This document shows, one piece after another, positions 1 through 64,000 of a stretch of 64,000 nucleotides of DNA. Within the stretch, counting starts at the first letter, position 1. Each line of letters opens with the position of its first letter. The notes below the pieces were generated by a model. The model did no database searches. It saw nothing but the letters and a program-made list of their open reading frames with translations, and was not told the origin of the DNA. The DNA lies in the IMG/VR virus record IMGVR_UViG_3300032242_001752, positions 1-64,000 of that record. One strand, written 5' to 3'. A program made the position numbers and the translations under genes. Origin of the DNA: a virus.

Positions 1-74
1 CCCAACTCAACAAAACGCTACAAACAACTTCGTTGTTTGTTTTAAGGGCTTTTGTAGCGTTTTGTTGAGTCGGG
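1..74. repeat. Long hairpin element with CCAACTCAACAA-type ends, copy 1
   Basis: 1-24 pairs with 51-74 (one mismatch); internal alternative hairpin ACAAACAAC-TTC-GTTGTTTGT. Confidence 0.9.
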
Positions 75-79
75 CGTGT

Positions 80-98
80 CGTTATCAAATTGTTATAA
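80..98. promoter_or_regulatory. 19-bp box CGTTATCAWWYGTTATAA-type (copy 1 of 9)
   Basis: CGTTATCAAATTGTTATAA; same motif at 959, 987(rc), 2064, 2093, 2121(rc), 3306, 3328, 3365. Confidence 0.85.
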
Positions 99-114
99 AC
101 TCACCCCCGAGGGG

Positions 115-144
115 GCGAGGAGGGCCTGGGCAAACCCTCCTCGC
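115..144 (-). terminator. GC-rich hairpin after cassette 1 genes
   Basis: GCGAGGAGGG/CCCTCCTCGC 10-bp stem just 3' of the stop at 152; no clear U-tract. Confidence 0.55.
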
Positions 145-151
145 TGTTCAA

Positions 152-448
152 TCAAACTATTGTGATAAGTGAAACTGGTGTGTCTTGTTCAGTGCAATAC
201 TGAAGTTTACCCCAAGGTGTTTCCACGAAGAAGTAATAGCCCTGACAGTCTAATTCGTGAAACGCTTTGAATAGCCCAGATAAGCGTGGATTATTTGGAG
301 GTGATTGACAAGCGCCCAGAAGTTCGATTTTGACTGGCTCAACTAGGAACTCGTCCTCTAAATACCTAAGTATAGCCATTACATAACCGTTCCATAGTTC
401 GCCATCGGCTCCTGTGGTGAGGTGTTGCTCTGTGATTCTAATTTCCAT
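152..448 (-). CDS. hypothetical (probably early) protein
   Basis: 98-aa ORF, RBS AAAGGAAA upstream. Confidence 0.8.
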   Translation of the reverse strand: MEIRITEQHLTTGADGELWNGYVMAILRYLEDEFLVEPVKIELLGACQSPPNNPRLSGLFKAFHELDCQGYYFFVETPWGKLQYCTEQDTPVSLITIV

Positions 449-470
449 TTTTCGTTTCCTTTGGTTAGAA

Positions 471-500
471 GTGAGCCAGTTTTAGGACATGGCTCAGGTC
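471..500 (-). ncRNA. intergenic H-type pseudoknot motif, copy 1
   Basis: GAC-C-TGAGCCA-T-GTC-CTAAAAC-TGGCTCA; covaries with 3 other copies. Confidence 0.7.
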
Positions 501-506
501 GCAAGG

Positions 507-857
507 TTATCTAGGGCTAATTGTCCCAGATTCTACACCCTTGATAAATTCACCAAGAGTGGAGTGGATTAGCACGATTTCGGCTAGTGTGAACTGACCA
601 CGCAATAACTCCGTGTTAGTGTATAGCGTTTCACCATAAAGACCAGTTAGGTAAACCCAAACATCTCGGTCAATGTGGATGGCGTGCTTGCCCTCGTTGC
701 CGTGCCAAACAGACACAGACACAAGGTCGGTTGTGTGAGGACTTACTACATCCTCGCCAGCGATGTTGTTGGTAGAGATTTCGCCCTTTACCCAAGTTTC
801 GTGATTCTCAACTGGTTCGGGTTTCACCTCAACCTTGATTTGGTGCTTAGTGTTCAT
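507..857 (-). CDS. hypothetical (probably early) protein
   Basis: 116-aa ORF, RBS TAGGAG. Confidence 0.8.
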   Translation of the reverse strand: MNTKHQIKVEVKPEPVENHETWVKGEISTNNIAGEDVVSPHTTDLVSVSVWHGNEGKHAIHIDRDVWVYLTGLYGETLYTNTELLRGQFTLAEIVLIHSTLGEFIKGVESGTISPR

Positions 858-926
858 ACTGAACTCCTAAATAAGTGTAAAGACTGCCCAGATAACTTTT
901 GTTCTCTCTCGTTCCTTACAAAAACT

Positions 927-977
927 AATCTAGCCTATTACACACATACCCCCCCTGTCGTTATCATTTTGTTATAA
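927..977 (-). promoter_or_regulatory. cassette promoter: 19-bp box-N7-GGGTATG-N12-TAGATT
   Basis: identical spacing in three cassettes. Confidence 0.75.
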
Positions 978-1005
978 ATCTCTGCTTTATAACGATTTGA
1001 TAACG
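959..1005. repeat. inverted pair of 19-bp boxes with 9-nt spacer
   Basis: 959-977 and 987-1005(rc); same geometry at 2093-2139. Confidence 0.85.
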
Positions 1006-1007
1006 AA

Positions 1008-1099
1008 CCAACTCAACAAAAGCTAATGGCAGCAAGCTGCCTATTAGCTTTATAATACCTAGGCTATATAATTATAGCCAGGTATTATTGTTGAGTTGG
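1008..1099. repeat. T-shaped (three-way) palindromic element, copy 2
   Basis: outer stem CCAACTCAACAA/TTGTTGAGTTGG; arm hairpins 1020-1050 and 1053-1087. Confidence 0.9.
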
Positions 1100-1171
1100 C
1101 GCACCTCTGCCCCTCTGCTCCCGAGCACGCCAAAACCAGCCCCCATTGCTGGGGACTGGCTGGCTGGTTGC

Positions 1172-1417
1172 TTACATCACTTTGTGTTCGCAATCACACT
1201 TTGCATCGTGGTCGCGACCCAGTGAACCTTCGGGCAAGTCTAGACTACGCTCCAACAGGTCTAAGCCTGTCCAGAATGACTCACGCCAGCCTGGGCTGTC
1301 GTCCCAGTCCTGTTGGTGATAATAGTCCAGAGCCGTAGTTATCTTGTCCACTAACTGAGTAGCAGTCTTTGTGATAGCGTGGTTTTGTAGGGTTACCCAG
1401 ATTTGTTCTTCGAACAT
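1172..1417 (-). CDS. hypothetical (probably early) protein
   Basis: 81-aa ORF, RBS AAAGGAAA; C-terminal HDAKCDCEH. Confidence 0.8.
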   Translation of the reverse strand: MFEEQIWVTLQNHAITKTATQLVDKITTALDYYHQQDWDDSPGWRESFWTGLDLLERSLDLPEGSLGRDHDAKCDCEHKVM

Positions 1418-1442
1418 TTTATTTCCTTTTCTTGTTTGTAGG

Positions 1443-1473
1443 GTGAGCCAGTTTAGACACTTGGCTCAGGTGT
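1443..1473 (-). ncRNA. intergenic H-type pseudoknot motif, copy 2
   Basis: ACAC-C-TGAGCCA-A-GTGT-CTAAAC-TGGCTCA. Confidence 0.7.
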
Positions 1474-1481
1474 TGGTTTTA

Positions 1482-1961
1482 CTAGTTGATTAGTCCTAGT
1501 TCGCGGTGCTCAAACTCAACTTCAAAGGCACTTGCTTTTAGACACTTGCCGTCAGTTAGTTCGTGGTCGCAAACTCCGTCAAAGCAGTCGGACTCTTGCG
1601 TGAATACCACAAAGGTATCTGCTAAGTGGCAACGCTGAGCAGTCCACGTGCTAGGACCATAAAGGTCGTATTCCATAGCCGTCAAAAATACGCCGTCGTG
1701 TTCGCCGTTAGTTGCGTATGTGATGCCGTCCATGTCGCAAGAGTCAAAGAATGACTGAATGCTCGCAAAGTAGTTGCCGAATGCTTCCCAGTATTCAACT
1801 CGTTTGATGTCAGTTCCTGATGTCATACCACGCCAAGTTTGCTGACGTTCATTGACATCTTTCCTGCTATACCAATACTTGACCAGTTCCAAAGGCGTGT
1901 CAAGCGTATAAGTGTAATCGCTAGACTCAACGGAACTGACTAACAAAGGATTTGTATCCAT
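1482..1961 (-). CDS. hypothetical (probably early) protein
   Basis: 159-aa acidic ORF downstream of the cassette promoter. Confidence 0.8.
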   Translation of the reverse strand: MDTNPLLVSSVESSDYTYTLDTPLELVKYWYSRKDVNERQQTWRGMTSGTDIKRVEYWEAFGNYFASIQSFFDSCDMDGITYATNGEHDGVFLTAMEYDLYGPSTWTAQRCHLADTFVVFTQESDCFDGVCDHELTDGKCLKASAFEVEFEHRELGLIN

Positions 1962-2031
1962 TGCCCGTTCTCTCTGCTAGGGAACTACTTGCCTAGACAC
2001 TTTATCTAGGTCCCGTTTCCCTAACAAGATA

Positions 2032-2082
2032 AGACTATGCTATTTTAGGCATACCCTATCTCTCGTTATCAATTCGTTATAA
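2032..2082 (-). promoter_or_regulatory. cassette promoter: 19-bp box-N7-GGGTATG-N12-TAGTCT
   Basis: same spacing as 927-977 and 3274-3324. Confidence 0.75.
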
Positions 2083-2092
2083 TCTTTTTTTT

Positions 2093-2139
2093 CGTTATCA
2101 TTTCGTTATAAACTCTCGCTTTATAACAATTTGATAACG
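2093..2139. repeat. inverted pair of 19-bp boxes with 9-nt spacer
   Basis: 2093-2111 and 2121-2139(rc). Confidence 0.85.
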
Positions 2140-2142
2140 GCC

Positions 2143-2248
2143 CCAACTCAACAAAACTATTGGCAAAAAGGCCTGACGGCCTTTTAGCCTAATAGTTTTA
2201 GCCCTATACTATGCTAAAGCATATAGTATACGGGCTTTGTTGAGTTGG
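2143..2248. repeat. T-shaped (three-way) palindromic element, copy 3
   Basis: same 12-bp outer stem; two internal hairpins of largely different sequence. Confidence 0.9.
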
Positions 2249-2312
2249 CGCGATCTCTAGGCTGGCTGTGTCCCCGAAGGGAGGGAGGCTGGTTTCCCAG
2301 CCCCCCAGTTGT

Positions 2313-2531
2313 TTATTCTACTTCGTCTAATGCCCACGAAGTAAGTTTGATGTTTGTAATCTGTCTAGACGAATCTAGGCAGGTTTGACACAGGTGAGCG
2401 CCTTCATTTTCCACAGGGATCCACTGAGCCATGTGAGCCTTTGGAAGTGTAACAAAGACGCTAACAACTTTAGCGAAGTGTGTTGCCGGTGTTTCGGTTG
2501 ATGTTTCTAGGCATTTAGCACATAGATTCAT
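2313..2531 (-). CDS. small Zn-binding hypothetical protein
   Basis: CAKC...CQTC; start moved to ATG 2531 because the upstream GTG lies inside the pseudoknot motif. Confidence 0.7.
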   Translation of the reverse strand: MNLCAKCLETSTETPATHFAKVVSVFVTLPKAHMAQWIPVENEGAHLCQTCLDSSRQITNIKLTSWALDEVE

Positions 2532-2555
2532 TTCATTACTTTCTTGTTTGAGTGA

Positions 2556-2586
2556 GTGAGTCAGTTTATCCACTTGACTCAGGTGG
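2556..2586 (-). ncRNA. intergenic H-type pseudoknot motif, copy 3
   Basis: CCAC-C-TGAGTCA-A-GTGG-ATAAAC-TGACTCA; compensatory changes in both stems. Confidence 0.7.
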
Positions 2587-2591
2587 TATTG

Positions 2592-2771
2592 CTAGTGGCT
2601 AAATACGCTATGTGTTTCGTGCTTGCCACGTGGTCTTACAAGCATTAGCACCTTGTAAGTTTTGGTGTTGTTGATGTAGCAGTCAGGGTTGTCGCATTTC
2701 CAACAACCCGCTAAACCCTTGCCCATAAAGTAATCAAAGGTCTTGTTGTATAACTTGCAGTAAGTAGTCAT
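2592..2771 (-). CDS. 59-aa Cys-containing hypothetical protein (not in ORF track)
   Basis: MTTYCKLYNK...CWKCDNPDC...; TAATG overlap with upstream ORF. Confidence 0.6.
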   Translation of the reverse strand: MTTYCKLYNKTFDYFMGKGLAGCWKCDNPDCYINNTKTYKVLMLVRPRGKHETHSVFSH

Positions 2772-2857
2772 TACTTACCCGCTTTCTGCCATAGTCGCCC
2801 AATGTAGAAAGCGATAATCATTTCAAGTAAGTCTTGCCCATTGAATATGTGAATCAC
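2771..2857 (-). CDS. 28-aa microprotein (not in ORF track)
   Basis: GTG start after GAAAGG RBS: MIHIFNGQDLLEMIIAFYIGRLWQKAGK. Confidence 0.55.
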   Translation of the reverse strand: MIHIFNGQDLLEMIIAFYIGRLWQKAGK

Positions 2858-2880
2858 TTTGTTGCCTTTCTATTTGTAGG

Positions 2881-2910
2881 GTGGCAGTTTTGGACGGGTC
2901 TGCCAACCGT
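2881..2910 (-). ncRNA. intergenic H-type pseudoknot motif, copy 4 (diverged)
   Basis: ACGG-T-TGGCAG-AC-CCGT-CCAAAA-CTGCCA. Confidence 0.6.
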
Positions 2911-2922
2911 GTTTGTTGCGAA

Positions 2923-3201
2923 CTAGATAGATGCTAAGTCAGCGACTACCCTAGCGTTTACCCTTGCCCAAAACTCAGCGCAGGTAATTTGGAATGGTTT
3001 GCCAAGTTCCAAAGCCGAGACTGTGGTGGCGTATAGTGTTTCCCAGCGTGCCATTTCTAGTTCGTATTCTTGAACCATAAACGCATCGTTGCTCGTAGCC
3101 TTGACTGTGGCTAGTGCTTCACTAGCCTTGTCGTAAGCATCACGAATTACACTAACAAGGTCTAACCCTGTCCTGTAATCCGTCTCTAAAACAATTTCCA
3201 T
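2923..3201 (-). CDS. hypothetical (probably early) protein
   Basis: ATG 3201 after GGAGAG; helical 92-aa protein. Confidence 0.75.
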   Translation of the reverse strand: MEIVLETDYRTGLDLVSVIRDAYDKASEALATVKATSNDAFMVQEYELEMARWETLYATTVSALELGKPFQITCAEFWARVNARVVADLASI

Positions 3202-3273
3202 TGCTCTCTCCAATTACCAAGCAACTCTCGCCTAAGCCCTTTTGTCTTAGTGTCTTGTTTGCCTGATAAAGCC

Positions 3274-3383
3274 AAACTATCAGTTTCACCACATACCCCA
3301 TTCGTCGTTATCAATTCGTTATAATGCCGTTATCATTTTGTTATCTAAGGGGGGTAGGGTTAATCGTTATCAAATCGTTATAA
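3274..3383 (-). promoter_or_regulatory. cassette promoter with three 19-bp boxes (3306, 3328, 3365)
   Basis: box-N7-GGGTATG-N12-TAGTTT. Confidence 0.75.
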
Positions 3384-3509
3384 TCCACCAGGCCACAGAT
3401 AGGATTTTTTGATTTAAATAGTCAGGCAGTAGCCTAAATGCGGGATATGCATTTTCAATTAAATATTTGATTAGGTGCGGGATTGGCCGCATTGGCTGCA
3501 TAGCTTATT

Positions 3510-3537
3510 TTGCAATGTCAGGGGTCTGTGCTATAAT
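3510..3537 (+). promoter_or_regulatory. sigmaA-type rightward promoter
   Basis: TTGCAA-N16-TATAAT with extended -10 TG. Confidence 0.6.
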
Positions 3538-3587
3538 TCCGGAAGCTTACGGTGCGGTTTCCCTGGTTTTAATACATAATGGATAAC

Positions 3588-3764
3588 ATGGAACCTGATA
3601 AGAACCAATTTGGTAGAATCAAGGACAAGGTTGTAAGCTTCCTTAAGTTTAAAGATAACAAGATAGCTGAGACTACGCCGTTTGGCCCTATGAGCAAGTA
3701 CCAAGAGAATCCTGAGAACAGGATTATACACAAGTCTGTGCGAGAGGACCGCAATGAGCGATGA
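3588..3764 (+). CDS. small protein, N-terminal MEPDKNQF
   Basis: ORF track (second ATG chosen); first of a chain of overlapping ORFs. Confidence 0.65.
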   Translation: MEPDKNQFGRIKDKVVSFLKFKDNKIAETTPFGPMSKYQENPENRIIHKSVREDRNER

Positions 3765-4044
3765 GCACGTGCACGTCATAACAGACTGTAAAGCTTGTGG
3801 AATAAAGCGGTTTGCAGAAGGAAAGCCGCGCGAGTCTCACTCAGTCATCCCAGTTGAAAAGGGAATTAGTGAAGTTCCAGCAACATATACCTTCTTAGCC
3901 GAGAGCTCACACGAATTAAATAACCACAAGCAAGATATGATACATAGAGTGTTTAGACAGACGAAAGGCAAGCCTTTCTTTAACCCTATGAACTCTAGAA
4001 TAGTAAACTTCAATCACGGCAAGGACCACAATGGAACCGAGTAA
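3754..4044 (+). CDS. hypothetical protein (CxxC)
   Basis: 96 aa, coupled to neighbours. Confidence 0.7.
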   Translation: MSDEHVHVITDCKACGIKRFAEGKPRESHSVIPVEKGISEVPATYTFLAESSHELNNHKQDMIHRVFRQTKGKPFFNPMNSRIVNFNHGKDHNGTE

Positions 4045-4507
4045 AGGTCAGTTTTACAATGTTAATGGCAACAGACGAGTTGTGACCACTTCTGTGCAGG
4101 AAAAGAACAAGCCTCACTACAAGCTAGTGGGAGAAGGCATCGACCGCGATGTCGCTGACTTGCTAGCCGAGCAAGAGGCCAATCCTACCTCTGGCCTTCG
4201 TGGCCGCAAGACCAAGGCTAGCGATCTAATGGGCAATCAAGAAAAACTACTTGAGAACCTAGGTAAAGACGTTAGAAGAACAGCAAGAGCCGAAGGTGCA
4301 TCAAACAAGTCTGAAAACACTCGTGAGCTAAGGACTGCAGAAGCTTTTAGAACTAACCCTACAATTGCTGAACTAATGAAACGAGAAGAGCCGCTTGAAG
4401 TAAGTGGTGACGCACTAGCCAGAGTTAGACGTGGCGATGCACCGAAGCTTATCGCAACCACCGCAACCTGGGATAAGCGTAAGAAAGACCTTGGTGTAGG
4501 AGAATAA
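4031..4507 (+). CDS. hypothetical protein, N-terminal MEPSKGQF
   Basis: 158 aa, RBS AAGGA. Confidence 0.8.
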   Translation: MEPSKGQFYNVNGNRRVVTTSVQEKNKPHYKLVGEGIDRDVADLLAEQEANPTSGLRGRKTKASDLMGNQEKLLENLGKDVRRTARAEGASNKSENTRELRTAEAFRTNPTIAELMKREEPLEVSGDALARVRRGDAPKLIATTATWDKRKKDLGVGE

Positions 4508-4827
4508 TGAGCAACGGAAGCAAAAAGACTAGAGCTGCGAGCAAGACTGGTAGAACAGCCCACTTTGAGGCTGGAGTCAGTGGTGGCCGCGAGTATTGGG
4601 ATAACAGAGACAATGGTCCTCACAAAAAGACCTATGAAGTGTCTAAGAGAGACACTCTTCCTTTTGGCCCTAAAGAGCAGAAGGCAACAAAACTAGGCTG
4701 GCACATGAAGACCGGTAAGTACCCTACACACCACCCATCTATGGAATATGATGAGCGTTGTTCTAAGTGTGAAGCTTTAGACAGTACTTTTGACCATCCT
4801 AATGGCCGTAAGATAACTGACGACTAA
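4507..4827 (+). CDS. hypothetical protein (CxxC)
   Basis: TAATG overlap. Confidence 0.75.
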   Translation: MSNGSKKTRAASKTGRTAHFEAGVSGGREYWDNRDNGPHKKTYEVSKRDTLPFGPKEQKATKLGWHMKTGKYPTHHPSMEYDERCSKCEALDSTFDHPNGRKITDD

Positions 4828-5279
4828 TGAAGCCACGCGATAGCCAGCTACCAGAAAAACCTAAGCACGACCACCCGTGGAAGCGTATTGAATGGGGTAA
4901 CGTTGCTCGCAGCAATGACACTGAAGGTAATAAGAGTGGATTTAAAAGCTTAGCTGGGGCAAAAGCAAAAGCCCGCAAGTGGCTAGAGGCTTCCGGATTA
5001 AATAGGCTACACGCACCAAAAGTAGCCGGAGCTGACCACGTTAATATTAAAATTACTAAAGATACCAATGGTGACCACAATATTGAATATCAAAATAAAT
5101 ATTGTGAAGCCTGCGCACCTGAGCGTATCCATACCATTAGCTCTACTCCTATCGAAAGTTGGAAAACAATAGCAGAAGAAGCAGCTGCCGGTAGAGATGT
5201 GCGTCCAGGCGGACACAGAAAATATGCAGTCCCAGCTAACCCAACTGAGACTCCGCCTCCTCATAGGATGGACGCGTAA
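4827..5279 (+). CDS. hypothetical protein, N-terminal MKPRDSQL
   Basis: TAATG overlap; CEAC motif. Confidence 0.75.
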   Translation: MKPRDSQLPEKPKHDHPWKRIEWGNVARSNDTEGNKSGFKSLAGAKAKARKWLEASGLNRLHAPKVAGADHVNIKITKDTNGDHNIEYQNKYCEACAPERIHTISSTPIESWKTIAEEAAAGRDVRPGGHRKYAVPANPTETPPPHRMDA

Positions 5280-5506
5280 TGAAGCCACGCGGGCTATTAG
5301 AAGAGTTCCAACACGGCCGTGCGCCGGAGCTCAACCAGGTGCTAGGTGTATTCACCCAAAATAATGCCGTTTTAGGGCTGGATGTACAAGGTGCAATTAG
5401 AATTAATGATGGTATCTTTACCGGGCCTAAAGGTGCATATCAAGGTTATACTAGTTCTGTTAACGCGTCTAATGTTACGCAAATACCTTATGGGAGCGCG
5501 CAATGA
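5279..5506 (+). CDS. hypothetical protein
   Basis: TAATG overlap; begins ATGAAGCCACGCG like the previous gene. Confidence 0.7.
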   Translation: MKPRGLLEEFQHGRAPELNQVLGVFTQNNAVLGLDVQGAIRINDGIFTGPKGAYQGYTSSVNASNVTQIPYGSAQ

Positions 5507-5679
5507 ATCCAAAAGAAGGCCAATTTAAAGGCCAGCTAAATGCTGAGCCGTCTGGTGAACTTGAGGTGTTAGAGCATCAATATCAAGAAGCTATGTCTCA
5601 GGACCCTCGCTACCTTACTGATGAGGACAAGCAGGAGATGAGTAACTTCTACGACAAGCAAGCAAAGGAAATGAAATAG
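5503..5679 (+). CDS. 58-aa protein, N-terminal MNPKEGQF (not in ORF track)
   Basis: ATGA overlap, GGAG RBS, fills the gap exactly. Confidence 0.7.
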   Translation: MNPKEGQFKGQLNAEPSGELEVLEHQYQEAMSQDPRYLTDEDKQEMSNFYDKQAKEMK

Positions 5680-5909
5680 TGCACCCTAAGTTTCGTCAAC
5701 TTCCACACAAGCCGCGTAATCCTCTACCAGTACGTTTAGAGGCACCAGAGCACGAGCACGACTTCCGCAGAAAATACTACCCAGATGGTACTTTAAAGTC
5801 TCAGACCAACTGTAAGACGCGTTACTGCAATGTTATGCCAGGAGTAAACGACTATGGAAAGCCGTATCCTGCTACTATTCACGACCCAAAACCTAAAGAG
5901 GATAACTAA
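5679..5909 (+). CDS. hypothetical protein, N-terminal MHPKFRQL
   Basis: TAGTG overlap. Confidence 0.7.
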   Translation: MHPKFRQLPHKPRNPLPVRLEAPEHEHDFRRKYYPDGTLKSQTNCKTRYCNVMPGVNDYGKPYPATIHDPKPKEDN

Positions 5910-6250
5910 TGGCTGAAAAGAAAAAAGCAACTAGTAAGAAGAAGAACAAGACCTTAGCGGGCAAAACTTCTGATGGTAAGAAGGTCTATGGCCCTTTTAA
6001 GGGCTCAAAGAAAAACGGTGGTCGTCCCATGATGTCTGTCGTAAATCCAGATGGCTCACGCACGTCTATCTCAGCTGCTCGTTATAAGTATGAAAAGACT
6101 CACGGCAAGCTTCCTAAGAATGTTGACGTGGACCACAAGAACAATAACCACTCTGATGATAAATCAGGCAACCTTCGCGCTTTAGCTCACGGTAAGAACA
6201 CTGCTAAAGAGAACAAGCGCCGCGCAGGAAAGAAAGAGAACCAGAAGTAA
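5909..6250 (+). CDS. HNH endonuclease-like basic protein
   Basis: DVDHKNNNHSDD..NLRAL..N motif. Confidence 0.75.
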   Translation: MAEKKKATSKKKNKTLAGKTSDGKKVYGPFKGSKKNGGRPMMSVVNPDGSRTSISAARYKYEKTHGKLPKNVDVDHKNNNHSDDKSGNLRALAHGKNTAKENKRRAGKKENQK

Positions 6251-6591
6251 TGGCTACTCCAGCTAAAAAAGTATCAAAGCCTGCTGTAAAGCCGGCTTCT
6301 AAAAAAGTAGCTGCTAAGCCAGCTGCTAGGCCAGCTGTTAAGCCAGCTACTAAACCGGCTGTTAAACCCGCTGCTAAAGAAAAGTACAATCCTAAAGCAG
6401 CTATTTGGGGTTGCTACGGGTGCGGTCACGCAAATGCTCCGGAAGAAAAAACATGCTGGGATTGCGAAACTAGCCACCCAGGACAGATGAGATGGCTTGA
6501 CCCTTCAACAGGTGAAACTGCTTCTGGAAAACAAATTGCTGCTGCGCCTAAGTCTTTGAGAGACAGAGTATCTGCTGCATACAAAGACTAG
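6250..6591 (+). CDS. histone-like KPA-repeat protein with Zn ribbon
   Basis: tandem KPA(A/V) repeats; WGCYGC...CWDC. Confidence 0.7.
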   Translation: MATPAKKVSKPAVKPASKKVAAKPAARPAVKPATKPAVKPAAKEKYNPKAAIWGCYGCGHANAPEEKTCWDCETSHPGQMRWLDPSTGETASGKQIAAAPKSLRDRVSAAYKD

Positions 6592-6703
6592 CAGTAAAAA
6601 TAATTCAGTTTAGATAAGAAATCTGAAACAACTAACGCCATACTTAGTAATATGGCGTTCCGATCAAACGTCTTTAATTAATCTCTAGAGAAAGTACATA
6701 TTC

Positions 6704-9049
6704 ATGTCAAACAACCTAGGTGACTTCCAGGACAGCGGTACGCTAGTCCAAAACACCAATGCAATTGTTAGCGGTGCTACTACAAGCAGCACAACCGTTG
6801 TAATTGCCGCAGCTAACCCTTATATCTTCGTCGGCCAGACCGTAACCGGTTTTGGTATCCAGAACGCTAACGGTATTATCGGTGCTACTAAGGTCACAGC
6901 AATTAGCGCTGATGGTCTAACCCTTACCCTAAGCAACCCTGCAACCCTAGTAGACAAGACAGCTCTTGTTTTCTTATCAGTCTACGCTCCACTTGTAACA
7001 ACTACAGTTAACGGTGCTATTTCAAGTGCTACTCAGTCAGTAACTATTGTTGCTAACACCCTAATCGCTGCTGGTCAGATTGTTTCTGGTGTCGGTATCA
7101 ACGCAGCTACCGCTACAACTCCAAACACTGTAAATAACATTGGTACAACCACTGCCCTAGTTCTTAGTGCCCCTACTTCTGCAGCAGTTGCAGACAAGGC
7201 TGTTCTAGTGTTCTGGTCACTTGCTAACGCTAACATCGGTACTGACTTTGTATGGGGTAACTATGCAATCCAGCCAAACGATGACCGTGCAACTACTCCT
7301 GCTGGTAACTATGCAACCACTGGTGTTCAGTCTGTAACTATCTCCGGCGCAACTAGCGATGGTAAGTTGACTACTTACACAACCTCAGCTGCTCACGGTC
7401 TTGTTGTAGGTCAGGTTATTAGCACAGGTATCTACGCTATCGGCGGTACAGTTGCTTCTCCAACAGCTGGTACAACAGTATCAAATACCACAGGTACTTC
7501 TACTTCAGTAACTCTTGCTGCAACTACTGTTACAGCTGACACTACTCAGAAGACTGTTACTCTAACCACTTCTGCTGCTCACAACATTAGTGTTGGTGAA
7601 ACTGTACTTATCTCCGGTGGTTTGACTACTGCTGCTGTTTACAACGGTACTTTCGTAGCTTTGGCTGGTACAACAGGTTCTACACTAGTAGTTGCTAACG
7701 CTACTGCTGCTGTTGCATCTCCTGCTAACTCGACTACTGCTTGTACACTGACTGTTTACCACTTCGATGTTAACCAGCTTCCAATCGTATCTGTTCCTTC
7801 AACAACTACATTTACAGTTGCTCAGGCACTTTCTAACATCGGTTCAGTTGCTCCTACAGGTAAGACTGCATCGCTAGAGGTTACTTTAGACTCAAGCTGG
7901 TCAGCTACTACTAAGCAGCAGAGCTCTCGTCTATCTGCTACTTCAATCAGCAATACTATCAACGGAAACGCTTACTCTACTCCTGTTTATGATGGCGTTC
8001 TTACTGACGCAGGTTTCTACGGATTCCCTAACTTCAACACCGGTAAGTACTCAGCGTCTGCTGCTACTGTTGGTGGAAGCACAGGTAACTCATATATCGT
8101 AGTAACTTGCCCAAATAACTTTGCTGAAGTACTAACTCTAGGTACTAGCACAGTTAACGTAACTGGTTTCAACAACTCTGCGCTAACCACAGCATTGACA
8201 GGTGCAACAGTTATCTCAGCTACTTCAGACTACTTTGTAGTTGCAGGTACTAACGCACTTCTAGGTACAACCGTAACTGGTACTGCACTTGTGCAGGTTG
8301 TCGGTTGGGGTGTTGCTAACTACAACGTAACTGCCGTTACTGTTGATGGTACTACTAACACCACTTACATCTACACTGCACAGAACAACTTGCAGAAGGG
8401 TGACAAGGTCACAGTAACTGGTTTGGTAAGCAACGCTACGTTGTCGCCAAACGTAAGCAACGTAACCGTGGCTTCTGCTACAGCTACTAGCTTTACAGTA
8501 ACTGGTCAGACTGCGTCAACACTTAACTACGCTCTGACAGGTCAGACTGGTAAGGTTGAATACTACGCTGCTTTGGCTAACGTAGACGGCGCTTACTCAG
8601 CTGGTACTTTCGGTTACCTAGTTCCTAACGTAATTGGTAAGTATGACGCTGTGGCAAACGACGCTCTAAAGGACCGTGGTTTTGTACAGAGCGCTGGTTC
8701 AACTACATCATCAAGCTCTAACGCAGTTGGTGTAAGCTCTGTTGCTCGTACCGCTGGTAGCACCTTGGCTGTTCTTACAAACAGCACAAGCACGGACTTT
8801 ACCAACATCGTTGTAGGTGACGTTCTAACCGTTTCTAGCTCGTCACTTGCAGGTCTTGTGAACGCTCTTGACTACCAGGTTGTAGCCAAGATTGACGCTA
8901 AAAACATCGTGGTTAACTCAGGTTCTAGCGCTGTGCTTTCATCAGGTACGCTAACCCTAACCCCTCGCGTAGGTACTGTACACACTCAGCAGTATGCTGC
9001 TGGTACGTCACAGACTGCTACTGCAATCACTACTGGTCTCTGGGCCTAG
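6704..9049 (+). CDS. large Thr/Ala/Ser/Val-rich virion surface or decoration protein
   Basis: 781 aa of repeated beta modules (TSAAHGLxVG, GQxVxGxGI), PASTA-like C-terminal segment, strong codon bias like the capsid gene. Confidence 0.6.
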   Translation: MSNNLGDFQDSGTLVQNTNAIVSGATTSSTTVVIAAANPYIFVGQTVTGFGIQNANGIIGATKVTAISADGLTLTLSNPATLVDKTALVFLSVYAPLVTTTVNGAISSATQSVTIVANTLIAAGQIVSGVGINAATATTPNTVNNIGTTTALVLSAPTSAAVADKAVLVFWSLANANIGTDFVWGNYAIQPNDDRATTPAGNYATTGVQSVTISGATSDGKLTTYTTSAAHGLVVGQVISTGIYAIGGTVASPTAGTTVSNTTGTSTSVTLAATTVTADTTQKTVTLTTSAAHNISVGETVLISGGLTTAAVYNGTFVALAGTTGSTLVVANATAAVASPANSTTACTLTVYHFDVNQLPIVSVPSTTTFTVAQALSNIGSVAPTGKTASLEVTLDSSWSATTKQQSSRLSATSISNTINGNAYSTPVYDGVLTDAGFYGFPNFNTGKYSASAATVGGSTGNSYIVVTCPNNFAEVLTLGTSTVNVTGFNNSALTTALTGATVISATSDYFVVAGTNALLGTTVTGTALVQVVGWGVANYNVTAVTVDGTTNTTYIYTAQNNLQKGDKVTVTGLVSNATLSPNVSNVTVASATATSFTVTGQTASTLNYALTGQTGKVEYYAALANVDGAYSAGTFGYLVPNVIGKYDAVANDALKDRGFVQSAGSTTSSSSNAVGVSSVARTAGSTLAVLTNSTSTDFTNIVVGDVLTVSSSSLAGLVNALDYQVVAKIDAKNIVVNSGSSAVLSSGTLTLTPRVGTVHTQQYAAGTSQTATAITTGLWA

Positions 9050-9059
9050 TAGTAATTGG

Positions 9060-9090
9060 AAAGCCCCGGTCTTTTGGCCGGGGTTTTCTT
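9060..9090 (+). terminator. intrinsic terminator
   Basis: GCCCCGGTC/GGCCGGGGT stem followed by TTTTCTT. Confidence 0.8.
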
Positions 9091-9132
9091 ATTTAAACTG
9101 ATAAACTCATTAAAAAGAATTAGGATTTAATC

Positions 9133-9930
9133 ATGGCTAATGAAAATGTTGAAGGCTCTGCCGCTAGAAATTTAGCTGGCGGGGGCAAGTACTCAGGCGA
9201 CCATGTAAGAGGTCTTGCTCGTGACGTTCTTTGGAATCGTATCTTTAACGGTCCTGGTAAACGCAATAAAGAAGCTAAAGCTGGTGCAACCGGTATGACC
9301 GCTGAGGACTGGGAAAACCTTTCTATATTCAAAGAGAAAGAGCACGCCCTGGGCCAAGACGCAGCTAATAACGACCTCGGTAGAGCAATGATGCACCTTG
9401 AAAGCGTAAACGCTAATACTCCAACGGGCCGTGCACTAAGCGCCTCTTCATATGACCGCTCCAAAGGCGCGTACTCTGTTAGATTTACTTCTAATCCAAC
9501 TAGAAGTACTGGAACTGGCGTGGCTGCTTCTCAGGCTGAAGGTAGACAAACTGCTGGTAATAAAGGAACTACTGGTAAAGGCGCTAAAGCTGGTAGGGCT
9601 GTAGGCGCTGTTATAGGCGGAGCTGTTACTGAAAATCCAGCAGGAGCTGCGGTTGGAGCAAAGCTTGGTGAAAAAGTCGGCGATGCTATTGAAAAGAAGA
9701 TAACCGGTAGAAAGCCTAGGAACACCGCTGCTTCTACAACTAAACCTACAACTAAAACGACAACTACTCCTCGCACGCGTACCGCAAGACCTAGGCCTTC
9801 TGATTTTTCTGCTCCAGATACTACCACTGGTCCTCAGTTTAGAGATGACCCAACTGAGTATGTTCCTAGAGAAACAACTCCTTTGAACCGCCCTGCACAG
9901 GTTGCAGCTAAGGGTAAAACAGTAAAGTAA
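9133..9930 (+). CDS. hypothetical protein with glycine-zipper-like segment
   Basis: 265 aa; GAKAGRAVGAVIGG..GAAVGAKLG. Confidence 0.75.
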   Translation: MANENVEGSAARNLAGGGKYSGDHVRGLARDVLWNRIFNGPGKRNKEAKAGATGMTAEDWENLSIFKEKEHALGQDAANNDLGRAMMHLESVNANTPTGRALSASSYDRSKGAYSVRFTSNPTRSTGTGVAASQAEGRQTAGNKGTTGKGAKAGRAVGAVIGGAVTENPAGAAVGAKLGEKVGDAIEKKITGRKPRNTAASTTKPTTKTTTTPRTRTARPRPSDFSAPDTTTGPQFRDDPTEYVPRETTPLNRPAQVAAKGKTVK

Positions 9931-9933
9931 TCC

Positions 9934-10137
9934 ATGCCTAGCTTAAAAGTAGACATACGCCGTAAAAACGGCCTAAGAGCCCTTAAAGGGGCTACTACGT
10001 CTACTGACCCGTATGAGAGAGATGAACGCCCTGTAGGGCGCTCCAGAGAGTTTACAGACGCACTTCTGCGCTCTGGAGACAGCGTTATATCCGGCATACC
10101 TACTCACATGAAAGAATGGGGAAGATGGCGGACCTAA
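9934..10137 (+). CDS. hypothetical protein
   Basis: 67 aa in operon context. Confidence 0.6.
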   Translation: MPSLKVDIRRKNGLRALKGATTSTDPYERDERPVGRSREFTDALLRSGDSVISGIPTHMKEWGRWRT

Positions 10138-10292
10138 AAAGAACTAAAGAGTTTAAAAAAGCGGCTGTTTATAAAGCCGTAAAGATAAATGATCCGCGCT
10201 TCGGTACTCGAAAAATACATTTGAATCAATCGGAAAAGCCAACCACTTTTTCATATGCTAACCCTGGCCGTAACTGGTGGGGCTATAACTAA
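10125..10292 (+). CDS. 55-aa basic protein (not in ORF track)
   Basis: MADLKRTKEFKK...; fills gap, GGGGAAG RBS. Confidence 0.55.
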   Translation: MADLKRTKEFKKAAVYKAVKINDPRFGTRKIHLNQSEKPTTFSYANPGRNWWGYN

Positions 10293-10301
10293 TAGGAATC
10301 T

Positions 10302-10571
10302 ATGACTACCGACCAATTAATTGCCCTATTGTCTGCGCTTTGTGCATTTCTTAGCCTAGGTGGATTTATAGTTTCTCGCCTTGTTAAGGGATATACCAGC
10401 GAGATAGTTAGTAGCCTTGTAAAAGACTATTTATCAGAACTTAAGCCAAATCATGGCTCATCTCTTAGAGACGACATCGTCTGCATAAAGACTGATTTGA
10501 CTGAGCTTAAGCTAGATGTGGCTACATTAGAAGGTAAGTTTAGTCAGCACATCAAAGAGAATAATATTTAA
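10302..10571 (+). CDS. single-TM coiled-coil membrane protein
   Basis: N-terminal hydrophobic helix; LKPNHGSSLRD motif. Confidence 0.7.
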   Translation: MTTDQLIALLSALCAFLSLGGFIVSRLVKGYTSEIVSSLVKDYLSELKPNHGSSLRDDIVCIKTDLTELKLDVATLEGKFSQHIKENNI

Positions 10572-10589
10572 ATCTGTTATTATTAGTTA

Positions 10590-10754
10590 ATGCGCATAAC
10601 TAATCACCAGGCTTATCAAGCCCATCCAGTACCAAAACATGTTTATTACGCAGAGGGCGAAGACCTGCCTCTGGACTATGAGATTTTACAGGAACCTGAG
10701 CAGGTTTTTGAAGAAGATGACGATAACTTTGATGACTATGAGGATGAAGATTAA
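10590..10754 (+). CDS. 54-aa acidic-tailed protein, probably leaderless
   Basis: TATTAT 6 nt before ATG; TAATG overlap with next gene. Confidence 0.55.
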   Translation: MRITNHQAYQAHPVPKHVYYAEGEDLPLDYEILQEPEQVFEEDDDNFDDYEDED

Positions 10755-11239
10755 TGGCAAATAAAGGCAATAATCCTTGGGCTAATCAAAGAAAAAAGGA
10801 TGCGCAAACTAAAAATACTGAGTATTGGTTAGATGTGCTAGCTGGAGAAGAAAATCCAGATCTTGAAATACCTAAAGATGAAAACTTTGAAGTAGAGCAA
10901 AAAGAAAAAGAGCAGGATAGTTTTCCGTCTTTAATGACCACTATCTCTACTAATCCAGAGCGCCCTAGAACTCTTAAAGCCGGATATGATTTTCAAAACG
11001 AAAATCTAATAGTAATTTTTAGAGACGGTACCTGGTGGGAGTACAGAGGTGTTCCTGTGTATATGTGGTATGATTTTCTTTCAGCAGAATCTAAAGGCAG
11101 GTTTTTAAGAGAATCTGGGCTAGACCACTGGTCAGATATGGGCCCAGTAGACATTAACTCAATGCCTAAACATAGAAGAGTTCAGATGAGTAACATTAAA
11201 GAGTTTTCAGACCGTATGTACCTAGGAGCTAAGGAATAA
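10754..11239 (+). CDS. KTSC-domain protein
   Basis: GYD....L.V.F.DG..WEY..VP...W..F..AESKGRF. Confidence 0.8.
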   Translation: MANKGNNPWANQRKKDAQTKNTEYWLDVLAGEENPDLEIPKDENFEVEQKEKEQDSFPSLMTTISTNPERPRTLKAGYDFQNENLIVIFRDGTWWEYRGVPVYMWYDFLSAESKGRFLRESGLDHWSDMGPVDINSMPKHRRVQMSNIKEFSDRMYLGAKE

Positions 11240-11242
11240 GAC

Positions 11243-11497
11243 GTGAAATCAGTCGGATCACTATACGTTGATACTATTAAATTAAAACACCCTATTACCC
11301 CAGTATTTGAGTGGGGCTGGAGCCAGGAAACAGAGCATCCATACCGTGCAAGTAAAGTGTGTGTTGTACTTTGGGTACCTTTCATTAAGCGAGGCTATGC
11401 CATTGGTCTATGGGGTAATCCTATTGATGAAGACGAAGCCCTTGGTAAAGTACTACGCCAGCTAGATACTCCTAGCGAGGAGATTAAGAAATGGTAA
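11243..11497 (+). CDS. hypothetical protein
   Basis: GTG start after AAGGA. Confidence 0.7.
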   Translation: MKSVGSLYVDTIKLKHPITPVFEWGWSQETEHPYRASKVCVVLWVPFIKRGYAIGLWGNPIDEDEALGKVLRQLDTPSEEIKKW

Positions 11498-11736
11498 GTT
11501 TTAAGAAGAAAAAATGGGATAAGCCATTTCCTGAAAAAATTGCTAAAAGAGTAGCCCGCATCGGCACTATAGATTTGACTATGTGGGCAGACCAGTCTTT
11601 ATATGAGCTTGGTCGATTACTCAGTATTTACGAAAAAACCCGTACCCCAGAAGCTATGAAAGAGCTAATAACTGGTGTGGAAGCTTTACACGCTGTGGTA
11701 GAAGAGCTAAATAGAAGAACTAATATTACCTTATAA
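11491..11736 (+). CDS. hypothetical protein
   Basis: 81 aa helical, upstream of terL. Confidence 0.7.
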   Translation: MVSFKKKKWDKPFPEKIAKRVARIGTIDLTMWADQSLYELGRLLSIYEKTRTPEAMKELITGVEALHAVVEELNRRTNITL

Positions 11737-11767
11737 GGTTTAATATTTATTTATGGTATCATGAGTA

Positions 11768-11835
11768 TGCCAACCTTCCTTCTCTCCCGTGTGGCACTTA
11801 GTAGCCCTGAGTCATATTGGCTCAGGGCTACTTTA
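11768..11835 (+). ncRNA. putative small RNA or terL leader: CU-loop hairpin plus terminator-like hairpin
   Basis: TGnTATCAT -10 at 11757; TGCCA/TGGCA stem with loop CTTCCTTCTCTCCC; 15-bp hairpin 11800-11832. Confidence 0.5.
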
Positions 11836-11849
11836 ATCTAAGGCGATAT

Positions 11850-13430
11850 ATGAATGACAATGAAGAGTACTATGACGATGAACTCGATGAATATGAGGAC
11901 TCTGTTGATAGTGAGTTTGAGCCGTATGACGATGGCTTAGATGAATTATCTCGTGAATTTGTAGACCAATTAATTGATAAAATTATGGTTTTTATGCACG
12001 CTCTTATTGGACATGAACTACGCACTTATCAAAAGCCTTTAGCACGCCGTATCATCGAATCTGTGGTTATCAATGAGGGTGAAGAAATTACCGCACTGGC
12101 TTCTCGTCAGTCCGGTAAGTCTGAGACTGTAGCCGATACCGTAGCCGCTCTTATGGTTATTCTTCCTAGGCTCGCCAAGATGTACCCTGACCTACTAGGT
12201 CGTTTCAAAGACGGACTGTGGGTAGGCTTATTCGCCCCTGTAGAAAGCCAGGCAGAAACTCTATTTAGTCGTGTCATTACTCGCCTTACAAGTGAACACG
12301 CTCTAGCTGTGCTTGAAGACCCTGAGATTGACGATGAGGCTAAGAAGGTTGCTGGTGTTACCAAGCAGGTTAAACTTCTTAACTCTGGCTCATCAGTAAT
12401 GATGATGACTGCCAACCCTAGAGCCAAAATTGAGTCTAAGACTTTCCATCTTATCGTTATTGATGAGTGTCAGGAAGCGGATGACTTTATCGTAGCTAAG
12501 TCTATCGGTCCTATGCTTGCGTCTACAAACGGTACTATGGTAAAAACCGGTACCCCTACTACACATAAAAACAATTTCTATCGCGCAATCCAACTCAACA
12601 AACGCCGTGCTACTGGCCGAGGCGGAAAGCAAAATCACTTTCAGTGGGACTGGCGCGATGTCGCTAAGGTAAGCGAAGAGTACGGTAAGTTCGTTCGTAA
12701 AGAGATGCTCCGTATCGGCGAGGACTCTGACGAGTTCCAGATGGCCTATAACTGTAAGTGGCTTCTAGAACGCGGTATGTTTGTGTCATCTACCGTCATG
12801 GATGAGCTAGGCGATACATCCATGAAGACTATAAAGGCCTGGCACCGTACCCCAGTTATCGTAGGTATTGACCCTGCCCGTAAAATGGACTCGACAGTAG
12901 TAACTGTTATTTGGGTGGACTGGGATAGGCCCGATGAGTTTGGTTACTATGACCACCGCGTGTTTAACTGGCTAGAGATTCAAAATGATGACTGGGAAGA
13001 CCAGTACTTTCAAATCGTTAACTTCCTAGAAAACTATAACGTCCTGTATGTTGGCGTAGATGCCAATGGTGTTGGGGATGCAGTAGCTCAACGTCTACGT
13101 TTATTGTTGCCTAGAGCCGAGGTTATTTCTGTAAGCAGTAGCCAGCAAGAGCAGTCTAAACGTTGGAAGCACTTAAAGACCTTGATTGAACGCCGCCTTA
13201 TCGGGTGGCCTGCTCACGCTGAAACTCGTAGGTCTAGGTCATGGAAGCGTTTTTATCAGCAAATGACTGACCTAGAGATTAAGTTCCAGGGTCCTAATTT
13301 CCTAGCCCATGCGCCTGAAGAAGCCCATGCTCACGATGACTATGCTGATAGTTTGGCTATTGCAGTAAGCTTAACGCTAGATCTTACGATGCCTTCTGTA
13401 GAAGTAAGTTCTTCACCATTTTTTAGATAA
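11850..13430 (+). CDS. terL: terminase large subunit
   Basis: Walker A ASRQSGKSE, Walker B IVIDECQ, nuclease GIDPAR and DDYADS. Confidence 0.95.
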   Translation: MNDNEEYYDDELDEYEDSVDSEFEPYDDGLDELSREFVDQLIDKIMVFMHALIGHELRTYQKPLARRIIESVVINEGEEITALASRQSGKSETVADTVAALMVILPRLAKMYPDLLGRFKDGLWVGLFAPVESQAETLFSRVITRLTSEHALAVLEDPEIDDEAKKVAGVTKQVKLLNSGSSVMMMTANPRAKIESKTFHLIVIDECQEADDFIVAKSIGPMLASTNGTMVKTGTPTTHKNNFYRAIQLNKRRATGRGGKQNHFQWDWRDVAKVSEEYGKFVRKEMLRIGEDSDEFQMAYNCKWLLERGMFVSSTVMDELGDTSMKTIKAWHRTPVIVGIDPARKMDSTVVTVIWVDWDRPDEFGYYDHRVFNWLEIQNDDWEDQYFQIVNFLENYNVLYVGVDANGVGDAVAQRLRLLLPRAEVISVSSSQQEQSKRWKHLKTLIERRLIGWPAHAETRRSRSWKRFYQQMTDLEIKFQGPNFLAHAPEEAHAHDDYADSLAIAVSLTLDLTMPSVEVSSSPFFR

Positions 13431-13507
13431 ATCACGTTTATCCTGCGGATTATTGTATTTAGTATAAAACTTATATAGAGGCCCTCAACCTTTATTAGGA
13501 GATATTA

Positions 13508-13906
13508 ATGTCAATTGCACCAGACCCACAGTTCCCGGAACGCGCACCTATTGCTTACGACCGTAAGGTAGCATCTGCACTTCCTGGCCAGCGCGGACCT
13601 CTTCGTTTCGAAGAAGGTATCGGCACTGACACAGACGTACCAAACGAGTTCATGCTCGGAGCTCAGCAGGGGTACACCCCGGCTGCAGGTCGTCCAAACC
13701 GTAACGCCCCTGTACACACTAAGACTGCAGAAGAGACTATGGGCGAACGTGCTCACGTTGGCTCAGCTGCATGGGTAGAAGCACAGGATTACCTAAGCGA
13801 GTTCTCAGGCGCAGCCTTCGAGGACCACGGCTCAAACGTCATTGAAGAAGTTTTCCGCAATGGCTCACGTCAGCAGCACCCGAACCCAGCACAGGTTCAG
13901 GACTAG
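13508..13906 (+). CDS. hypothetical (likely virion) protein
   Basis: TAGGAG RBS, strong codon bias, between terL and portal. Confidence 0.8.
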   Translation: MSIAPDPQFPERAPIAYDRKVASALPGQRGPLRFEEGIGTDTDVPNEFMLGAQQGYTPAAGRPNRNAPVHTKTAEETMGERAHVGSAAWVEAQDYLSEFSGAAFEDHGSNVIEEVFRNGSRQQHPNPAQVQD

Positions 13907-13914
13907 GTTCTAGC

Positions 13915-13954
13915 GCTTAACCCCGTCTGTCCTAATAGATGGGCGGGGTTAAGC
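13915..13954 (+). terminator. terminator hairpin
   Basis: GCTTAACCCCGTCTGTC/GATGGGCGGGGTTAAGC. Confidence 0.75.
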
Positions 13955-13974
13955 TTCTTATAAGGCGGTGAATT

Positions 13975-14292
13975 ATGGCTCTGATTAAGGGTCAAGAAGT
14001 AAAAGAGACTCCCCATCAATACCCCGCTAATCCTCGTCTCTGGAACTTAATCACTACTCAAGCCAAAACTCGTTTTGCTAAATATCCTTCTCCTGCTGCG
14101 GCTCACTGGGTTCACACCAAGTATATTCAGCTAGGCGGTCAGTTCGTTGACCGTGAAAAAGACGTTGACCCTCGTATGCGCGACAGGGCTCAAGAAGCTA
14201 TGGATAAAAAAGAAGAAGCGCAAAAGTCTGCCGTACGAAAAGATGTACAAAAAAAGGTGACTAAAAAAGTTACCCGCCCTATTGCTAAATAG
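13975..14292 (+). CDS. hypothetical protein
   Basis: PANPRLW...KYPSPAAAHWV...Y...GG. Confidence 0.75.
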   Translation: MALIKGQEVKETPHQYPANPRLWNLITTQAKTRFAKYPSPAAAHWVHTKYIQLGGQFVDREKDVDPRMRDRAQEAMDKKEEAQKSAVRKDVQKKVTKKVTRPIAK

Positions 14293-14368
14293 TAATACTC
14301 TAAAAAATAATTCTATTTTGCGGTACACTATTAGTACTTACGCTAATTTAACCGGAAGCTCTTTATAG

Positions 14369-16090
14369 ATGTCAATTGACTTTTCACCCCCGTCATATAG
14401 AGCCGCATCTTCTGACCTTGCTATTAGCATCTCTCCACTTGGGCTTGTAGAACTTGCGGATGAAGAGTTTGAGGTTCACGGTCCTCGCCTAAACCGTTAC
14501 AGCCTTAACTGGGCGATGTACCTAGGTCACCACACTTCTTATCGTCGCCAAGCCGGTGAACCTTCAGTTGTCCTTAATTATTACCGTGCTATTACGGACT
14601 TTATTATTAACTTCACATTTAGCAAGGGTGTTCAGTTCCGTAGCGCTAAGGCTAACGAGGCAATTGTCCCACAGCTTCTAGAGCGTGTTTGGGAAGTAGA
14701 TAATAATAAGGCTACTGTACTTTGGGAAATCGGTCAGCAGGGCGGTGTTTCTGGAGACTGTTTTATTAAAGTAGCTTACGAAGAAGGCTACGAAGACCCT
14801 GCCGGAGGTATCCATCCAGGCCGTGTTCGTATCCTGCCTCTTAACTCCTCATTTGCTTTCCCAGAGTTTCACCCTCACGACCGCGAGCGTTTAATCAGAT
14901 TTAAACTTAAGTACCGTTTCTGGGGAACTTCTTTAGAAGGAACTCGCCAGGTTTACACCTATACTGAGATTCTCACAGAAGACACAATTGAAGAATACAT
15001 CAACGATGAGATGGTGGATTCAAGACCTAATCCATTGGGCATGATCCCTATCGTTCATATCCCTAACGTTCGTGTATCCGGTTCTCCTTGGGGCCTATCT
15101 GACTGTAACGAAATTATTAGCATTAACCGCGTCTACAATGAGACTGCTACAGACATCGCTGACATTATTAACTACCACGCTGCCCCTGTAACTGTTATTA
15201 TCGGTGCTAAGGCTAGCCAGTTGGAAAAGGGCGCTAACAAAGTATGGGGTGGACTACCTAAAGACGCTAAGGTAGAGAATCTTGAAGGCGGAGGCCAGGG
15301 ACTAAAAGGCGCTATGGACTTTATGGCACAGCTTAAAAAAGCTATGCACGAAATGACAGGTGTTCCTGAGACTGCTCTTGGACAAGCTCAGGCTATTTCT
15401 AACACATCTGGTGTTGCTCTTTCTATCCAGTTCCAGCCTTTGATGAACCGCTATCACCAAAAGATTGTGCAGTATGCTCACGGACTAGAAAGAGTTAATG
15501 AACTTGTACTACGCACTTTGGCATTTAAAGAACCAGAGACTTTTGCGATAAATCCTGACCTGGATGTTATGCCTAAGCCAGACCAGGTTATTGAACTTGA
15601 CCCAGCAGACCCAGAGACTTATCGCACATATGCTCATTTTCCTCCACCGCTCCCTCTTGACAAGCTAATTGTATTGAACGAAATTCAGTCATTGCTATCT
15701 CTAGGACTACAGTCTAAAGAAGGCGCTTTGCGTGACCTTGGTGAAGAGTTCCCTGCATCTAAGCTTGACGAAATACGTAGAGAACTTATTGACGACGCAG
15801 TTGCCGATGGCGCTTTGCGTCTTGTACAGACTGAAATTGACCAAGACATTATGTCTATGACAGGCCAGATGGCTCCGCCTGACGGAACCAGTGCTGGTGG
15901 TGGAGCTGCTCCTGGAGCCGCTGGCGCTGCTGCCGCAGGCGCTATACCTGCCGCTCCTGCTCCAGTGCTTGACCCAAACACCATGGATAAGCTAGCTCTA
16001 GGTGAATCAGAACTTAGAAACCGCTTAGTAACAGAAGCTTACGGAACTAAACTTCCGCAAAGAAATGTCCCGCAAGATTATGAAAAATAA
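14369..16090 (+). CDS. portal protein (SPP1 gp6-like)
   Basis: NPLGMIPIVHIPN, G.SD, SGVAL motifs; position after terL. Confidence 0.9.
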   Translation: MSIDFSPPSYRAASSDLAISISPLGLVELADEEFEVHGPRLNRYSLNWAMYLGHHTSYRRQAGEPSVVLNYYRAITDFIINFTFSKGVQFRSAKANEAIVPQLLERVWEVDNNKATVLWEIGQQGGVSGDCFIKVAYEEGYEDPAGGIHPGRVRILPLNSSFAFPEFHPHDRERLIRFKLKYRFWGTSLEGTRQVYTYTEILTEDTIEEYINDEMVDSRPNPLGMIPIVHIPNVRVSGSPWGLSDCNEIISINRVYNETATDIADIINYHAAPVTVIIGAKASQLEKGANKVWGGLPKDAKVENLEGGGQGLKGAMDFMAQLKKAMHEMTGVPETALGQAQAISNTSGVALSIQFQPLMNRYHQKIVQYAHGLERVNELVLRTLAFKEPETFAINPDLDVMPKPDQVIELDPADPETYRTYAHFPPPLPLDKLIVLNEIQSLLSLGLQSKEGALRDLGEEFPASKLDEIRRELIDDAVADGALRLVQTEIDQDIMSMTGQMAPPDGTSAGGGAAPGAAGAAAAGAIPAAPAPVLDPNTMDKLALGESELRNRLVTEAYGTKLPQRNVPQDYEK

Positions 16091-16216
16091 TTACCATTTA
16101 GCGTGACAAAATAAAGATATCGAGTAAAACTTGATATTAGAACACATCGAGTGGCTATACGTGATACGTGTCTAAGACACATTTGAAGAACGCCCCCTAG
16201 AAAATAAGGATATACA

Positions 16217-17020
16217 TTGAGTACAGCAGAAACATCACCGAATGCTGAAGCCTTCCAGGCAGAAGCAGGAGTAGCTCCAACAGTAGCAACGCCTGACGCT
16301 GATGCGTCAATTGCTACGTCAGTGTCTTCAACCGAAGCGCCTGCAACACCTAGTCGAGTCTATACAGACGATGACCTAGCTAAAGTTCGCGCTCAGGAAA
16401 AAGACAAACTTTACCCTCAAATCGATTCACTAAAAGCTGAACTTGCAGAGATTAAACGTCAACGCGATGAAGAGCTTGCAGCGAAACGTGCGGAAGAAGA
16501 GGCTCGTGCCGCTGAAGAGCGTGCAAAAGCCGAAGCTGATATGGACGTTCGTGACCTTCTAAAACAGAAGGAAGCTGAATGGCAGGAGCAATTGGAGCGT
16601 GAGCGTCAAGAACGCGAACGCGCATTTGCACTATGGGAGCGCGAAAAGAACTACGCTGAACTTACCAGTTACAAGCAGCAAGTGCTTGAAGCTGAGCGGG
16701 ATAATATTATGCCCGAGTTGTTAGACCTTCTAAAGGGCGAAACCCCTGAAGAAATTAATGCGAGTGTAGCGGACCTAAAAGAACGCTCTGCTCGTATCCT
16801 TGATTCGGCACAGGCAGCAATGCAGAATGCCCGCAAGGAAATGACGGGTAGTCGGGTAACCGCACCACCCACCGGACCATTGGATATTAATTCGGAGCAA
16901 CGTACGCTTACGGCACAAGAAATTGCTGCCATGCCGATGAATGAATACGCACAATATCGTCAACGTCTATTGAGTGACAAAGCTCGTGGACGCGGACAGG
17001 GTTTGTTCGGGAACCCATAA
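16217..17020 (+). CDS. capsid scaffolding protein
   Basis: charged coiled coil directly before the capsid gene. Confidence 0.8.
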   Translation: MSTAETSPNAEAFQAEAGVAPTVATPDADASIATSVSSTEAPATPSRVYTDDDLAKVRAQEKDKLYPQIDSLKAELAEIKRQRDEELAAKRAEEEARAAEERAKAEADMDVRDLLKQKEAEWQEQLERERQERERAFALWEREKNYAELTSYKQQVLEAERDNIMPELLDLLKGETPEEINASVADLKERSARILDSAQAAMQNARKEMTGSRVTAPPTGPLDINSEQRTLTAQEIAAMPMNEYAQYRQRLLSDKARGRGQGLFGNP

Positions 17021-17058
17021 AACCAAAAAGTCAAAATTCTATTTAGGAGCCCACACAA

Positions 17059-18147
17059 ATGGCATCAGGTATTACGGGTACCGGCAATCTAGCTGCCGCC
17101 CCAACCTCGTACTCAGGTACAAACACCCAGCTAACTCAGGCGATTCAGCAAATCTGGTCAAAGGAAATCCTTTTCCAGGCTATGCCGATTCTTCGCTTCG
17201 AGCAGTTCGCAGTTAAGAAGACAGAACTTGGTGTCGCACCGGGTCTTCAGATTAACTTCCTGCGTTACAACAACCTCGGATTTGCTTCGGCACTTGTTGA
17301 AGGTGTACGTATGCAGACCAACGCTCTGACTGCACAGCAGTTCTCAATCACCGTTTCAGAGCACGGATACGCACTTGCAGTTTCAGAGCTATTGCTAAAC
17401 GCATCTTTCGATGACGTTATGGCATCTGCTTCTCGTCTGCTTGGTCGTAACATGGCCCTTTACCTAGACAAGCTAAGCCGCGACACCCTTTACGGTGCGA
17501 CTTCTCAGGTTTGGGGTGAAGACCGTACCAACATGACCGCTATCACTAACGGTACTGGTAACTTCAACCAGTACGGTTACGGTACTAACGGTTCAAGCAA
17601 CGCTGGTATGACAGGTAACTACTTCTTGACTCCACGTACCGTTAAGGACGTAGTAGAGAACCTAGCGACCAAGAACATTCCAAGGCTTGGAGAAACTTAC
17701 GTTGCCTTCGTTCACCCTCACCAGTCACGTCGTCTACGCGACACTGCTGAGTTCATCGAAGTAACTAAGTACGCTGCTCCTGGTAACTTCATGCTAGGTG
17801 AAATCGGTCGTCTATACGACACCGTATTCATCGAGACTACTCAGGTCCGTAAGGTCACCAACGGTGCAGGTACTAACTGGACAGTTGACACAGCGGTTTC
17901 TAACCCAGTTCCAGCTGCTGGTGGAGGTTATGTAAGCCCTTCTGAGTGGACTGGTAACGGTTCATCTGACCGCTACGACGCTATCTTCATTGGAGATAAC
18001 GCATTCGGTCACGCTATTTCACTTCCTGTTGAGCTACGTGACGGTGGTATTCTAGACTTCGGTCGTGAACACGCACTAGCATGGTACTCAATCTTCGGTC
18101 TAGGTCTAATCACTGACCAGGCTGTGATTGTAGCTTCAACCAACTAA
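17059..18147 (+). CDS. major capsid protein (N4-gp56-like family)
   Basis: LxEG, VHP, GEIGRLY..F.ET, DFGR motifs; highest codon bias. Confidence 0.92.
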   Translation: MASGITGTGNLAAAPTSYSGTNTQLTQAIQQIWSKEILFQAMPILRFEQFAVKKTELGVAPGLQINFLRYNNLGFASALVEGVRMQTNALTAQQFSITVSEHGYALAVSELLLNASFDDVMASASRLLGRNMALYLDKLSRDTLYGATSQVWGEDRTNMTAITNGTGNFNQYGYGTNGSSNAGMTGNYFLTPRTVKDVVENLATKNIPRLGETYVAFVHPHQSRRLRDTAEFIEVTKYAAPGNFMLGEIGRLYDTVFIETTQVRKVTNGAGTNWTVDTAVSNPVPAAGGGYVSPSEWTGNGSSDRYDAIFIGDNAFGHAISLPVELRDGGILDFGREHALAWYSIFGLGLITDQAVIVASTN

Positions 18148-18154
18148 TTGTGAC

Positions 18155-18182
18155 AGGGGGGTCAGCAATGGCCCCCCTTTTA
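18155..18182 (+). terminator. intrinsic terminator after capsid gene
   Basis: GGGGGGTCA-GCAA-TGGCCCCCC followed by TTTT. Confidence 0.8.
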
Positions 18183-18224
18183 CAGCCCCCCGCAATACCG
18201 AGACACTAATTAGGAGAATACCCC

Positions 18225-18593
18225 GTGGCAACACAAAAGAAACCGGCTGACTTTACAGGTCGCCAAAGAGATGCCCTTGTCGCACAGCAGATTGAGGACC
18301 AAGCAGCTCGCGCAAGCGAACTAGCTATGGCTACCGCAGAGGCTGCTCGTAAAGTAGAGACTGAAGTCATCGACGCTACTAAGCCTAATCAAGCACAGCC
18401 AATCCTGCTTGACCAGGTTGTAAAGAGCGAAGATAAGGCTGCAACAGTCACTATCAGAATCTCGGACGATATCGAAGGTATGACTTTCGGTCCTGGAAAC
18501 TATTACACCTTTAAGGCTGGACAGAAGTATGAAGTTACTCCTGAACTAGCAGCTCACTTGGAGCTAAAGGGTTACGTATCCGCGAGATACTAA
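18225..18593 (+). CDS. head-associated hypothetical protein
   Basis: TAGGAG RBS, follows the capsid gene. Confidence 0.75.
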   Translation: MATQKKPADFTGRQRDALVAQQIEDQAARASELAMATAEAARKVETEVIDATKPNQAQPILLDQVVKSEDKAATVTIRISDDIEGMTFGPGNYYTFKAGQKYEVTPELAAHLELKGYVSARY

Positions 18594-18706
18594 AAACTAC
18601 TTCAGACGGGGCAGCGGGCTATTATGCCCGCTGTTTCGTTTATCCAGACTTTTTGTACGTTCTAAGTCATTATAGAAATGACTACTTTTGTTAGGTTGGG
18701 CTTAAT

Positions 18707-19978
18707 ATGGCAACTCTTACAGACCTCATTACTAAGGTCCGTACTGAAATTAACGACCAGGCAAAACAATTTACTAAGACTTTTACTGGCGATGGTGTTA
18801 CCACTACTTTTAATTTAGGGGTTAAACCAGTTGACTCTTCAACTCTTTTAGTTAAAGACAACACCACTACTCTTCTTAATCCAGCTGACTACACAATAGA
18901 AACTGTTTATGGAGTTATCCATACAACTACAGCTCCTGCATCTGGTCATACATTAAGCGTAAATGGAAATGTGTGGCGTTATTTTTCAGATGCTGAGATT
19001 ACAGACTTTGTTAATACCGCTCTTTTACAGCACACTAATAACCGCACAGATGCCTTTGGAAGCGCTATAACTATCTCTACCCTACCTGAGATTGAAGTTT
19101 ATCCATTGACCATCCTATCGGTCGTAGAAGCCCTATATGCCCTAGCTACGGACGCGTCCTTTGACATCAATATTAGCGCCCCAGATGGTGTTACTATCCC
19201 TCGTAGCCAGCGATTTAGTCAAATAAGTGCTTTAATCAATCAGCGTATGGAAAACTATAAGAGCATTTGTGCCGCTCTTAACATTGGTCTATGGCGCATC
19301 GAGATTGGAACTCTACGCAGAGTGAGTCGTACTACTAATAAGCTTGTTCCAGTTTATGTTCCTCAAGAAATTGATGACTCAAGTAGTCCGGACAGAGTTT
19401 ACTTGCAAAATGACTTAAATGGATATGCTCCAATTGCATCCACAGCAACCACTCTAGACTTGAAGGCTTACCAGGGTGACACGTTTACCCAGACTATTAC
19501 GCTTCCATCTACAGTTGGATTTACAACTTCTGCTAGCGTAACGGCTAACGTAGCGGCAAATACAAATATAACTATCCCTGCAAATACTAATATCACTGTA
19601 GGCATGAATGTTACCGCAAGCGGAGGAACTGTTACCACCTTCCCTGCTGGAGTAACTGTGACTAAGATAGTTAACTCTACAACTATTTGGCTAAGCGCTG
19701 CGGTAAATGTTTCAGGAACTACTTTGACATTTATTAACCAGACTCTAGCTGCTCAAGTTAGAACTTACCCAGGCTCTCCTACCCTCTGGGCAACATTTAC
19801 TATTGCTATCGTTGACCCAGTAGCTAGAACTGTTAGTTTGACTCTGCCAAGCGCAGCAACTACTTCACTACCTGTTAGAACGTTCTGGGATATCCAAGGA
19901 ACATCTACCACTAATCAGGCTGTTACTACTTACTTTAAAGGCCAAATCTTTACCACGCAGCAAGTCACGATTGTATAG
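18707..19978 (+). CDS. head-tail adaptor or neck protein with extra beta domains
   Basis: LITKVRTEI.D and YFSDAEI..F adaptor-like motifs; inserted modules. Confidence 0.65.
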   Translation: MATLTDLITKVRTEINDQAKQFTKTFTGDGVTTTFNLGVKPVDSSTLLVKDNTTTLLNPADYTIETVYGVIHTTTAPASGHTLSVNGNVWRYFSDAEITDFVNTALLQHTNNRTDAFGSAITISTLPEIEVYPLTILSVVEALYALATDASFDINISAPDGVTIPRSQRFSQISALINQRMENYKSICAALNIGLWRIEIGTLRRVSRTTNKLVPVYVPQEIDDSSSPDRVYLQNDLNGYAPIASTATTLDLKAYQGDTFTQTITLPSTVGFTTSASVTANVAANTNITIPANTNITVGMNVTASGGTVTTFPAGVTVTKIVNSTTIWLSAAVNVSGTTLTFINQTLAAQVRTYPGSPTLWATFTIAIVDPVARTVSLTLPSAATTSLPVRTFWDIQGTSTTNQAVTTYFKGQIFTTQQVTIV

Positions 19979-20053
19979 TTCACGCTCTATTAGTCGTGGT
20001 TTTCCCGTAAAATAAAACCAGGTTCATGCTTTAACCAAATTTAGGAATGTAAA

Positions 20054-22930
20054 ATGACCGTAAATAATCCTCAGTTAGACCCTACCAATAAGCTACGCGT
20101 TACGCAGCCACAGGCTCTAATCGATACAGACTTTGAATATGGTACTCAGGTATCTAAGTGGGAGAACGTTGCTCTTACTAATAACCGCCCATTTGTTTAC
20201 CCTAGCTCAGCTTTAGCTATTACTAACGTAGCTATTGACGCTACTGACCCTACTCAAATTAACGTGACTAGCACGGCTAACCCAGGCGTTAACTCCGTGG
20301 TAATTGTAAACGATACGCTTTTAGTAGCGGCTAATGGTACTTTCGTAGTAACTGCTAGCTCTGGTTCTGCTTTCTCTTACAAAATGAAAACCGCTGGTAC
20401 TACAAGCCAGGTTATTTATGACGCAAATAAGACCGGTATATCTAAAGGCGCTTTGTACACAGGCGCTCAAATTGGTGGAGATCTTGCCCAAACTGCTTTT
20501 TCACTAGCTCCATTTGATGGTTCTACACCAATCACAGTAACTACTACAGTACCTCACGGCCTTTCTATTGGAAATGAAATTGCAGTCACAGCTACAGGTG
20601 CAACAGCTGGAGTTACAGGGTCCTTCTTAGTTAGCCGTGTAAATAGCGCTACCCAGTTTACTTACAATGCAAGGGTTACCGTTGGCTCACTTGGTACCTT
20701 TACTGATGGCCGTATTTATGTTCGCCCACAGGCCCAGTTCTTACACCGTCCTTATGATGGCGGTGTTATCTTTACAAGTAACGGTCAGTCATCTTGGCAG
20801 TCAGCTGCTCGTCAGACTCGTCGTTACTTCCGCTATCAGTCAGGTAAGGGTATTCAGATTTCATCTGGAACTATTTTAAAGCCTAATTTCCAAGCAGATA
20901 CTTTGATTTATACTCAAGCAACTGGTTTGATCACGGTTACTACAAAAGACCAGCACAATCTACAGACCGTACCGCCTGACGCTACTGTGACTATTTATGG
21001 CGCTAATGAGTCTGGTTTTAATGGTACTTTCCAAATTACCAGCGTTACTTCTGGTAATACGTTTACTGTAACTCCAGTAGCTAACGCCTTTAGCGCAGAC
21101 ACTACCGCGTCTGGAAACTTTTATGTTTCTACATCAGGTTGGTGGGGGGCTAGAAACCGCTTGGGTATCTTTGACCAACAGAACGGTTTATTTTTTGAGT
21201 TTGATGGCCAACAGCTATATGCTGTTCGCCGTAACTCAACTTACCAGATTGCTGGTCGTGTAGACGTCACTAACGGTAGCACCAACGTTACTGCTAGCAC
21301 TGCGGCAGGTAACGCGTTTATTGGAACATTATTCTCTAAGCAACTTACTCCAGGTGACTTTATCGTTATTAAAGGTCAATCATATCGTGTAGAAGGAATT
21401 ACCTCTGATACATCTATGATTATTTCTCCAGCGTATCGTGGTACAACCGCTACTGCAATTATGGTATCAAAGACCGTAGACACCCGTGTTCCACAATCAC
21501 AGTGGAACCTTGACAAAATGGATGGAAGCGGACCTAGCGGAACTAACGGTAGCAGCCTTACCTCTCCTTCAGGCTACACAATTGACTTAACCAGGATGCA
21601 AATGTTCTACATCGACTTCTCTTGGTACGGTGCCGGATTCGTTCGTTGGGGCCTTCGTGGCACCGATGGTGACGTAACTTATGTCCACAAAATGCAAAAC
21701 AACAACGTAAACGCTGAAGCATATATGCGTTCTGGTAACTTGCCTGGTCGTTATGAAAGCGCAACTATTCCTCCAGTAACTACCGCTACCGCAAGCATTA
21801 GTTCTACTGACCTTGTAATTAACGTTGCAGACACTAGCCAGTTCCCATCAACTGGTGTTTTGCAAATTAAACAATACACAAGCGCGACTGCTGCAAAAAT
21901 TGAGCACGTTTACTATTCAAGTAAAACTGCTACAAAGTTTATTATCCCAGCGTATAGCGGAACGGTTAATACTTCACTAGGCCGTGCTGGCGCAGGCGCT
22001 ACTTTTACAACTACTACATTCGGTTCAGGAGCTACCGCTAACCGAATTACAGTAAGCCCTGCTTCTAGCTTGTCAACTGTTCAAATTGGTATGCGCTTGC
22101 AATCAGTAGGAAATACTACGGGCGGTACTGTAAACGCCTTTACTGATGCTACCTACATTACTAACTTAGACACAGTAAATGGTTACGTTTACACTAGCCA
22201 AACTCCTTTGGTTACTACAGCTAATACCAAGGTTACAGCTCTAAGTATGAGTGCAAGCACCCCTCAGGCATTTACTTATTCATCTACTCAGCCTATTGCA
22301 GTTGAATTGGCTTACCCTACTTTGGCCCCTACAATCAGCCACTGGGGTACTTCGGTAATCATGGATGGTCGTTTTGATGATGACAAGTCTTTGCTATTTA
22401 CCTACGGTCAAACAGCAAAGACTACAATTGCGGCATCTGCAACTAACGCTCTTATGTCCATCCGTATCGCTCCTTCTGTGGATAACGGTACAATTGGTGC
22501 GTTTGGTTCAAGAGAGCTTATTAACCGTATGCAATTGGTTCTTCGTGCCCTAGATATATCACTCCTAACTGCAAACAGTAACATCCTAGTAACAGCTGTG
22601 CTTAACGGTGTACCAGGTTCTGCTGTGGCATGGTCAGGAATTGGTACTCCAACATCAAGCCTTGCACAAATCGCAGACTATGCAGGAACTACAGTTACAG
22701 CTACTGGTGGTGAAACTACTGGTGGATTCTTTGTATCTACCACTGCCAGCGTTGATTTATCCCTAGTTCGTGACTTAGGTAACGCAGTACTTGGTGGAGG
22801 AAGCACTAACTCTAACACCGGTATTTACCCAGATGGACCAGATACGCTGACTATTTTGGTTAAGAACCTAAGCACAACTGCTAGTGTTGACGTAGTAGGC
22901 CGTCTATCTTGGACCGAAGCTCAGGCTTAA
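20054..22930 (+). CDS. large virion structural or fibre protein
   Basis: 958 aa; RQTRRYFRYQSGK and IDFSWYGAG motifs of large-phage structural proteins; repeated beta modules. Confidence 0.65.
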   Translation: MTVNNPQLDPTNKLRVTQPQALIDTDFEYGTQVSKWENVALTNNRPFVYPSSALAITNVAIDATDPTQINVTSTANPGVNSVVIVNDTLLVAANGTFVVTASSGSAFSYKMKTAGTTSQVIYDANKTGISKGALYTGAQIGGDLAQTAFSLAPFDGSTPITVTTTVPHGLSIGNEIAVTATGATAGVTGSFLVSRVNSATQFTYNARVTVGSLGTFTDGRIYVRPQAQFLHRPYDGGVIFTSNGQSSWQSAARQTRRYFRYQSGKGIQISSGTILKPNFQADTLIYTQATGLITVTTKDQHNLQTVPPDATVTIYGANESGFNGTFQITSVTSGNTFTVTPVANAFSADTTASGNFYVSTSGWWGARNRLGIFDQQNGLFFEFDGQQLYAVRRNSTYQIAGRVDVTNGSTNVTASTAAGNAFIGTLFSKQLTPGDFIVIKGQSYRVEGITSDTSMIISPAYRGTTATAIMVSKTVDTRVPQSQWNLDKMDGSGPSGTNGSSLTSPSGYTIDLTRMQMFYIDFSWYGAGFVRWGLRGTDGDVTYVHKMQNNNVNAEAYMRSGNLPGRYESATIPPVTTATASISSTDLVINVADTSQFPSTGVLQIKQYTSATAAKIEHVYYSSKTATKFIIPAYSGTVNTSLGRAGAGATFTTTTFGSGATANRITVSPASSLSTVQIGMRLQSVGNTTGGTVNAFTDATYITNLDTVNGYVYTSQTPLVTTANTKVTALSMSASTPQAFTYSSTQPIAVELAYPTLAPTISHWGTSVIMDGRFDDDKSLLFTYGQTAKTTIAASATNALMSIRIAPSVDNGTIGAFGSRELINRMQLVLRALDISLLTANSNILVTAVLNGVPGSAVAWSGIGTPTSSLAQIADYAGTTVTATGGETTGGFFVSTTASVDLSLVRDLGNAVLGGGSTNSNTGIYPDGPDTLTILVKNLSTTASVDVVGRLSWTEAQA

Positions 22931-22933
22931 TAT

Positions 22934-23467
22934 ATGCGTTCCTACAACGTTGGTGGTAGGTTTGATTCTGACTTTGAGTCCGATCAAATCAGCGATGGCA
23001 TATCTGCCGACCTCACCAACACTGTAGGAACCACAGCTGAGTGGTGGAAGTTTGATGCTACCAACTCTGTAAAAGATACTATCTATGACGTTGAGCCTAT
23101 TGGCACTGGCCGTGTTTGGATAGGTCCAGCTATTATTCCTGTAATCCGTGCTACGGTAACTGAAGGCTCATCGCTTCTTAATGAACGCGGTTTCTACAAC
23201 GTAGATGCGTTGCACCTTACTCTCAATATTGACGACGTTTACGCAATTTCCCCTGAGCTATTCTACGATAAAGGTTTAGTTAAGACCACAATTGACCTAG
23301 TAGATAAGTATAGAATTGTATTTAAGAATCAAGTATTTAGGCCTACTAAGACTCAACCAGCTGGTTTAGTTTCTAATCGCCACACTTTGATTATTGTCGA
23401 GTTAACCCAGCTTGCGCCAGATGAGTTAGTAAATGACTCTCAGTTCTTGGCGTACGCCCAACCATAG
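22934..23467 (+). CDS. putative head-closure protein
   Basis: position and beta-rich 177-aa sequence. Confidence 0.5.
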   Translation: MRSYNVGGRFDSDFESDQISDGISADLTNTVGTTAEWWKFDATNSVKDTIYDVEPIGTGRVWIGPAIIPVIRATVTEGSSLLNERGFYNVDALHLTLNIDDVYAISPELFYDKGLVKTTIDLVDKYRIVFKNQVFRPTKTQPAGLVSNRHTLIIVELTQLAPDELVNDSQFLAYAQP

Positions 23468-23475
23468 GAGCTAAA

Positions 23476-23922
23476 ATGGCTAAGAAAAAAGACGGCCTGC
23501 CAGAAGTTACTGATTACGGTACGCCTAAGTATCACCCTCAAACTCACATGGGAGTCATTCACGGGTACACCGAAAAAGGTGACCTAGTGGGAGTGACAAA
23601 GGCAGCAGACCCTGAAGCAGGTAATCCAGCTGGAAAGCCATGGGACATTATCCGTTTGCACAATGAAATGGATAACATGTCTAAAAAGGGAATTACTCCT
23701 AAGTTTAGTCTTGTAGAGCGCCCAAAGACAGAATCCGCAGATGACAAAAGTGCTGAAGCTCGCGCTAAGGGCAGTGCTACTACTCCTATGAATAAAAATA
23801 GAGGTGTAGCTAAACCCAAGCCAAAAGCTCCTGCTAAGAAGGCAGCCATTGCTAAAAAGCCTGCTGCTAAAACTGCTGCAAAGCCAGCTGCCAAGAAACC
23901 TGTGGCCAAGAAGACTAAGTAA
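23476..23922 (+). CDS. basic protein with histone-like KPAAK tail
   Basis: Lys/Ala/Pro-rich C-terminus. Confidence 0.8.
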   Translation: MAKKKDGLPEVTDYGTPKYHPQTHMGVIHGYTEKGDLVGVTKAADPEAGNPAGKPWDIIRLHNEMDNMSKKGITPKFSLVERPKTESADDKSAEARAKGSATTPMNKNRGVAKPKPKAPAKKAAIAKKPAAKTAAKPAAKKPVAKKTK

Positions 23923-24059
23923 TGCCGTTCAAGTCTAAGGACCAAGAAAAGTGGATGTTTGCTAATTATCCACAAATGGCTAAACAATGGGCTGCAGTTA
24001 CCCCAGATCAAAAAGCTTTACCTAAAAAAGTAAAAAAGAAAAAGAAGAAGAAGAAATGA
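23922..24059 (+). CDS. 45-aa basic protein MPFKSKDQ... with poly-Lys tail (not in track)
   Basis: TAATG overlap. Confidence 0.75.
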   Translation: MPFKSKDQEKWMFANYPQMAKQWAAVTPDQKALPKKVKKKKKKKK

Positions 24060-24166
24060 CTATCGATTTACCTTACGCTACCGGAATAGCGCTTATTGTC
24101 GGATTAACTATCGTGTCTATTGTGTTTATTATTGCTAAAGCAGTAGTGGCAGTGAAGAGGAAATAA
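24056..24166 (+). CDS. 36-aa single-TM microprotein (not in track)
   Basis: ATGA and TAATG overlaps; hydrophobic. Confidence 0.6.
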   Translation: MTIDLPYATGIALIVGLTIVSIVFIIAKAVVAVKRK

Positions 24167-24330
24167 TGGCAGATAAACCTGTTTGGGATAAAAAGAATCC
24201 TAAGAAGAATCACAAAGACTTAAGCCCTAAACAAGAATCGGCCGCTAAAGCCAGAGCTAAAGCTGCTGGTCGTCCTTACCCTAACCTAGTTGATAATATG
24301 GCAGTTGCCAAAAAGGCAAAGAAGAAATAA
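24166..24330 (+). CDS. 54-aa basic protein (not in track)
   Basis: LSPKQESAAKARAKAAGRPYPNLVDNM. Confidence 0.75.
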   Translation: MADKPVWDKKNPKKNHKDLSPKQESAAKARAKAAGRPYPNLVDNMAVAKKAKKK

Positions 24331-24564
24331 ATGGCTAAGGTAACTGCTGGTGGTCTAAAGCACAACGTCACTAAAAAACAAGAAGACCGTGGTGCCGGTA
24401 ATAAAGGCGACATCATTGTCGAACAAAATAGCAAGTCTGGCAAAAAAGAACGCATGAACCTTACTAAATTAGCTGGTGCCAAGACTGTTAAGCAAGGCAT
24501 TAAGGCTACTAAGGCATACCATAAGAAACACCCTAATATTGCAAAAGGAAAAAGAAATGGCTAA
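24331..24564 (+). CDS. basic hypothetical protein
   Basis: 77 aa, Lys-rich. Confidence 0.75.
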   Translation: MAKVTAGGLKHNVTKKQEDRGAGNKGDIIVEQNSKSGKKERMNLTKLAGAKTVKQGIKATKAYHKKHPNIAKGKRNG

Positions 24565-24868
24565 AACACCTGCTTGGGAGCGTAAAGAAGGCAAGAACCC
24601 TAATGGCGGATTAAACGCCAAGGGCCGTGCTTCTGCTAAAGCTCAGGGCCACAATCTAAAGGCCCCAGTAAAATCTGGCGATAATCCTCGTCGCGCATCT
24701 TTCCTTGCTCGTATGGCTGGTAATCCAGGCCCAGAGCGTAAGCCTAATGGCGAACCTACAAGACTTCTACTTAGTCTACAGGCATGGGGAGCTTCCTCAA
24801 AAGCTGACGCTAAGAAGAAAGCAGCAGCTATGTCAAAACGACTAGATGCTAAAAAGAAAAAGAAGTAA
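24557..24868 (+). CDS. DUF6321-like basic protein
   Basis: AWERKEGKNPNGGLNAKGRAS...RRASFLARM; start moved to ATG 24557. Confidence 0.7.
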   Translation: MAKTPAWERKEGKNPNGGLNAKGRASAKAQGHNLKAPVKSGDNPRRASFLARMAGNPGPERKPNGEPTRLLLSLQAWGASSKADAKKKAAAMSKRLDAKKKKK

Positions 24869-24876
24869 GGAGCATT

Positions 24877-24933
24877 ATGCCAGAGTGTAAATGCGATAAT
24901 TGTAAATGTCGAAAGGACCAGCCAAATGGCTAA
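24877..24933 (+). CDS. 18-aa Cys-rich micropeptide MPECKCDNCKCRKDQPNG
   Basis: AAGGAG RBS; overlaps the next start. Confidence 0.5.
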   Translation: MPECKCDNCKCRKDQPNG

Positions 24934-25174
24934 AGAAAAGATTTGTAGTTGCGGTAAGTGTTCCGCATGTAAGGCTAAGGCTAAGAAGAAAGCTCCTAAG
25001 AAAGCTCCTCTAGGCCAGGGCGGTAGATTTAAGGCTATTGAAAAAGAAGCCGCCAAATCTGGCGCAAAAAACCCAGCCGCTGTTGCCGCAGCTGCCGGCA
25101 TGAAAAAGTACGGCAAAAAGAAAATGGTAAAGCTTGAACAAAAAGGCAAGCGCGACGCTAAGAAAGGCAAATAA
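24926..25174 (+). CDS. basic protein with N-terminal CxCxxCxxC
   Basis: LGQGGRFK...GAKNPAAVAAA.G.KKYGKKKM. Confidence 0.75.
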   Translation: MAKEKICSCGKCSACKAKAKKKAPKKAPLGQGGRFKAIEKEAAKSGAKNPAAVAAAAGMKKYGKKKMVKLEQKGKRDAKKGK

Positions 25175-25176
25175 CC

Positions 25177-25416
25177 ATGGCAATGCACTCAAAGAAGAAC
25201 GCAGCTAATAAAGGCAAGAACCCTTGGACCGGCTCAAAGGCTGATGAAAAAGCCGATAAGAAAGAAATGCAGGGCATGAGCCCTAAGCAGAAGGCTGCCT
25301 TTAAGAAGGGCGACAAGAAGATGGATGCTAAGAACCCATCTAAAAAGGCTGACATGAAGATGGATGCTGCTTTGGCTAAGAAGGTCAAGAAGACTGTTCC
25401 TGCTAAAAAGAAGTAA
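25177..25416 (+). CDS. basic K/D/M-rich protein
   Basis: 79 aa, last gene of the cluster. Confidence 0.75.
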   Translation: MAMHSKKNAANKGKNPWTGSKADEKADKKEMQGMSPKQKAAFKKGDKKMDAKNPSKKADMKMDAALAKKVKKTVPAKKK

Positions 25417-25428
25417 ATAAAAAAGTTT

Positions 25429-25455
25429 AGCCCCCTAACTGGGGGCTTTTCTTTT
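25429..25455 (+). terminator. intrinsic terminator
   Basis: AGCCCCC-TAACT-GGGGGCT followed by TTTCTTTT. Confidence 0.8.
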
Positions 25456-25559
25456 ATCCTATAAGTGACCCCATGCGGGGGTTGATTCAAACTTGCGTTT
25501 TACTTTGCGACTCCAATGGAGATTACTATGTCATATCTTGAAAGCCCGAGGGCTCGATA

Positions 25560-25886
25560 ATGACCGCTAAGTTTATAAACGCCTCTGTAACTTCCCTAAA
25601 GGGCCTAGACAAGTCCCTTACTACAGAGCTACGCGCCGATGCTGTTAAAGCTGGTTGGCCTGCAAAAGTAGCTAAAAACCTAACTGTAACTGTAGATAAA
25701 CTGTCTATTCTTATTAAGTACCCTGACGAGTATAACCAGCAGGTAGACGATTTAGAATACGGTACAGAGGATCTTACCCCTAAGCCTATATTTCGCACTT
25801 TCTTAAACAAGCACTCTGATTTAATAGATAATCAGGTTTCTGAGTGGTCATTAGACTATTTAATTAATGGAGATATTATCCCATGA
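25560..25886 (+). CDS. neck or tail-completion protein
   Basis: LEYGT....P.P..R motif, position. Confidence 0.6.
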   Translation: MTAKFINASVTSLKGLDKSLTTELRADAVKAGWPAKVAKNLTVTVDKLSILIKYPDEYNQQVDDLEYGTEDLTPKPIFRTFLNKHSDLIDNQVSEWSLDYLINGDIIP

Positions 25887-26494
25887 GTTTTATCTTAAGT
25901 GAGGACCTAGCTCTTAAAACGCTACTTACAGGAATTACTGTAACAGACGACAAGAACGCTAGCCGTGCTGTGGGAGTTTGGTTTGCTAACCCTGACGTGG
26001 AATCTCGTAGCCAAAGCTACCCATACATTACTATTGAGCTACTAGATTTTGACCCAGCCGGCTACCGTCAGCATTCTGGTATTTTCGTAGATAATGACCT
26101 TCAGGGTACAATAACCCCAGCGTCAGGCACAGACTACATCTATGAGATTCCTATTGCCTGGGACTTAATGTACCAGATTACTACCTATTCTCGTCATCCT
26201 AGGCATGACAGAACCATTATTGCTTACCTTTTAAATAAGGTATTTGTATCAAAACGCGGCTATTTGACCGTCCCTAACGACCTGGGAACTGAGTCATCTT
26301 ATCGCCATTTGATATTAGAAGAGTTCACAAAACGTGATACCATTGAAGATAACCGCAGGTTATATAGAAATGTATTCACTGTAACTGTGAGTAGCGAAGG
26401 TACTGTCGCGTCGTACACATCGACTAAGGAAGTATCTACAGTTAAAATTAACGCTGAAATAAACGACATCCCATCTGGCAAACAACCTATCTAA
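25883..26494 (+). CDS. tail terminator or completion protein
   Basis: YPYITI..., directly before sheath. Confidence 0.6.
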   Translation: MSFILSEDLALKTLLTGITVTDDKNASRAVGVWFANPDVESRSQSYPYITIELLDFDPAGYRQHSGIFVDNDLQGTITPASGTDYIYEIPIAWDLMYQITTYSRHPRHDRTIIAYLLNKVFVSKRGYLTVPNDLGTESSYRHLILEEFTKRDTIEDNRRLYRNVFTVTVSSEGTVASYTSTKEVSTVKINAEINDIPSGKQPI

Positions 26495-26533
26495 TATTTG
26501 ATAACCCCCTAACTATTATCAAGGAGAAATCTA

Positions 26534-29260
26534 ATGGCGACATATAACCGCCCTGGAGTGTACATCGAAGAAGTCGCAACCACTCCACCAGTACCAGGCA
26601 CATCTACTGCCTCTGTAGCTACCTTTATGGGCGCGCTAGTTAAAGGCCCACTAGACGCTACTTTGGTAACATCATGGGTACAGTTTACTTCACTGTACGG
26701 TGATGTTACAGCTAACTCAGTTGACCCAGATGTCCCAACTGCAGTTTACCTATTTTTTGCAAATGGTGGAAGCCAGTGCTACATTCAGCGTGTAGTTGTA
26801 ACCATGGCTGCTGTACAGTCTGGTGCAACAACTACTGCTAGCAAGACACTTAACGTAGGTGCTGTATCTAGCCTACTTACTTCTGACGGTGGTGCTTCTG
26901 GTTCTATATCTGTAGGTATGTTTATTACCGGTACAGGTATCCCAGCTGGAACTACTGTTACTGCAATTAACTCTCTTGCTCTTACCCTAAGCCAGAACGC
27001 CACTGTTCCTGCTAATACTACTTTGACTATTGGTACTCCAATATCATCTTCTGCGATTATTTACGGAAGCACAACTTCTGGAACCACAGCGACACTTGCT
27101 ATTCAGACCCCTGTTACAAGCACAACTATTGGTACCCAGTCTGTAGTTGGTAGCGCAACAATTGCTACTCAGACACCTACTGGTACTACTAACATCACTA
27201 TTGCTACCGGTACTCAAGCATTTACTTCAGGTCAATCTGTAACTATTTCAGGTGTTACGCCTGCAGGATACAACGGAACTTGGGTTGTTCAGGCTGGTAC
27301 AACATCTACAAGCCTTATTGTTGCAATCGGTTCTAACCCAGGAGCTATTACAGTTGCTGGTTCAGTAGCTCCTGCACAAGCTAATATTACTACTGGAACT
27401 CAATCATTTACTGCTGGTCAGTTTGTTACTATTGCAGGTGTTACTCCAGCTGGTTACAATGGTACTTGGACTGTGCAAACTGGTACTACTGCAACTAACC
27501 TTATTATTAACACTACCTCTAACCCAGGAGCTATTACAGTTGCTGGTGCGGTAGCCCCCGCTGGTCAGACTCTTACTACGTACACTACTAGCTCAGCTCA
27601 CAATCTAAAGGTTGGTCAGACTGTAGTTATCGGAGGAACTAACCTTGCTCCAACTATTCACGCAGGTAATTTCGTAGTCACTGCTGTCCCATCTGCAACC
27701 ACTTTCTCTGTAGTAAACCCATTGGCACCTATTGCTCCTATTACAGCTGCAGGTACAGTTACAGTTCCAAACAACTCGGTAACTACTGGAGAACTTGTAC
27801 TTACCGCTAAGAATCCTGGTGTATGGAGTAACGGTCTATACTACGAAATCTCTAGCTCAACCACTAGCGGAACATACCCAGGTAAGTACTTTAACTTGGC
27901 TATCTACTCTGGTGGAACAAGCTCAGGATTTATTGTAGAACGCTTTAGCGACCTTACAATGTTGACTACAGACTCTTCATATGCGCCTACTATTATTAAC
28001 GCATCATCTTCATACATAATTGCCACAGACCCTAACTCTGCAAACCACGGTTCTGATAAGTTTACCGCCGCAAATAATCCATTATCAGTTGCTTTAACAG
28101 CTGTTTCTGGTATTAACTCTGCGACAGTAACTTCAAGCACAACTGTAATTCTTACATCAGACCCTGGTGTAAGCACTGGTATGTATGTTTATGGTAGCGG
28201 TATTACTAACGGAACTACAGTATCTACTTACGTACCATCTACTAAGACCGTTACATTAAGCGCTGCTATGTCAATTTCAGCTGGAGCGGTTATCACATTT
28301 GTAAATACTCCGCTTACAGGTGGTAGCGATGGAACGACTGTAAACAATACAGCTATTGCTGCTACTGCTTCTTTGGCAAAGTTGGACGTTCTTGCATCTC
28401 CACTATTGCTGAACGCTCCTGGTGTTACTGAAGTAACTAACGTAAACAACATGCTTAACTACGCTTATAACCGTAGTGACTGCTTTGTTATCATCGACCC
28501 TACTCAGACCACTACTGATAGCGTAAGCCAGCTAGCGCTTGCAAATAACTATACAGGTGGTTCAGGAGGTTCTGCAGCTCTTGGTTTTGGAGCAGTTTAC
28601 TATCCCAACTTAACAATCCCAAGCCTTACTTCAACAGCTCCTGGAGCAACTTCTACGGCTTATCCAGGTGGTGCAGTTGCAGCTAAGTACGTCACAACTG
28701 ATGCATCTCGCGGTGTGTTTAAGTCACCTGCTGGTCTAGAAGCTAGATTGGCTGGAGTAGTATCAGTAGCTAAGCTAACTAACACAGAACTGGACTACCT
28801 AAACAACGGTAGCAGCAGCACTACGTTTGCTAACGCAACTCCAGTTAATGCTATTCGTTACATTCCAGGCTCTGGAATTGTAGTTATGGGAGCTCGTACT
28901 CTTAGCACCTCATATAACAATAAGTATGTTTCAGTTCGTCGTAGCTTGATTCAGCTACGTAGACAACTTACTGATGCTACAGCTTTTGCTGTATTTGAGC
29001 CAAATGACCAGCGTCTATGGAACCGCATTAAGACCACATGTGAAGTTAACCTAATTGGCTTCTGGCAGTCAGGTGGTTTGCGTGGAAGTACTCCATCAGA
29101 TGCGTTCTATGTAAAGTGTGACAGCACCATTAACACTGTATCAAGCATTGCTGCTGGTGAAGTTCACGTTGAAGTCGGTGTGGCTCTACAGCGCCCTGCT
29201 GAATTCATTGTAATCCGTATTAGCCAGTACGACAGTGGTTCTGTTGTCACAGTCCTTTAG
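26534..29260 (+). CDS. contractile tail sheath protein with large insertion
   Basis: RPGVYIEE N-terminus; FFANGG; VFEPND; PAEFI C-terminus. Confidence 0.95.
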   Translation: MATYNRPGVYIEEVATTPPVPGTSTASVATFMGALVKGPLDATLVTSWVQFTSLYGDVTANSVDPDVPTAVYLFFANGGSQCYIQRVVVTMAAVQSGATTTASKTLNVGAVSSLLTSDGGASGSISVGMFITGTGIPAGTTVTAINSLALTLSQNATVPANTTLTIGTPISSSAIIYGSTTSGTTATLAIQTPVTSTTIGTQSVVGSATIATQTPTGTTNITIATGTQAFTSGQSVTISGVTPAGYNGTWVVQAGTTSTSLIVAIGSNPGAITVAGSVAPAQANITTGTQSFTAGQFVTIAGVTPAGYNGTWTVQTGTTATNLIINTTSNPGAITVAGAVAPAGQTLTTYTTSSAHNLKVGQTVVIGGTNLAPTIHAGNFVVTAVPSATTFSVVNPLAPIAPITAAGTVTVPNNSVTTGELVLTAKNPGVWSNGLYYEISSSTTSGTYPGKYFNLAIYSGGTSSGFIVERFSDLTMLTTDSSYAPTIINASSSYIIATDPNSANHGSDKFTAANNPLSVALTAVSGINSATVTSSTTVILTSDPGVSTGMYVYGSGITNGTTVSTYVPSTKTVTLSAAMSISAGAVITFVNTPLTGGSDGTTVNNTAIAATASLAKLDVLASPLLLNAPGVTEVTNVNNMLNYAYNRSDCFVIIDPTQTTTDSVSQLALANNYTGGSGGSAALGFGAVYYPNLTIPSLTSTAPGATSTAYPGGAVAAKYVTTDASRGVFKSPAGLEARLAGVVSVAKLTNTELDYLNNGSSSTTFANATPVNAIRYIPGSGIVVMGARTLSTSYNNKYVSVRRSLIQLRRQLTDATAFAVFEPNDQRLWNRIKTTCEVNLIGFWQSGGLRGSTPSDAFYVKCDSTINTVSSIAAGEVHVEVGVALQRPAEFIVIRISQYDSGSVVTVL
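27191..27547 (+). repeat. intragenic tandem duplication (186-nt period) in sheath insertion
   Basis: 30-nt identity at 27332-27361 and 27518-27547; duplicated TGTQxFTxGQxVTIxGVTPAGYNGTW. Confidence 0.85.
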
Positions 29261-29272
29261 GAGGAAAAATAA

Positions 29273-29902
29273 ATGGCACAAAGCGCAATTTCACGCTTTT
29301 CTAAACTAGCGACTGACCCGTTAAGAAATTTCAGGTTCGTTGTTGATTTTCGCGTAACTGGTGACACAGGTGTACCTGGGTCAGCTCAACCGGGAACTAG
29401 CAGCTTCTTGAACTTCAAGGGTGGGTTTACATCAATCGATGGTCTAAACATCAGCACTCAGAGCATCAGCTACCGTGAGGGCGGTATGAACACTACCCTT
29501 CACCAAGTTCCTGGTATGACTTCATTCTCACAGATTACTCTTAACCGTGGTGTTATTTTGGGTCAGTCTGAAGGAATCAACTGGATGAAGCAGCTATTTG
29601 CAGCTTCAGCTGGTGAAGGTATCCCGGGTGTTGATGGCTCTAGCTTCCGTTGCGACCTAGACATCTACGTACTAGACCACCCAATTACAGGTTCTCCGCT
29701 AATTGCTGCTGGAGATATCGTAAGCACCTCAGCCTACAAGATGAAGTTTATTGTGCACAATGCGTTCATCGTAAACCTATCTTACTCAAACCTGAATGCT
29801 ACAGATAACCAGTTGATGTACGAAACTCTATCTCTAGTACACGAAGGTCTATCAGTGCAGCTAGCTAACTTCGGTTCTAGCGTCTCAGCTACACTGACAT
29901 AA
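29273..29902 (+). CDS. tail tube protein (T4 gp19-like)
   Basis: DPLRNFRF, YREGG, ITLNRG, LVHEG. Confidence 0.9.
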   Translation: MAQSAISRFSKLATDPLRNFRFVVDFRVTGDTGVPGSAQPGTSSFLNFKGGFTSIDGLNISTQSISYREGGMNTTLHQVPGMTSFSQITLNRGVILGQSEGINWMKQLFAASAGEGIPGVDGSSFRCDLDIYVLDHPITGSPLIAAGDIVSTSAYKMKFIVHNAFIVNLSYSNLNATDNQLMYETLSLVHEGLSVQLANFGSSVSATLT

Positions 29903-29952
29903 TTTAATAATTAAAATCTGGTAAAATATCTATATCTAATTAGGAGTATAAA

Positions 29953-30753
29953 ATGGCAGACAATTTGACTAACGACCCAGCCGTGTTAGCGGAAGCGGTA
30001 AAAGAACTAAATAGTACAGATGATACAAAGATAACTACTTTGTCTCCTTCTAACTCTGATGTTATTTTGCCGGGTGGGTTTATCGCCAAAGATGGTTCTG
30101 TAATTAAGTTTGCCGAAGTGCGTGAGCTAAACGGCATTGATGAAGAAGCAATCTCTAAGGCAGGTTCTGTAGGCCGCGCCCTTGCTGCAATGTTGCAGCG
30201 AGGCGTGGTATCTATTGGAGCTAATCCAGCAGATAAGAATGACATTGATGGTTTGCTTAGCGGAGACCGTGACGCACTACTACTAGGTATTAGAAGGGTA
30301 ACTTTCGGAGATACCGTAGAGTTTGAGTTTCCATGTCCTCACTGTAAGACAGACCTAGATGTAATAGTAGACCTGGGTAAGGATATTCCAGTTGTAGAAT
30401 TGGATGACCCTATTCAAGGCAGAACTTTTACCTATGTTTCAAAAAAGCATGGAGCAATTGTAGTAGGTCTGCCTACAGGTAACGTTCAGAAGAAGCTAGT
30501 AGAGAACTCTGACAAGACTGTTTCTGAATTAAATACTATTCTTTTGGCTGGCTGTATTAAAACCATTAATGGTTCTGCATCATTAGGTGCTACCTCAGCT
30601 CTAGCACTTGGCATGGTTGACCGCGAGGCAATCGTTGCTGAGATTGTAAAGAACAACCCGGGCCCACGCCTCGGGGAGGTGAAGACGACTTGCGAGGCTT
30701 GTGGCGAGGATATTCCTATGCCACTGTCGTTAGCTGACTTGTTTCGTCTATAA
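29953..30753 (+). CDS. tail assembly chaperone
   Basis: CPHC and CEACG; position between tube and tape measure. Confidence 0.75.
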   Translation: MADNLTNDPAVLAEAVKELNSTDDTKITTLSPSNSDVILPGGFIAKDGSVIKFAEVRELNGIDEEAISKAGSVGRALAAMLQRGVVSIGANPADKNDIDGLLSGDRDALLLGIRRVTFGDTVEFEFPCPHCKTDLDVIVDLGKDIPVVELDDPIQGRTFTYVSKKHGAIVVGLPTGNVQKKLVENSDKTVSELNTILLAGCIKTINGSASLGATSALALGMVDREAIVAEIVKNNPGPRLGEVKTTCEACGEDIPMPLSLADLFRL

Positions 30754-30892
30754 AGAAAAAGATTACGAACAACTACTCGACCAATACGAAGTACTATCTC
30801 GATCATTTCCTGGCTGGACCCTGTCTGACATAAGAGAGTTGTCCGTAAGAGAACGTAAGAACTGGCTGTCTAGGGCAGCCCGAGGTAAGTAA
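30743..30892 (+). CDS. frameshifted (+1) C-terminal extension of the tail chaperone
   Basis: frame without a usable start: YKEKDYEQLLDQYEVLSRSFPGWTLSDIRELSVRERKNWL; TTT CGT C shift site. Confidence 0.6.
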   Translation, partial: FVYKEKDYEQLLDQYEVLSRSFPGWTLSDIRELSVRERKNWLSRAARGK

Positions 30893-30901
30893 GGCGAGTA
30901 C

Positions 30902-32992
30902 ATGGCTGACGTAAAATCCAGTATGAATTTAGGTAGCACAGGTTCTACCTCTAAGTCGTCGCGCCTAGTCGCTGACCTTAAAGATAATTATGTAAAGCTA
31001 GACCAAGTTCTTGCTGGCATTGAAAAAAAGTCTAAATCAATTGCGGAAAATCTAAAGAGCGCATTCCCTGGAGGTATGGGCGGAGGCTCAGGCCCAGGTG
31101 CTGGAAGTTCTATGAACTTCGTTGATGGCGGAACAGTGCCGGTAGGCGGACGCTCTAATAGCGGATTTGTTCAACAGGCTACCGGAGGTAAGTTTGACTG
31201 GAAGGGCGCAGCCGGAACTATGGCTGCCGCTGCTTTTTCTGGAGCCTCAAAGCTAGTTGTTCCTGGCGACTATATAACCAATGACATAGCTAAAAATAGA
31301 TATTCATTCTTTAATAGCGGTGCTCCAGGAACTAACTCTAGTGCATTTACAGGAATGATGAATGCCGGAACACCTATTAGCAATATGGATGCTACAAATG
31401 CTATTATGGCTGGTTCTAGCATGGGATTCATGCCGGGACTAAAAAATTATAGTACTATCAGCAATAGCGCAGCTGGGATATCTAACCTGGTACCTGGTGT
31501 AGGTCTTGAAGCTGGTATGAATGCTACTGCAGCACTTAACCAAGGCTCAAGCGTTAATAAGCTTCGTATGATTGGTATTCAAGTCCGTGACAATAACGGA
31601 TTTATGCGCGGTGTTGAAGACATTGCTAAAGATTTATGGAATACCTTAAATAGAAATAAGACTAGCGGTGGCGGCACTCGTAGCGGCAAAATTACTCAAG
31701 AGGACCTGTCTTACTCTTTACAGCCTGGTATGTCTTTGGATATGCTATTAAACCAATATTTTGGTAGCGATGCTGTTTTACGTCAAAGCGTTATTTCATA
31801 CCTATATCAGTTTGCTTCTCAGGGAACAGGGGCAGTTACTAAAGATACGCTTCAGGCTAGTGGTGCAATGCCTGGAATTTCTGCAAGTATGGGTGCTAGA
31901 GAAGCAGCTTCTTATAAGTTTACGGACACCTATACCGACTCCGGTATTCAAGGCATTATGTCGGCTAATGGTGTTATTACGGGAGCAGCTAATTTTCTAT
32001 CAGATAGTGCAACCGCATTAGGTAAACCTGCAGTCACTGCTGCAACATTTTTAGAGACTATGGGTGGTGCCGGTAATGGCGCTGGAGCTGATATTTTTGG
32101 TGGTTTTGGTAAGCTAATACAGGGTAGGAGTTTAAGCACAGCGCTTGAAAAAGCTGGTGGTGCGATTGCATCACGTGCTTTAGAAACATCAGTAGGACTT
32201 GCTTATGTGGGAATTACCGCTGCAGCTTTATCTATAATTAATGACGCTATGACAAGCGTTACTGCAGATAAACTTACTCCTTTTCAAAAAGTAGCTTTTG
32301 GAGTTAACGTTGCCACCCAAGGTTCCCCTAAAAATGGTGGATTTGGTACCGGTGTTGCCCTTTCTAATTCTGACCTAGGTATTGGTTCTGGTTCCGTAGT
32401 GACTATGGACCCATGGAATGATAAGTACGGTGTTACAAGCGGATGGCATGAACACCGTACGTATAAAATAGGAAATAGAAGCATTACTGATATTCACGAC
32501 GGTGTTGACTACGGTGCTCCTGGAGGAACTCCAATTAATCCAGTAGCTGATGGAATGGTTGTAGCTAATAAATGGGAGCCAGGCGGTAAAGGTAATTACT
32601 TAGTAGTTGCACACCGAAATGGTTATCAAACTATCTATGGCCACATGAAAGATAAAAGTGCTTTGCCTACAGGTATGCACGTATCTACTGATACTGTACT
32701 AGGTCAAGTAGGTAAAACCGGAGCTGCTACTGGAAATCACTTGCACCTTGGTGTTCAAGATAGTCACGGAAAATTATATAACCCTAATGACTTTTTAAAT
32801 AATAAACTTCCGGCTATTGGCGGCGGAAGTGGTATGGGTGTAGCTACCTCTGATTACACCAATAATTACGGCGGAGTAACTGTCAACATTAACATGCCTG
32901 CTAATGCTGCTATTAATGAAAATACTTTAGCTCAGGAAATTAAACGCGTACTTACTCAAGACGCTAGAATCAAAGAGGCGGTAAGAGCTTAA
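30902..32992 (+). CDS. tape measure protein with C-terminal M23 peptidase
   Basis: Ala/Gly-rich helical body; HDGVD, YGH, HLH. Confidence 0.8.
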   Translation: MADVKSSMNLGSTGSTSKSSRLVADLKDNYVKLDQVLAGIEKKSKSIAENLKSAFPGGMGGGSGPGAGSSMNFVDGGTVPVGGRSNSGFVQQATGGKFDWKGAAGTMAAAAFSGASKLVVPGDYITNDIAKNRYSFFNSGAPGTNSSAFTGMMNAGTPISNMDATNAIMAGSSMGFMPGLKNYSTISNSAAGISNLVPGVGLEAGMNATAALNQGSSVNKLRMIGIQVRDNNGFMRGVEDIAKDLWNTLNRNKTSGGGTRSGKITQEDLSYSLQPGMSLDMLLNQYFGSDAVLRQSVISYLYQFASQGTGAVTKDTLQASGAMPGISASMGAREAASYKFTDTYTDSGIQGIMSANGVITGAANFLSDSATALGKPAVTAATFLETMGGAGNGAGADIFGGFGKLIQGRSLSTALEKAGGAIASRALETSVGLAYVGITAAALSIINDAMTSVTADKLTPFQKVAFGVNVATQGSPKNGGFGTGVALSNSDLGIGSGSVVTMDPWNDKYGVTSGWHEHRTYKIGNRSITDIHDGVDYGAPGGTPINPVADGMVVANKWEPGGKGNYLVVAHRNGYQTIYGHMKDKSALPTGMHVSTDTVLGQVGKTGAATGNHLHLGVQDSHGKLYNPNDFLNNKLPAIGGGSGMGVATSDYTNNYGGVTVNINMPANAAINENTLAQEIKRVLTQDARIKEAVRA

Positions 32993-34323
32993 TGGGAAAT
33001 ACTAGTAGCAGTCCTAGCAATAGAGGCGGAGCGGCTTGGAGTACTCCTGCAACTTACGCTTACACATTGGGTAATGCTTACAACTATCCTGACTTTAATA
33101 TCTCCTCAAGTAACCCGTTGAACTTTGAAGTCCAACCATTTTTATTTGACTTGATAAAAAGAAATGAAGATGTTGTACAACTTTATAAAGCCCCGTACGC
33201 TGACGCAAATGGGGACCAGAAAATATATTCTTCTGAGCTTGAAGCCAGCGTAGCTGCCTCTCCTACTCTTTACCACAAAGTAGGAACTCCTGTACACCTT
33301 ACAAAAAGGGGTACAAATGAAACTTTAGATTTGGCTTATTACTATGTACCTGGCCCTGAAGCTATTAAAAAAACTCCTGAGATTAATAGCGCTCCGGCAG
33401 AGGACATCATAATTCCTGCCGGTCCACAAGACCCAAATCAGTATCAATGGAACTTGCCGCCTCACAAGTGGAGCTTGCCGTTTACTCCAGGAACTGATTT
33501 GAATAACATGCCTACTGGTCACAGAAAATCTCCGTCTGATGACAGATATCGTAGAGGACGTATTTGGTGGAGAGCTACTGATACCACAATTACTACTACA
33601 GATGGCACAGGAAAATCCGTTCCTATTGATAACTCTGATAGAAAATACGGATTCCAATTCCTATGGAATCCTGAAAGTTTTAGCACCGCTGTGTCTGTTC
33701 AAATGGACGCAACCCCTCAGGTACAAGATAGATTTGCCTCTACTGTAGGAGCGTTCCCTGCTACTGAGACTATTAGTTTTACTTTAAGAATTGATAGAAC
33801 AAACGACTTTGCCGCTGCTAATGCGTACTTTAAGAGACCTACTAATATTATTCAGGACACCACTAATAATGGCGCTAATAACTTTATTAGCAATAAAGAT
33901 ACTGCTCGTTTTATTAAGTACTACCAAAACTCTGGAAGTTTTAATAGCGCTTTAATAAAAGATGGTAAAACAATCACAGTTGAGCAGAAGCTGGTTGACT
34001 TATTTCAGCGCGGTACCTTAGCCGATATCGAGTACTTGTATAAGGCAATTAACGGTGCTGGCCCAGGCGGAGGCTCTTCTATTGCGGACCGTTGGAAAAA
34101 TGGTCGTGGAATAGTTACAGCTGATATTGGTTGGCTAATGCCTACCCTATTAAATATTGATATTGGTCCATTAGCCTATGTAGGATATGTGACCGGTATG
34201 AGTGTTACCCATATTGGATTCACTCCCGACATGATTCCTATTAGAAGCGATGTGACAGTATCGTTCAACTTGCTTGCGACTGCTGGACTTAACACCACTT
34301 CTAATACCGGAGGTACTAAGTAA
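32992..34323 (+). CDS. baseplate or tube-initiator protein
   Basis: FQFLWNPES and F..DMIPIR..V motifs, position. Confidence 0.6.
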   Translation: MGNTSSSPSNRGGAAWSTPATYAYTLGNAYNYPDFNISSSNPLNFEVQPFLFDLIKRNEDVVQLYKAPYADANGDQKIYSSELEASVAASPTLYHKVGTPVHLTKRGTNETLDLAYYYVPGPEAIKKTPEINSAPAEDIIIPAGPQDPNQYQWNLPPHKWSLPFTPGTDLNNMPTGHRKSPSDDRYRRGRIWWRATDTTITTTDGTGKSVPIDNSDRKYGFQFLWNPESFSTAVSVQMDATPQVQDRFASTVGAFPATETISFTLRIDRTNDFAAANAYFKRPTNIIQDTTNNGANNFISNKDTARFIKYYQNSGSFNSALIKDGKTITVEQKLVDLFQRGTLADIEYLYKAINGAGPGGGSSIADRWKNGRGIVTADIGWLMPTLLNIDIGPLAYVGYVTGMSVTHIGFTPDMIPIRSDVTVSFNLLATAGLNTTSNTGGTK

Positions 34324-34610
34324 TGCCTATTTATCTTGGCTCTAGATATGAAAAAATGCCAGTTAAGTTCTTTACGTTTAATCCCAATAGAGACCCTGGA
34401 CCTGTAGTTTACTACGAATTTTCTTCAGTACCTACATCTAAAATGAACTACTCCGTATATCAGTGGAAGACCGGTGACCGCATAGAATCTTTGGCTGCCC
34501 AGTTTTATTCTTACCCTACTAAATGGTGGATTATTGCTGACCATAACCCGCAGATTTCTGACTGGTTAAACGTTCCTATTGGCACAGAGATTAGGATTCC
34601 GCGTGCCTAG
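34323..34610 (+). CDS. LysM-like (tail X) baseplate protein
   Basis: GDRIESLA..FY..P.KWW.IAD.NP...IRIP. Confidence 0.8.
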   Translation: MPIYLGSRYEKMPVKFFTFNPNRDPGPVVYYEFSSVPTSKMNYSVYQWKTGDRIESLAAQFYSYPTKWWIIADHNPQISDWLNVPIGTEIRIPRA

Positions 34611-35949
34611 TACAGTTAGTCTACTAGCAGATAACGGCGCAGTTACCTCTGGTTATGCGTCTGTTTATTTTCCTGAAAGCCCTAATGCTCCTAGAAGGGT
34701 ATATAAAGTTACCCTTCGGCAAGAAGTATTTTCGCATGACTATGCTGATATTTATTTCAGGGACTGGAAAGTAAATCCTTCTACTATTAAACCAATGACT
34801 AAAATAGTATTAACTATTAGAAATAAGAAATACCACGGATTTGTTCATAATGTTGAGAATGTTCAGGAGTCCGCTAAGAACTTTACAAAGATTGGTTTCA
34901 TAGGTGCTTCACACGTATTTAGGCAGTCTAGCCAAAAGATTTATCGTGATGTAACTGCTAGCCAGGTGATTGTTGAGTTGGCAAAGAAGTATAACTTTGC
35001 ATATAAAGTTACCCCACATAAGAGAGTCTATTCTTCTATTGTTCAAGGTGGCCGAACTGATTGGCAGCTAATGGTAGATTTAGCTAATGAATGTGGTTAC
35101 TTCTTACGAGCAGAAAACACCGAGATTTACTTTCACCCATTAATGGAAGACTTTAACTACTATATAAATGAAGCTGTAATTTTTGATAAGGGCGACGCTG
35201 GATTTAAAGGCAGAAGACCAATCTATAATTTTAGTCCGGTAATTAGCGAAACCATGACCCACTTTGGTTTTAAAAAAGCCGCTACTTCTATTGCTGGTGT
35301 TAACCCTATTGACGGAACTACCTTTAAAATTACTAATCAAGACCCGTTTACCCCTAACCGTGTAAGCTCAAACCCTGAATCTTTTGACGACCATGATACT
35401 ACTGCTGTAGCAAATGACTATACTACTGCATCACTTTTGGCTAAAAGTTCAGATGACTATAGTAGCTTTCCATACATTGCGGATGTAGACACCATCGGTA
35501 TTGAAAAAGTACGCCCATGCCTTCCCGTATACCTAAATAACGTAGGTGACCAATACTCAGGATACTGGACGGTCTTAAGTATTAGGCATGAAGTAATTGA
35601 GGCTCAGTTAAATCAGCCGCTATACACATGTTCCATGACCGTAGCCACTGACTCTTTAGGGCAAATATCTGATCCTAATAAGCCTGTTATTCCACCAACT
35701 AATCCAGTTAGAACTATTATTCCTAATGTAGATAATACGGTTATTGTTCCACAAACTGTTATTAATAGTCCTGGTTTATCTATTATTCCAATTCCACAAT
35801 ACGAAATTGTTGATAGAATTAACCGTCCAGGTATTGATGTTCAGCTAGCTTCTGTGTCTAAGTGGGCATCTACTCACGGCGACCTTAATTACAGATATAG
35901 TGAAAATAACATGCCGCCTATTGTCCGTGCAAAGGTGATTACGATATGA
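34603..35949 (+). CDS. baseplate hub protein (GpD/gp27-like)
   Basis: TASQVI..LA..Y, Q...TDWQL...LA, YSG.W.V..I.H. Confidence 0.75.
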   Translation: MPSTVSLLADNGAVTSGYASVYFPESPNAPRRVYKVTLRQEVFSHDYADIYFRDWKVNPSTIKPMTKIVLTIRNKKYHGFVHNVENVQESAKNFTKIGFIGASHVFRQSSQKIYRDVTASQVIVELAKKYNFAYKVTPHKRVYSSIVQGGRTDWQLMVDLANECGYFLRAENTEIYFHPLMEDFNYYINEAVIFDKGDAGFKGRRPIYNFSPVISETMTHFGFKKAATSIAGVNPIDGTTFKITNQDPFTPNRVSSNPESFDDHDTTAVANDYTTASLLAKSSDDYSSFPYIADVDTIGIEKVRPCLPVYLNNVGDQYSGYWTVLSIRHEVIEAQLNQPLYTCSMTVATDSLGQISDPNKPVIPPTNPVRTIIPNVDNTVIVPQTVINSPGLSIIPIPQYEIVDRINRPGIDVQLASVSKWASTHGDLNYRYSENNMPPIVRAKVITI

Positions 35950-36674
35950 GTCGCGTAGGTCAGTATTTTGGTATTTATAGAGGAGTAGTTGTTGCTACTA
36001 ACGACCCTCTTAATAAAAATAGAGTCATGCTTAAGGTTCCACAGGTTTCGGGAGAAGAAGTCACTAACTGGGCCTGGCCTATTATCGGCGCATCTGCAAA
36101 TAAAAAAACACCGTACGGTTCTTGGATTAGCACAGCCACGCAAACAACTGCAGATAGTACTATAAATAACATAATTGCTTTGGACACTGTAGAAGGAAGC
36201 TACGGCATAGATTTAATTAACCCTAGTACTACGACCCCGGCCACTTCTGCAATTAAGTTTAGCTATGCTGGCACGTACAATATTCAGATATCTGCTCAGT
36301 TATACACCACTATCGGTGGAAATGGTTTTTTAAACGCGGATATGTGGATGAGACAGAATGGTATAGATGTGCCAAATTCTGTGGGTTCTATATCTGTCGG
36401 TTCTAAAAACCCTTATACAGTTGCTAGCTGGAATTACATAATAGATATTTCTGCTGGTGATACTTTACAGTGGATTTGGCACGTAAATACCTCTACGTCC
36501 ACCTCTTTGCTTGCCACCTCTGCACAAGCTGGTCCGCCTGCTCAACCTGAAACTCCTTCATTTACCGTGTCTGCTACGCATGTGAGTGGCTATTTACCTA
36601 GTCCTGGAAATCCTTGCTGGGTTATGTTTGAGGGCGGAAACCCTAATTTTCCACTATGGTTAGGAACATTCTAA
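35946..36674 (+). CDS. baseplate spike (gpV/gp5 OB-fold) with inserted domain
   Basis: GIYRGVV...DP...RV..KVP...WA and WVMFEGGNPNFPLWLG. Confidence 0.8.
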   Translation: MSRVGQYFGIYRGVVVATNDPLNKNRVMLKVPQVSGEEVTNWAWPIIGASANKKTPYGSWISTATQTTADSTINNIIALDTVEGSYGIDLINPSTTTPATSAIKFSYAGTYNIQISAQLYTTIGGNGFLNADMWMRQNGIDVPNSVGSISVGSKNPYTVASWNYIIDISAGDTLQWIWHVNTSTSTSLLATSAQAGPPAQPETPSFTVSATHVSGYLPSPGNPCWVMFEGGNPNFPLWLGTF

Positions 36675-37100
36675 ATGAGTGAAATGCAATTAAATTATCC
36701 ATTTGCTTTTGGTAAAAGCGGAGATAGCGCTTATATTACTGGAGTATCTGATACTAACGACTATAGGATTATTTGGCAAAATAGAATCCTTCTTACGCTT
36801 GGAACTAGGCCCGGAGAACGGGTTATGCGACCAGATTTTGGCAGCAACCTATATAGCGCATTATACGAAAATGAATCTACGGCTGCTGAAATAGCCCATG
36901 ACAGCATTGTTCAAGCATTTAGCAAGTGGCTATCTGACCTAGAACTTAAGACCATAACTCCGTTATTTGACGCAAATACCGGGTTAATGACTGTGACAAT
37001 TGTCTACGGACTGCCAAATGGTGAAGTAGATAGTGTTACAATTAATACAGGTATTTTTAACCGAGCTGGCGAGCTTATTCAGGAGATAAAGAATGTCTAG
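36675..37100 (+). CDS. baseplate wedge protein (gp25/GPW)
   Basis: TRPGERVMRPDFGS. Confidence 0.9.
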   Translation: MSEMQLNYPFAFGKSGDSAYITGVSDTNDYRIIWQNRILLTLGTRPGERVMRPDFGSNLYSALYENESTAAEIAHDSIVQAFSKWLSDLELKTITPLFDANTGLMTVTIVYGLPNGEVDSVTINTGIFNRAGELIQEIKNV

Positions 37101-39261
37101 TACAGTAACCTCTACTGTAACTTATATCCCGCAAATTGATTACACTTCTAGGGATTATGTTTCCATAGTCAACGATTTGACTACTATTGCCCAGCAGTTC
37201 AACCCTACCTGGAGTGCTAGCGATCCTACGGATATCGGTGTTACTCTAATTGAGCTATTTGCCTATTTAGGTGACCTATTAAATTATTATGCAGACCGTT
37301 CTGCATCAGAAGGGTTCCTAGCTACAGCTAGTCAGAGACAAAGCATTTTGCAATTAGCAGCTATGTTTGGATATACCGTTACTACTAATCAACCAGCGGT
37401 TGCAACAATTACGCTTGCAAATACTTCTGGAAGCTCTGTCACTGTGCCTGCATTAACCCAATTAAAATCTACCCAGGTAGTTAACGGACAAAATACAGAT
37501 GTTACTTTTGAACTAGATGCTGATACTACTATTTCAGCAAACAGTTCTGTTACCACTACGGCTACTCAGGGCATTACATATTCGAATGTTACTCTAGGAA
37601 CTTCCACAGGCGCGCCTAATCAAGTATTTAAAATTAATGCTATTGGCGTAATAGTTAATGGCGTAGGAGCTACTGCAAGCCTTAAAGTGTATGTCGGTAC
37701 TACACAGTACACTTATGTGTCTTCTCTAATTGACAGCGCTTCTTATGACTCTACATTTACTACATCAATTGATGCTGATGGTTACACCTACATCATTTTT
37801 GGAGATGGAGTAGCTGGCCGTATTCCACCAGCATCTTTGACTGTAAGCGCTACTTATAGACTTGGAGTAGGTTCTCAAGGAAACGTCCCCGCAGGTACTA
37901 TTCTAAGCCTAGCTACTAATAACGTATCTAACGTTACCGTTACTCAACCTTCTGCTGCCACTGGCGGAGCTGATATAGAAAGCAGCGACTCAATTAGAGT
38001 TAATGCTCCAAGAGCGTTAAGAACTTTGCGCAGAGCAGTTTCATTAAAAGATTATGCTTACATGGCTTTACAAGTAGCCGGTGTAGCAAAAGCTATTGCA
38101 GACTCATCTGTATGGACCACAGTTAACTTATATATTGGACCTTACAGCACTGCCGCTACAAGTACATATGGGCCTTACACCGGTGTTACTGCCATTGCTG
38201 CCACTGCATCAGACAGTACTACCGGAAGCGGTTATCTAACCTACACTTGTGCAAACTCCGGATTAGCTGTTGGTCAATATGTAACAGTTACAGGTATGGC
38301 ACCTGTTAACTATAATATTTACACTCCCGCATTAATAACATACGCAGATACTACGAAGTTTACTGTTGCGGGTAGCATAGCAGGAACATTTAATCAGTCG
38401 TTATCTGCTACAGCCCAAGTAACATCTACAGGCTCTAACTCATCTGATTTTAATACTTTAGCTAGCACAGTTCTTACCTACTTCACTGATAAGGTAGCTC
38501 CAAACGTTACGCTTAACGTACTTCCTCCTACATATGTGCAACTTAACTTAGATATGACTGTTCAAGTTTTAAAACAGTATCAGCAATCAGCTGTTTTGGC
38601 TCAAGTAAATAACGTTTTATCAAATCTATTTGATTATACAAACGCATTCTTTGCTGATAAAGTTCCGCAGCAGTATATTCTTCAGGCTTTAAGTAATATT
38701 GATGGTGTAGACATCACTACAAAAGTAACTCATCTTCGCAAAAATAAAGATGAAAAAATCTTTAGCGTGGCTAGCTGGACAGCTACTACCTCAGCAGTTA
38801 CTCTAACAACTACTGCTGCGCACACAATAACTGTGGGCTCTACGATTAGGGTTTATAACGTAGACCCTACTATTGATGGCTCATATACAGTAACCTCTGT
38901 GGGAAGCACGACAGTTACGTTTAACCTAACTGGAACTGCTACTCCTACAGGTATTACGGCATCTGCATGGACTACTGCGTCTACACAGTTAACTGGTTTA
39001 TCAAGCGTTGCAGGTATTACTGTCGGTATGAACGTTACTGGAACTAACTTAGTAAGCACTGTAAAATCGGTTGGTACTACAACTATTGACCTTGTTACTA
39101 AGCCAACGGGCTCTGGTTCAGGAGCGCTTACGTTTACTAAGCCATATACAGCTGCAGATAACTACGTTAAAGTAGTTGCTGTAGATGACATTGTATGTGC
39201 TACAAATGAAATTCCTATTCAAGGCATATTTAATATTACCGCTGTTGGCGGACTTTCTTAA
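37093..39261 (+). CDS. baseplate J-like protein
   Basis: DYTSRDY, FGDG..G.IP, GG.D.ES, RAVSLKDY. Confidence 0.9.
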   Translation: MSSTVTSTVTYIPQIDYTSRDYVSIVNDLTTIAQQFNPTWSASDPTDIGVTLIELFAYLGDLLNYYADRSASEGFLATASQRQSILQLAAMFGYTVTTNQPAVATITLANTSGSSVTVPALTQLKSTQVVNGQNTDVTFELDADTTISANSSVTTTATQGITYSNVTLGTSTGAPNQVFKINAIGVIVNGVGATASLKVYVGTTQYTYVSSLIDSASYDSTFTTSIDADGYTYIIFGDGVAGRIPPASLTVSATYRLGVGSQGNVPAGTILSLATNNVSNVTVTQPSAATGGADIESSDSIRVNAPRALRTLRRAVSLKDYAYMALQVAGVAKAIADSSVWTTVNLYIGPYSTAATSTYGPYTGVTAIAATASDSTTGSGYLTYTCANSGLAVGQYVTVTGMAPVNYNIYTPALITYADTTKFTVAGSIAGTFNQSLSATAQVTSTGSNSSDFNTLASTVLTYFTDKVAPNVTLNVLPPTYVQLNLDMTVQVLKQYQQSAVLAQVNNVLSNLFDYTNAFFADKVPQQYILQALSNIDGVDITTKVTHLRKNKDEKIFSVASWTATTSAVTLTTTAAHTITVGSTIRVYNVDPTIDGSYTVTSVGSTTVTFNLTGTATPTGITASAWTTASTQLTGLSSVAGITVGMNVTGTNLVSTVKSVGTTTIDLVTKPTGSGSGALTFTKPYTAADNYVKVVAVDDIVCATNEIPIQGIFNITAVGGLS

Positions 39262-39272
39262 GGAGAAAATAA

Positions 39273-39983
39273 ATGGCAAGCTATCCAAGTAACGTTAAAT
39301 CGTTTACAACTAAGGTTGACGGAGTCACTACAGTCGCCGCCGCTGACATTAATGACGTTCAAAGTGAAATTGTAGCTGTTGAGACAGCTCTGGGCACTAA
39401 CCCTGCTACTTCTGTGCTAGGTTCTGGCTCTATTGGCTCATACACAGCTGCTCCGGGCACACTAACTAACGTGAGTGCCAGGCTTCAAAATATTGAGGCC
39501 GGACTTAGTGCCAGCTCTACAGACGGTTCTCGCATTGGATACACTCAATTAGCCACTGGTTCTGTTGGTACATCTACTTCTATCACGGTTGCTGGTGCTA
39601 GCTATGTAAAACTTGTTGTAGTAATAAATATTACTACTATTGGTTCTGGTACAGCTATTACTATGGGCGCAAACAGTGCCACCTCATCTAAATACGGTCA
39701 CTTTAGCTTTGCCGCTACTCCAGCAGGTTTGGGTAGCGCAGCTGGTTCTGGTGGTATTCCGGTGTCTAGCGCACAGGTTCCTGCAAGCGGTGACACTATC
39801 ACAGTTGAATTCTACAACGTTGCTGGTGCTGGAGTTAAGCCTGTTAGCTTTATTAACGCGTATGGTTGGGGTACCGGCGCTTTGATTTCTGGTGGAACAG
39901 TTACCTCTGCTATTACTACAATTACTATAACCTGTAGCACAGCTCCAACTACATCTACTTACACAGTTTACGGCGTTAAGTAA
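39273..39983 (+). CDS. tail fibre or structural protein
   Basis: A.DINDVQ.EI.AVE..LG N-terminus; ends YGVK. Confidence 0.6.
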   Translation: MASYPSNVKSFTTKVDGVTTVAAADINDVQSEIVAVETALGTNPATSVLGSGSIGSYTAAPGTLTNVSARLQNIEAGLSASSTDGSRIGYTQLATGSVGTSTSITVAGASYVKLVVVINITTIGSGTAITMGANSATSSKYGHFSFAATPAGLGSAAGSGGIPVSSAQVPASGDTITVEFYNVAGAGVKPVSFINAYGWGTGALISGGTVTSAITTITITCSTAPTTSTYTVYGVK

Positions 39984-39994
39984 CAGGAAAATAA

Positions 39995-42900
39995 ATGACA
40001 ATCTATGGTTCTAAACCCTATTACTCTTTTACATACGGTTCTCCGGCTGTATTAGACTTTAGCATATCTCCGTTTAAAGCGATTGCTACGGACTATGGAA
40101 CTATATCTTTGTCTTGGTATATGCCTGGTTATGATGCTACTTTCTCAAAGTTAATCGTATTAAGAAGCGCACTAGGATTTCCTACAACTGCTGACGAAGG
40201 CGATTTAATTTATTCCACGACTAAGGTTGCTTTGTCTGTTGGAGGAAGCGGAACCCCAGTTACTTTAACTGGAGTAACATCATCCGGAACTAAATTTACA
40301 GTGTCTAGCACTACTGGTTTATCTGTAGGACAAACTATTACAGTGACTTCAGGTACGGGTACTTTATCCACTTCCGATATTACATATATTTCACAAATAC
40401 TTAGTTCTACAACTTTTTCAGTTAATCTGGCACCTAGCGTTGCGCTCTCTGGAGCTACCATAACTGCAACTAATTCTTTGTTAAATAAGAAGTTTACCTA
40501 TGTAGATAGTGGTGCGTATATCGACCAGCTAACTGGCTCTACAACTCCTACATACACTGCAACTACAGCGTTAGCTGTAAATAATGACACTCGCGTTACG
40601 CTAAAAGCAAGCAATTCAAACATTGCTGTTAAACAGTCAGTTACATATAAATCCAGCGGAAAAACTACAGGTCCTAACTCCGGTAGCGGTATCGTTGGTG
40701 GAACTACTGTTGCATCTATCAACGGAACTTCTTTAGTTCTTAGCGACTACGCTAATATCCCATCTGATACCGTACTAACATTTTCCCCTGTTTCTTTAGA
40801 TACAGGGCAGACTTATTACTACTCTATCTTTGTATATTCAAATAACTATTGGCAAAGAGTAGGTAAGCCTGCTGCCGGAGTTTCTATTAAAAATTATAAT
40901 ACCGCAACAACGATGTATGAACATTTGCCAGAGGTGTATCGTTCTCCTGCCGCGCTATCGTCATTCTCCACTGCTACTCAAAACGTAGATCTGTATAACT
41001 TTTTACGAGTATTTGCTGTTCAGTACGATCTTACAAAGACTATGATTGATAACGCTAAGAATAGATATGATGTTAAAAATCTTGATGGTCGTATGATTCC
41101 CGCTATGCTGGCGAGTTTTGGATTTAACTATGAAAGTGTTTTAGGGCTTCAGCAAGCTAGAAGGCTGCTTCAATACGCATCCTTTATTTATTTGAATAAA
41201 GGCTCTGTAAAAGGGCTTAAAGAGTTTATTGCAGCATTTGCGGGTTATAACGTGACTATTGGTAGCATAAAAAATCTTCTGCTTACACTAGACTGCTCTT
41301 CTTTTGAAAACGGAACTGGTTTTTGGGATATTACTTCCGGTACAGCCACTATAACTAATACCAACTCAACAACAGAAGGCGGAAGTCCGGCCCCTTATTT
41401 AGAGGCTAATTCTCCAGTGGGTTACTTAAATAAACAGGCTGGTTATCTAAAAGTATCTGCAACCTCCGGCGCGTCTGCTGTAACTATCAGCTACGGAAAC
41501 TCATTAGATGATTATGCAATTAGCACAACGGTTACTACAACCACTACGGGTTATGTAACCTTAACTACTGATAAATCTAACCCATTTACTGTAGGTCAAT
41601 CGGTAAATATTAAAGGCCTTTCCCCAGCATCTGTAAACGGTGTTTATAAAATAGTTAGCGTAAGTTCCTCCAGAGTATTTACTTTAGCTAATGCCGCTGT
41701 TTCATCAGGAACTGCTATTTCGGGGTCAGGTTTTGCATCCGTATTTGATCCTACTTTGTATGGAGTACCTGTAACTGCCGGTAACTACTATAAATTAGGT
41801 ATTTATAGCCAACCAAAAACTGGAAGCAGTTGCAGTATTACAGTTGGTATTAACTGGTATGACCAATTTGGGTCATACTTAAGCACTGTATTTGATGGCC
41901 CTTACGGTGCAACTACCCCTGGTTCTTGGACTCAAACTATAAATACTGCCCAGCTTGCTCCGGCAAGAGCCGCATACGCTGTTCCTTACTTTACCCTAGA
42001 TACATTTACTGGTACTCCGGACGTAGAATACTTTGATGCAGCGCAGTTTGAACAAGCCTATAGTACGGCATATAATCCGCTTCCATACACAGACGCTAGA
42101 CGTTTAGATTTGTATTTAACTCCTACCAGAGCTAATGAAATTATTAATCCTGGTTTTGAAACATCTGTAGCTAACTGGTCAGTTACTAATGGAAGCATTG
42201 CTCTAGAAACTGGGGCATCTAATATTTATCCAACCGCTAGCATTGGCGCAGGTACTTCTGTAAGTGCTGGATCAGCTAAGATTACGGCAACAGGTTCGAT
42301 TACCACACTTACTCAACTACTTTCAATATCTAACGTGTCCGTAGCCACTAGCGGAAGGTTACTTATTGGAACAGGGTATAGCACTTATGGAACCAATAAT
42401 TTATCCCTAGGCCAAACTATAACTAAAATATCTGGAACGGGTACTTTAGCAGCTAGTACCTTGATATCGTCTATTCAATCTTCTTCAAGATTTACAGTTA
42501 GCCCTAACCCAACTGGTAGTGGAAATATGACTATTGGTGTATCTGGCACTAAAATACTTCCAAATTTATCTTATGCACTTAGTATGTACGTAAGCGGAAC
42601 AGCCGGAGCAACAATAACTCCTACAGTTGTTTGGAAAAATTCTTCTGGAACTACTGTTCAAACAGATACTGGCTCAGCTACTACGCTAACTTCTTCGTTC
42701 CAGAGAGTATCTTTACTGCCATCTTCTATTTTTGGAACGGTATCTACTTCTTCATTATTTAGCACATCATTAGTTTTAACAACTGACATTTCTGCAGTCA
42801 CTGGTCAATCGGTAAGCGGTGCAGGCATTTTAGCCGGAACTACCGTATCTTCTTACAATAGTAGTACTAAAACTATTACGCTTAGCCAAGCCGCAACTGT

Positions 42901-43240
42901 AACTGCTGGAACAACTATTACCATAAGCCAAATGGTATCTCCGGCAACGGCATCTATTGCAGTAATTAACTTTGTATTTAATGGAGCTAACGGAAACGTG
43001 TACTATGTAGACTCCGTGCTTTTTGAGCTTGCAGCCAGTGCCTTGCCGTACTTTGATGGAGGAACTGGCTATAGGATGACTGACGACCTTATCTGGGAAA
43101 GTAATTCTGTTACAGATGGTAGAGGATTGTACTACAAAAATAGGTCTGCGGCTATTGCTAGACTTAATACAGAGTTAACTGAGTATATTCCTATGGGAGC
43201 TACTTTTGCCTTAATCACAGGCCGCTCAGCATTGTATTGA
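39995..43240 (+). CDS. baseplate wedge or receptor-binding protein with carbohydrate-binding-like modules
   Basis: LPEVY, KGS..GL gpI-like segment; NPGFE, DAAQFE, YFDG CBM-like repeats. Confidence 0.65.
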   Translation: MTIYGSKPYYSFTYGSPAVLDFSISPFKAIATDYGTISLSWYMPGYDATFSKLIVLRSALGFPTTADEGDLIYSTTKVALSVGGSGTPVTLTGVTSSGTKFTVSSTTGLSVGQTITVTSGTGTLSTSDITYISQILSSTTFSVNLAPSVALSGATITATNSLLNKKFTYVDSGAYIDQLTGSTTPTYTATTALAVNNDTRVTLKASNSNIAVKQSVTYKSSGKTTGPNSGSGIVGGTTVASINGTSLVLSDYANIPSDTVLTFSPVSLDTGQTYYYSIFVYSNNYWQRVGKPAAGVSIKNYNTATTMYEHLPEVYRSPAALSSFSTATQNVDLYNFLRVFAVQYDLTKTMIDNAKNRYDVKNLDGRMIPAMLASFGFNYESVLGLQQARRLLQYASFIYLNKGSVKGLKEFIAAFAGYNVTIGSIKNLLLTLDCSSFENGTGFWDITSGTATITNTNSTTEGGSPAPYLEANSPVGYLNKQAGYLKVSATSGASAVTISYGNSLDDYAISTTVTTTTTGYVTLTTDKSNPFTVGQSVNIKGLSPASVNGVYKIVSVSSSRVFTLANAAVSSGTAISGSGFASVFDPTLYGVPVTAGNYYKLGIYSQPKTGSSCSITVGINWYDQFGSYLSTVFDGPYGATTPGSWTQTINTAQLAPARAAYAVPYFTLDTFTGTPDVEYFDAAQFEQAYSTAYNPLPYTDARRLDLYLTPTRANEIINPGFETSVANWSVTNGSIALETGASNIYPTASIGAGTSVSAGSAKITATGSITTLTQLLSISNVSVATSGRLLIGTGYSTYGTNNLSLGQTITKISGTGTLAASTLISSIQSSSRFTVSPNPTGSGNMTIGVSGTKILPNLSYALSMYVSGTAGATITPTVVWKNSSGTTVQTDTGSATTLTSSFQRVSLLPSSIFGTVSTSSLFSTSLVLTTDISAVTGQSVSGAGILAGTTVSSYNSSTKTITLSQAATVTAGTTITISQMVSPATASIAVINFVFNGANGNVYYVDSVLFELAASALPYFDGGTGYRMTDDLIWESNSVTDGRGLYYKNRSAAIARLNTELTEYIPMGATFALITGRSALY

Positions 43241-43290
43241 CGTTTTATATTTTTTGTGTATACTGATACTTCCGTTCATAGGAGGTAAAT

Positions 43291-43911
43291 ATGAGACGAG
43301 TAACCATCGCGGTTATAGGTAACGCAAAAACAACCAGGGCTAACGTAGAGGCCCTAATTAGTGATGTAGTGGATTCGGTTGACGAAGCTGCTATTGCCAC
43401 AGTATATGATGAGACCCCATCTGAGGGCATTGTCTGGGCTCAACAGTGGGCTGCCGATAAAGGCATCAAGTTAAATAATTATCCGAGCAATAACTACACT
43501 CAGTTATTTGAAGATTACAAGGCTGAAGACGTAAAGTTCTTCATGCTTTGGTCTGATGAAGATACCGAGTGTCAACTAGCGGCCTCAAAGGCTCAGGAAG
43601 CCCGTGTAATGGCTTATGACCTTACAGACGGACTTATACACATACCGCTCAATTCTAACCCCATCTTGCGCCCACAGGAGCCCAAAATACCGGTAGCTGA
43701 AACTGTTACGGTAGTTACACCAGAGCCAGCTGTGGAAATTAAAGCAACTCCTGATATTGAAGTGGCCGAGGAAGATGAAGAAATCATCGACAATGTTGAT
43801 TACGATAGTGAGTATGACCTAGAGGAAACTCTAACTGTGCTAGTATCTGAACTTGGTAAAATCTTTGCGCGTTCATTCGCCAAAGAGTTTAAAAAAATTA
43901 TCAAGGACTAG
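43291..43911 (+). CDS. hypothetical protein (possible SLOG/Rossmann-like N-terminus)
   Basis: AGGAGG RBS; VTIAVIG start, acidic tail. Confidence 0.7.
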   Translation: MRRVTIAVIGNAKTTRANVEALISDVVDSVDEAAIATVYDETPSEGIVWAQQWAADKGIKLNNYPSNNYTQLFEDYKAEDVKFFMLWSDEDTECQLAASKAQEARVMAYDLTDGLIHIPLNSNPILRPQEPKIPVAETVTVVTPEPAVEIKATPDIEVAEEDEEIIDNVDYDSEYDLEETLTVLVSELGKIFARSFAKEFKKIIKD

Positions 43912-43912
43912 T

Positions 43913-44785
43913 ATGCCAATTGAACTAAGTAGGCAAGCGCAGGATTGCCTAGCATTCCTGTACCTAAATCCTACACTTACAATTAATCACCGTACCCTGA
44001 TGGAGCACAAGGGCTTAAGCAGACGAAAGAGCCTATCTGTCCTACAGGAGCTACGAGACGCAAACTGCCTCAAAATGACTAGACTAGTCGGAGGCGGAAC
44101 TAAAACTAAAGTGGTAATGTCAGACGTGACCAAATCGGTATTGTCTGGTTATCGCCATATAGCAGTACAGCTAGTAAGCAGTATTTACAATAGCTATACA
44201 GCTAGTACTACTAATATAGCTACAAATAAATTCCTCGACGAGGTCGAGGGGAAGGAAAAGCAAGTGGGTTATGATTTCTTTGAAAAGACTTCGTCTCCGG
44301 ATGATGAGACTCTGGTGGAGCGTGCAAAGCACATGGCTGCTAAGAAAGCTGAGTACGCGGAGGTTCGCGAGGCTAAGGCGCAAAAACACAAGGACCAACA
44401 CCGCTCTAAGATCGCACCGGTACACTGGACCTGCAAGGATGTCGCGTACGAGTTTGCCGATAGGATGGCAGACATATGGACTATCAAACCATTCAATGTC
44501 ACGCAGTCAAGATTCGTACAGGCCCTTTCCGTATTCCGGAAACAGCAGGATACGAATGGAGAGTTGGAGCTTAAGCTCATCGAACTATTCTTCAGCACCA
44601 TCAAGCATGACAAATACACAGATGGCAACCATCTCTGGAGAGCCTTCCTCTACAAAGCCCCCAGTTTGCTAACGCAGGCTCGAGAGAGTATTATCACCGT
44701 AGAGCAGATGGAAACGAATATTATTCGGGACCAAGAATTAACTAACCGTAAGCTTGCTCTGCTAGACGAGGATGACGATGTATAA
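43913..44785 (+). CDS. putative replication initiator (N-terminal HTH)
   Basis: HTH-like GLSRRKSLSVLQEL, low-complexity linker, upstream of a DnaC-like loader. Confidence 0.6.
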   Translation: MPIELSRQAQDCLAFLYLNPTLTINHRTLMEHKGLSRRKSLSVLQELRDANCLKMTRLVGGGTKTKVVMSDVTKSVLSGYRHIAVQLVSSIYNSYTASTTNIATNKFLDEVEGKEKQVGYDFFEKTSSPDDETLVERAKHMAAKKAEYAEVREAKAQKHKDQHRSKIAPVHWTCKDVAYEFADRMADIWTIKPFNVTQSRFVQALSVFRKQQDTNGELELKLIELFFSTIKHDKYTDGNHLWRAFLYKAPSLLTQARESIITVEQMETNIIRDQELTNRKLALLDEDDDV

Positions 44786-45464
44786 GCCAGATGAACTACC
44801 TGCCCGTAGACGCACTTGGGTAAAGATTGCAAGTATTCCACCAGCCAAACTAGGTTGGACCCTAGAGGATTGCACAGCGGTTCCTAGTGATGTTATGACA
44901 GCAGTTACCAAGTGGACTTCGGCGATTACATCAAACAAAGTAATTCGCGCTGAGGGTAAAGCAACCTGTGGACTTGGTCTGATGCTATATGGACTACCTG
45001 GTCGTGGTAAAACCACAATGGCAAATACTTTGCTACAAGAAGTTTTACGAACCGCTGCCCCTGAAGTTCTAGGCATGACACCGGGTAAGATTGTTTCTAG
45101 ACCTGCCTACTTTATTACCTACAACGCTCTTCTTGACCTTAAGGGCGCAATCATGGAAGACCATGACAATGATGACGAGCTGCTTTATAACGGCATCCTT
45201 GGCGAAGCGTATGATGACGCTTACAATGTTCGAGTATTAGTCCTAGACGATGTAGGCAAGGAACACGCAAGCGCTTCGGGGTGGCAAAAGAATATGCTGC
45301 ACCATGTGCTTCGTACGCGGTTTAATAATGGACTGCCAACTATCGTTACGACTAATCTAAAGATTGATGACTGGGAGGCTCACTACGGGTCTGCTACGCA
45401 GTCGTTCGTACACGAATCGTTTATATATGTAAACATGGATTCGATTTCAGATTTGAGAAAATAA
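44772..45464 (+). CDS. DnaC/IstB-like helicase loader ATPase
   Basis: GLPGRGKT, LVLDDVGKE, R....LPTIVTTN. Confidence 0.88.
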   Translation: MTMYKPDELPARRRTWVKIASIPPAKLGWTLEDCTAVPSDVMTAVTKWTSAITSNKVIRAEGKATCGLGLMLYGLPGRGKTTMANTLLQEVLRTAAPEVLGMTPGKIVSRPAYFITYNALLDLKGAIMEDHDNDDELLYNGILGEAYDDAYNVRVLVLDDVGKEHASASGWQKNMLHHVLRTRFNNGLPTIVTTNLKIDDWEAHYGSATQSFVHESFIYVNMDSISDLRK

Positions 45465-45465
45465 C

Positions 45466-45765
45466 ATGGCAGGTAAGCGATTACTACAGGTCTTTTTAAG
45501 TCCTACTTCAGATAATCCAGGCCCAGGAATTTTTGAGGTAAACACAGATGCTTTTAAGCACCTAACTTGCAACTGTCCAGGATTTATAGCAAAAAATACT
45601 TGCAAGCATACGTCATTAATTGAGCGCAGGATAGAAGAGAACAATGGCCTATATCCATTTGATTTTGCAGAGAAAGTTACAAATACTGAAATAATTGAGG
45701 CCATGAGTAGTGAACAAAACTTTAGAGAATTTGTAATTAAATACGCTAAAGTAGAAATTTACTGA
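45466..45765 (+). CDS. SWIM zinc-finger protein
   Basis: CNCPGF....CKH. Confidence 0.8.
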   Translation: MAGKRLLQVFLSPTSDNPGPGIFEVNTDAFKHLTCNCPGFIAKNTCKHTSLIERRIEENNGLYPFDFAEKVTNTEIIEAMSSEQNFREFVIKYAKVEIY

Positions 45766-46172
45766 TGCAAGGTAATGATATTAGCAATTCCTTACCTCAG
45801 CGGATTATAGTAACCGCAGAGGTAATTACAGACGTGAGTGAAGAAACTACAAAAGTTTTAGGATTCGTGCCTGTAAAAAGAAGGCGCAAAGAGTACAACC
45901 GATTGGTGCTTAGTCACCTATACATGGTAACTTTAAAGCGTGGTATTACAATGGAGCTGGTCAGCTTTACACATTCAGATGATGACATGGTAGAGTTGAT
46001 GCTTCATCTAGATAAGGTCGGAACGAATCCGTTTCGTTACGGCACATCTTACAAGTCGGTTGATAAGTTAGTTTCAGAACTTCCTTACCGACCAGAAGTC
46101 ATCGGCGTAATTGATATTCCATCGCGACTACTTAGGTACGGTCGATGGGGAATGGACTTTCCTAGTTTATGA
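45765..46172 (+). CDS. hypothetical protein
   Basis: 135 aa, coupled. Confidence 0.75.
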   Translation: MQGNDISNSLPQRIIVTAEVITDVSEETTKVLGFVPVKRRRKEYNRLVLSHLYMVTLKRGITMELVSFTHSDDDMVELMLHLDKVGTNPFRYGTSYKSVDKLVSELPYRPEVIGVIDIPSRLLRYGRWGMDFPSL

Positions 46173-47395
46173 GTACAGAAACAAAACTAATTGGAGCGGC
46201 TATCCGTGTCCGAGATTTAGCACCGCTATTTGAGCGCGGAGTATCCGACAACTGGTTTTCTAATGAAGATGACAAGCGTGTCTGGTCATTTATGCGAACT
46301 CACTTTGCTAAGTATGGTGAAAGCCCTAGCGAAGAAGTAGTAGCTGCTAACTTTCCGACCTATCGAATCGCAGAACTAACTGACTCGATGGATTTCCTAC
46401 TAGACGACCTAGTAGATAAACGTCGCAAACTTTCTATTAGCAATACTCTACGCTCTGCTGTAGAGGCTATTCAAACGGATAAAGACCATGAGTCAGCTTT
46501 GCTTATTATGCAAAGTGGGTTGGTCAAGCTTGAGGAAGAGGGACTGAACAAGACCTCAGATATCAACTTGATTACCACAACAGAATCTCGCTGGGAAGAC
46601 TATCTGTTCCGTAAGAATAATCCTGGCCTACTAGGTGTTGCCACCGGTTTTCCTACAATTGACGCTGTCACTAACGGCCTACAGAATGGTCAGTTAATCG
46701 TTATCGTGGCTACGCCTAAGACAGGTAAGTCAACGCTTGCTTTGCAGATTGCTAATAATATTCACAAGCAAGATATGTCGCCTATGTTCCAGTCATTTGA
46801 GATGACTAACCGCGAACAGCAAAACCGATATGACTCAATGCGAGCTTTGGTTTCGCACAACAGACTTATCTCAGGTACTCTTAACAAAGATGAAGAAAAG
46901 CGCTTTCAAGATTCCCTAACTGCAATGGCTGATGACCCTACAAATTTCTGGCTTGTAGATGCGGCCCACGGAATTACCGTGTCAGCTATCCAGAGTAAGA
47001 TTCAAACCCTAAACCCAGACGTTGTATTCATCGATGGTGTTTATCTGATGATGGACGAGCAGACTGGTGAGTCAAACACGCCACAGGCTTTGACAGGCAT
47101 TACTCGTTCACTAAAGCGCTTGGCTCAAAGAACTAATAAGCCTATCGTGATTACCACTCAGGCCCTTAACTGGAAAACTAAAAAGGGTAAAGTATCCACA
47201 GACTCTATCGGTTACTCATCATCATTCCTACAGGATGCTGACGTAGTATTCGGACTTGAACGTGAGGACGAGAACGTAGATGACACCAGAACGCTAAAGG
47301 TTATGGCTGCTCGTAACAGCGGTAACGTAGAGGCCTCTCTGATGTGGGACTGGGCCAGTGGTCTATTCCGTGAGATGACTGGAGATGACGTATGA
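46169..47395 (+). CDS. dnaB: replicative DnaB-like helicase
   Basis: GVATGFPTID...GLQ, ATPKTGKS, FEM, FIDG.YLM, QDAD. Confidence 0.92.
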   Translation: MSTETKLIGAAIRVRDLAPLFERGVSDNWFSNEDDKRVWSFMRTHFAKYGESPSEEVVAANFPTYRIAELTDSMDFLLDDLVDKRRKLSISNTLRSAVEAIQTDKDHESALLIMQSGLVKLEEEGLNKTSDINLITTTESRWEDYLFRKNNPGLLGVATGFPTIDAVTNGLQNGQLIVIVATPKTGKSTLALQIANNIHKQDMSPMFQSFEMTNREQQNRYDSMRALVSHNRLISGTLNKDEEKRFQDSLTAMADDPTNFWLVDAAHGITVSAIQSKIQTLNPDVVFIDGVYLMMDEQTGESNTPQALTGITRSLKRLAQRTNKPIVITTQALNWKTKKGKVSTDSIGYSSSFLQDADVVFGLEREDENVDDTRTLKVMAARNSGNVEASLMWDWASGLFREMTGDDV

Positions 47396-48342
47396 GACTA
47401 GAAGAAATGGAAAAAGTCCTAGAAAGGCTTAGCATTGAGCCAATAAATTCTAGAGGCTCAGAAATTCTTGCACTATGCCCAGGCCACAAAGAGCTAACAG
47501 GCAAGGAAGATAGAAACCCATCTTGGTGGATTAACTCAGAGACCGGTGCGCACATCTGTTTTTCTTGCGGGTTTAAAGGCAATATCTGGTCTTTGATTGC
47601 TACCGTACAAGGGTATAAAGACGCAAATGGTTTTCTAGATTATGCAGACGCTAAAGACTGGTTGTATTTATCATTTGACAATATACAGCTCGGTCCTGCA
47701 GAAGAAGACCAAGAGCAAGAGTCTATTTTTAAAGAAGTAACTAATATTACAGAATCAAGACTTGCTCTATTTACCTTGCCGCCTGCTCATGCTTTGGCTG
47801 CCAGGGGACTCACACTTCAAGCAGCTGAGCAATACCAGCTACTATGGGACACAGCTCATTCAAACTGGATTACGGTAATTAGAGATCCGTATTCAAATAA
47901 ATTATTAGGATGGCAGGAGAAAGGCTATTCCCGTCGTTATTTCAGGAATTACCCACAAGGCGTAGAAAAGTCTACGACCCTGTTCGGATATAAGCAATAC
48001 ACGGGAGGACGCATGATTGTGGTAGAATCTCCTTTAGACGTAGTTAGGCTAGCATCTGTGGGAATTCAAGGTGGCGTATCTACTTACGGGTCTATCATCT
48101 CTAATACTCAACTAGAGCTAATTAAAGATGCAGATGAAATCGTATTTGCTTTAGATAATGATGAGTCAGGAATGAACTCTACGAAAAAGATGCTCGAACA
48201 AAATTTCGAAGCATGGTACTTCAACTATTCGAACACAGATATGAAAGATATAGGCGCTATGAGCAAGGCTGAAATCCTTAATGGATTATCTACAGCTAAA
48301 CACTCTGTGCACGGATTAGGGGCACTTACATGGGATTTGTAG
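47392..48342 (+). CDS. DNA primase (Zn finger plus TOPRIM)
   Basis: CPGH...CFSC; VESPLD; LDNDESG. Confidence 0.9.
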   Translation: MRLEEMEKVLERLSIEPINSRGSEILALCPGHKELTGKEDRNPSWWINSETGAHICFSCGFKGNIWSLIATVQGYKDANGFLDYADAKDWLYLSFDNIQLGPAEEDQEQESIFKEVTNITESRLALFTLPPAHALAARGLTLQAAEQYQLLWDTAHSNWITVIRDPYSNKLLGWQEKGYSRRYFRNYPQGVEKSTTLFGYKQYTGGRMIVVESPLDVVRLASVGIQGGVSTYGSIISNTQLELIKDADEIVFALDNDESGMNSTKKMLEQNFEAWYFNYSNTDMKDIGAMSKAEILNGLSTAKHSVHGLGALTWDL

Positions 48343-49913
48343 GAACACTTCTTCCTTATCAGCCAGAGGCTGTAGATAAGATGACCGAACGCGGAAAAAT
48401 GCTTGTTGCATACGATTTAGGATTAGGTAAAACAGTTCTAACTATTGCCGCAGTAGAAAAACTTATGGATGACCAAAAGATTACTGAGCCAGGATTAATT
48501 ATCTGTTTATCCAGCCTGAAGTATCAATGGGAATCATCTATTACAAAATTTACTAACGGCTCAAAAGCTATTGTAATTGATGGCTCACCTGAGCAAAGAA
48601 AAAAGCAATATGAAAGAGCTATGCGCTGGCGACTATCTGGAATTGACTATATCATCATGAACTATGAGCAAGTAGTTAATGACTGGGCATATGTAAGTAA
48701 ATTGCCTAGAGGTTTTATTGTGTTGGACGAAGCCACTGCAATTAAATCTTTTAAATCAAAACGCGCTAAAGCAGTTAAGCGATTGGCTACTTGTGACTAT
48801 CGATTTGCGCTTACAGGAACCCCTATCGAAAACGGTAAACCAGAAGAACTATTCAGCATCATGCAGTTTGTAGATGACAGTGTTCTTGGTCGATTCGACA
48901 AGTTTGATATGACCTTTATCGTTCGTAATGGCTGGGGTGGAGTAGACCGCTATCGCAACTTACCTACCTTACATGAGAGGATGAAAGAAGCATCTGTTCG
49001 TAAAGCACAAAAAGACCCAGATGTAGCACCTTTCTTGCCCGCCACTATTCACAAAGACCCTGTATACGTAACTATGGACAGAAAGACATCTAAACTATAT
49101 AAACGTATTTCAGATGATTTACTTATGGACCTAGATAATGCTCAAACACTATTTGGTAGTTCATTTAATATAATGTCGCATTATGGGTTTGAAAAATCAT
49201 GGGGAGGCCCTGCAGACGAGCTCCGGGGACAAGTTATGTCTAAAATAGGCGCTCTAAAAATGCTGACATGCTCCCCAGATTTGCTAAAAACAAGTGCTAA
49301 AAAGTTCAGGGACGGCAATGGTGAAGGGTCTGCTTATGCGGATATTTTAGATCAAGAGGGTTTACTAGACAGTATGCCAAATACAAAACTAGATTCCTTT
49401 ATCGCCTATGCCAAAGATTTCCTAGAGCAAGATGAAAAAAATAAGCTAGTTGTATTTTGCTCTTATGTAGATATGGTTGATATAATTGCAGATAGGATTG
49501 GCCGAGACATTAGCGTTACTTATACCGGTCAACTAGATGCTAAGACTAAGGAGAATCATAAAAATGCGCTTAACAATGACCCTAATATTCGTGTGTTCAT
49601 TAGTTCTGATGCCGGCGGTTATGGCGTTGACCTTCCGGCTGCGAACATGCTCATTAACTATGATTTACCTTGGTCTTCTGGTCTGGCTACTCAGCGTAAC
49701 GGGCGCATTCGTAGAGCTTCTTCTGAGTGGAAAACCATAGTTATTCAAGACTTTTTAGTTTCTGGCTCAGTAGAAGTTAGGCAATACGCAGCTCTTCAAC
49801 AAAAAAATGCAGTAGCTTCGGCCGTTATTGATGGCGAAGGAATTAATGATAAAGGAGGGGTGGACTTTACCATCGGAACTCTTCGCGGGTTCTTATTGGA
49901 TACGTCTGTATAA
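48330..49913 (+). CDS. SNF2-family helicase
   Basis: GLGKT, LDEAT, LTGTPIEN, G.DL, Q.NGRI.R. Confidence 0.9.
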   Translation: MGFVGTLLPYQPEAVDKMTERGKMLVAYDLGLGKTVLTIAAVEKLMDDQKITEPGLIICLSSLKYQWESSITKFTNGSKAIVIDGSPEQRKKQYERAMRWRLSGIDYIIMNYEQVVNDWAYVSKLPRGFIVLDEATAIKSFKSKRAKAVKRLATCDYRFALTGTPIENGKPEELFSIMQFVDDSVLGRFDKFDMTFIVRNGWGGVDRYRNLPTLHERMKEASVRKAQKDPDVAPFLPATIHKDPVYVTMDRKTSKLYKRISDDLLMDLDNAQTLFGSSFNIMSHYGFEKSWGGPADELRGQVMSKIGALKMLTCSPDLLKTSAKKFRDGNGEGSAYADILDQEGLLDSMPNTKLDSFIAYAKDFLEQDEKNKLVVFCSYVDMVDIIADRIGRDISVTYTGQLDAKTKENHKNALNNDPNIRVFISSDAGGYGVDLPAANMLINYDLPWSSGLATQRNGRIRRASSEWKTIVIQDFLVSGSVEVRQYAALQQKNAVASAVIDGEGINDKGGVDFTIGTLRGFLLDTSV

Positions 49914-49914
49914 T

Positions 49915-50091
49915 ATGCCTAGTTATAGTTTTAAATGCCCAAACTGTGAAGCAACAGCTACGGTTACTCAAGATGTAAGCGATAATCCAAAAACTCCTGA
50001 GTGTCTTAGCTGTGAAACAGATATGATTAGAGTATACGGAGGCCTTTCTGTACAATTCAGAGGCGGCGGATGGGGAAGTAGTCGCGGATGA
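49915..50091 (+). CDS. FmdB-family zinc-ribbon protein
   Basis: MPSYSFKCPNC...CLSC...FRGGGW. Confidence 0.8.
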   Translation: MPSYSFKCPNCEATATVTQDVSDNPKTPECLSCETDMIRVYGGLSVQFRGGGWGSSRG

Positions 50092-50324
50092 CATTTGAAG
50101 AATGGTTGCAGTACGGCCTTACACAGGGTTGGTGTGGCCCATCTATTTGCGAAATACATGATGGCTTACCGATGAGTGTTGAGGAAGAAATAGCTTATGA
50201 AAATGGAGAAGACCCGTGCATCCATATCATAAGACTTTACGAAACTCAGCTAGACAAAGCTGAGGTGGAAAAAAATCACGCCCCAAGCATCTGGAGAGCA
50301 ACAAACTCTGGATATGAGCTATAA
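50088..50324 (+). CDS. hypothetical protein
   Basis: GWC..IC..HDG.P...DPCIH. Confidence 0.75.
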   Translation: MTFEEWLQYGLTQGWCGPSICEIHDGLPMSVEEEIAYENGEDPCIHIIRLYETQLDKAEVEKNHAPSIWRATNSGYEL

Positions 50325-50333
50325 GGAGATAAA

Positions 50334-50465
50334 ATGGCAAAAGGAAAGCCAGCACCAGCAGCGCCTGTTAAATCAGGCAGCGGTCGTAACAACGGTAAAG
50401 CGTTTAAAAAGCGTCCTAAAGTTTGGGATGCAATTAAGCGTAAGTTAGTCACTAAAAAAGACTAA
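50334..50465 (+). CDS. 43-aa basic protein (not in track)
   Basis: AAGGAG RBS; MAKGKPAPAAP... Confidence 0.7.
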   Translation: MAKGKPAPAAPVKSGSGRNNGKAFKKRPKVWDAIKRKLVTKKD

Positions 50466-50506
50466 AATAAAATCCCCCTGCCAAATAAGCAGGGGGATTT
50501 TTATTT
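50466..50506. terminator. bidirectional terminator between convergent units
   Basis: AAAAATCCCCCTGC/GCAGGGGGATTTTT. Confidence 0.85.
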
Positions 50507-50511
50507 ACAGA

Positions 50512-50904
50512 CTAGGCTGTTGGTGGAGTTTCTTCTGCAGGTTCTTCTGCAGGAGCATCTACATGGTCTTCTAGTTCAGACAAGTCACCAAAGTCAGATA
50601 GCTGAGGTGTTTCAGCTGCTGATTCTTCAAGCGCCTTTTTGATTTCAGGGTCATTAGCCGACTGCTTTGCGACAGCCGCACGGAATCCTTTTTCAATGTC
50701 TTCGTCAGAGATGCTAGCATCCCAAGCAAGTTGAACACCAAAATAAATGATGATAGAAGCAAATACGGTCATAACACCGTTTATAGCTCCTAGAAGTGGG
50801 CCAATACCGCTAGCGGAACCTGTGGCCATACCCGGAATAGCTGCAAAGAAAATTACACCTACTGAACGGACAATTAAATTCTTTAATTTATTTAGCAATT
50901 GCAA
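50512..50904 (-). CDS. putative holin
   Basis: two hydrophobic segments, acidic tail, overlaps endolysin stop. Confidence 0.6.
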   Translation of the reverse strand: MQLLNKLKNLIVRSVGVIFFAAIPGMATGSASGIGPLLGAINGVMTVFASIIIYFGVQLAWDASISDEDIEKGFRAAVAKQSANDPEIKKALEESAAETPQLSDFGDLSELEDHVDAPAEEPAEETPPTA

Positions 50905-51439
50905 TCTCCTGTTTACAAGTTGGGCAAACCTTTACGTCTGCGTGAACGGGTGCAGCGACTGGTGCAGCGGGAGCAGCAGGTGCAACAGCTGGCTTTGCAG
51001 CCTTCTGTTTTGCAATCTGGCCTTTAATGTAATCGTGAGCGTTAAATACTTTACCGCCAAACACGCCTTCTACAGTTGTGCTTAGAGTAAAGTGAAGGTG
51101 GCAACCAAAGCTCGCTGAGCCTGTGTTACCTGCTTTACCAACTACGTCTCCTGACTTCACGACTGTTCCAACCGGTAGCGGCGATGGTTCATTCATGTGG
51201 CAGTAACCAAAGTAGTGATTATTGTCGGTTTTTAGTACAACAACGTTACCAAGAACGGTGCTTTGTGCTAGAGGTCTGTTAAGTACGATTGTTCCATCGT
51301 TTACAGCGAGCAAAGGCTCGCCAACTGCAAAACCGTTATAGTCGGTTCCACGGTGACCAGGAGCTTTGTGCCACTGGTCTACTGCGCCAAATAGTGATCC
51401 GAGTTTGACCTTCTTTACTGGGAAAATCCAGTTACCCAT
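50888..51439 (-). CDS. endolysin, M23 peptidase
   Basis: HRGTD, YCH, HLH; RBS GAAAGGA before ATG 51439. Confidence 0.85.
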   Translation of the reverse strand: MGNWIFPVKKVKLGSLFGAVDQWHKAPGHRGTDYNGFAVGEPLLAVNDGTIVLNRPLAQSTVLGNVVVLKTDNNHYFGYCHMNEPSPLPVGTVVKSGDVVGKAGNTGSASFGCHLHFTLSTTVEGVFGGKVFNAHDYIKGQIAKQKAAKPAVAPAAPAAPVAAPVHADVKVCPTCKQEIAIAK

Positions 51440-51487
51440 AGTGGGATTCCTTTCGAAGGGTTGGAGGGACACTTCTATTGTCGCTTA

Positions 51488-51649
51488 TTAATCCCTATTT
51501 CGCAGTGGATACGTGGCTATCCAGATGACTAGCGAGCCGATAATACACCAGCCAACTACGACTTTAGCAGACCCTTCTAGGACTACCCAGGCCACAAACA
51601 TGCCCAAAAGCGTCCATAATTGGCCTAGGAGGTCATTTAAGAACTTCAT
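51488..51649 (-). CDS. 53-aa two-TM membrane protein (not in track)
   Basis: QLWTLLGMFVAWVVLEGSAKVVVGWCI; start overlaps the upstream stop. Confidence 0.7.
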   Translation of the reverse strand: MKFLNDLLGQLWTLLGMFVAWVVLEGSAKVVVGWCIIGSLVIWIATYPLRNRD

Positions 51650-51945
51650 TTAACTTTCCTTCGATTAGAACCAGATGAGCCGGAAGACGCGCCTCCAGCG
51701 GCATTAGCTGCGGCACTAGCAGCGCTTTGAGCTGCCATTAGCCCGGCTTGGGTTGCTACTTGCGTAACGATAATTGCCGAAATAACCACCTTCTGTGCCT
51801 TTTTACGGACAGCAGGTGGCAAATCAGCACCGATGTTGTTCAAAGCATTGGCAACATCAGTAAACCCTTGAAATACTGCCCCCAGTACCGGAACTGCTGC
51901 AATAGGGTTATTATTGCTATAGTCCTTTGGGGGTATTATTTTAAA
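51646..51945 (-). CDS. -1 frame C-terminal extension (hydrophobic anchor) of the PA14 protein
   Basis: frame open 51963-51646; slippery T TTA AAA plus 3' stem-loop. Confidence 0.65.
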   Translation of the reverse strand, partial: FKIIPPKDYSNNNPIAAVPVLGAVFQGFTDVANALNNIGADLPPAVRKKAQKVVISAIIVTQVATQAGLMAAQSAASAAANAAGGASSGSSGSNRRKVK

Positions 51946-53399
51946 ACTAAAACAAACTGCTGTCTAGAAAGGTACGCACCGTCAGCGTAATATTTAGGAT
52001 TACTTTTCTTTGGCCGTCTTTTGTCAGCGGCAGTTGGTTTAGGAATATTTGCTAAGTCAATCTTGGCCTGAGCAAGTTGCGCCTCTAAACTGTCTACCTT
52101 TTGAGCGGCATTGTCAATTCCAGAGAAAGTAACGCTGTATTGATTCTTTAAGTCCCTTAAATTAGCATCGGCTACTGCTTTAGTATCACTACTAGTTTGC
52201 CAAGTATTTTCCGCAGATTGTACGTCTGAATTCTTTTGGTTTAAAACAGCCCGTTTTCCGGATAACGTGGCACCGGCATATCCATAAGCAGTTACCTTAC
52301 CGTCATAGGCATCGCAAGCATTTTGGTAAACAACATTTGCCTGCTCTTCAGCAGCCACTGCTTGAACATAATCGTTTGTCTTTTGGTCCAAGATAGTCTT
52401 TAGGGCTGGGTCTTTAACCATAGTTACTACTGCATCTTGGGTAAAGAAGGATGCTGGAGCTACTGCATAAGCGCTACCATTTAAAGGCTTGTAGTTCAAG
52501 GTAGAACAAGCACCACCAGTCCACTCGTAGAACCAAGCATCTACAGCGTAAGATTTACCACCAGTAAAGCTAAACAGGCCAGTTGAGTTTGCTCCACAGC
52601 CTTTTAGTGACCAGTCATTGATTACCTGAGTACCGTTGATAGACATGTAGAAACCGTCATCAGCAGGGGCCTGGAAGTAAACTTTAGTGGTAGTTGGATA
52701 TGTAATGTAACCACGGTAGTGAAGCATAATGTAATCAGAGCCACAGCCAAGAATATCTCCATTACCCCAGTTAGCGTTAATCTGCGTAACTGTAGTTGTC
52801 TTACACTTTGTGTAGGCAGTATCTGACTTCTGTGGGGGATTACCGTTACGGCTAATTCCTGTATAGACATCTACTTTCAAACCAGGTGTACTACCAGAAC
52901 CGCCAGCGTTAATCAACTTAGTGTCGTAATCATTTTGTGCTTGGTTCATGGCTGCCTGAGCATTATCGCTATTTTGCTGGGCGGTTACATAATTTGCGTA
53001 TGTGCTATCTACAAGGTCACTAGCTGCATTGACTGCATCTACGGCTTTAGAAACAGCCGCTTCCGCAGCTTGCTCATCAGCAAATGCTGCATCGTAGCTT
53101 GCTCTTTTATCTGTGTAGTCAGCTTGAGCAGCGTCTAGGGCATCTTGCGCCTGAGTAACAGCTGTTTGGGCATCATTAATTTGATTTGCCTGGTCATTAG
53201 AAGAGTTAGTCCAGCTGTCTAATTCAGCTTGGGCGCTATTTAGCTGAGATTGTAAATCAGCAATTTTAGCTTGGGCAGCTGCAACTTGATTATTGTAATC
53301 AGTGGTGCTGTCAGCAGAGGCAGGGCTTGATAAAAAGAATACGAACAGTAGTGCGAGAGGGGTTACGAATAGTGCTGCGAACTTACGCAGTCTAGACAC
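51936..53399 (-). CDS. exported coiled-coil protein with PA14 domain
   Basis: signal peptide ending SPASA; ADDGF, WFYEWTGGA PA14 motifs; GTG start after AAGGA. Confidence 0.85.
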   Translation of the reverse strand: MSRLRKFAALFVTPLALLFVFFLSSPASADSTTDYNNQVAAAQAKIADLQSQLNSAQAELDSWTNSSNDQANQINDAQTAVTQAQDALDAAQADYTDKRASYDAAFADEQAAEAAVSKAVDAVNAASDLVDSTYANYVTAQQNSDNAQAAMNQAQNDYDTKLINAGGSGSTPGLKVDVYTGISRNGNPPQKSDTAYTKCKTTTVTQINANWGNGDILGCGSDYIMLHYRGYITYPTTTKVYFQAPADDGFYMSINGTQVINDWSLKGCGANSTGLFSFTGGKSYAVDAWFYEWTGGACSTLNYKPLNGSAYAVAPASFFTQDAVVTMVKDPALKTILDQKTNDYVQAVAAEEQANVVYQNACDAYDGKVTAYGYAGATLSGKRAVLNQKNSDVQSAENTWQTSSDTKAVADANLRDLKNQYSVTFSGIDNAAQKVDSLEAQLAQAKIDLANIPKPTAADKRRPKKSNPKYYADGAYLSRQQFVLVLK

Positions 53400-53576
53400 T
53401 TGGTTCCTTTTCAAAAATAGGGGATAATTTATTGTCCCTCATAAGGGTGTATTTTTTCTGCTTAAACTTGACAAAGCCCCTAAAACCTGTGCTATGGTTT
53501 TACCCATAACTGAATATAGTGTCACTTCGACAATAAACGACCCCAGCACTAAAGCAATGAAAGGTAAGGTCGCCAA

Positions 53577-54101
53577 ATGAAAAAGTACGTAATAATCGCC
53601 AGCGTAATGTTAACTCTCGCTGGTTGTTCTGCTTCTGCAGCAACTGCTGTAGTTACAGATTTACAAAAAACAAATACACAGGTTTCACATGTGTCTTTTA
53701 ACCAAGCTTTAACATCTAAAGCTAATGGTAAAAAAATGATTCGCACTGTGAACTACCTAATATCACGCGTAGGAAGAACCTCTTACGTATTCTCAGGAGA
53801 AACCCCATATGGTTGGGATTGCTCCGGTATGGTCCGTTGGACATACAAACAATTTGGTATCACGCTCCCTCACTCTGCTAATAAACAGGGTCATTTGGGA
53901 GCCCGTGTAAACAAACCTAAAATAGGCGACATAGTTGTTTTTGCCTATAAGGGACGCACGGATTTCTACCACGCCGCCATCTACATTGGTAAAGGCAAAG
54001 TAATCAACGCTAACTACGGCTCAGGCACCACTATAATCGAGCCATTATCGGACTACAAAGGTAGCGAAATTCGGTTTATCCGAGTGTTACCTACGATATA
54101 A
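53577..54101 (+). CDS. NlpC/P60 peptidoglycan hydrolase, lipoprotein
   Basis: lipobox LAGC; WDCSG, GDIV.F, HAAIY. Confidence 0.9.
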   Translation: MKKYVIIASVMLTLAGCSASAATAVVTDLQKTNTQVSHVSFNQALTSKANGKKMIRTVNYLISRVGRTSYVFSGETPYGWDCSGMVRWTYKQFGITLPHSANKQGHLGARVNKPKIGDIVVFAYKGRTDFYHAAIYIGKGKVINANYGSGTTIIEPLSDYKGSEIRFIRVLPTI

Positions 54102-54111
54102 TGTAACGGTC

Positions 54112-54184
54112 GCCTCAATAGCTCAGTTGGTAGAGCGCAATACTTGTAATATTGATGTCGCGGGTTCGATTCCTGCTTGAGGCT
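54112..54184 (+). tRNA. tRNA-Thr(TGT)
   Basis: cloverleaf GCCTCAA/TTGAGGC, anticodon loop CTTGTAA, TTCGATT T-loop; TATAAT upstream. Confidence 0.93.
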
Positions 54185-54290
54185 CTTTTATGGTAAAATC
54201 TTCTTAGACACGCCAATCGGGTGTCATAAATAATACTGTGCTACGGGCAGTAAAAGTACCAAGGCACAGTTGTCGTCTAAAGGAGACAAC

Positions 54291-54845
54291 ATGAACATAT
54301 TAAGTGATGAGTTCCCAGACCCATGGGATAAGCACAGAAATCCATATGACCCATATGGTAAAGCAATTCCAAATCCGCATGACCCTGCGGATGTTTATAA
54401 AAAGTGGCAAAAACCTGCCGCCCCTAAAGTCATTACTATTAATGACTTGTTTCCCAGCTTAGACCGCTGGGCTATTGGCTATTCGTCAATCCTAGAACAA
54501 CTTAAGGAAATGTCTGCTGTAAAGGCGAGCTACCCTCCTTATGACATTATTGACCAAAACCCATTTTCCACCCTTATCAACGTCGCTGTGGCTGGTTTCA
54601 CTAAAAAGGACCTTACAATCACAGTCGAAGAAAGGACGTTGAAAATTGAAGGAACAAAAGAAGAAAAAGAATCAGAAGGAACGCTCGTTCACAACGGCAT
54701 TGCTGGACGCGATTTTAAACTCACCTTTGCCTTGGCTGAGTTTTATGAAGTAGAGTCAGCTGCTGTTAAAGACGGTATCCTAACGGTCAAGCTCATTAAA
54801 AATATTCCTGATGAAAAAAAGCCAAAGGTTATTGACATCAAGTAA
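54291..54845 (+). CDS. Hsp20 small heat-shock protein
   Basis: YPPYDI, AVAGF, GIAGRDF, DGIL.V; AAGGAG RBS. Confidence 0.92.
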   Translation: MNILSDEFPDPWDKHRNPYDPYGKAIPNPHDPADVYKKWQKPAAPKVITINDLFPSLDRWAIGYSSILEQLKEMSAVKASYPPYDIIDQNPFSTLINVAVAGFTKKDLTITVEERTLKIEGTKEEKESEGTLVHNGIAGRDFKLTFALAEFYEVESAAVKDGILTVKLIKNIPDEKKPKVIDIK

Positions 54846-54868
54846 TTTTGATGTAAACTAAAAGTCCT

Positions 54869-54897
54869 CCCGGCAAGCTTTCGACGTGTTTGCCGGG
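54869..54897 (+). terminator. hairpin after hsp20
   Basis: CCCGGCAAGC/GTTTGCCGGG; no U-tract. Confidence 0.45.
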
Positions 54898-54905
54898 GGG
54901 AGCTA

Positions 54906-54985
54906 GGGCCTGAAATGGTGTCGATTGCAGAACAAAGCCTCCAGTAGGAATCTGTAAGACCACAGTTCAATTCTGTGCAGGTCCA
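54906..54985 (+). ncRNA. minimal tmRNA-like RNA (tRNA-like domain only)
   Basis: acceptor GGGCCTG/CAGGTCC-A with G3.U70; stemless D-loop AAATGGTGTCGA; helix TTGCAGA/TCTGTAA; GAC plus T-arm CACAG-TTCAATT-CTGTG. Confidence 0.8.
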
Positions 54986-55006
54986 CGATGCACGCATGTC
55001 CAGCGG

Positions 55007-55156
55007 CATTGGGGTCACGTACCTCACCTTAGTCGCGAGGCTAGGCGTTTAAGGCTCTTTACTGCTGAGTCCACAAAACCAACCAGCAGAGCGAAAGCTT
55101 GAGACGACTCGCAAGAGTGGGAACGCCCGAAAGGGTCAGTACTAGGTTTTCCAATG
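55007..55156 (+). ncRNA. unassigned structured RNA with four GNRA tetraloops
   Basis: GCGA, GAAA, GCAA, GAAA capped hairpins; closing CATTGG/CCAATG. Confidence 0.6.
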
Positions 55157-55226
55157 ACCATTAGCTCAATGGCAGAGCAGAGAGCTGTTAACTCTAAGGT
55201 TCCTGGTTCGAGTCCAGGATGGTCAG
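55155..55226 (+). tRNA. tRNA-Asn(GTT)
   Basis: TGACCAT/ATGGTCA acceptor, anticodon loop CTGTTAA, TTCGAGT T-loop. Confidence 0.93.
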
Positions 55227-55246
55227 CTTTATGGTAAAATATAGGT

Positions 55247-55411
55247 ATGCCAAACGCACCTAAGACCCCGACGCGCACCGTAAGAGTGCCTGATGATCTG
55301 TGGCTTGCCGCTCAAAAAGAAGCCGCCAAGCAGGGAATCACCGTAACCAGCGTCCTTCTAGAAGCTCTAGAAAAATTTATTTCTGAGGGACTTGACAAAG
55401 TCTCAGAGTAA
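55247..55411 (+). CDS. ribbon-helix-helix DNA-binding protein, leaderless (not in track)
   Basis: TPTRTVRVPDDLW..A...A...G.TVTSVL..AL; TAAAAT 6 nt before ATG. Confidence 0.8.
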   Translation: MPNAPKTPTRTVRVPDDLWLAAQKEAAKQGITVTSVLLEALEKFISEGLDKVSE

Positions 55412-55421
55412 GTGTTAGCGT
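55392..55421 (+). promoter_or_regulatory. sigmaA-type promoter
   Basis: TTGACA-N18-TAGCGT. Confidence 0.6.
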
Positions 55422-55473
55422 TGTACCGCTAAGACATAGCATCCCCTACGGGGGTTAGACTACAGAGGTACAA

Positions 55474-55908
55474 ATGCCAATTAATCAAGAAACACCAAGC
55501 CCGGATATTGAACGTGTCCGCAAAGAAGTTCAGCAATACGTCTTTCTAAAAGACGAAGTATCTGGAATTGAAACTAGAGTAGGCGAGCTAAGAAAGCGTA
55601 TTCTATCCCTAGTTGAAGAACTGGGCGAAACTAACGACAAGGGAAGCATTGTACTTCCTATTTCCGATTCTGTCAGCAACACAGCTAGCGTGGTAAAGCA
55701 GCGCCGTGTGTCTAAAGTATTCGACGAAGACAAAGCCCACAACCTATTAGCAGAAAAAGGTTTAACTGAGTTTTGCACAAAAACCATTGTGGTACTTGAC
55801 CAAGATGCTGTCATGGCTGCATACTATGATGGTAAGTTAACCGATGCAGACATCGAAACAATGTTCCCTGAGAAAGTTTCATGGGCACTAATTTTGGAGA
55901 AGAACTAA
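55474..55908 (+). CDS. hypothetical protein
   Basis: GAGG RBS; N-terminal coiled coil. Confidence 0.8.
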   Translation: MPINQETPSPDIERVRKEVQQYVFLKDEVSGIETRVGELRKRILSLVEELGETNDKGSIVLPISDSVSNTASVVKQRRVSKVFDEDKAHNLLAEKGLTEFCTKTIVVLDQDAVMAAYYDGKLTDADIETMFPEKVSWALILEKN

Positions 55909-56141
55909 TGGCTAAGATGGCAGAACTACACGCAGAACTAACTGAACTACCTGACTCAGAAAAGTCATATATGGAAGGCTTTTTTAGAGGCCGCGCCGAA
56001 GGACTTGCTATCGGTCAAGAAGAGGGCGAATTCACAGAACGTGAACGCATTATCAAGCTGCTAGAAACTAATTTGCCTTTGGTATTTACTGAAACAGTTG
56101 CTCAAGTAACCGTAGCTTTAATTAAAGTAGAAGATAAATGA
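55908..56141 (+). CDS. hypothetical protein
   Basis: TAATG overlap; ERERIIKLLE motif. Confidence 0.7.
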   Translation: MAKMAELHAELTELPDSEKSYMEGFFRGRAEGLAIGQEEGEFTERERIIKLLETNLPLVFTETVAQVTVALIKVEDK

Positions 56142-56206
56142 GTTTCCTTATCGGATGCTTCATTGTTCTAGTCGTATTTGGAATTATAAGTTTTTTTAAC
56201 GCATGA
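56138..56206 (+). CDS. 22-aa hydrophobic micropeptide (not in track)
   Basis: ATGA overlaps at both ends. Confidence 0.45.
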   Translation: MSFLIGCFIVLVVFGIISFFNA

Positions 56207-56640
56207 CCCAAATAAACCCAGGGCTATACTCCAGTGCTACTGATGACTGGGGTACGCCTAAACCATTATTTGATGAACTAGACTCTGAGTTTAGTTTTAC
56301 CCTAGATGCCTGTGCTAGTGCTCATAACTTCAAAGTAAACAAGTATTTTACTAAAGAAGACAACGCGCTAGTGCAGGACTGGGTAGGGATTGTCTGGATG
56401 AATCCGCCTTATGGACGTACTATTGGTCAGTGGATGAAAAAGGCATTTGACGAATCTCAAAAAGGTGCTACAGTAGTCTGTCTAGTACCTGCTAGAACTG
56501 ATACCGCGTGGTGGCACGATTACGCTATGAAAGGCGAAATTCGTTTTCTACGTGGTAGAGTAAAGTTTCAACAACCGGGTAAGAGCGGAAAAGACTCCGC
56601 TCCATTCCCGAGTGCTATAGTAATTTTTAGGAGCAACTAA
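56203..56640 (+). CDS. phage DNA N6-adenine methyltransferase (Dam-like family)
   Basis: W.TP, F.LD.CA, WMNPPY, LVPARTDT.WW. Confidence 0.9.
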   Translation: MTQINPGLYSSATDDWGTPKPLFDELDSEFSFTLDACASAHNFKVNKYFTKEDNALVQDWVGIVWMNPPYGRTIGQWMKKAFDESQKGATVVCLVPARTDTAWWHDYAMKGEIRFLRGRVKFQQPGKSGKDSAPFPSAIVIFRSN

Positions 56641-57131
56641 TGCAAACATTTCTGCCGTATAAAAACTTTGCCGAATCGGCCAGCGCTTTAGATAATAAGC
56701 GTTTAAACAAACAAATACTTGAAGGCTATCAAATCCTCAAGGTACTTAATAATGATGACCCTAAAGCTGGTTGGAGAAATCACCCAGCTGTAAAAATGTG
56801 GAAAGGCCACGAAGGACAGCTTTGGCTATACATCATGAACATGGTAGATGAAGCCAATAAGCGTGGAATTAAGACCGAAAACAACATGGACAACCTCCGT
56901 GTACTAAAAAAATACACCTCAAGAAATTGGGGATGGGCTTTACCTAAGTGGTATACAGACCCCTTCACAATGCGTAGAGTCCTTGCTACCCATAAAGCTA
57001 ACCTTTTCCGTAAAGACCCTGTATACTATTTTGAGTTTGCCTCGTCAGTTACCGATAAAGCAAATACACCATGTTGCGAAAAATGCAACTATTACTGGGT
57101 AACCCATAAGGAGAAATCTAATGAAAGTTAA
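56640..57131 (+). CDS. pyrimidine-dimer DNA glycosylase-like (MSMEG_6728 family)
   Basis: MQTFLPY..F..SA..LD.KRL.KQ..E, HPAV.MW, H..NL.RKDP. Confidence 0.85.
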   Translation: MQTFLPYKNFAESASALDNKRLNKQILEGYQILKVLNNDDPKAGWRNHPAVKMWKGHEGQLWLYIMNMVDEANKRGIKTENNMDNLRVLKKYTSRNWGWALPKWYTDPFTMRRVLATHKANLFRKDPVYYFEFASSVTDKANTPCCEKCNYYWVTHKEKSNES

Positions 57132-57369
57132 AGTTTATACAAATCCAAACTGTGTACAGTGCGATGCAACGAAGCGTTGGCTAACCGCAAACAAAATTAA
57201 CTTTGAAACCAAGCTAATTTCAGAAAGCCCTGAAATTGAGGACCTTATCAAAGAAAAAGGGTTTGTTGCTGCCCCAGTTGTGACCGCAGATGAAATGTCA
57301 TGGTCAGGGTTTAGACTAGAAAAGCTTAAAACAATCAACAATATAATTTTTTCTGAGGAACACAAGTGA
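57121..57369 (+). CDS. nrdH: NrdH-like glutaredoxin
   Basis: CVQC, APVV, WSGFR. Confidence 0.9.
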   Translation: MKVKVYTNPNCVQCDATKRWLTANKINFETKLISESPEIEDLIKEKGFVAAPVVTADEMSWSGFRLEKLKTINNIIFSEEHK

Positions 57370-57548
57370 GCGATAAAATAACTCTTACCAAAAAAGATGT
57401 TTTTGGATTTGCGTTAATTATAGTACTTATGCTAGGCTCTTTGGTCTATGGATTTTTTCTATTAAAAAACAAGACCCCAGAAAACTGTTGGGGTCAGTAT
57501 ACGACAGAAGATGCAGCTATTTATAACTGCGAAAAACATCATGGCTGA
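57366..57548 (+). CDS. small membrane protein
   Basis: single TM, two Cys. Confidence 0.65.
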   Translation: MSDKITLTKKDVFGFALIIVLMLGSLVYGFFLLKNKTPENCWGQYTTEDAAIYNCEKHHG

Positions 57549-58011
57549 AAAAGATTTTATTGACGACATGTTCGGAGAACTTGATGTTTACTACCCAGGT
57601 AGTAAACGTAAAAGACTTCAACCTGTAGAAAAGCCTGCTCTGGACACAGACTGGCAAAAAGATTCATATAAAAAAACTTTGCCAAATGGTAGAGAAATTG
57701 AAGTTTATACGCTAGGCTCATTAGCTAAAGCACTAAACCGAACAATTCCAACGCTAAGGCAATGGATGCAAAGAGGAAAACTTCCTCAAGCTCCGTACCG
57801 TTTACCAGCTAAAGCTGATAAAAACGGTAAGGTGTTTGAAGGCAGGCGACTCTACAGTAAGGAAATGGTAGAAGTTACAGTAAATTTGTTTCTAAAGGCT
57901 GGACTTTTAGACACAGATCGTATAGACTGGAACATACACCGGAATCTTACTAGTAGGATTGCCGAGGCGTGGGAAACAATCCGCGCAGAAGAAAACAAAA
58001 CAATCGATTAA
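57541..58011 (+). CDS. MerR-like HTH DNA-binding protein
   Basis: YTLGSLAKALNRTIPTLRQW...G.LP...RRLYS. Confidence 0.75.
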   Translation: MAEKDFIDDMFGELDVYYPGSKRKRLQPVEKPALDTDWQKDSYKKTLPNGREIEVYTLGSLAKALNRTIPTLRQWMQRGKLPQAPYRLPAKADKNGKVFEGRRLYSKEMVEVTVNLFLKAGLLDTDRIDWNIHRNLTSRIAEAWETIRAEENKTID

Positions 58012-58020
58012 GGAAAATAA

Positions 58021-58677
58021 ATGCCAATCAACAATGCCCCAGATGCCGCTAGCTACCTTGCCGACGACATCGATGCCCGTCCATCACAGGCCACCGCAAC
58101 ATCCACATCAGTTCAGTCTGGTTGGGATGCAGCAGGTAGCCTAAGCACCTCAAGTGACTTCCCAACAGAAGTTAAGTTTGAGGAAAACAAGCACCAGGTC
58201 TTCAAGTTTCTTGACGAGAATGGCCCATTTGCTATTTACAAGCAGCACTTTCTAAAGCAGAAGACAAGCGGTAAGCGCTCGTATGTCTGCATCGGTGCTA
58301 ACTGCCCACTCTGTGTCAAGCTTGAAGACAGACCAGAGAACAAGCGCGCATTTACAGTTGTAACCCTAAACTCACCAGAGAGTATGCAGCGTCAGATGCT
58401 CATTTCAGGTGCACGCCTATATCAGGCCTTGCATGCCGCACACTACTCACCACAGGGTCCTTTGACTAAGGGATACTGGGCTGTCGTGCGTATCGGTAAG
58501 GGTCCACAGACCAATTACACAGTAACTCCAATTAAGGAACGCGACCTAGGCGAAGACTGGAACCTAGATGCAGATGCAGCCGCTAAGGTTGTAGAGGCAT
58601 CAGACGTTTACACCCGTAGCCTAATCAAAGAGCACTCATTTGAAGAGCTTGACGAAATCGCAGATTCTTTAATCTAG
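58021..58677 (+). CDS. single-stranded DNA-binding protein (gp32-like)
   Basis: H...C....CPLC, G.G.QT.Y, acidic C-terminus; before polymerase. Confidence 0.7.
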   Translation: MPINNAPDAASYLADDIDARPSQATATSTSVQSGWDAAGSLSTSSDFPTEVKFEENKHQVFKFLDENGPFAIYKQHFLKQKTSGKRSYVCIGANCPLCVKLEDRPENKRAFTVVTLNSPESMQRQMLISGARLYQALHAAHYSPQGPLTKGYWAVVRIGKGPQTNYTVTPIKERDLGEDWNLDADAAAKVVEASDVYTRSLIKEHSFEELDEIADSLI

Positions 58678-58737
58678 ATTCGATAGTAGTGGGCGGGGAT
58701 TTGACATCCCCGCCTATTACGCTATTGTGGAGATACT

Positions 58738-60720
58738 ATGAATATTATTACTACTGCCGAACAACTTTCCGAAATGGTAGATTACTACCTAACTCAAAAT
58801 GCCTTTGCCTTTGACGTTGAAACCGTAGGCCCTCGTAGAGGTATGACCCCCGTAAATGAAGTCCTGTGGATTACATTTGCAACTAATGGTCGCTGCGATG
58901 TTATTCCTATGGGACATCCAAATGGCGACTTTATCGAAGAAGTTTTCCCACTGACCGGTCAGGGAGAAATTCGTAAGGAAAAGGGATTACCCCTTAGACC
59001 TAGCGACTACAGCCGTGACTCAAAGAAAGCAACCAAGGTCTTTGGACCTGCACCAGAACAGCTATATCCAGCTGAGGTGTTCAAGGCCCTAGAGCCACTT
59101 ATGTTTTCTGAAACTATCCTAACTATTGGTCATAATTTAGTATTTGACTTGACATCAGTAGCTAAGTACTACGGTGGTCGAGTTCCTACTGGTCCATACT
59201 TTGACACGATGATTGCATCGTTTATCTCAGACAACCGTAATAAGAATAAGTGCGGTCTTGCTGACTGCCTTAAGCGCGAGTTTGGGTATGAAATGGAAAA
59301 AGGCGTGGGTAAAGAGGTTGAGGTTTATGACTTTAACACCGTAGCCAAGTACGCCTATCTGGACTCAAAGTACACTTTCTTATTGTGGAAGTCACTTGTA
59401 CCAAAGCTAGAGGATGCCGACCTTAACCGCGTTATGTCCTTAGAAATGGACGTGCTTGCTGTTCTATGCGACATGAAATTAACCGGTGCAACTATTGATA
59501 CCGAATCACTTAAAAACCTTAAGTTTGAGTTAGAACTAAAGGTAGATGAGACTCGTGCAAGAATTTATTTAATTGCAGGTCGAGAGTTTAATATTAATTC
59601 CAACCAAGAAAAGCAGGCACTTCTATACGGGTCTAAAGAAGAAGGCGGTAGAGGCTTAAAAGCTAAAGTGCTTACCACAAAAGGTAATGAAAAGGATAAA
59701 GCCGGAACTTCATTATCTGAATCAGATTACTCAGTATCTGCAGAGGCGCTAGAGCCTTACAGAGATAAGGATGATTTAGTAACAGCTTTGCTAGAGTATG
59801 CAGATTATAATAAGCTACTTTCAACCTATGTAATTCCATATCTTGGAGGAGAAGTTGAGCGCACAACCGCTGGAAAGACTCGCACAGAGACCAAAGATAC
59901 GCTGCTAATTGACGGCAGACTTCACGGAGACTTTGTGCAACACGGTGCTGAAACCGGTCGTTTCTCTAGCCGCAACCCTAACTTGCAAAATGTTCCGGCA
60001 CCTAGCACTATTCATGGTAAGGCCATTCGTAATCTATTTGTGGCTCCGCCAGGACATAAGTTAGTTGTAGCTGACTACTCACAGATTGAACCTAGAGTCA
60101 TTGCCTCATTCTCGGAAGATCCGATTATGATGGATAACTATTTGACCGGCCAAGATATATATACAACCATTGGTAACACAATGAATGTAGGGCGTAAAGC
60201 AGGTAAGGTACTTGTTCTAGCCATGGCGTACGGAGTAGGTCCTGACAAGATTGCTAGCCAGATTGGCTGTACCAAGACTGAGGCTAAAAATCTATTAGAT
60301 AGGTTTGCCAGAGAGTTCCCAGCCATTTCTGCTTACCGTTCTAAAGTAATCGGTGCAACTCGAGCAGGTAAACCTGTTCCTCACATCAAGACCCTTACAG
60401 GTCGTCGTCGCTATCTTCCAGAGATTATGTCAAGAGATAACGGGCTACGAGCAGGTGCTGAGCGTCAAGCGTTTAATACTAAAATCCAAGGCAGTGCCGC
60501 AGATATTATTAAGATTGCTATGGTTCGCGCCTGGAACATGATTCCAAAAGAAGCAAAGATTATACTCACAGTTCACGATGAACTAGTATTAACTACACCA
60601 GCAGAACTTGCTGATGAAACTGCAGAAAAACTGCGCCAAGCGATGGAAGAGATTGAGGTTTTAAAAGTGCCTTTAATTGCTGACATCACAATAGTAGATA
60701 GGTGGGGTGAGGCAAAGTGA
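58738..60720 (+). CDS. polA: family A DNA polymerase (3'-5' exonuclease plus polymerase)
   Basis: FDVET, HNL.FD, TGRFSSRNPNLQN, DYSQIE, QGSAAD, VHDE. Confidence 0.96.
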   Translation: MNIITTAEQLSEMVDYYLTQNAFAFDVETVGPRRGMTPVNEVLWITFATNGRCDVIPMGHPNGDFIEEVFPLTGQGEIRKEKGLPLRPSDYSRDSKKATKVFGPAPEQLYPAEVFKALEPLMFSETILTIGHNLVFDLTSVAKYYGGRVPTGPYFDTMIASFISDNRNKNKCGLADCLKREFGYEMEKGVGKEVEVYDFNTVAKYAYLDSKYTFLLWKSLVPKLEDADLNRVMSLEMDVLAVLCDMKLTGATIDTESLKNLKFELELKVDETRARIYLIAGREFNINSNQEKQALLYGSKEEGGRGLKAKVLTTKGNEKDKAGTSLSESDYSVSAEALEPYRDKDDLVTALLEYADYNKLLSTYVIPYLGGEVERTTAGKTRTETKDTLLIDGRLHGDFVQHGAETGRFSSRNPNLQNVPAPSTIHGKAIRNLFVAPPGHKLVVADYSQIEPRVIASFSEDPIMMDNYLTGQDIYTTIGNTMNVGRKAGKVLVLAMAYGVGPDKIASQIGCTKTEAKNLLDRFAREFPAISAYRSKVIGATRAGKPVPHIKTLTGRRRYLPEIMSRDNGLRAGAERQAFNTKIQGSAADIIKIAMVRAWNMIPKEAKIILTVHDELVLTTPAELADETAEKLRQAMEEIEVLKVPLIADITIVDRWGEAK

Positions 60721-61175
60721 CCTCTTGGCCATTTGTAAATCCAGATGAGGATGGGGACATCCACAAAATACCAGTTAGTACATTATATAGATGGTACCTG
60801 TACGATACCCTAGGCGATGAAGCTAATCAATATATTGATGTGTTTAACTTATCACCTGTCAGTGAAGAGGGCGATGAAAAAGAGATTGAAGAGTCGGAAC
60901 GCAGACTAGGCGTAATAGATTCACTACTTCCATTTATTTCGCTATATGCAACTATGACGGCGCAATGCTCGTTCGAAGCACACCGCAAGGAGATGTTAAA
61001 AATTCCGGGTGTTACTGAAAGTGTGTTAGAATCTAGTGCAGATACTTTAAAAGAGTTTTATAGCGCATTAACTTTTAATGGTCTAGTGTCAGCTTTTGCA
61101 GCTGCTGTTGACCTTAAATTAGTTACATTACCAGGATTTAGAACAGGAATCCAAAAGGAGAAAAATGAACAGTAG
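60717..61175 (+). CDS. hypothetical protein
   Basis: GTGA overlap. Confidence 0.75.
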   Translation: MTSWPFVNPDEDGDIHKIPVSTLYRWYLYDTLGDEANQYIDVFNLSPVSEEGDEKEIEESERRLGVIDSLLPFISLYATMTAQCSFEAHRKEMLKIPGVTESVLESSADTLKEFYSALTFNGLVSAFAAAVDLKLVTLPGFRTGIQKEKNEQ

Positions 61176-61593
61176 TTCATGGTGGGCAGATAAGCTCGGT
61201 ACACCAAGACAATCGCAACCACAACCTAGATTACCGGAGCAACAGGTTCCGGTAGTAAACCCAGGAGTAACCCCACAGTACCCAGGGTATACGCCTAATC
61301 AAGGATATCCACCGGTAACTCAGCAACCTGTATATAACCCAGAGCTAGAGGGACACAGATTGCCAGCTAGCGCAATGACACCAAGTCGTTGTCCAAACTG
61401 TTCCAGCGGTAACTATGGCAAGATGACCCCAGAGACAGCCCCACGTTGCTATGACTGCGGATATCCAATTCAACAGTCAGGCTCAGGTATGCCAGGAGTT
61501 AGAATTCCTACAAACGGAAATACTGAAGCTGCTAAGCAAATCAGTACCCAAAATAATTTTAATCCAAATACGATCATCGATAGGATTGGCTAA
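61165..61593 (+). CDS. Pro/Gln-rich zinc-ribbon protein
   Basis: CPNC.S.NY...RCYDCGYP. Confidence 0.75.
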   Translation: MNSSSWWADKLGTPRQSQPQPRLPEQQVPVVNPGVTPQYPGYTPNQGYPPVTQQPVYNPELEGHRLPASAMTPSRCPNCSSGNYGKMTPETAPRCYDCGYPIQQSGSGMPGVRIPTNGNTEAAKQISTQNNFNPNTIIDRIG

Positions 61594-62609
61594 TGTCACT
61601 TCAAAAAGTTCTAGCACAAATTAATAAAAAGTATGGCGAAAACACCGTTGTACTAGCATCAGACGTAGCTGCACCAACTCGTTTTACATCAGGTTCATTG
61701 TCGCTAGATATGATTTTGGGTGGAGGTTGGCCAACCAACCAGTGGCATGAAATTATCGGTGAGGCAAGCAATGGTAAGACTGCTTTGGCACTTAAGACCA
61801 TTGCCGCTAACCAAAAGCGTGACCCTAACTTTACAACTATTTGGATTGCTGCTGAGCAGTGGGTACCAGAGTACGCAGAGATGTGTGGCGTAGACCAAAC
61901 TCGCGTTCACGTATTTACCAGCAATGTCATGGAAACAGCCCTTACAGCGGTCCTAGAGTTCATTGAAACCAAAGAAGTAGACTGTGTGGTAATTGACTCA
62001 CTTCCAGCCCTCGTGCCTTCAGCAGAAGACGAGAAAGAGATGGATGAGTTTACCGTTGGCCGTGGAGCTATGCTTATGGGCAAGTTTTTCCGCAAGATGG
62101 AAAAGGCGGGTAAACGTGACCTACTAGGTGGCGAACGTCCTTTCATCGGTCTAATCATCAACCAGTTCCGTATGAAGATTGGTGTCATGTATGGTGACCC
62201 TCGTACCACTCCAGGCGGAGAGGCTAAAAACTATTTCTTCTTTACTCGTATTGACGTTAAGCGTGACGAGTGGATTGAGATTGGCACAGGCCAGGAAAAG
62301 CGTAAAGTTGGTCAGACTATTAAGTTCCAAACTAGAAAGAACAAGTCAGCTCCTCCGGGACAAACTGCCTTTGTAGATTTCTACTTCGACGACGGCTCAG
62401 GCATCGACAAGGGCGAGTATGACTTTGCTAAAGAAATCGTATCGCTAGCAATCATTAATAAAATTGTTACACGCGCTGGCGCGTATTACCGTTATTCAGA
62501 ACGTCAGTGGCAGGGTGCAGATGCGTTGCTTAATTCAATTCGTGAAGAAGTTGATTTGCAAGAGCAGTTGACTAAGGACGTGATGAGCACCCTAAAGGGA
62601 GTGCTATAA
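61593..62609 (+). CDS. recA: RecA-like recombinase
   Basis: SGSLSLD..LGGG, GEASNGKT, VIDS, INQ.R.KIGV.YGDP.TTPGG. Confidence 0.95.
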   Translation: MSLQKVLAQINKKYGENTVVLASDVAAPTRFTSGSLSLDMILGGGWPTNQWHEIIGEASNGKTALALKTIAANQKRDPNFTTIWIAAEQWVPEYAEMCGVDQTRVHVFTSNVMETALTAVLEFIETKEVDCVVIDSLPALVPSAEDEKEMDEFTVGRGAMLMGKFFRKMEKAGKRDLLGGERPFIGLIINQFRMKIGVMYGDPRTTPGGEAKNYFFFTRIDVKRDEWIEIGTGQEKRKVGQTIKFQTRKNKSAPPGQTAFVDFYFDDGSGIDKGEYDFAKEIVSLAIINKIVTRAGAYYRYSERQWQGADALLNSIREEVDLQEQLTKDVMSTLKGVL

Positions 62610-62812
62610 TGCCTAGAGTTAAGTTTATTAGAGCCTGCTCCATTATCGACTGTGCTGTAGACCATTATGCTAAAGGATTTTGTAAACAGCATTACATGGC
62701 TGCAAACAGGGAAAAGTTTAATCCTAGTAAAAATCCAAATAAGCCAGCGGCACCAGAGTTTGACTATGAAGACTTTTGGCAATTTGTGAAGAAAGAATTA
62801 AAAATTGGCTAA
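62609..62812 (+). CDS. small Zn-finger protein
   Basis: C....C......GFCKQHY. Confidence 0.65.
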   Translation: MPRVKFIRACSIIDCAVDHYAKGFCKQHYMAANREKFNPSKNPNKPAAPEFDYEDFWQFVKKELKIG

Positions 62813-63149
62813 ATCAGAGGGTCAAAAGCAATCCCTTAAACACGAGAAGCGTCTTGCCAAAGCTGTCGGAGGTCAACGTAATGTTGCCTCCGGCGCTTTT
62901 TGGTTTCGTAAAGGTGATGTCAGGTCTCAAGACCTTCTAATTGAGCATAAATGGACCGGTAAAAAGTCATTTACCCTTAAGTCAGATATCCTAGAGAAGA
63001 TTACCACTGAAGCCCTCCTAGACAGTCGTACGCCTGTTTTAGGCATAAGCCTAAATGACGTTAATTATGTAGTCATGGACGAAAATGACTTTTTAACTAT
63101 GCGCGAGTTTCTGATACAATGTATAGAGGAGCACACGGAAGAGAAGTGA
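62805..63149 (+). CDS. Holliday junction resolvase-like PD-(D/E)XK nuclease
   Basis: E.R.AK..GG....SGA....GDV.....IEHK. Confidence 0.75.
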   Translation: MAKSEGQKQSLKHEKRLAKAVGGQRNVASGAFWFRKGDVRSQDLLIEHKWTGKKSFTLKSDILEKITTEALLDSRTPVLGISLNDVNYVVMDENDFLTMREFLIQCIEEHTEEK

Positions 63150-63168
63150 CCCTACCATCGGAGTTCAT

Positions 63169-63543
63169 TTGTCCAACCCCTTTATTAGCCTATTTTCTGA
63201 GCCGGAAGAGTGGCAAAATCAAGCCAAGTGTGGCACTAGAGACTATAATGAAATCACTAAAGAATATACGTCTGTGTATGACCCAGACTTGTGGTTTCCG
63301 CCTCGTGATAAAGATTTATATAAACCAATAGCAGATAGAGCTAAATCAATTTGTTTTGGTAGAGATGGTCGCGGAGAATGCCCTGTAAGACTACAGTGTT
63401 TAATGTTCGCAGATAAGACCGAAGAGGTGCACGGAATCTGGGGCGGAATGAGCCACAGAGAAAGAAATGCACTAAAGCGTAAAGCAGAAAAACAAGGAAC
63501 CACTCTAGAAGAACTTGCAAAAAAATCTAGTAGACAAACTTAA
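63169..63543 (+). CDS. whiB: WhiB-family transcription factor
   Basis: W...AKC...WFP...AKSIC...CPVR.QC...GIWGG. Confidence 0.9.
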   Translation: MSNPFISLFSEPEEWQNQAKCGTRDYNEITKEYTSVYDPDLWFPPRDKDLYKPIADRAKSICFGRDGRGECPVRLQCLMFADKTEEVHGIWGGMSHRERNALKRKAEKQGTTLEELAKKSSRQT

Positions 63544-63580
63544 AAAAGTATGCTAGGTTCTTCAGTGGAGGAAATAAAAT

Positions 63581-64000
63581 ATGCCAGATAAAAAACTGAA
63601 AAAGATACCTGCCGGTGCACTGAAGAACTTTGTAGATGCGGGTAAAGCAACAACTAGAGTGATTAGCAAAGTTGAACGCTTTGTATTATCACAGCCAATT
63701 GATAACTCGCGTGCATTTAACGGGCTACATCCATCAGCCATGGTAAGCGAATACTGGTGCCATCGTGCATCCTATTTCCACTTAAAAGGAAATATTCCAG
63801 CCCCACAAGACCGTAACTTTAAACGCGAATTAATTTTTGCGCAGGGTCATGGAATCCACAATACGTGGCAGAACTGGCTACGCGACATGGGTAAGCTGTA
63901 TGGCGTTTGGAAATGCCTTAACTGTGACGCACACTTCTGGGATACTAGCCCAGTAAACTGTGATGCCTGCCAAACAAATGGTCCATTGGTATATAAAGAA
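63581..64000 (+). CDS. Cas4-like PD-(D/E)XK exonuclease (runs off window end)
   Basis: LHPS......C.R, G..IH..WQ, CxxC pairs; GGAGG RBS. Confidence 0.65.
   Translation, partial: MPDKKLKKIPAGALKNFVDAGKATTRVISKVERFVLSQPIDNSRAFNGLHPSAMVSEYWCHRASYFHLKGNIPAPQDRNFKRELIFAQGHGIHNTWQNWLRDMGKLYGVWKCLNCDAHFWDTSPVNCDACQTNGPLVYKE

Follow-up and report, generated by a model that had tools for sequence, protein, structure and literature searches.

Organization of the Array

The source phage of the 64-kb stretch of DNA analysed here (the window) is an uncultured myovirus infecting actinobacteria. The host is assigned from the WhiB gene of the phage; each of the five box-bearing phages has WhiB, as does, among the control genomes, only the actinobacterial one. 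Positions 1–3383 hold three leftward units, A, B and C (Table 1), and form the right-hand end of the phage's hyperplastic region of accessory genes. The whole array comprises about ten leftward units over approximately 10.2 kb and spans the ends of the 88.5-kb record (81.7–88.56 kb plus 1–3383), with junctions from 81779 to 88524 and then from 80 to 3306. The first bases of the hairpin at 1–74 are also the last 14 bases of the record. The first-pass annotation expected the array to continue left of position 1; seven further junctions at the other end of the record confirm its observation and make the array larger than first reported. Its unit size of about 1.1 kb holds in the window, where gene-proximal boxes are 0.9–1.2 kb apart, but not in the rest of the array (0.8–1.8 kb). 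Many relatives have contigs that stop at the array, as repeats and variants in this region could cause. A Logan contig assembled independently from the source sample matches positions 1–6000 with 0 differences, so the unit order did not arise through misassembly of this record.

Along the direction of transcription each junction consists of a GC-rich terminator hairpin, a palindrome (long perfect hairpin or T-shaped element), one to three 19-bp boxes, GGGTATG, 12 nt, a TAGnnT −10 element, a 5′ stem-loop and the RBS. The box is GTTAT-N6-GTTAT with an 11-bp period. Nine copies of CGTTATCANNTNGTTATAA occur in the 64-kb window against 0.08 expected, all within 80–3383; two of them are inverted (987–1005 and 2121–2139). 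Promoter geometry is invariant in seven junctions (three window units and four outside): a box, 14 nt ending in GGGTATG, 12 nt and a TAnnnT-type −10, with a different variant in each window unit (Table 1). On reading the sequence, no −35 hexamer is present in the promoter core of the array units. The set of non-coding parts shared by the three units and the inverted box at two junctions, both described earlier, are thus real.

Table 1. Features of units A, B and C and solitary copies of the 12-bp palindrome base (window coordinates unless stated otherwise).
Feature	Position	Strand	Remarks
Unit A upstream boxes	3306–3324, 3328–3346 (degenerate), 3365–3383		All CGTTATC..GTTATAA on + strand, hence reversed relative to leftward transcription
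Unit A promoter core	3274–3298	−	GGGTATG 3292–3298, 12-nt spacer, −10-like TAGTTT 3274–3279; no −35 hexamer
Unit A 5′ leader stem-loop and RBS	3202–3267	−	z −2.0
Unit A genes	2313–3201	−	92 aa (2923–3201), 28-aa micro-ORF (2771–2857), 59 aa (2592–2771), 72 aa (2313–2531)
Unit A H-type pseudoknot	2878–2918	−	Helix 1 ACGG/CCGT, helix 2 TGGCAG/CTGCCA, A-rich loop 3; directly before next RBS
Unit A second pseudoknot	2553–2593	−	CCAC/GTGG; TGAGTCA/TGACTCA
Unit A post-stop GC-rich hairpins (two)	2249–2312	−	Terminator-like, weak T run; z −2.1
T-shaped (three-way) palindrome	2141–2250	.	Invariant base CCAACTCAACAA / TTGTTGAGTTGG
Unit B boxes	2064–2082, 2093–2111 (+ strand); 2121–2139 (inverted)
Unit B promoter core	2032–2056	−	GGGTATG 2050–2056, 12 nt, TAGTCT 2032–2037
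Unit B 5′ leader stem-loop	1962–2025	−	z −4.6
Unit B genes	1172–1961	−	159-aa ORFan (1482–1961), 81 aa (1172–1417, family '1')
Unit B pseudoknot	1440–1480	−	ACAC/GTGT; TGAGCCA/TGGCTCA; joins 159-aa and 81-aa genes
Unit B terminator-like GC-rich hairpin	1100–1171	−	With TTTT, after stop codon; z −3.0
T-shaped palindrome	1006–1101	.	Invariant 12-bp base; second arm a conserved TAGGCAnC..GnTGCC-AT hairpin with bulged A
Unit C boxes	959–977 (+ strand), 987–1005 (inverted)
Unit C promoter core	927–951	−	GGGTATG 945–951, 12 nt, TAGATT 927–932
Unit C 5′ leader	858–920	−	RBS at 864
Unit C genes	152–857	−	116 aa (507–857), 98 aa (152–448)
Unit C pseudoknot	468–508	−	GAC/GTC; TGAGCCA/TGGCTCA; joins 116-aa and 98-aa genes
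Unit C post-stop GC-rich hairpins (two)	99–151	−	z −3.0
Junction to next unit	1–98	.	Long hairpin 1–74, box 80–98; partner box and promoter at record 88524–88542
Solitary exact CCAACTCAACAA	12590–12601	+	Inside large-terminase gene; conserved in relative L130
Solitary CCAACTCAACAA	34970–34981	−
Solitary CCAACTCAACAA	41361–41372	+
Solitary CCAACTCAACAA	75219 (record)	+

Every long hairpin or T-shaped element has CCAACTCAACAA as its outer 12 bp (10 copies of this 12-mer in the window against 0.41 expected). In the elements at 1–74, 1008–1099 and 2143–2248 it makes up the outer stem, and the latter two of these fold three-way. Elements homologous to the T-shaped palindrome at 1006–1101 are found with compensatory changes in the relatives L130 and L180. 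Approximately 1,200 stem pairs across 47 hairpins are almost purely Watson–Crick, and no Rfam family scores above threshold. Outside the array, the 12-mer occurs in four solitary copies against 0.011 expected; in phage G002 it is present as a single arm per junction.

The 5′ stem-loop has a folding z of −0.7 in unit C, and the stem of this unit is supported by compensatory changes in L130. GC hairpins 3′ of the stop codons (z of −2 to −3) are followed in the window units by at most a short T run. Genes within a unit are linked by small covarying pseudoknots just before the next RBS. Helix 2 is complementary in 5/5 instances, each with a different sequence: with pairing registers picked by eye, own flank and own loop form 4, 4, 4, 3 and 4 of 4 pairs, against about 2 in cross-pairings.

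Each array unit carries one to four ORFan genes. As stated earlier, no array protein is related to another (E < 0.01 was reached by no pair). The four unit A proteins belong to no known family, although the micro-ORF is conserved in L130; the 159-aa unit B protein has two homologues among 5.8 billion proteins, and its neighbour's family '1' is also found in L180/L197. The suggested role of these genes in host takeover or anti-defence stays a guess, since they are ORFans.

Exchange among Related Phages

Alignment of relatives had been set beforehand as the test of cassette exchange. The relatives retain the junction parts but vary in which cassettes they carry, how many and in what order, with breakpoints at conserved parts; a fixed gene order with unconserved motifs, named as the contrary outcome, is not what the relatives show. 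In the close relative L130 the structural genes are 80–95% identical, yet only one array protein is held in common, and the junction DNA is 72–80% identical in the same order. L130 carries one extra unit, and this record carries one that is missing from L130.

Population variants (95–99% alike) differ by precise replacement. In variant X2 the 116-aa ORF of unit C is replaced exactly, between 508 and 864; three variants keep the unit C leader down to the RBS (864) and continue with three different genes, with loose ends before 864 in X2 and X3. The swapped ORFs are flanked on both sides by linkers 95–99% identical. One 29-bp box repeat of unit B is missing from a population variant (29 letters left out at 2063).

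This record and L180 share a backbone of about 66% identity, in which two modules, one of a gene plus T-hairpin and one of a terminator plus hairpin, reach 85% in differing gene contexts. The terminator-hairpin module (85.7%) lies between unrelated genes in two lineages, and homology ends at the outer edge of the hairpin. Gene-family maps reveal reassortment (7 with 8 versus 7 with 4; 24-4 versus 4-24). The exchanges thus include ORF-precise replacement, whole units gained or lost, altered gene order and mosaic modules, with breakpoints at an RBS, a stop codon or a hairpin edge. The earlier proposal of rearrangement at the conserved junctions is partly supported: breakpoints do lie there, but ORF-precise swaps also occur within units, at the pseudoknot/RBS linkers. 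Gene order among relatives is mostly colinear with few permutations, which looks like recombination between homologous linkers and not free transposition.

Comparison with Known Systems

In the PeSL (promoter-early stem-loop) cassettes known from T4-type phages (Arbiol et al. 2010, PMC2839356; Comeau et al. 2014, PMC4122927), a sigma-70 promoter has −35 and −10 hexamers preceded by an AT-rich tract, and the stem-loop is placed within this promoter or next to it. The array resembles them in its repeated composite terminator/promoter motifs before ORFan genes of a hyperplastic region, in the insertions, deletions and replacements at these motifs between close relatives, and in the proposed cause, recombination between motifs. 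The earlier analogy with PeSLs is therefore kept as a functional one. Membership in the PeSL family is rejected: there is no −35 hexamer and the upstream part consists of a direct-repeat box and GGGTATG, the terminator and a separate 66–110-bp perfect palindrome with an invariant base lie upstream, outside the promoter, and the phage is an actinophage unrelated to T4. Pseudoknot linkers within units also serve as joints, which is a further difference.

The box looks like a site for an OmpR/PhoB-family response regulator or for another phased activator. Such direct repeats of 5–6 nt with an 11-bp period near the −35 position are also a feature of the PHO and MtrA-GlnR boxes of actinobacterial OmpR-family regulators. 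The relatives L180 and L181 keep the hairpins and have instead of the box three GTTCAC repeats with an 11-bp period, which match the PhoP repeat unit GTTCAY (PMC2275107); box type can thus be exchanged. GTTACC-N5-GTTACA of G002 is one base off the published MtrA repeat G/T-T-G/A-A-C-C-N5-G-T-G/T-A-C-N (PMC5650626), and the GTTAC/GTTAT box resembles it. In G002 and G003, forward boxes lie 30–31 nt from the −10; in G004 and G005, distant actinophages that have a true TTGACT −35, the distance to this −35 is 17–18 or 28–29 nt. Promoter distances therefore step by one helical turn, as in the known boxes. Unlike these, the A/T-rich GTTATC/GTTATA form is no published consensus, the sites belong to a phage and precede each unit of an array, and the gene-proximal box is reversed in this record and G001 (forward in all other phages).

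Short phage-specific words are also repeated at gene boundaries of other actinobacteriophages. Cluster A stoperators, which bind the immunity repressor, are distributed genome-wide in one orientation; the SAS of Cluster K mycobacteriophages lie directly at start codons, and ESAS consist of inverted repeats whose spacers vary. The word GGGATAGGAG, present at G002 junctions, would be close to that of the SAS. Neither group is known to form a 25–30-bp perfect palindrome with an invariant base or to be tied to cassette exchange. T7 RNase III hairpins, which have internal loops, lie between early genes within one long transcript. By analogy, related long hairpins at each early transcription-unit boundary could allow read-through to be cut, leaving protective 3′ hairpins; the array hairpins differ in that each follows a terminator and is perfectly paired on both strands.

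Proposed Model and Alternatives

The array is probably a PeSL-like hyperplastic region of separately transcribed units built of portable parts and shuffled via homologous recombination. Each of the approximately ten short leftward units would start at a −10-only promoter, with GGGTATG and a box of direct repeats one helical turn apart at a fixed distance upstream. The message would begin with a protective stem-loop, its genes being joined via small pseudoknots preceding each RBS, and the unit would end in a GC-rich terminator hairpin, after which a long perfect palindrome would insulate it from the next unit; these promoter, terminator and processing roles are all predicted from sequence. Because the same non-coding parts are present at all junctions and also in relatives, they could act as portable homology patches. 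Recombination between co-infecting relatives would replace single ORFs, add or remove units and reassort genes between units, the likely agent being the RecA encoded by the phage itself.

Some observations count against this model. The reversed box in this record and G001 is awkward for a direction-sensitive activator, and near-pure Watson–Crick pairing is unusual if the palindrome was selected only as RNA. Within one genome, units share at most 12–13 bp of exact identity (the hairpin base) plus the 19-bp boxes, a short homology for RecA; the partner in many exchanges may instead be the orthologous junction of another phage, where homology is longer. The solitary 12-mers and the single arm of G002 point to a sequence-specific factor that the favoured model does not name.

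It is unlikely that the conserved parts are purely regulatory, with mosaicism produced as generally modelled for phages, through rare illegitimate recombination at any site in the genome and selection for gene-boundary joints. Breakpoints at stop codons and RBSs could also result from such selection, phages commonly have hypervariable early regions, and junctions of one genome share only short identity. However, the nearly identical linkers on both sides of swapped ORFs, the one terminator-hairpin module between unrelated genes in two lineages, the loss of exactly one 29-bp box period, the stopping of relatives' contigs at the array and the phage-borne RecA argue against it. Less likely still, the palindromes could be structure-specific recombination sites similar to integron attC, an unrecognised enzyme cutting the folded 12-bp base and moving whole cassettes; the array would then be a genuine gene-capture platform. 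Each of the co-oriented units is closed by one imperfectly conserved palindrome with a variable inner part (simple loop or branched), between-lineage homology ends exactly at the outer edge of its base, the stems are perfect on both strands, as expected of a DNA-level structure, and solitary 12-mers elsewhere could be secondary sites. The outer inverted repeats also match: the base contains ACTCAAC / GTTGAGT (GTTAGGT and GTTGGGT in other lineages) and fits the attC core consensus RYYYAAC / GTTRRRY, although this match was found post hoc, with a chance of roughly 1 in 100. On the other side, searches of this record, G002 and G003 yielded neither a tyrosine or serine recombinase nor a Y1 transposase. 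The stems lack the extrahelical bases or unpaired central spacer required for attC recognition, each unit has a promoter and a terminator of its own, many swaps occur at pseudoknot/RBS linkers away from any palindrome, G002 retains only one arm per junction, and gene order is largely colinear.

There is very little to recommend the boxes of this record as rightward promoters, although GTTATAAA contains a −10-like TATAAA facing the palindrome and could drive an antisense hairpin small RNA at each junction. A palindrome does follow every box within 1–15 nt on the + strand, the loops conserve a strand-specific motif (TTTATTAGGGG on the + strand; CCyTAGATCGG when read in the sense direction), and a bidirectional role would be in keeping with stems that pair perfectly on either strand. 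But the boxes face genes at phased distances from the −10 or −35 in G002–G005 and L180, the + strand has neither a −35 nor a T run after the palindrome, and Rfam gave no match above threshold.

For the PeSL-like region of portable units, the principle of swappable cassettes is known from T4-type phages and the parts differ here. What is new is the use of boxes resembling response-regulator sites, of hairpins built on an invariant base and of pseudoknots as linkers.

Organization of the Array

The first-pass annotation described leftward cassettes built from one set of non-coding parts at the left end of the window, and this repetition is real: the 19-bp box CGTTATCANNTNGTTATAA occurs nine times in the window, every copy inside the array, versus 0.08 expected. 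Inverted boxes, also reported at that stage, account for two of the nine copies. Each unit, read on the minus strand, presents the same order, namely a box, 14 nt ending in GGGTATG, 12 nt, a -10-like hexamer (TAGATT, TAGTCT or TAGTTT in the window units), a leader stem-loop, a ribosome-binding site with one or more genes, GC-rich hairpins and a long palindrome. Every putative promoter is preceded by terminator-like GC hairpins and a long palindrome, from which it is set apart by the 19-bp box or boxes.

The suspected continuation left of position 1 was found at the other end of the record, where the box and the 12-mer CCAACTCAACAA recur with the same junction anatomy (Table). The array measures about 10.2 kb and comprises about ten units, more than first reported. 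The last 14 bases of the record are identical to its first 14, both lying within a palindrome base, and the join across the record ends is real, because the close relative L130 carries the homologous box-hairpin-box junction in one piece. A long leftward operon starting with an AAA ATPase and a 716-aa protein lies at the far end of the array. A Logan contig of the source sample spans positions 1-6000 with zero differences.

Coordinates of the array, its elements and neighboring features
Feature	Location	Strand	Remark
Right end of array, three units	window 1-3383	-
19-bp boxes, nine copies	window 80-3383
Further boxes and CCAACTCAACAA copies at the record's other end	record 81779 to 88524
Box-hairpin-box junction	record 88524 through 170		unbroken in L130
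Palindrome	window 1-74		CCAACTCAACAA as outer stem
Palindrome	window 1008-1099		CCAACTCAACAA as outer stem; three-way (T-shaped) fold
Palindrome	window 2143-2248		CCAACTCAACAA as outer stem; three-way (T-shaped) fold
Palindrome with flipped loop	record 83920-84007		L009 (locus with the record's other end) 9921-10008
Solitary CCAACTCAACAA	window 12590-12601, 34970-34981, 41361-41372; record 75219-75230
Pseudoknot	window 472-512		between unrelated genes in population variants
Micro-ORF, 28 codons	window 2771-2857	-	VIHIFNGQDLLEMIIAFYIGRLWQKAGK
Predicted sigma-70-type promoter	window 3509-3537	+	TTTGCA, 17 nt, TATAAT with TG (extended -10)
Rightward operon	window from 3579	+
Auxiliary gene cluster	window 53577-57369
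RecA gene	window 61593-62609		Pfam E 1e-49
WhiB-family gene	window 63169-63543
GTTCAC-type repeats of L180	L180 2807-2860, 3635-3690, further junctions
Junctions of G002	L131 14000-19400		higher GC

The proteins carried by the array are indeed unrelated to one another, as their mutual comparison confirmed, and none of those in the window matches Pfam or PHROGs. The rest of the array encodes DUF932 and DUF3846, a 229-aa protein with a weak, sub-threshold DUF1281_C match and a 114-aa protein with weak matches to PHROG transcription regulators. A search of 5.8 billion proteins found two homologues of the 159-aa protein, each encoded on a contig from a related phage; for the 116-aa protein, nothing useful came from the protein atlas. 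A role of the cassette proteins in host takeover or anti-defence is a reasonable guess. The micro-ORF overlaps the following start codon (TAATG) and is conserved in L130 (MLHVINGQDLLEMIIAFFIGRGFQK...) although the surrounding genes differ; its product may be a small hydrophobic peptide.

Exchange of Genes among Relatives

It had been proposed that the array is rearranged at its conserved junctions. Contig alignments, population variants and family maps agree that relatives differ at the shared parts, genes having been exchanged at several time depths. The population variants come from two other samples, as contigs assembled from DNA runs, and match the window at 95-99% identity. One of them leaves the window sequence at the stop codon that ends the 116-aa gene (508) and returns at a ribosome-binding site (864), the same point at which a third variant branches off into a different gene again. 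One 29-bp box repeat is deleted among these variants, and one pseudoknot stands between unrelated genes (Table).

Structural proteins of this phage and L130 are 80-95% identical, and only one array protein is common to both (57%); the junction DNA is 72-80% identical and keeps the same order. L130 adds a unit of one gene and lacks a unit of two genes that the present phage has. In the array-bearing relative L180, the AAA protein is 62% identical and the backbone DNA in common about 66%. A module of one gene and a T-shaped element is 85% identical between the two, and a terminator-plus-hairpin module with different genes around it 85.7%, with homology that goes no further than the outer limit of the hairpin base.

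Maps of the gene families in 15 arrays show a mostly colinear order with units present or absent, together with some reassortment (family 7 with 8 or with 4; 24-4 versus 4-24; family 3 once or twice). Many contigs of relatives stop at the array, as expected from the repeats and variants there. Those found via the right-hand flanking gene end approximately 700-800 bp upstream of it, at or just inside the array.

Phage and Host

The IMG/VR virus record is 88,562 bp long (the window being its first 64 kb), and its completeness is judged to be 97%. The large terminase, SPP1-type portal, tail sheath, baseplate J and family-A DNA polymerase genes identify the phage as a myovirus. None of 50,697 deposited phage genomes matches it at the DNA level, and a 1081-aa protein that it encodes has no match in the phage collection. 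A WhiB-family gene is present here and in four other phages bearing the 19-bp box (5/5), and the search of 14 control genomes for WhiB gave a match in Corynebacterium only; the hosts are therefore taken to be actinobacteria. Cyanophage identity had been suspected from a virion protein 43% identical to proteins of Synechococcus (T4-like cyanophage) phages and was set aside because all five phages carry WhiB. Among the phage's own genes are those for a RecA and for a metallophosphoesterase (record 67484-68494).

The auxiliary gene cluster comprises an NlpC/P60 lipoprotein, tRNA-Thr, an Hsp20-family protein, tRNA-Asn, a pyrimidine-dimer glycosylase and glutaredoxin. Several of its proteins are common to the distant actinophages G004 and G005.

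Putative Promoters and the 19-bp Box

Seven junctions possess a -10 of the TAnnnT type and G-rich DNA at the expected place of the -35, and a consensus scan detected no leftward sigma-70 promoter at the array junctions. The only canonical sigma-70-type promoter nearby is near consensus and is predicted to serve the rightward operon, back to back with the array, whose promoters are without a -35.

The box is a direct repeat of GTTAT(C/A) spaced by one helical turn: GTTATC-N5-GTTATA in this phage, GTTACC-N5-GTTACA in the relative G002 and three GTTCAC repeats in L180. It is common to the close relatives G001 (L130), G002 and G003 and to G004 and G005, which have only a handful of proteins in common with the present phage. 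The box is forward in G002 and G003, 30-31 nt ahead of a -10, and in G004 and G005, where a true TTGACT -35 follows it by 17-18 or 28-29 nt; in the present phage and G001 the gene-proximal copy points against the direction of transcription and stands 26 nt from the -10. Distances to a real or virtual -35 come to about 7, 18 and 29 nt, in steps of one helical turn. Four array-bearing relatives (L178, L180, L181 and L197) have three GTTCAC-type repeats with an 11-bp period in place of the GTTAT box; L180 and L181 retain the CCAACTCAACAA hairpins despite this. Lineages have therefore exchanged the control element upstream and kept the hairpin. A box scan of IMG/VR yielded at least 120 loci, most of them single matches at about the chance number, and only about 15 with box clusters.

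The repeat unit bound by Streptomyces PhoP is 11 nt long and contains GTTCAY (PMC2275107), and MtrA binds G/T-T-G/A-A-C-C-N5-G-T-G/T-A-C-N (PMC5650626). Like operators of the OmpR/PhoB family (PHO box, MtrA/GlnR box), the boxes of this phage, G002 and L180 contain at least two direct repeats of 5-7 nt with an 11-bp period, and the array boxes stand near the -35 region on a fixed helix face. By these sequence features the boxes look like operators of OmpR-family response regulators; the one misfit is the reversed gene-proximal box of the present phage and G001. Alternatively, the box could be read by the phage WhiB together with sigma-A, since WhiB is the sole plausible regulatory family common to the five phages. 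No other DNA-binding-domain protein is shared by all five box genomes at E < 1e-4, and the WhiB proteins of these phages have no obvious AT-hook. The box also fits WATCAANNNNTTR, the consensus of IHF. An IHF site was dropped, there being no HU/IHF gene in any of the five phages and their hosts being actinobacteria, which are not known to have IHF.

Predicted Pseudoknot Linkers

Intergenic spacers inside the units (four in the window and one in L130) contain a 6-7-bp hairpin, in which a 3-4-nt word at the 5' side of the loop is complementary to a word immediately upstream of the hairpin. The five word pairs are ACGG/CCGT, CCAC/GTGG, ACAC/GTGT, GAC/GTC and TCAG/CTGA. Each flank pairs with its own loop at 4, 4, 4, 3 and 4 of 4 positions, versus about 2 in cross-combinations. 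Registers were picked by eye and pairs counted by hand and by script, since MAFFT misaligned the two stem classes. With lengths of 0-2, 1-2 and 6 nt, the longest one being A-rich, the loops would fit a compact H-type pseudoknot. The case for predicting such pseudoknots in the spacers is good but not formal.

Palindromes and Their Invariant Base

Nine palindromes of this phage have stems of 25-31 perfect pairs, and the two T-shaped ones consist of a 12-15-bp base with two arms. The outer 12 bp are constant; the inner part is different in each element and often holds two copies of an 8-nt word. Two layouts exist: the CCAAC end faces outward in units far from the AAA gene, and TTGTTGAGTTGG comes first in the four units near it. 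Across relatives the base is CCAAC-NN-AACAA, where NN is lineage-specific (CCAACACAAACA in G003), and G002 has a single arm of the base per junction. The exact paired form of CCAACTCAACAA was found in only eight other IMG/VR contigs, in multiple copies in each.

Junctions of G002 have one arm of the base word (TGTTTGTGTTG), then a short hairpin with a CCCnCCCTCCC loop, the word GGGAT..GGGAGAGAGAT and one or two forward boxes about 70 nt apart. Their word GGGATAGGAG presumably resembles the start-associated sequence of Cluster K mycobacteriophages.

The pairs of 47 distinct hairpins include 1,195 Watson-Crick, 19 G-T, 10 A-C and 21 other, with most of the exceptions next to the loop. Elements under RNA-only selection do not usually pair so perfectly on both strands, which suggests that pairing is required in the DNA itself or in the transcripts of either strand, or else that one arm has been copied from the other. 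The loops contain words specific to one strand, which in the first layout read CCyTAGATCGG in the sense direction. In the T-shaped elements, TAGGCAnC..GnTGCC-AT and its bulged A are retained in the second arm, whose lower stem covaries. One palindrome has its loop flipped relative to the three other elements of the same layout (Table), which is expected if arms recombine or the element sits in either orientation.

Outside the array, CCAACTCAACAA occurs exactly four times as a solitary word, versus 0.011 expected under a third-order Markov model, and three copies lie inside genes. The copy in the terminase gene is identical in L130, where synonymous sites nearby differ. The palindromes match no Rfam family; sub-threshold matches to generic long-hairpin models (microRNA precursors, plastid 3' UTRs) were treated as meaningless. 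The palindromes may be insulators or processors of read-through transcripts, or recombination hot spots.

Known Systems and Proposed Mechanism of Exchange

The PeSL cassettes of T4-type phages had been named as an analogue, which holds for the way the array works and fails for its parts. PeSLs comprise a strong early promoter of the sigma-70 type, in which both hexamers (-35 and -10) are present and preceded by an AT-rich tract, and a terminator or attenuator stem-loop between, overlapping or beside the hexamers in one compact motif; exchange between neighboring motifs gives mini-circles (PMC2839356, PMC4122927). Like them, the array is a hyperplastic region fronting ORFans, and relatives show indels and replacements at its motifs. 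However, it has no sigma-70 -35/-10 pair, it seems to lack the compact promoter-stem-loop motif, and the phage is outside the T4 superfamily (SPP1-type portal, WhiB, no DNA match in the phage collection). In its working the array resembles PeSLs without belonging to them.

Co-infecting relatives would recombine homologously at the conserved linkers; this reading is economical because a phage RecA is present. Recombination between motifs is likewise the mechanism proposed for PeSLs (PMC2839356, PMC4122927). Gene swaps occur also at linkers without a palindrome. A transposon (MITE/IS-type) nature of the palindromes was rejected: flanking direct repeats or target-site duplications are absent at 9/9 elements of this phage, and neither Y1 transposase nor serine recombinase was found in it, G002 or G003.

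The palindromes could instead belong to an integron-like array: their base is invariant, its outer heptamers agree with the core consensus of attC (RYYYAAC / GTTRRRY), their symmetry is perfect at the DNA level and the edges of homology are sharp. The palindrome of an attC site is imperfect; besides its R and L boxes it contains a spacer that stays unpaired and bases that are extrahelical, whereas the array stems are uninterrupted Watson-Crick pairs over 25-31 bp. An integron has the IntI tyrosine recombinase beside promoterless cassettes under one common promoter; in contrast, every unit here appears to carry its own promoter-like core and terminator-like hairpin, and no IntI-type enzyme was detected in the present phage, G002 or G003 (no PF00589 match, the control search being positive in 14/14 genomes). 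We consider an integron-like system very unlikely.

Beyond homologous recombination at the linkers, a bolder and unlikely proposal is that perfect palindromes with the CCAAC-NN-AACAA base are DNA-level sites of structure-specific recombination or breakage (cruciforms or lagging-strand hairpins), which an unrecognised phage or host nuclease would cut and phage RecA repair. The array would then be a purpose-built device for gene capture and shuffling without an integrase, its unit promoters wired to host two-component regulators via PhoP-type or MtrA/GlnR-type boxes exchangeable between lineages.

Significance

The shuffling principle itself is already known from PeSL-like arrays. New are the exchangeable response-regulator-like boxes, the palindromes with an invariant base, the pseudoknot linkers and, observed directly among population variants of an actinophage, swaps that are precise to the ORF. 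The palindromes represent an undescribed structured element, with arms variable yet always perfect. In practical terms, the conserved linkers are natural insertion points for engineering related actinophages.

The array provides a clean natural example of accessory-gene turnover in phages, in which population variants that are otherwise nearly identical differ by the replacement of single ORFs and of whole units, and the joints fall at a ribosome-binding site, a stop codon or a palindrome edge. The shuffling principle reaches beyond T4-type phages into actinobacterial phages, with different parts. If the boxes are truly response-regulator sites, accessory-gene expression would be tied to phosphate, nitrogen or cell-cycle signalling of the host, which would be ecologically relevant.

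Follow-up and report, generated by a model that had tools for sequence, protein, structure and literature searches.

Organisation of the early arm

The window analysed here is a stretch of 64,000 nucleotides (positions 1 to 64,000 of the IMG/VR record IMGVR_UViG_3300032242_001752) from the genome of an uncultured freshwater myophage, which is 88.5 kb long and 97% complete. The phage genome encodes WhiB, hence its host is probably an actinobacterium. The minus strand of 152..3213 is occupied by early units of small ORFans, most of them without homologue in the relative G001, a phage of ~78% identity whose genome is collinear with this one outside the early arm. The units comprise genes 152-448 and 507-857; 1172-1417 and 1482-1961; and 2313-2573, 2592-2771 and 2923-3213. 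The early arm also holds gene families typical of plasmid leading regions (DUF932 and DUF3846).

Every early unit is predicted from sequence to have a box-type promoter region and a terminator hairpin of its own, and a palindromic element is found in the spacer that separates a unit's terminator from the promoter of the unit that follows. The terminator-type hairpins all lie on the minus strand: G+C-rich hairpins at 104..143, past the stop codon of gene 152-448 and upstream of element A7 on the sense strand; a hairpin at 1130..1160 (CCAGTCCCCAGCAATGGGGGCTGG followed by TTTTGG on the minus strand), past gene 1172-1417 and ending 30 nt ahead of element A8; and G+C-rich hairpins at 2265..2305, past gene 2313-2573 and directly ahead of element A9. 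The promoter-type boxes, to which no strand is assigned, are CGTTATCAAATTGTTATAAA at 79..99 (GTTAT-N6-GTTAT), between terminator and A7; an inverted pair at 958..1006, 2 nt from A8, followed on the minus strand by GGGGGTATGTG and then by the 5' UTR of unit 152-857; three boxes at 2063..2139, which adjoin A9 and head unit 1172-1961; and three boxes at 3303..3384, which head the first leftward unit (2313-3213). These predicted early promoters differ from the sigma-70 consensus. All nine elements sit 0-30 nt past a G+C-rich terminator hairpin and 2-8 nt ahead of the following unit's promoter boxes, save A7, which a box and a 56 nt spacer separate from the terminator hairpins at 104-143. No palindromic element was found upstream of the boxes at 3303..3384, i.e. 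at the first promoter of the arm. The elements thus mark unit junctions and not promoters as such.

Palindromic elements with invariant ends

The genome has nine of these elements, 56-116 nt in length: A7, A8 and A9 at 1-74, 1008-1099 and 2143-2248, and six others at genome positions 82153-87794. Both arms of each are capped by the 12-mer CCAACTCAACAA. The three elements with fixed ends described in the original prediction are confirmed by these shared 12-mers, which form exact CCAACTCAACAA/TTGTTGAGTTGG pairs at 1008-1019/1088-1099 and 2143-2154/2237-2248, and a third pair with one mismatch at 2-13/62-73 (TTGTTGAGTCGG). The exact 12-mer occurs 22 times in the 88.5 kb, compared to ~0.01 expected by chance. 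In a second form, B, the cores stand in the opposite order (TTGTTGAGTTGG...CCAACTCAACAA); it accounts for four of the nine elements here and for 25 of the 94 simple hairpins in the set of 125 distinct members that we assembled from related viral and metagenome contigs.

The three elements of the window are of form A and, like the boxes, have no assigned strand. Folding gave the shapes that had been proposed for them, a single long hairpin for the first copy and two arms with small bulges for the other two. A7 (1..74) has a 23-bp outer stem, whose one A.C/G.T position is inside the 12-mer, and an asymmetric centre with a small CAAACAAC/GTTGTTTG sub-hairpin. Because the two ends of the contig overlap by 14 nt, A7 starts at genome position 88549/88550; the overlap falls inside this copy, which is whole. 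A8 (1008..1099) is T-shaped, with a 12-bp base and two inner hairpins of one bulged base each, one arm carrying a conserved TGGCAGC..GCTGCC-T-A hairpin. A9 (2143..2248) is also T-shaped, with a 13-bp base and two bulged inner hairpins. Every inner hairpin of these two copies has at least one 1-nt bulge. As single-stranded DNA the plus strands of the three elements fold with -22.6, -33.8 and -35.2 kcal/mol and the minus strands about equally well (Z-scores of -6.8 to -11.9; 0/200 shuffles fold as well).

The general anatomy of the family is that of invariant inverted 12-bp ends, 12-19 further bp and an A+T-rich asymmetric centre. The further 12-19 bp differ between elements, yet they are perfectly complementary arm to arm. 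With inverted ends and complementary arms, the same long hairpin can therefore be folded from either strand, and cruciform extrusion is possible in the duplex. Beyond the 12-mer, all of the 1,381 arm pairs in the 94 simple hairpins are Watson-Crick (1,381/1,381), with neither mismatches nor G.T pairs. In 20 form-B elements two to four pair types occur at every variable position from 13 to 23, all of them (100%) Watson-Crick. The pairing in the variable arms is DNA-type: 0 mismatches and 0 G.T among 1,381 variable pairs point to DNA and not to RNA.

The same agreement is found between homologues. The homologue of A8 is G001 46139-46232, and the T-shaped homologues of the two phages differ by compensatory double changes. 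Structure is thus kept where sequence differs, as the original prediction had it, and pairing, whose loss in homologues would have spoken against a function, is retained. The interiors had also been described as almost entirely different in sequence. This is true of the arms, which vary, but they are not free sequence: they contain two tandem 7-8-nt words with GCC, and the loops have motifs in common. The form-A loops keep one polarity relative to the genes in the 19 cases examined (19/19), and the loops carry a conserved T-rich...TAGGGG motif, similar to the TAGGGT of the early promoters. An Rfam search with the elements gave no relevant match.

Core variants, solitary copies and transcription

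Each genome has a single core variant in all its copies: CCAACTCAACAA here and in G001, CCAACCCAACAA in G005 and further relatives. The 12-mer stays the same even where the adjoining promoter boxes differ, as between this phage (ATAAC-type) and G001 (GTTCA-type). Solitary cores inside genes also carry the variant of their own genome; there are four here and at least two in G005, against ~0.01 expected. Among those of the present genome are the exact 12-mers at 12590..12601 (plus strand, inside the large terminase gene), 34970..34981 (minus strand, inside ORF 34579-35949) and 41361..41372 (plus strand, inside ORF 39995-43240). The solitary cores are not conserved between the phage and G001; at the site of the first, G001 has two synonymous changes. 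Since the variant is lineage-specific and the solitary copies carry the same variant, a trans-acting factor at the 12-mer is suggested. The relative G007 has no palindromes but 7-8 copies of CCAACACAAACAA, co-oriented with transcription in 7/7; the complement of this motif, which is related to the 12-mer, makes up the U-rich tail of both terminators with which the minus-strand arm ends.

The place of the elements directly behind terminator hairpins raises the possibility that they work in the transcript, as back-up insulators that keep the early units separate. Read-through transcripts past the first terminator would fold into a 25-31-bp hairpin, which in form A has a C/A-rich tract before it and a U/G-rich tract after it, comparable to the A- and U-tracts of an intrinsic terminator that works in both directions; or else RNase III would cut the perfect double-stranded RNA. 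A U-run often abuts the element, UUGUUGAGUUGG having 7 U in 12, and the U-rich terminator tail of G007 goes in the same direction, as do the very stable RNA folds (-32 to -57 kcal/mol) and the polarity of the form-A loops, which is fixed relative to transcription. However, in form B the two tracts change places, U/G-rich ahead of the hairpin and C/A-rich behind it, and the absence of G.U among the variable pairs is unlike the outcome of selection on RNA only. The upstream terminator already has a U-run, and a tail tract would require neither 12 letters that never vary except by single bases between lineages nor exact solitary copies in genes. The T-shaped members with their conserved bulges are left unexplained. 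We regard such a role as rather unlikely. If the elements were plain back-up terminators, the total absence of G.U pairs would still need explaining, for which template-switch correction of quasi-palindromes is a possibility.

The 12-mer itself could instead be the functional part, as a docking site for a phage DNA-binding regulator (stoperator, roadblock or early shut-off), with the palindromic interior secondary; once bound, the protein would block or organise transcription where units meet. Stoperators, as known from the temperate cluster A mycobacteriophages, are single duplex sites scattered genome-wide and bound by the immunity repressor. The 12-mer resembles these 13-bp sites in being an asymmetric multicopy word of 12-13 bp that differs per lineage, exists in solitary copies and, in G007, is oriented with transcription; the host is moreover probably actinobacterial, as for the cluster A phages, and the phage encodes HTH proteins, one of them in the distal early cassette (genome 82345-82689). 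But here the sites are found at the base of long hairpins and mostly within the early arm, and the phage genome yielded no repressor or lysogeny genes. Nor does a docking site account for the perfect self-complementarity of the 12-19 further bp in 94 elements or for the T-shapes. The two 12-mer sites of an element are 51 to 94 bp apart (centre to centre) without helical phasing, and they do not overlap promoters. A regulator as the main reason for the elements is therefore unlikely in our opinion.

Element edges and cassette turnover

Compared with G001 and G005, no part of the genome varies more than the early arm, most of whose ORFs have no homologues there. Mosaic boundaries are seen directly at the edges of elements. 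The element at 86866-86933 is identical to G001 40202-40268 at 67 of 68 positions, despite the ~78% identity of the genomes, while both flanks are unrelated immediately beyond the 12-mers. Positions 1008-1432 (G000) match G001 from the exact 12-mer edge onward. Among seven pairs of 100%-identical elements in distinct contexts, at least one flank falls below 75% identity in 4/7. The order and content of the cassettes between elements, tabulated across relatives, show that they are gained, lost and reordered. Some homology breakpoints lie elsewhere in the junction (in 5' UTRs, between promoter boxes and genes), so the 12-mers are not the sole crossover points.

The related terminase loci in IMG/VR number more than 590, and the palindromic elements are found in a subclade of them; the phages with the elements are abundant in fresh water. 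The complete relatives G006 and G007 do without the elements, which are thus not essential in this phage group. In 185,579 bacterial species genomes none was found, save one unrelated low-complexity repeat.

Separate units sharply delimited by terminal inverted repeats, an identical element between unrelated flanks, the lack of elements in G006 and G007 and their occurrence only in intergenic spacers are also what one would see for selfish MITE-like or REP-like palindromes, inserted in safe post-terminator spacers and diversified there without a function for the phage. The REP/BIME units of enterobacteria are likewise palindromic, occur in inverted pairs past the 3' ends of operons and are sometimes located by protein-binding sites. 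Yet REPs are imperfect chromosomal palindromes of 20-40 nt that are conserved throughout, form part of the operon transcript and are associated with RAYT transposases. In the phage elements conservation is limited to the ends, the arms pair perfectly, the position is past the terminator and PF01797 has no match. Against selfish elements of either kind we count the lack of target-site duplications at the edges, of a transposase of the tested families (PF01797 among them) in the genome and of relatives in the bacterial genomes searched. There is one element per junction, in the early arm only; the interiors differ in every copy, unlike those of MITE families, and the form-A loops hold one polarity. 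This origin seems to us quite improbable.

Comparison with attC sites and entry signals

The original prediction had recognised in the ends a fit to the integron attC core. For form A the fit stands (ACTCAAC/GTTGAGT against RYYYAAC/GTTRRRY); for form B, with its reversed order, it does not. If the elements were attC sites, an IntI-type tyrosine recombinase would act on the folded strand at the G/TT of the right-hand core, and cassettes would leave and enter as they do in integrons. Several traits are indeed shared with attC: lengths of 56-116 nt within the attC range, one site downstream of each cassette, a variable sequence with a conserved fold, and branched members with single bulged bases. 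However, the simple hairpins have no strand-marking extrahelical bases, bulges being restricted to the inner hairpins of the T-shaped members. The lack of an unpaired central spacer and of L-boxes, which had been listed as a difficulty, is real, the stems of the simple hairpins being uninterrupted from the 12-mer into the arms. The cassettes carry their own promoter and terminator, as opposed to the mostly promoterless attC cassettes that rely on a common promoter. The missing integrase, at first a statement about the window, extends to the 97%-complete genome: PF00589 has no match at E<=1 (every control genome matched in this search), and PF00239 (serine recombinases) and PF01797 (Y1-HUH enzymes) have none either, so that the search of the rest of the genome for a tyrosine recombinase or HUH gene, proposed as a check, found neither a tyrosine recombinase nor a Y1-HUH gene. 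Finally, the elements were not found in the bacterial genomes searched, and integrons are rare in the probable host phylum. Half of the defining features already fail, and we see next to no chance for this interpretation. In our reading the elements are neither RNA genes nor integron attC sites.

Other signals would act on single-stranded or entering DNA: priming sites of the phage's DnaG-type primase, hairpin promoters or entry stops as in T5. They would suit a hairpin that is the same from either strand, the loop motif with its likeness to the early promoters, an arm with DUF932 and DUF3846, and an element of G005 that has promoter boxes inside its arms. But a tailed phage delivers double-stranded DNA, no precedent is known for nine origins or nine stops, and the large ORFs of the phage include no recognisable virion RNA polymerase. 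In T5 the iss is a single stretch of ~1.2 kb, untranslated and conserved, that contains DnaA boxes, has its repeats in a set order and lies where the DNA of the first transfer step ends (10.1101/866236), a poor fit to one palindrome per unit boundary, nine in all, dispersed and with varying interiors; the iss-like entry signal offered as an alternative in the original prediction is thus not retained. Signals of this class are very improbable. Another fallback, a single-stranded or cruciform site for a nuclease or recombinase, is still viable.

Elements as proposed boundary modules of a cassette array

Our preferred reading is that the elements are DNA-level boundary and crossover modules of an array of early-gene cassettes, read by a sequence-specific phage factor; we give it a probability of about 40%. 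Seen directly are the anatomy and location of the elements, their DNA-type pairing, the mosaic edges and the absence of three tested recombinase families. The patterns in the sequence suggest that the factor docks or cuts at the 12-mer, and that the inverted pair with its hairpin would make each junction a defined break or crossover point. The phage has its own recombination machinery, with a RecA (61593..62609, plus strand, by gene identification), a Cas4-like exonuclease (genome 63581-64456) and a RuvC-like resolvase (genome 64952-65542), which could exchange, delete or insert whole cassettes at junctions. The palindromes themselves would also be exchanged between co-infecting relatives, their differing interiors may keep neighbouring junctions from recombining together too often, and template switching at quasi-palindromes may help to keep the arms perfect. 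This reading is weakened by the fact that a benefit for evolvability explains poorly the invariance of 12 bp; moreover, a purely symmetric crossover site does not explain the fixed polarity of the 19/19 form-A loops.

The closest known parallel would be the PeSLs (promoter-early stem-loop cassettes) of T4-type phages, conserved intergenic promoter/stem-loop modules that mediate cassette shuffling (Arbiol et al. 2010, PMC2839356; Comeau et al. 2014, PMC4122927). Both are conserved composite non-coding modules set among small early genes that are not essential, in the genome's most variable region. In both, each unit comes with a promoter and a terminator of its own (predicted ones here), and the modules delimit the insertions, deletions and replacements seen between relatives, which the phage's own recombination is assumed to bring about. 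The early arm is indeed a hyperplastic ORFan region, the least conserved one relative to G001 and G005; homology ends sharply at the 12-mers, with the other breakpoints mentioned above; and a hairpin with a conserved promoter-type region is present at every junction, the promoters being predicted and not of sigma-70 consensus. The difference is that a PeSL conserves its sigma-70-type promoter and its terminator stem-loop, whereas here a further part, a 56-116-nt palindrome with two core orders, stands between terminator and promoter, in another phage group and probably a different host phylum.

A small HNH_3 endonuclease with a Lys-rich N-terminus (5909..6250, plus strand; family match and distribution among relatives) may be the reader of the 12-mer. 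It is a candidate, and a speculative one, because it is present wherever the core motif occurs among the relatives examined: gene and motif are both present in the entire 11-row TerL clade and in G007, and both missing in the sister rows L047, G006 and L090. This association amounts to just two independent co-occurrences, and L105 has the gene with no motif within its 12 kb. Small HNH genes beside packaging genes, besides, frequently serve the terminase.

With such a reader, the early arm could be a system of integrase-free cassette exchange. The HNH enzyme would nick the asymmetric 12-mer, and two 12-mers facing each other across a palindrome would thus yield a staggered break, whose long self-complementary overhangs would snap back as hairpins. 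RecA, exonuclease and RuvC-like resolvase would then repair the break using a co-infecting relative, so that cassettes for host takeover or anti-defence and their palindromes would be copied into or out of the genome, their edges falling precisely on the 12-mers. The solitary cores in late genes would be merely nicked, or be footprints of such events. We consider this detailed scheme unlikely.

The early arms of virulent phages hold most of the unknown host-takeover and anti-defence genes and have the fastest turnover of the genome. How whole gene units move without wrecking their neighbours is known in outline only, from the T4-type PeSLs. In the family described here the cis element is well delimited: its 12 end letters do not vary within a lineage, its hairpin is perfect though variable, its cores come in two orders and its variants follow lineage, and there is a candidate reader open to testing. 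If a protein reads or cuts these sites, they would represent a new way of organising exchangeable cassettes, parallel to integrons and of different chemistry, as well as a handle for cassette boundaries, and hence for candidate anti-defence genes, in metagenomes. A last observation concerns the element at 83923-84004: its centre is inverted relative to the homologue in L015, with the flanks still collinear.

Structure and size of the element family

The palindromic elements of this phage are read here, with a probability of about 0.4, as DNA-level boundary and crossover modules whose terminal 12-mer (the core) would be recognized by a sequence-specific phage factor. The elements at 1-74, 1008-1099 and 2143-2248 (copies 1 to 3) are built as originally predicted: the 12-mer is found at both ends of each, exact except for one mismatch in copy 1. 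The contig ends share a 14-nt overlap, CCCAACTCAACAAA; hence element 1-74 is complete and the assembly was interrupted within the repeat. The DNA folding energies of the three elements are -22.6, -33.8 and -35.2 kcal/mol (z-scores -6.8 to -11.9), and no shuffled sequence equals them. Copy 1 is a single hairpin; the T shape of copies 2 and 3 consists of a base of 12-13 bp and two inner hairpins that have single bulged bases.

These three elements are real but amount to only one third of the family, six others being located at 82153-87794 (genome coordinates, i.e. those of the whole virus record). The core order is reversed (TTGTTGAGTTGG...CCAACTCAACAA, form B, the opposite order being form A) in four of these six; 87720-87794, for instance, is of form A and 86032-86113 of form B. 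Searching IMG/VR and JGI metagenomes for the form A and form B patterns yielded 14 viral contigs and 38 metagenome stretches; in all, the distinct elements number 125 and are 56-116 nt long. Their arms are not free sequence: a tandem pair of GCC-containing words of 7-8 nt follows the 12-mer. Form A loops carry a T-rich stretch and then AGG/GGGG on the + strand, with the same polarity in 19 out of 19; form B centres have in common TAACAGC-T-run and a small hairpin, and a TGGCARC...GYTGCC-T-A hairpin is common to the T-shaped members. For the TGGCAAC..GTTGCC arm a sigma-54-type reading was rejected, the spacing being right in one copy only. Helical phasing between the two 12-mers was looked for and none was found. 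The sole match in Rfam at E<=10 is a sub-threshold chance match to a plastid 3' UTR hairpin, and a full-text search of papers for the 12-mer returned only primers in unrelated papers.

Comparison with integron attC sites

The likeness to attC sites put forward in the original prediction holds for the core consensus and the length, and in form A only; there is neither an unpaired spacer nor an L box, and the simple hairpins have no bulge. Contrary to attC cassettes, each cassette here has its own promoter and terminator, and a check for a recombinase (PF00589, PF00239 and PF01797) gave no match in the genome. It is thus very improbable that the elements are true attC sites: they may resemble attC in acting as structured cassette boundaries, but they are not members of the attC family.

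The form A pattern had no match in 185,579 species genomes of bacteria and archaea, and the form B pattern a single one, in a Saprospiraceae MAG (contig JADZBJ010000103.1; positions 5560-5790 of the corresponding locus, L126). This is an unrelated, low-complexity inverted repeat of tandem GT-rich / CA-rich words (GGTTATTTGGTTATTCGTTGA...), placed between two convergent ORFs, with 97 nt between the + strand gene and its 5' edge and a 28-nt overlap of its 3' edge with the next ORF call. It was rejected as a family member: its 12-mer is a coincidence of word composition, and it has no other similarity to the phage.

Layout of the early arm

The early genes are carried by the minus strand and extend leftwards from about 3,400, across the contig junction, to about 75,400. 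On the sense strand a G+C-rich terminator hairpin, usually with a U-run, closes every unit. The palindrome is found 0-30 nt past this terminator (at copy 1 a box and a 56 nt spacer come between); 2-8 nt beyond it are one to three promoter boxes (TTATAAC-N4-TGATAAC), followed by GGGGTATG, a 5' UTR that contains a small hairpin of its own, and then the genes of the following unit. In the window the boxes are at 79-99, 958-1006, 2063-2139 and 3303-3384. The last of these form the first promoter of the arm, which has no palindrome upstream; the elements therefore belong to junctions and not to promoters.

The studied phage has boxes of type ATAAC-N6-ATAAC; in the corresponding positions of the related phage G001 (39250-46140, loci L019/L020), which is 78% identical, they are GTTCA-N6-GTTCA, whereas the 12-mer is unchanged. 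Thus the 12-mer and the promoter have different readers. To judge from the difference in boxes, early-promoter specificity seems to have been switched between these close relatives. An IHF reading of the boxes (GTTATCAnnnnGTTATAA fits WATCAANNNNTTR) was dropped because a WhiB gene makes an actinobacterial host probable and because G001 has a different box.

Two further features of the region were recorded. In each early unit a conserved hairpin (GTGAGCCAGTTT...GGCTCAGGT; 471-499, 1443-1471 and 2556-2584) lies between its two genes, immediately before the start of the second. Near the divergent region just one sequence matches a sigma-70-type promoter well: TTTGCA-17-TATAAT, preceded by a TG, at 3509-3537. 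It is directed rightwards, to basic small proteins encoded at 3754-6591.

Pairing at the level of DNA

In 94 simple hairpins (i.e. unbranched members) the 1,381 arm pairs beyond the 12-mer include no mismatch and no G.T. At each of the variable positions 13-23 of form B, 2-4 pair types occur, 100% of them Watson-Crick, and compensatory double changes separate homologous T-shaped elements of the studied phage and of G001. A selected RNA stem is expected to show a few per cent of G.U. The complete absence of G.U therefore means that either both DNA strands must pair, or one arm is corrected against the other through template switching at quasi-palindromes, which is an established mechanism of mutation. 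Because of this absence, and of the location between a terminator and the next promoter, we treated the palindromes as DNA elements; given that place they would be at most read-through RNA. Elements that follow terminators might also be back-up RNA insulators, an explanation that we consider rather unlikely and that is weakened by form B, by the absence of G.U and by the unvarying 12-mer.

Folding is equally good on both strands. A role as signals for single-stranded DNA or, as envisaged in the original prediction, for DNA entry appears highly unlikely. A + strand promoter making the element a small RNA (TGTTATAAA or TATAAT, 7-9 nt upstream of some copies) was tried and dropped: at copies 2 and 3 the nearest box is inverted, the geometry is not constant, and the consensus scan is negative there. 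Logan contigs of DNA runs aligned to the stretch are broken at the repeated 12-mers, with low-depth joints from relatives.

Mosaicism at the junctions

Outside the early arm, the complete genome of G001 (87,293 nt) is collinear with the studied phage, with an identity of about 75-80%. In the arm the cassettes between palindromes have been gained, lost and reordered relative to relatives. For example, a DUF932 unit between two form B elements is present in the studied phage and in the related locus L015, and missing from G001 and L012. Element 86866-86933 is identical to G001 40202-40268 at 67 of 68 positions, whereas the DNA directly beyond both 12-mers is unrelated and the promoter type is also different. 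The match of G001 to 1008-1432 begins exactly at the outer edge of the 12-mer, and in four of seven pairs of 100%-identical elements from distinct contexts at least one flank is divergent. Such elements could be thought of as selfish palindromes, which we hold to be improbable. Compared with its L015 homologue, element 83923-84004 has an inverted centre between collinear flanks. Other breakpoints are found in 5' UTRs and beside boxes, so it is the junction as a whole that is mosaic.

If the elements are boundary and crossover modules, exchange would be carried out by the phage RecA, exonuclease and RuvC-like resolvase, and the differences between interiors would keep recombination of one junction with the next in check. 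Among described systems the promoter-early stem-loop (PeSL) cassette of T4-type phages is the closest: there, recombination between conserved promoter/stem-loop modules shifts ORFan cassettes and yields mini-circles (PMC2839356). The recombining landmark is the promoter/stem-loop module in PeSL, and a separate palindrome here.

Solitary 12-mers and a candidate reader

Outside the arm four exact solitary 12-mers occur, for about 0.01 expected: three within genes, at 12590, 34970 and 41361, and one at genome position 75219, in the convergent spacer at the arm's far end. They are not kept in G001, where the terminase site differs by two synonymous changes. Relatives at a greater distance have cores of their own: in genome G005 and the L031-L041 group, palindromes and solitary copies alike have the T6C core CCAACCCAACAA. 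In five contigs one solitary copy is retained, at about 7.0 kb past the start of the terminase. The related genome G007 (94 kb, complete) is entirely free of palindromes and has 7-8 copies of CCAACACAAACAA, all co-oriented with transcription (16528, 16581, 18844, 21935, 24994, 35162, 42117 and 51008; loci L118, L110 and L119). Two of these adjoin terminators at the end of the minus-strand arm, some directly follow stop codons, and one occupies the loop of a 10-bp hairpin. Another relative, G006, has neither palindromes nor motif. One core variant per genome, in-gene solitary copies included, is what a co-evolving trans-acting reader would give. Docking sites for a regulator, of the stoperator kind, would leave the perfect interiors unexplained, and we regard this alternative as unlikely.

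Profiling of presence and absence for the reader gave about 20 candidate genes, of which only a small HNH_3 endonuclease (5909-6250) tracks the motif into G007. It is one of about eight, among about 140 ORFs, found in G001, G005 and G007 but not in G006. The clade has more than 590 terminase relatives. In a terminase tree of 26 loci, those with sufficient upstream DNA, the HNH gene and the core motif are both present in a whole clade of 11 (support 100/98) and in G007, and both missing from the sisters L047, G006 and L090; locus L105 has the HNH gene and no motif within its 12 kb. These two independent co-occurrences make the HNH protein a lead as candidate reader, not a proof. A sequence search of the PDB with it returned nothing significant.

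Directly after the HNH gene, 6250-6591 encodes a 113-aa protein with a C-terminal four-cysteine zinc ribbon and an N-terminal Ala/Pro/Lys-rich tail of PAKKA type, like actinobacterial histone-like proteins.

Gene content and probable host

The virus record is 88,562 nt long and rated 97% complete, the window being its first 64 kb. The window codes for a large terminase, SPP1-type portal, tail sheath, baseplate J, DNA polymerase A, DnaB-type helicase, DnaG-type primase, SNF2 helicase and a WhiB-type transcription factor (63169-63543; PF02467, E=4e-14). RecA, a Dam-type methylase, a DenV-type glycosylase, a Cas4-like exonuclease, a RuvC-like resolvase and a DpdA/TGT-like enzyme are also encoded by the phage. 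A probable host is an actinobacterium, possibly of a freshwater lineage of about 44% G+C, since the phage has a WhiB gene and its nearest terminases (53%) come from Streptomyces phages. The few runs that contain parts of the sequence (small shares only) are labelled aquatic or freshwater metagenome, and megablast of 1-6000 found no match among isolated phages. The DpdA-type gene (queuine tRNA-ribosyltransferase-like; genome 73724-75169, L027:10725-12170) and a DUF1599 'nucleotide modification associated' gene (genome 65925-66422, L027:2926-3423) suggest that the phage DNA may contain 7-deazaguanine bases.

In the minus-strand arm, past the last palindrome, are genes for a MoxR-type AAA+ ATPase with a VWA/CoxE-type partner (genome 78167-81681) and for a type IV prepilin peptidase (A24; genome 75418-75903), both in L027. 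Early cassettes at genome 84921-85937, 86194-86538 and 82770-83459 (L028) encode DUF932, DUF3846 and a weak Api92/DUF1281-like protein, families typical of conjugative-plasmid leading regions and anti-defence islands.

Follow-up and report, generated by a model that had tools for sequence, protein, structure and literature searches.

What is the role of the four small folds that punctuate a run of short genes on the minus strand of this uncultured phage? The window that we analyzed, a 64,000-nt stretch of the viral genome, carries on that strand four H-type pseudoknots of 29-30 nt, each built from a stem 1 of 3-4 bp and a stem 2 of 6-7 bp, with one base in loop 1 and a loop 3 rich in A. The first-pass annotation had located all four correctly, stems included, and had read them as roadblocks to a 5'-3' exonuclease (RNase J), processing signals or translational enhancers acting in favor of the downstream cistron. 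Are they, then, leaders of the genes that follow them, or tails of the genes that precede them?

Three of the knots are of one sequence class, class A. PK1 (472..500, minus strand) pairs GAC with GTC in stem 1 (500-498 with 488-486) and TGAGCCA with TGGCTCA in stem 2 (496-490 with 478-472), with C497 as loop 1, T489 at the junction and CTAAAAC (485-479) as loop 3. PK2 (1444..1473, minus) has the stem 2 TGAGCCA/TGGCTCA (3' strand at 1450-1444), a stem 1 of ACAC/GTGT (5' strand at 1473-1470), C as loop 1, A at the junction and CTAAAC as loop 3. The stem 2 of PK3 (2557..2586, minus), TGAGTCA/TGACTCA with its 3' strand at 2563-2557, differs from that of PK1 and PK2 by a C-G to U-A swap; its stem 1 is CCAC/GTGG (5' strand at 2586-2583), loop 1 is C, the junction A and loop 3 ATAAAC. 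PK4 (2882..2910, minus) represents a second sequence class, class C, of which we found about 20 relatives whose stem 1 also covaries, and consists of stem 1 ACGG/CCGT (5' strand at 2910-2907), loop 1 T, stem 2 TGGCAG/CTGCCA (3' strand at 2887-2882), junction AC and loop 3 CCAAAA. A covariance model built on stem 2 scored PK1, PK2 and PK3 at 50.3, 50.9 and 49.4 bits, values that are not independent because all four window copies were in the seed alignment; the 25.3 bits of PK4 (E 6e-5) were obtained with a model that is almost wholly class A, PK4 itself being in the seed. The nested part of the fold contributes only -7 to -11.6 kcal/mol (stem-2 hairpin of PK1, -10.3 kcal/mol, z -3.2; PK2, -11.6 kcal/mol, z -3.4). 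By chance the window should contain 0.10 copies of the stem-2/loop-3 pattern; it contains exactly three, at the sites of PK1-PK3, and there is no further convincing copy in the whole 88,562-bp genome.

Each knot comes after an internal gene, while a terminator-like hairpin follows the last gene of each operon. PK1 starts 6 nt after the TAA of a 116-aa ORF (507..857) that has no Pfam match, PK2 starts 5 nt after the second of the tandem stops TAG TAA of a 159-aa ORF (1482..1961), PK3 starts 5 nt after the TAG of a 59-aa ORF (2592..2771), and PK4 starts 12 nt after the TAG of the operon's first ORF, of 92 aa (2923..3201, ATG at 3201), all on the minus strand. Downstream, G-poor spacers of 23, 26, 25 and 24 nt separate PK1 to PK4 from the next start codon, so that the placement given earlier, a few nucleotides after a stop and about 22-25 nt ahead of a start, is essentially correct. 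The spacer after PK1 (449..471) is A/C-rich, contains the Shine-Dalgarno (SD)-like word AAGGA and leads to ATG 448 (ORF 152-448); that after PK2 (1418..1443), CCCTACAAACAAGAAAAGGAAATAAA, leads to ATG 1417 (ORF 1172-1417); that after PK3 (2532..2556) leads to ATG 2531 (ORF 2313-2531); and that after PK4 (2858..2881) leads to GTG 2857, the start of a micro-ORF of 28 codons (2771-2857) which overlaps the next ATG as TAATG. No recognizable cutting element lies 3' of the four window copies.

Three familiar kinds of element were considered for these sites and rejected. The knots are followed by CTTCTAACC, CCCTACAAAC, CTCACTCAAAC and CCCTACAAAT rather than by the U-tract of an intrinsic terminator. 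The NCCA that would follow the stacked helix of a tRNA-like minihelix or RNase P substrate is absent from the window copies. A stimulator of -1 frameshifting or read-through finds no slippery heptamer before any of the four knots and separate SD motifs and start codons beyond them, and the tandem stops before PK2 argue against read-through.

The window knots belong to a large and uncatalogued family: compact H-type RNA pseudoknots, placed as markers at gene ends, that phages, mobile elements and some bacterial chromosomes carry. We found the same fold in about 200 IMG/VR phage contigs and more than 100 bacterial contigs of many phyla, and defined the family from about 300 instances (301 in the counts of context, 190 in the pattern-based counts of spacing and sequence). 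Single copies occur in the cultured Mycobacterium phage Labelle, cyanophage S-RIM4 and Paracoccus phage ParKuw1, and the family is also present in a contig of the betaproteobacterium Polynucleobacter. An exact pattern scan of IMG/VR returned 63 loci, with stem 1 complementary in 60; among the latter, stem 2 had C-G or U-A at its free Y/R pair 58 times, U.G twice and C.A never; the class with a 6-bp stem 2 added at least 119 stretches, and at least 118 bacterial contigs contain the pattern. All four window copies conform to the family consensus, in which stem 1 has 3-4 bp of free, covarying sequence with an inner pair that is C-G (class A/B) or G-C (class C), loop 1 is a pyrimidine, stem 2 has 6-7 bp that begin with UG and end with CA, and loop 3 reads NNAAA(C/A). 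The first-pass annotation could assign no family, and Rfam 15 bears this out: none of its covariance models, preQ1-I, pistol, hammerhead, twister and HDV-like included, matched the knots at the gathering score or even at E<=10, and none matched the knots of their relatives.

The fold is genuine and under selection. Among 190 instances stem 1 takes 33 different 4-mers, every one of them complemented, and among 150 non-identical relatives the two inner free pairs of stem 1 form in 148 and 149, each drawing on four or more pair types, and the outer pair forms in 63%. The covariation score of stem 1 was 0.295 against 0.064 in shuffled alignments, a value that none of 500 shuffles reached, and sliding the partner strand by 1-3 columns lowered pairing to 23-38%. 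The observation made on the four copies, that every change keeps pairing, thus holds far beyond them. A descriptor that left the sequence of stem 2 free gave 295 matches against 2 in shuffled DNA and recovered compensated stem-2 variants. Orthologues tell the same story on a smaller scale, since the stem 1 of PK4, ACGG/CCGT here, is GCGG/CCGC in contigs L245 and L186, a compensated change, and the PK2 orthologue in L030 has a stem 2 of 6 bp in place of 7 bp.

To which neighbor is the knot attached? Where it lies between ORFs it is typically co-oriented with both (same/same in 77 cases; opposite orientation is rare), which indicates that it acts at the RNA level. Its distance from the preceding stop codon is tightly set: in 95 of 190 instances 5-9 nt lie between the stop and stem 1, and in only four is the gap below 5 nt, with a mode at 5-6 nt and a sharp floor at 5 nt which the window copies also respect, although spacers of 10-40 nt are common. 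TAA is strongly preferred as that stop (110/147). The distance to the next start is, in contrast, broad (15-40 nt). The knot is therefore anchored to the end of the upstream gene. There is no positional sequence conservation upstream of it, and no shared protein gene was found, the upstream genes being diverse and the flanking genes mutually unrelated. The helicase of the ribosome reaches about 5 nt beyond the A-site codon, and the match of the floor to this reach suggests that the knot remains folded during termination. On its 3' side G makes up only 1-6% of the first six nucleotides and 9-12% of the next three, family-wide, and the spacer has little structure.

What follows the knot is far from uniform. 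An SD-like motif and a start codon come after only about 45% of the 301 relatives, so the proposed link to an internal ribosome-binding site is not general, and since tRNAs, hammerheads, the DUF2800 RNA, U-tracts and a promoter follow other copies, translational enhancement cannot be the common function. A same-strand tRNA begins 3-13 nt 3' of the knot in 22 of the 301 instances, and none lies within 150 nt upstream. A type III hammerhead comes directly after the knot in L273 (as two tandem cassettes), L019, L067 and L351, with cut sites 5-17 nt 3' of the knot, and no hammerhead core was found within 100-150 nt upstream. In about 23 of 301 instances (about 8%) at least eight of the first 12 nt are T, and in L089 a T-rich stretch separates the knot from the TTGACA-17-TATAAT promoter of the next gene. 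In all these cases the upstream fragment ends no more than 20 nt beyond the knot, and the knot is parted from the downstream RNA. Two further arrangements are of note: in L024 the knot lies between non-coding RNAs with no ORF ahead of it, and in a bacterial subfamily it overlaps the stop of a tiny ORF (UGA inside stem 2) and precedes a terminator hairpin.

These arrangements lead us to favor, tentatively, the reading of the knot as a gene-end cap that is kept on the upstream fragment and most probably shields its 3' end. The knot would fold just clear of the stretch covered by a ribosome that terminates on the upstream gene; after a cut in the polycistronic RNA farther downstream, or its termination there, the knot would be retained on the upstream fragment, where, as a small mechanical cap, it would halt 3'-to-5' exonucleases, presumably PNPase, RNase II and RNase R, short of the coding region. 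For each early operon of 2-4 genes in this phage, this would mean a protected 3' end of its own for the first gene, with the terminator hairpin taking the place of the knot behind the last gene. We infer all three components of this proposal, namely the block to exonucleases, its direction and the cutting of the window transcripts within the G-poor spacer. Support comes from the position of knots just 5' of sites that create RNA ends (tRNAs, hammerheads, T-rich stretches) and from their build: stem 2, on the 3' side, is long (6-7 bp) and GC-richer, and stem 1, on the 5' side, is minimal (3-4 bp) and often A/U, which would be the opposite of what is seen in knots that resist unwinding from the 5' side. 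Protection of the upstream 3' end would accordingly seem to fit better than 5'-3' protection of the downstream cistron. A host range of many phyla also calls for a near-universal partner, and 3' exonucleases are near-universal. Several points count against the cap. RNase R, and PNPase together with helicases, can pass structures of the stability of the nested fold; the nearly fixed sequence of stem 2, of loop 1 (C) and of loop 3 (AAAC) is not accounted for by a purely mechanical cap; the terminator hairpin of the bacterial subfamily would make the cap redundant there; the occurrence of knots before and never after tRNAs would equally suit a leader of the downstream RNA; the window copies are without a recognizable cutting element; and for the nearest characterized knots, the coremin xrRNAs, the only known activity is to block machines that travel 5'-to-3'.

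Could the knot, like coremin, stop what arrives from upstream, be it RNase J, RNase E scanning from the 5' end or sliding or scanning ribosomes, and so insulate the downstream cistron? We regard a 5'-3' roadblock, and likewise a translational enhancer, as a weaker rival to the gene-end cap, and consider the roadblock unlikely in spite of a resemblance in sequence and layout to coremin (GUCCGAAGACGUUAAACUAC, PMC10520033) that extends to the 3-4 bp of the first stem, the pyrimidine of loop 1 and the UAAAC spacer, as for example in L105, whose knot reads CGTCC-TGAGCAT-GACGTTAAAC-TGCTCA. Coremin blocks 5'-to-3' machines, namely Xrn1 and scanning and frameshifting ribosomes (PMC10520033, PMC10321173); the stalling of Xrn1, the block to scanning ribosomes and the stimulation of frameshifting are shared by its Watson-Crick variant, xrRNA-WCC, which was isolated by a frameshift screen run in E. 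coli (PMC10321173). However, its downstream hairpin hp2, which is strictly needed for Xrn1 resistance (PMC6546385, PMC10321173), is not enriched after the knots (21/301 versus 22 in shuffled sequence) and is absent from the three class-A window copies tested, PK4 being outside the test set. The distance from knot to A site is exactly that of frameshift stimulators and each window knot sits ahead of an SD and a start, but the first stem to be met from the 5' side has a mere 3-4 bp, often A/U-rich, and hammerhead and RNase P sites sever the knot from the downstream RNA. The idea of roadblocks or processing punctuation was of the right kind; its 5'-3' shielding of the downstream cistron is unsupported, since a knot cut away from that cistron by an adjacent element cannot guard it. 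Betaproteobacteria, moreover, generally do not have RNase J, and the Polynucleobacter copy counts against a roadblock to that enzyme.

That the knot is instead a recognition site which directs a nearby cut, serving RNase P, E or III as a processing signal or a conserved host protein as a binding site, strikes us as improbable. Near-invariance of stem 2 and loops 1 and 3 next to a variable stem 1 is typical of a sequence-specific partner, the stacked helix of 6-7 plus 3-4 bp is as long as the acceptor/T arm of a tRNA, and CCA is the most frequent trinucleotide after the knot (29/190); yet that is only 15% of instances and no window copy, the hosts span a very wide range, no protein gene was found to be shared among the diverse upstream genes, and loci that require a cut have a dedicated hammerhead or tRNA beside the knot, so that the knot itself seems not to provide the cut. 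The 5-nt floor, the preference for TAA and the tiny bacterial ORF that ends within stem 2 would also suit a knot at the entry channel of the ribosome on the stop codon which tunes termination, recycling, coupling to the next cistron or tmRNA rescue. This we consider quite improbable, given copies with no preceding ORF (L024), the common 10-40 nt spacers and the 12 nt of PK4, and we know of no mechanism by which a downstream knot would act on bacterial termination. A new small self-cleaving ribozyme is very improbable, even though the core is conserved and the knot shares the neighborhoods of hammerhead and pistol ribozymes, which have yielded new ribozyme classes before: the knot has only about 29 nt, nearly all in a helix or short loop, matches no ribozyme family and would be redundant where a complete hammerhead directly follows. 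Hardly more credible is a ligand-sensing riboswitch, for all that size and H-type topology recall the smallest aptamers such as preQ1-I, or a DNA-level element (a promoter or protein-binding palindrome), for which the 3' half of the knot presumably offers no more than a vague echo of the promoter cores of single-subunit RNA polymerases. The neighboring genes are unrelated to each other, knots precede tRNAs and ribozymes, and Rfam gives no match; for a DNA element, further, the genome is without a T7-type RNA polymerase, there is no positional -35/-10 signal upstream of the knot, and stem-1 covariation and strict co-orientation with genes point to RNA.

A covarying fold of 29 nt that is present in hundreds of phages, mobile elements and chromosomes of unrelated phyla and absent from Rfam and the literature we searched merits a family entry, and its cultured carriers, Labelle, S-RIM4 and ParKuw1, make it directly testable. 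If it does block exonucleases, it would explain how upstream pieces survive in phages that cut their transcripts by ribozymes or RNase P, would carry the idea of xrRNAs over from the RNA viruses of eukaryotes to bacteria, and would offer synthetic biology a very small, host-independent stabilizer or insulator for operon design.

How does the family compare with known systems? Luteoviral frameshifters and the leader knot of T2/T4 gene 32 combine a single-base loop 1 over a stem 2 of 6-7 bp with a loop 3 rich in A, and our knots share this class of geometry as well as the distance of frameshift stimulators from the A site; they differ in having no slippery heptamer or overlapping -1 frame, in the tandem stops ahead of PK2, and in being multi-copy and coming after unrelated genes. 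The 3' ends of MALAT1 and MEN-beta, in which an A-rich triple helix precedes a tRNA-like RNA that RNase P cuts to leave a shielded end, recall the 22 knots placed shortly before tRNAs, but these RNAs are eukaryotic and much larger and hold their 3' tail inside the triple helix, whereas the knot would leave a tail of 3-13 nt free. REP hairpins and the 3' hairpins made by RNase III on T7 early mRNAs have been proposed as stops to 3' exonucleases that uncouple the stabilities of neighboring cistrons, and they resemble the knot in lying on the 3' side of the upstream cistron; they are simple, long and lineage-specific hairpins, and the knot is a 29-nt pseudoknot with a conserved core that crosses phyla. 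Hammerheads and other ribozymes between short genes of phages and prophages are thought to split transcripts into gene-length messages (Perreault et al., 2011, PMC3088659). The knot is likewise a small structured RNA between short phage genes, joined at several loci to type III hammerheads, but it has no ribozyme core, matches no ribozyme model and appears to stay on the cut 3' end rather than to cut.

The closest known element is the coremin xrRNA (xrRNA-C) of plant viruses, found with its Watson-Crick variant xrRNA-WCC in plant and other RNA viruses (Dilweg et al.; PMC6546385, PMC10520033, PMC10321173) and, at about 20-30 nt, of similar size. Both have a conserved (G)UUAAAC spacer, the adenines of which have been proposed to dock in the minor groove of stem 1, and in both the pairing partner of the loop is, or is supposed to be, the sequence that directly follows this spacer; some family members match coremin letter for letter in GUCC...GACGUUAAACU. 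Against the 10-nt coremin spacer GUUAAACUAC the window has CUAAAAC-U, CUAAAC-U, AUAAAC-U and CCAAAA-C, a partial match in which the UAAAC(U) core is shared with coremin and the stem-2 strand takes the place of the CUAC part. The knots depart from coremin in that its loop consensus, YGAD (4 nt) or YGNNAD (6 nt; PMC10520033), is absent, the knot loop being C/U plus 6-7 paired and 1-2 further nucleotides, and the obligatory hp2 does not directly follow the spacer. The knots differ, too, in that their 9-10-nt loop forms a full Watson-Crick stem 2 of 6-7 bp and the sequence of stem 1 is free, in that their hosts are bacteria and phages, and in a genomic context that points to protection of the upstream rather than the downstream side. 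The literature we searched describes no dedicated compact RNA fold that resists 3'-to-5' exonucleases. It is possible, though we hold the idea with some doubt, that the family is the prokaryotic counterpart of the viral exoribonuclease-resistant RNAs, a protein-independent 3'-to-5' block of about 29 nt which, alongside hammerheads, tRNAs and terminators, would serve phages of many phyla as a modular "end cap" that sets the lifetime of each cistron.

The phage carrying these pseudoknots is represented by a single contig of 88,562 bp, estimated to be 97% complete, of which the window covers the first 64 kb, and it encodes the proteins expected of a tailed phage (large terminase, portal, major head protein, tail sheath, helicase and family-A DNA polymerase). 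Its major head protein (17059-18147, plus strand) has 68-69% identity to its counterpart in the Streptomyces phage BRock group, despite which the G+C content of the genome is just 43.6%. Positions 1-3400 hold small minus-strand genes in three short operons, between which stand terminator-like hairpins and long inverted repeats, along with repeated TTATAACGA-type boxes. Common to the flanks of each small operon are a terminator-like GC hairpin and a long inverted repeat whose cap is CCAACTCAACAAA / TTTGTTGAGTTGG; ahead of each first gene come two or three TTATAACGA-N-TGATAACGA boxes. Within these operons, four intercistronic spacers of 58-67 nt hold the minus-strand H-type pseudoknots (hereafter knots) that the first-pass annotation had claimed: PK1 (472-500), PK2 (1444-1473), PK3 (2557-2586) and PK4 (2882-2910), the last of a different sequence class from the other three. 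From 5′ to 3′, a knot comprises the 5′ strand of stem 1 (3-4 nt), a single pyrimidine (loop 1), the 5′ strand of stem 2 (6-7 nt), a junction of 1-2 nt, the 3′ strand of stem 1, an A-rich loop 3 of 6-7 nt and the 3′ strand of stem 2. The positions between a stop codon and the next start also proved as described in that annotation, with 6, 5, 5 and 12 nt separating the upstream stop from stem 1 (PK1 to PK4) and 23-26 nt separating stem 2 from the next start codon, the latter spacer being G-poor, A/C-rich and furnished with an AAGGA-like word. Directly after PK4 lies a 28-codon micro-ORF with a GTG start (2771-2857, minus strand), whose TAA stop overlaps the ATG start of the following gene (TAATG). 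No protein flanking the four knots belongs to a Pfam family.

The nested part of the window knots (stem 2) is predicted to fold at -7.1 to -11.6 kcal/mol, and the stem-2/loop-3 pattern, for which 0.10 occurrences are expected in the window, was observed exactly three times, at PK1-PK3. A loose pseudoknot descriptor applied to the whole genome was non-specific (200 matches vs about 115 in shuffles) and yielded no further copies, so that the case for the knot rests on comparison with relatives. These are plentiful. An exact scan of IMG/VR for TGAGYCA-N7-AAAC-TGRCTCA, the 7-bp stem 2 of PK1-3 (class A), returned 63 loci, in 60 of which bases before and inside the loop form a stem 1, in many different sequences; the free Y/R pair of stem 2 in those 60 is C-G or U-A in 58, U.G in two and C.A in none. 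A covariance model restricted to stem 2 then revealed more copies within these loci, with as many as six on one contig; among them is a shorter class with a 6-bp stem 2 (TGAGCA/TGCTCA, class B) that is present in at least 119 further IMG/VR stretches. PK4 typifies class C (TGGCAG/CTGCCA, loop 1 U, inner stem-1 pair G-C), with about 20 distinct relatives whose stem 1 reads TGGG/CCCA, GCGG/CCGC, CTGG/CCAG, TCAG/CTGA, GGAG/CTCC and others.

Does the variation among these relatives respect the fold? Across 190 distinct viral instances, stem 1 uses 33 different 4-mers and all are complemented. Among 150 distinct class-B sequences, in which the outer three stem-1 pairs were left unfiltered, the two inner free pairs are formed in 149 and 148 (at least four pair types at each) and the outermost pair in 63%. 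Shuffling lowers the covariation score from 0.295 to 0.064 ± 0.007, none of 500 shuffles reaching the original value, and when the 3′ partner of stem 1 is slid by 1-3 columns, pairing falls to 23-38%. When the sequence of stem 2 was left free, the descriptor found 295 instances in the fetched loci vs 2 in block-shuffled copies, recovering the compensated stem-2 variants TAAGCA/TGCTTA, TGGACA/TGTCCA, TAGACA/TGTCTA, TGAACA/TGTTCA, TGGGTA/TACCCA and TGGGCCA/TGGCCCA. A predicted alternative, in which stem 2 is lengthened by G-C and U-A pairs, finds no support in the variation, whereas stem 1 does. Four contigs with 70-86% nucleotide identity to this phage in early genes (L030, L245, L206 and L185) carry orthologous knots with compensated differences, and class C and class A knots are equivalent at orthologous positions in related contigs. 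With stem 1 covarying and stem 2 compensated among relatives, the pairing-preserving changes first noticed in four copies are borne out, and the predicted pseudoknot is supported about as well as comparative analysis allows for a fold of 29 nt.

The family extends well beyond viruses, as a scan in which each prokaryotic species was represented by one genome found it on at least 118 bacterial contigs, many of them from Candidatus Saccharibacteria and others from Anaerolineae, Omnitrophota, Actinomycetes, Lactobacillaceae, Bacteroidia, Desulfobacterota, Polynucleobacter, a Leptolyngbyaceae cyanobacterium and more. Three cultured phages have one copy each, likewise placed at a gene end: in Mycobacterium phage Labelle it lies 5 nt past gene 85, in cyanophage S-RIM4 about 10 nt past gene 084, and the third is Paracoccus phage ParKuw1. 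The knot is absent from the Streptomyces phage BRock group, the nearest relatives by capsid, and a blastn search of GenBank phages with the 4-kb region gave zero matches. That no family could be assigned on first reading agrees with Rfam 15, which has none for the knot at gathering score in the window, at E≤10 in positions 1-4000, or in 24 related loci. We found no published description of such a phage or bacterial knot in the literature searched, from which subscription journals were mostly absent, so that a prior description is possible.

The knot lies on the same strand as both flanking ORFs in 77 cases, the opposite orientation being rare, which implies that it acts in RNA. In 179 of 190 instances the 90 nt upstream contain the end of an ORF of 40 codons or more, and the distance from stop codon (TAA being strongly favored) to knot has a sharp lower limit: 5 nt in 37 cases, 6 nt in 22, 7 nt in 8, 8 nt in 15 and 9 nt in 13, with only four below 5 nt. 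Downstream, start codons lie at widely varying distances (15-40 nt) and are present in only 123 of 190. The first six nucleotides after the knot are 1-6% G and the next three 9-12%, and this G-depleted stretch is less structured than the sequence further on. No positional promoter signal (-35/-10) was detected upstream of the 190 viral instances. A shared neighboring protein was rejected as an explanation because the upstream genes are diverse (DUF932 in 22 of 138, SSB in about 8, Hsp20 in 5). The commonest of these does form a recurrent module, found in more than twelve loci, in which a DUF932 gene (phrog_1221) is followed by the knot and, 3-12 nt later, by a tRNA that ARAGORN did not type. 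A further subfamily of six loci has the knot enclosed by an extra GGGC/GCCC helix and, 3 nt after it, an odd tRNA-like RNA that ARAGORN did not call.

What adjoins the knot on its 3′ side is in some loci a device that cuts or ends RNA. A same-strand tRNA starts 3-13 nt after 22 of 301 distinct instances, and the 150 nt upstream are free of tRNAs in all 301. In four loci the knot is followed, at a distance of 0-10 nt, by a complete type III hammerhead, with the cut site 5-17 nt after the knot; one of these loci, L273, has two tandem cassettes of ORF, stop, knot, hammerhead, SD and ATG. No knot has a hammerhead core within 100 nt upstream. The DUF2800 RNA (RF02960; 140-157 bits) starts at the very base after the knot in four loci, such as L292 (5432-5592), and about 8% of copies are followed by a T-rich stretch (8 or more T among the first 12 nt), which in one locus (L089) precedes a consensus TTGACA-17-TATAAT promoter serving the next gene. 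Wherever such a device adjoins a knot it is on the 3′ side, separating the knot from downstream RNA. Contig L024 also has a pistol ribozyme (RF02679, 70 bits; 2278-2340, plus strand) and a non-coding cluster (4520-5165, plus strand) in which each of four knots precedes a structured RNA, one being a tRNA-Lys 3 nt after its knot and another apparently long and tRNA-like, its T arm being normal.

Several other readings of the element were set aside. The 3′ half of the knot vaguely resembles a promoter for a single-subunit polymerase, a reading we rejected since no PF00940 polymerase was found in the phage genome, half-motifs never occur alone, no -35/-10 lies upstream and stem 1 covaries. A tRNA-like CCA end is present in only 15% of copies, and frameshifting, read-through or a SECIS function are contradicted by the lack of slippery sites, by tandem stops before PK2 and by a stem-2 UGA that is not consistently in frame. 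In a bacterial subfamily of thirteen contigs, that UGA is the TGA stop of a tiny conserved ORF, M(K/R)(R/K)(F/Y)x(V/I)PRxAHC(S/D)(E/D)GCxxxS, which its third-codon-position variation shows to be coding and which matches no Pfam or NCBIfam family. Its neighbors differ (ArsR regulator, MerA-like oxidoreductase, cytidylyltransferase), and a terminator hairpin follows the knot in several of the loci inspected. Separately, 11 of 301 knots, vs about 2.7 expected, have DnaA-box-like words (TTATCCACA / TGTGGATAA) in the 120 nt that follow, eight loci being among them (in one of these after the second copy), and the words often come after AAAATTTT and a GC hairpin; in such loci the knot may close the gene preceding a replication origin.

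What, then, might the knot do? Our main evidence is genomic context, in which its only invariant neighbor is the end of something upstream. That anchoring to the stop codon, the cutting devices on the 3′ side and the architecture together lead us to propose, tentatively, that the knot may be a 3′-end cap for the upstream cistron. The ribosomal helicase reaches five nucleotides beyond the A-site codon, so a terminating ribosome would not unwind a knot at that distance; the knot would be placed as near the stop codon as possible while staying folded during termination. Bacterial 3′ exonucleases usually enter at a naked 3′ end, and a cut by a hammerhead or RNase P would leave such an end on the upstream fragment, where the knot remains. 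The 3′-side helix (stem 2) is longer and GC-richer and the 5′-side helix (stem 1) minimal and often A/U-rich, which agrees with a 3′-end cap. In the window, transcripts would either undergo cutting within the G-poor spacer or decay from their downstream side as far as the knot, so that genes 2923-3201, 2592-2771, 1482-1961 and 507-857 would each get a protected end of their own, the last gene of each operon relying instead on a terminator hairpin. A purely mechanical block would not require the near-fixed sequences of stem 2, of loop 1 (C) and of loop 3 (AAAC), nor a junction base that is never G in the 190 viral instances, and a cap also fails to account for the tiny-ORF and terminator subfamily and for the DnaA-box enrichment. 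If the loop-1 C formed a base triple in the groove of stem 2 and the adenines of loop 3 made A-minor contacts, the fixed sequence of stem 2 would be accounted for. Less likely readings of the knot are a recognition site for a nuclease or other protein, a modulator of termination or re-initiation, a ribozyme, a riboswitch or a DNA element.

The main rival to a 3′-end cap is the 5′-3′ roadblock suggested in the first-pass annotation, for which we compared the fold with coremin (xrRNA-C), an exoribonuclease-resistant RNA of plant viruses. Coremin is a 20-mer with a hairpin of 3-4 bp, a pyrimidine as first loop base and a conserved GUUAAAC-containing spacer, and its loop is thought to pair with bases after the spacer (PMC10520033), a pseudoknot that selected Watson-Crick variants have confirmed (PMC10321173). 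Some members of the knot family share GUCC...GACGUUAAACU with coremin. That it stalls Xrn1 one base ahead of the hairpin, blocks scanning ribosomes and stimulates frameshifting (PMC10520033, PMC10321173) favors a similar roadblock here. Both coremin types, however, strictly require a second hairpin (hp2) right after the spacer for exonuclease resistance (PMC6546385, PMC10321173), and hp2-like hairpins are not enriched after knots (21 of 301 vs 22 shuffled), with none in the window copies tested (PK1-3). The hammerhead and tRNA contexts also tell against a roadblock, since they would remove the knot from the very downstream RNA that it would have to protect, and on balance we regard this function as unlikely.
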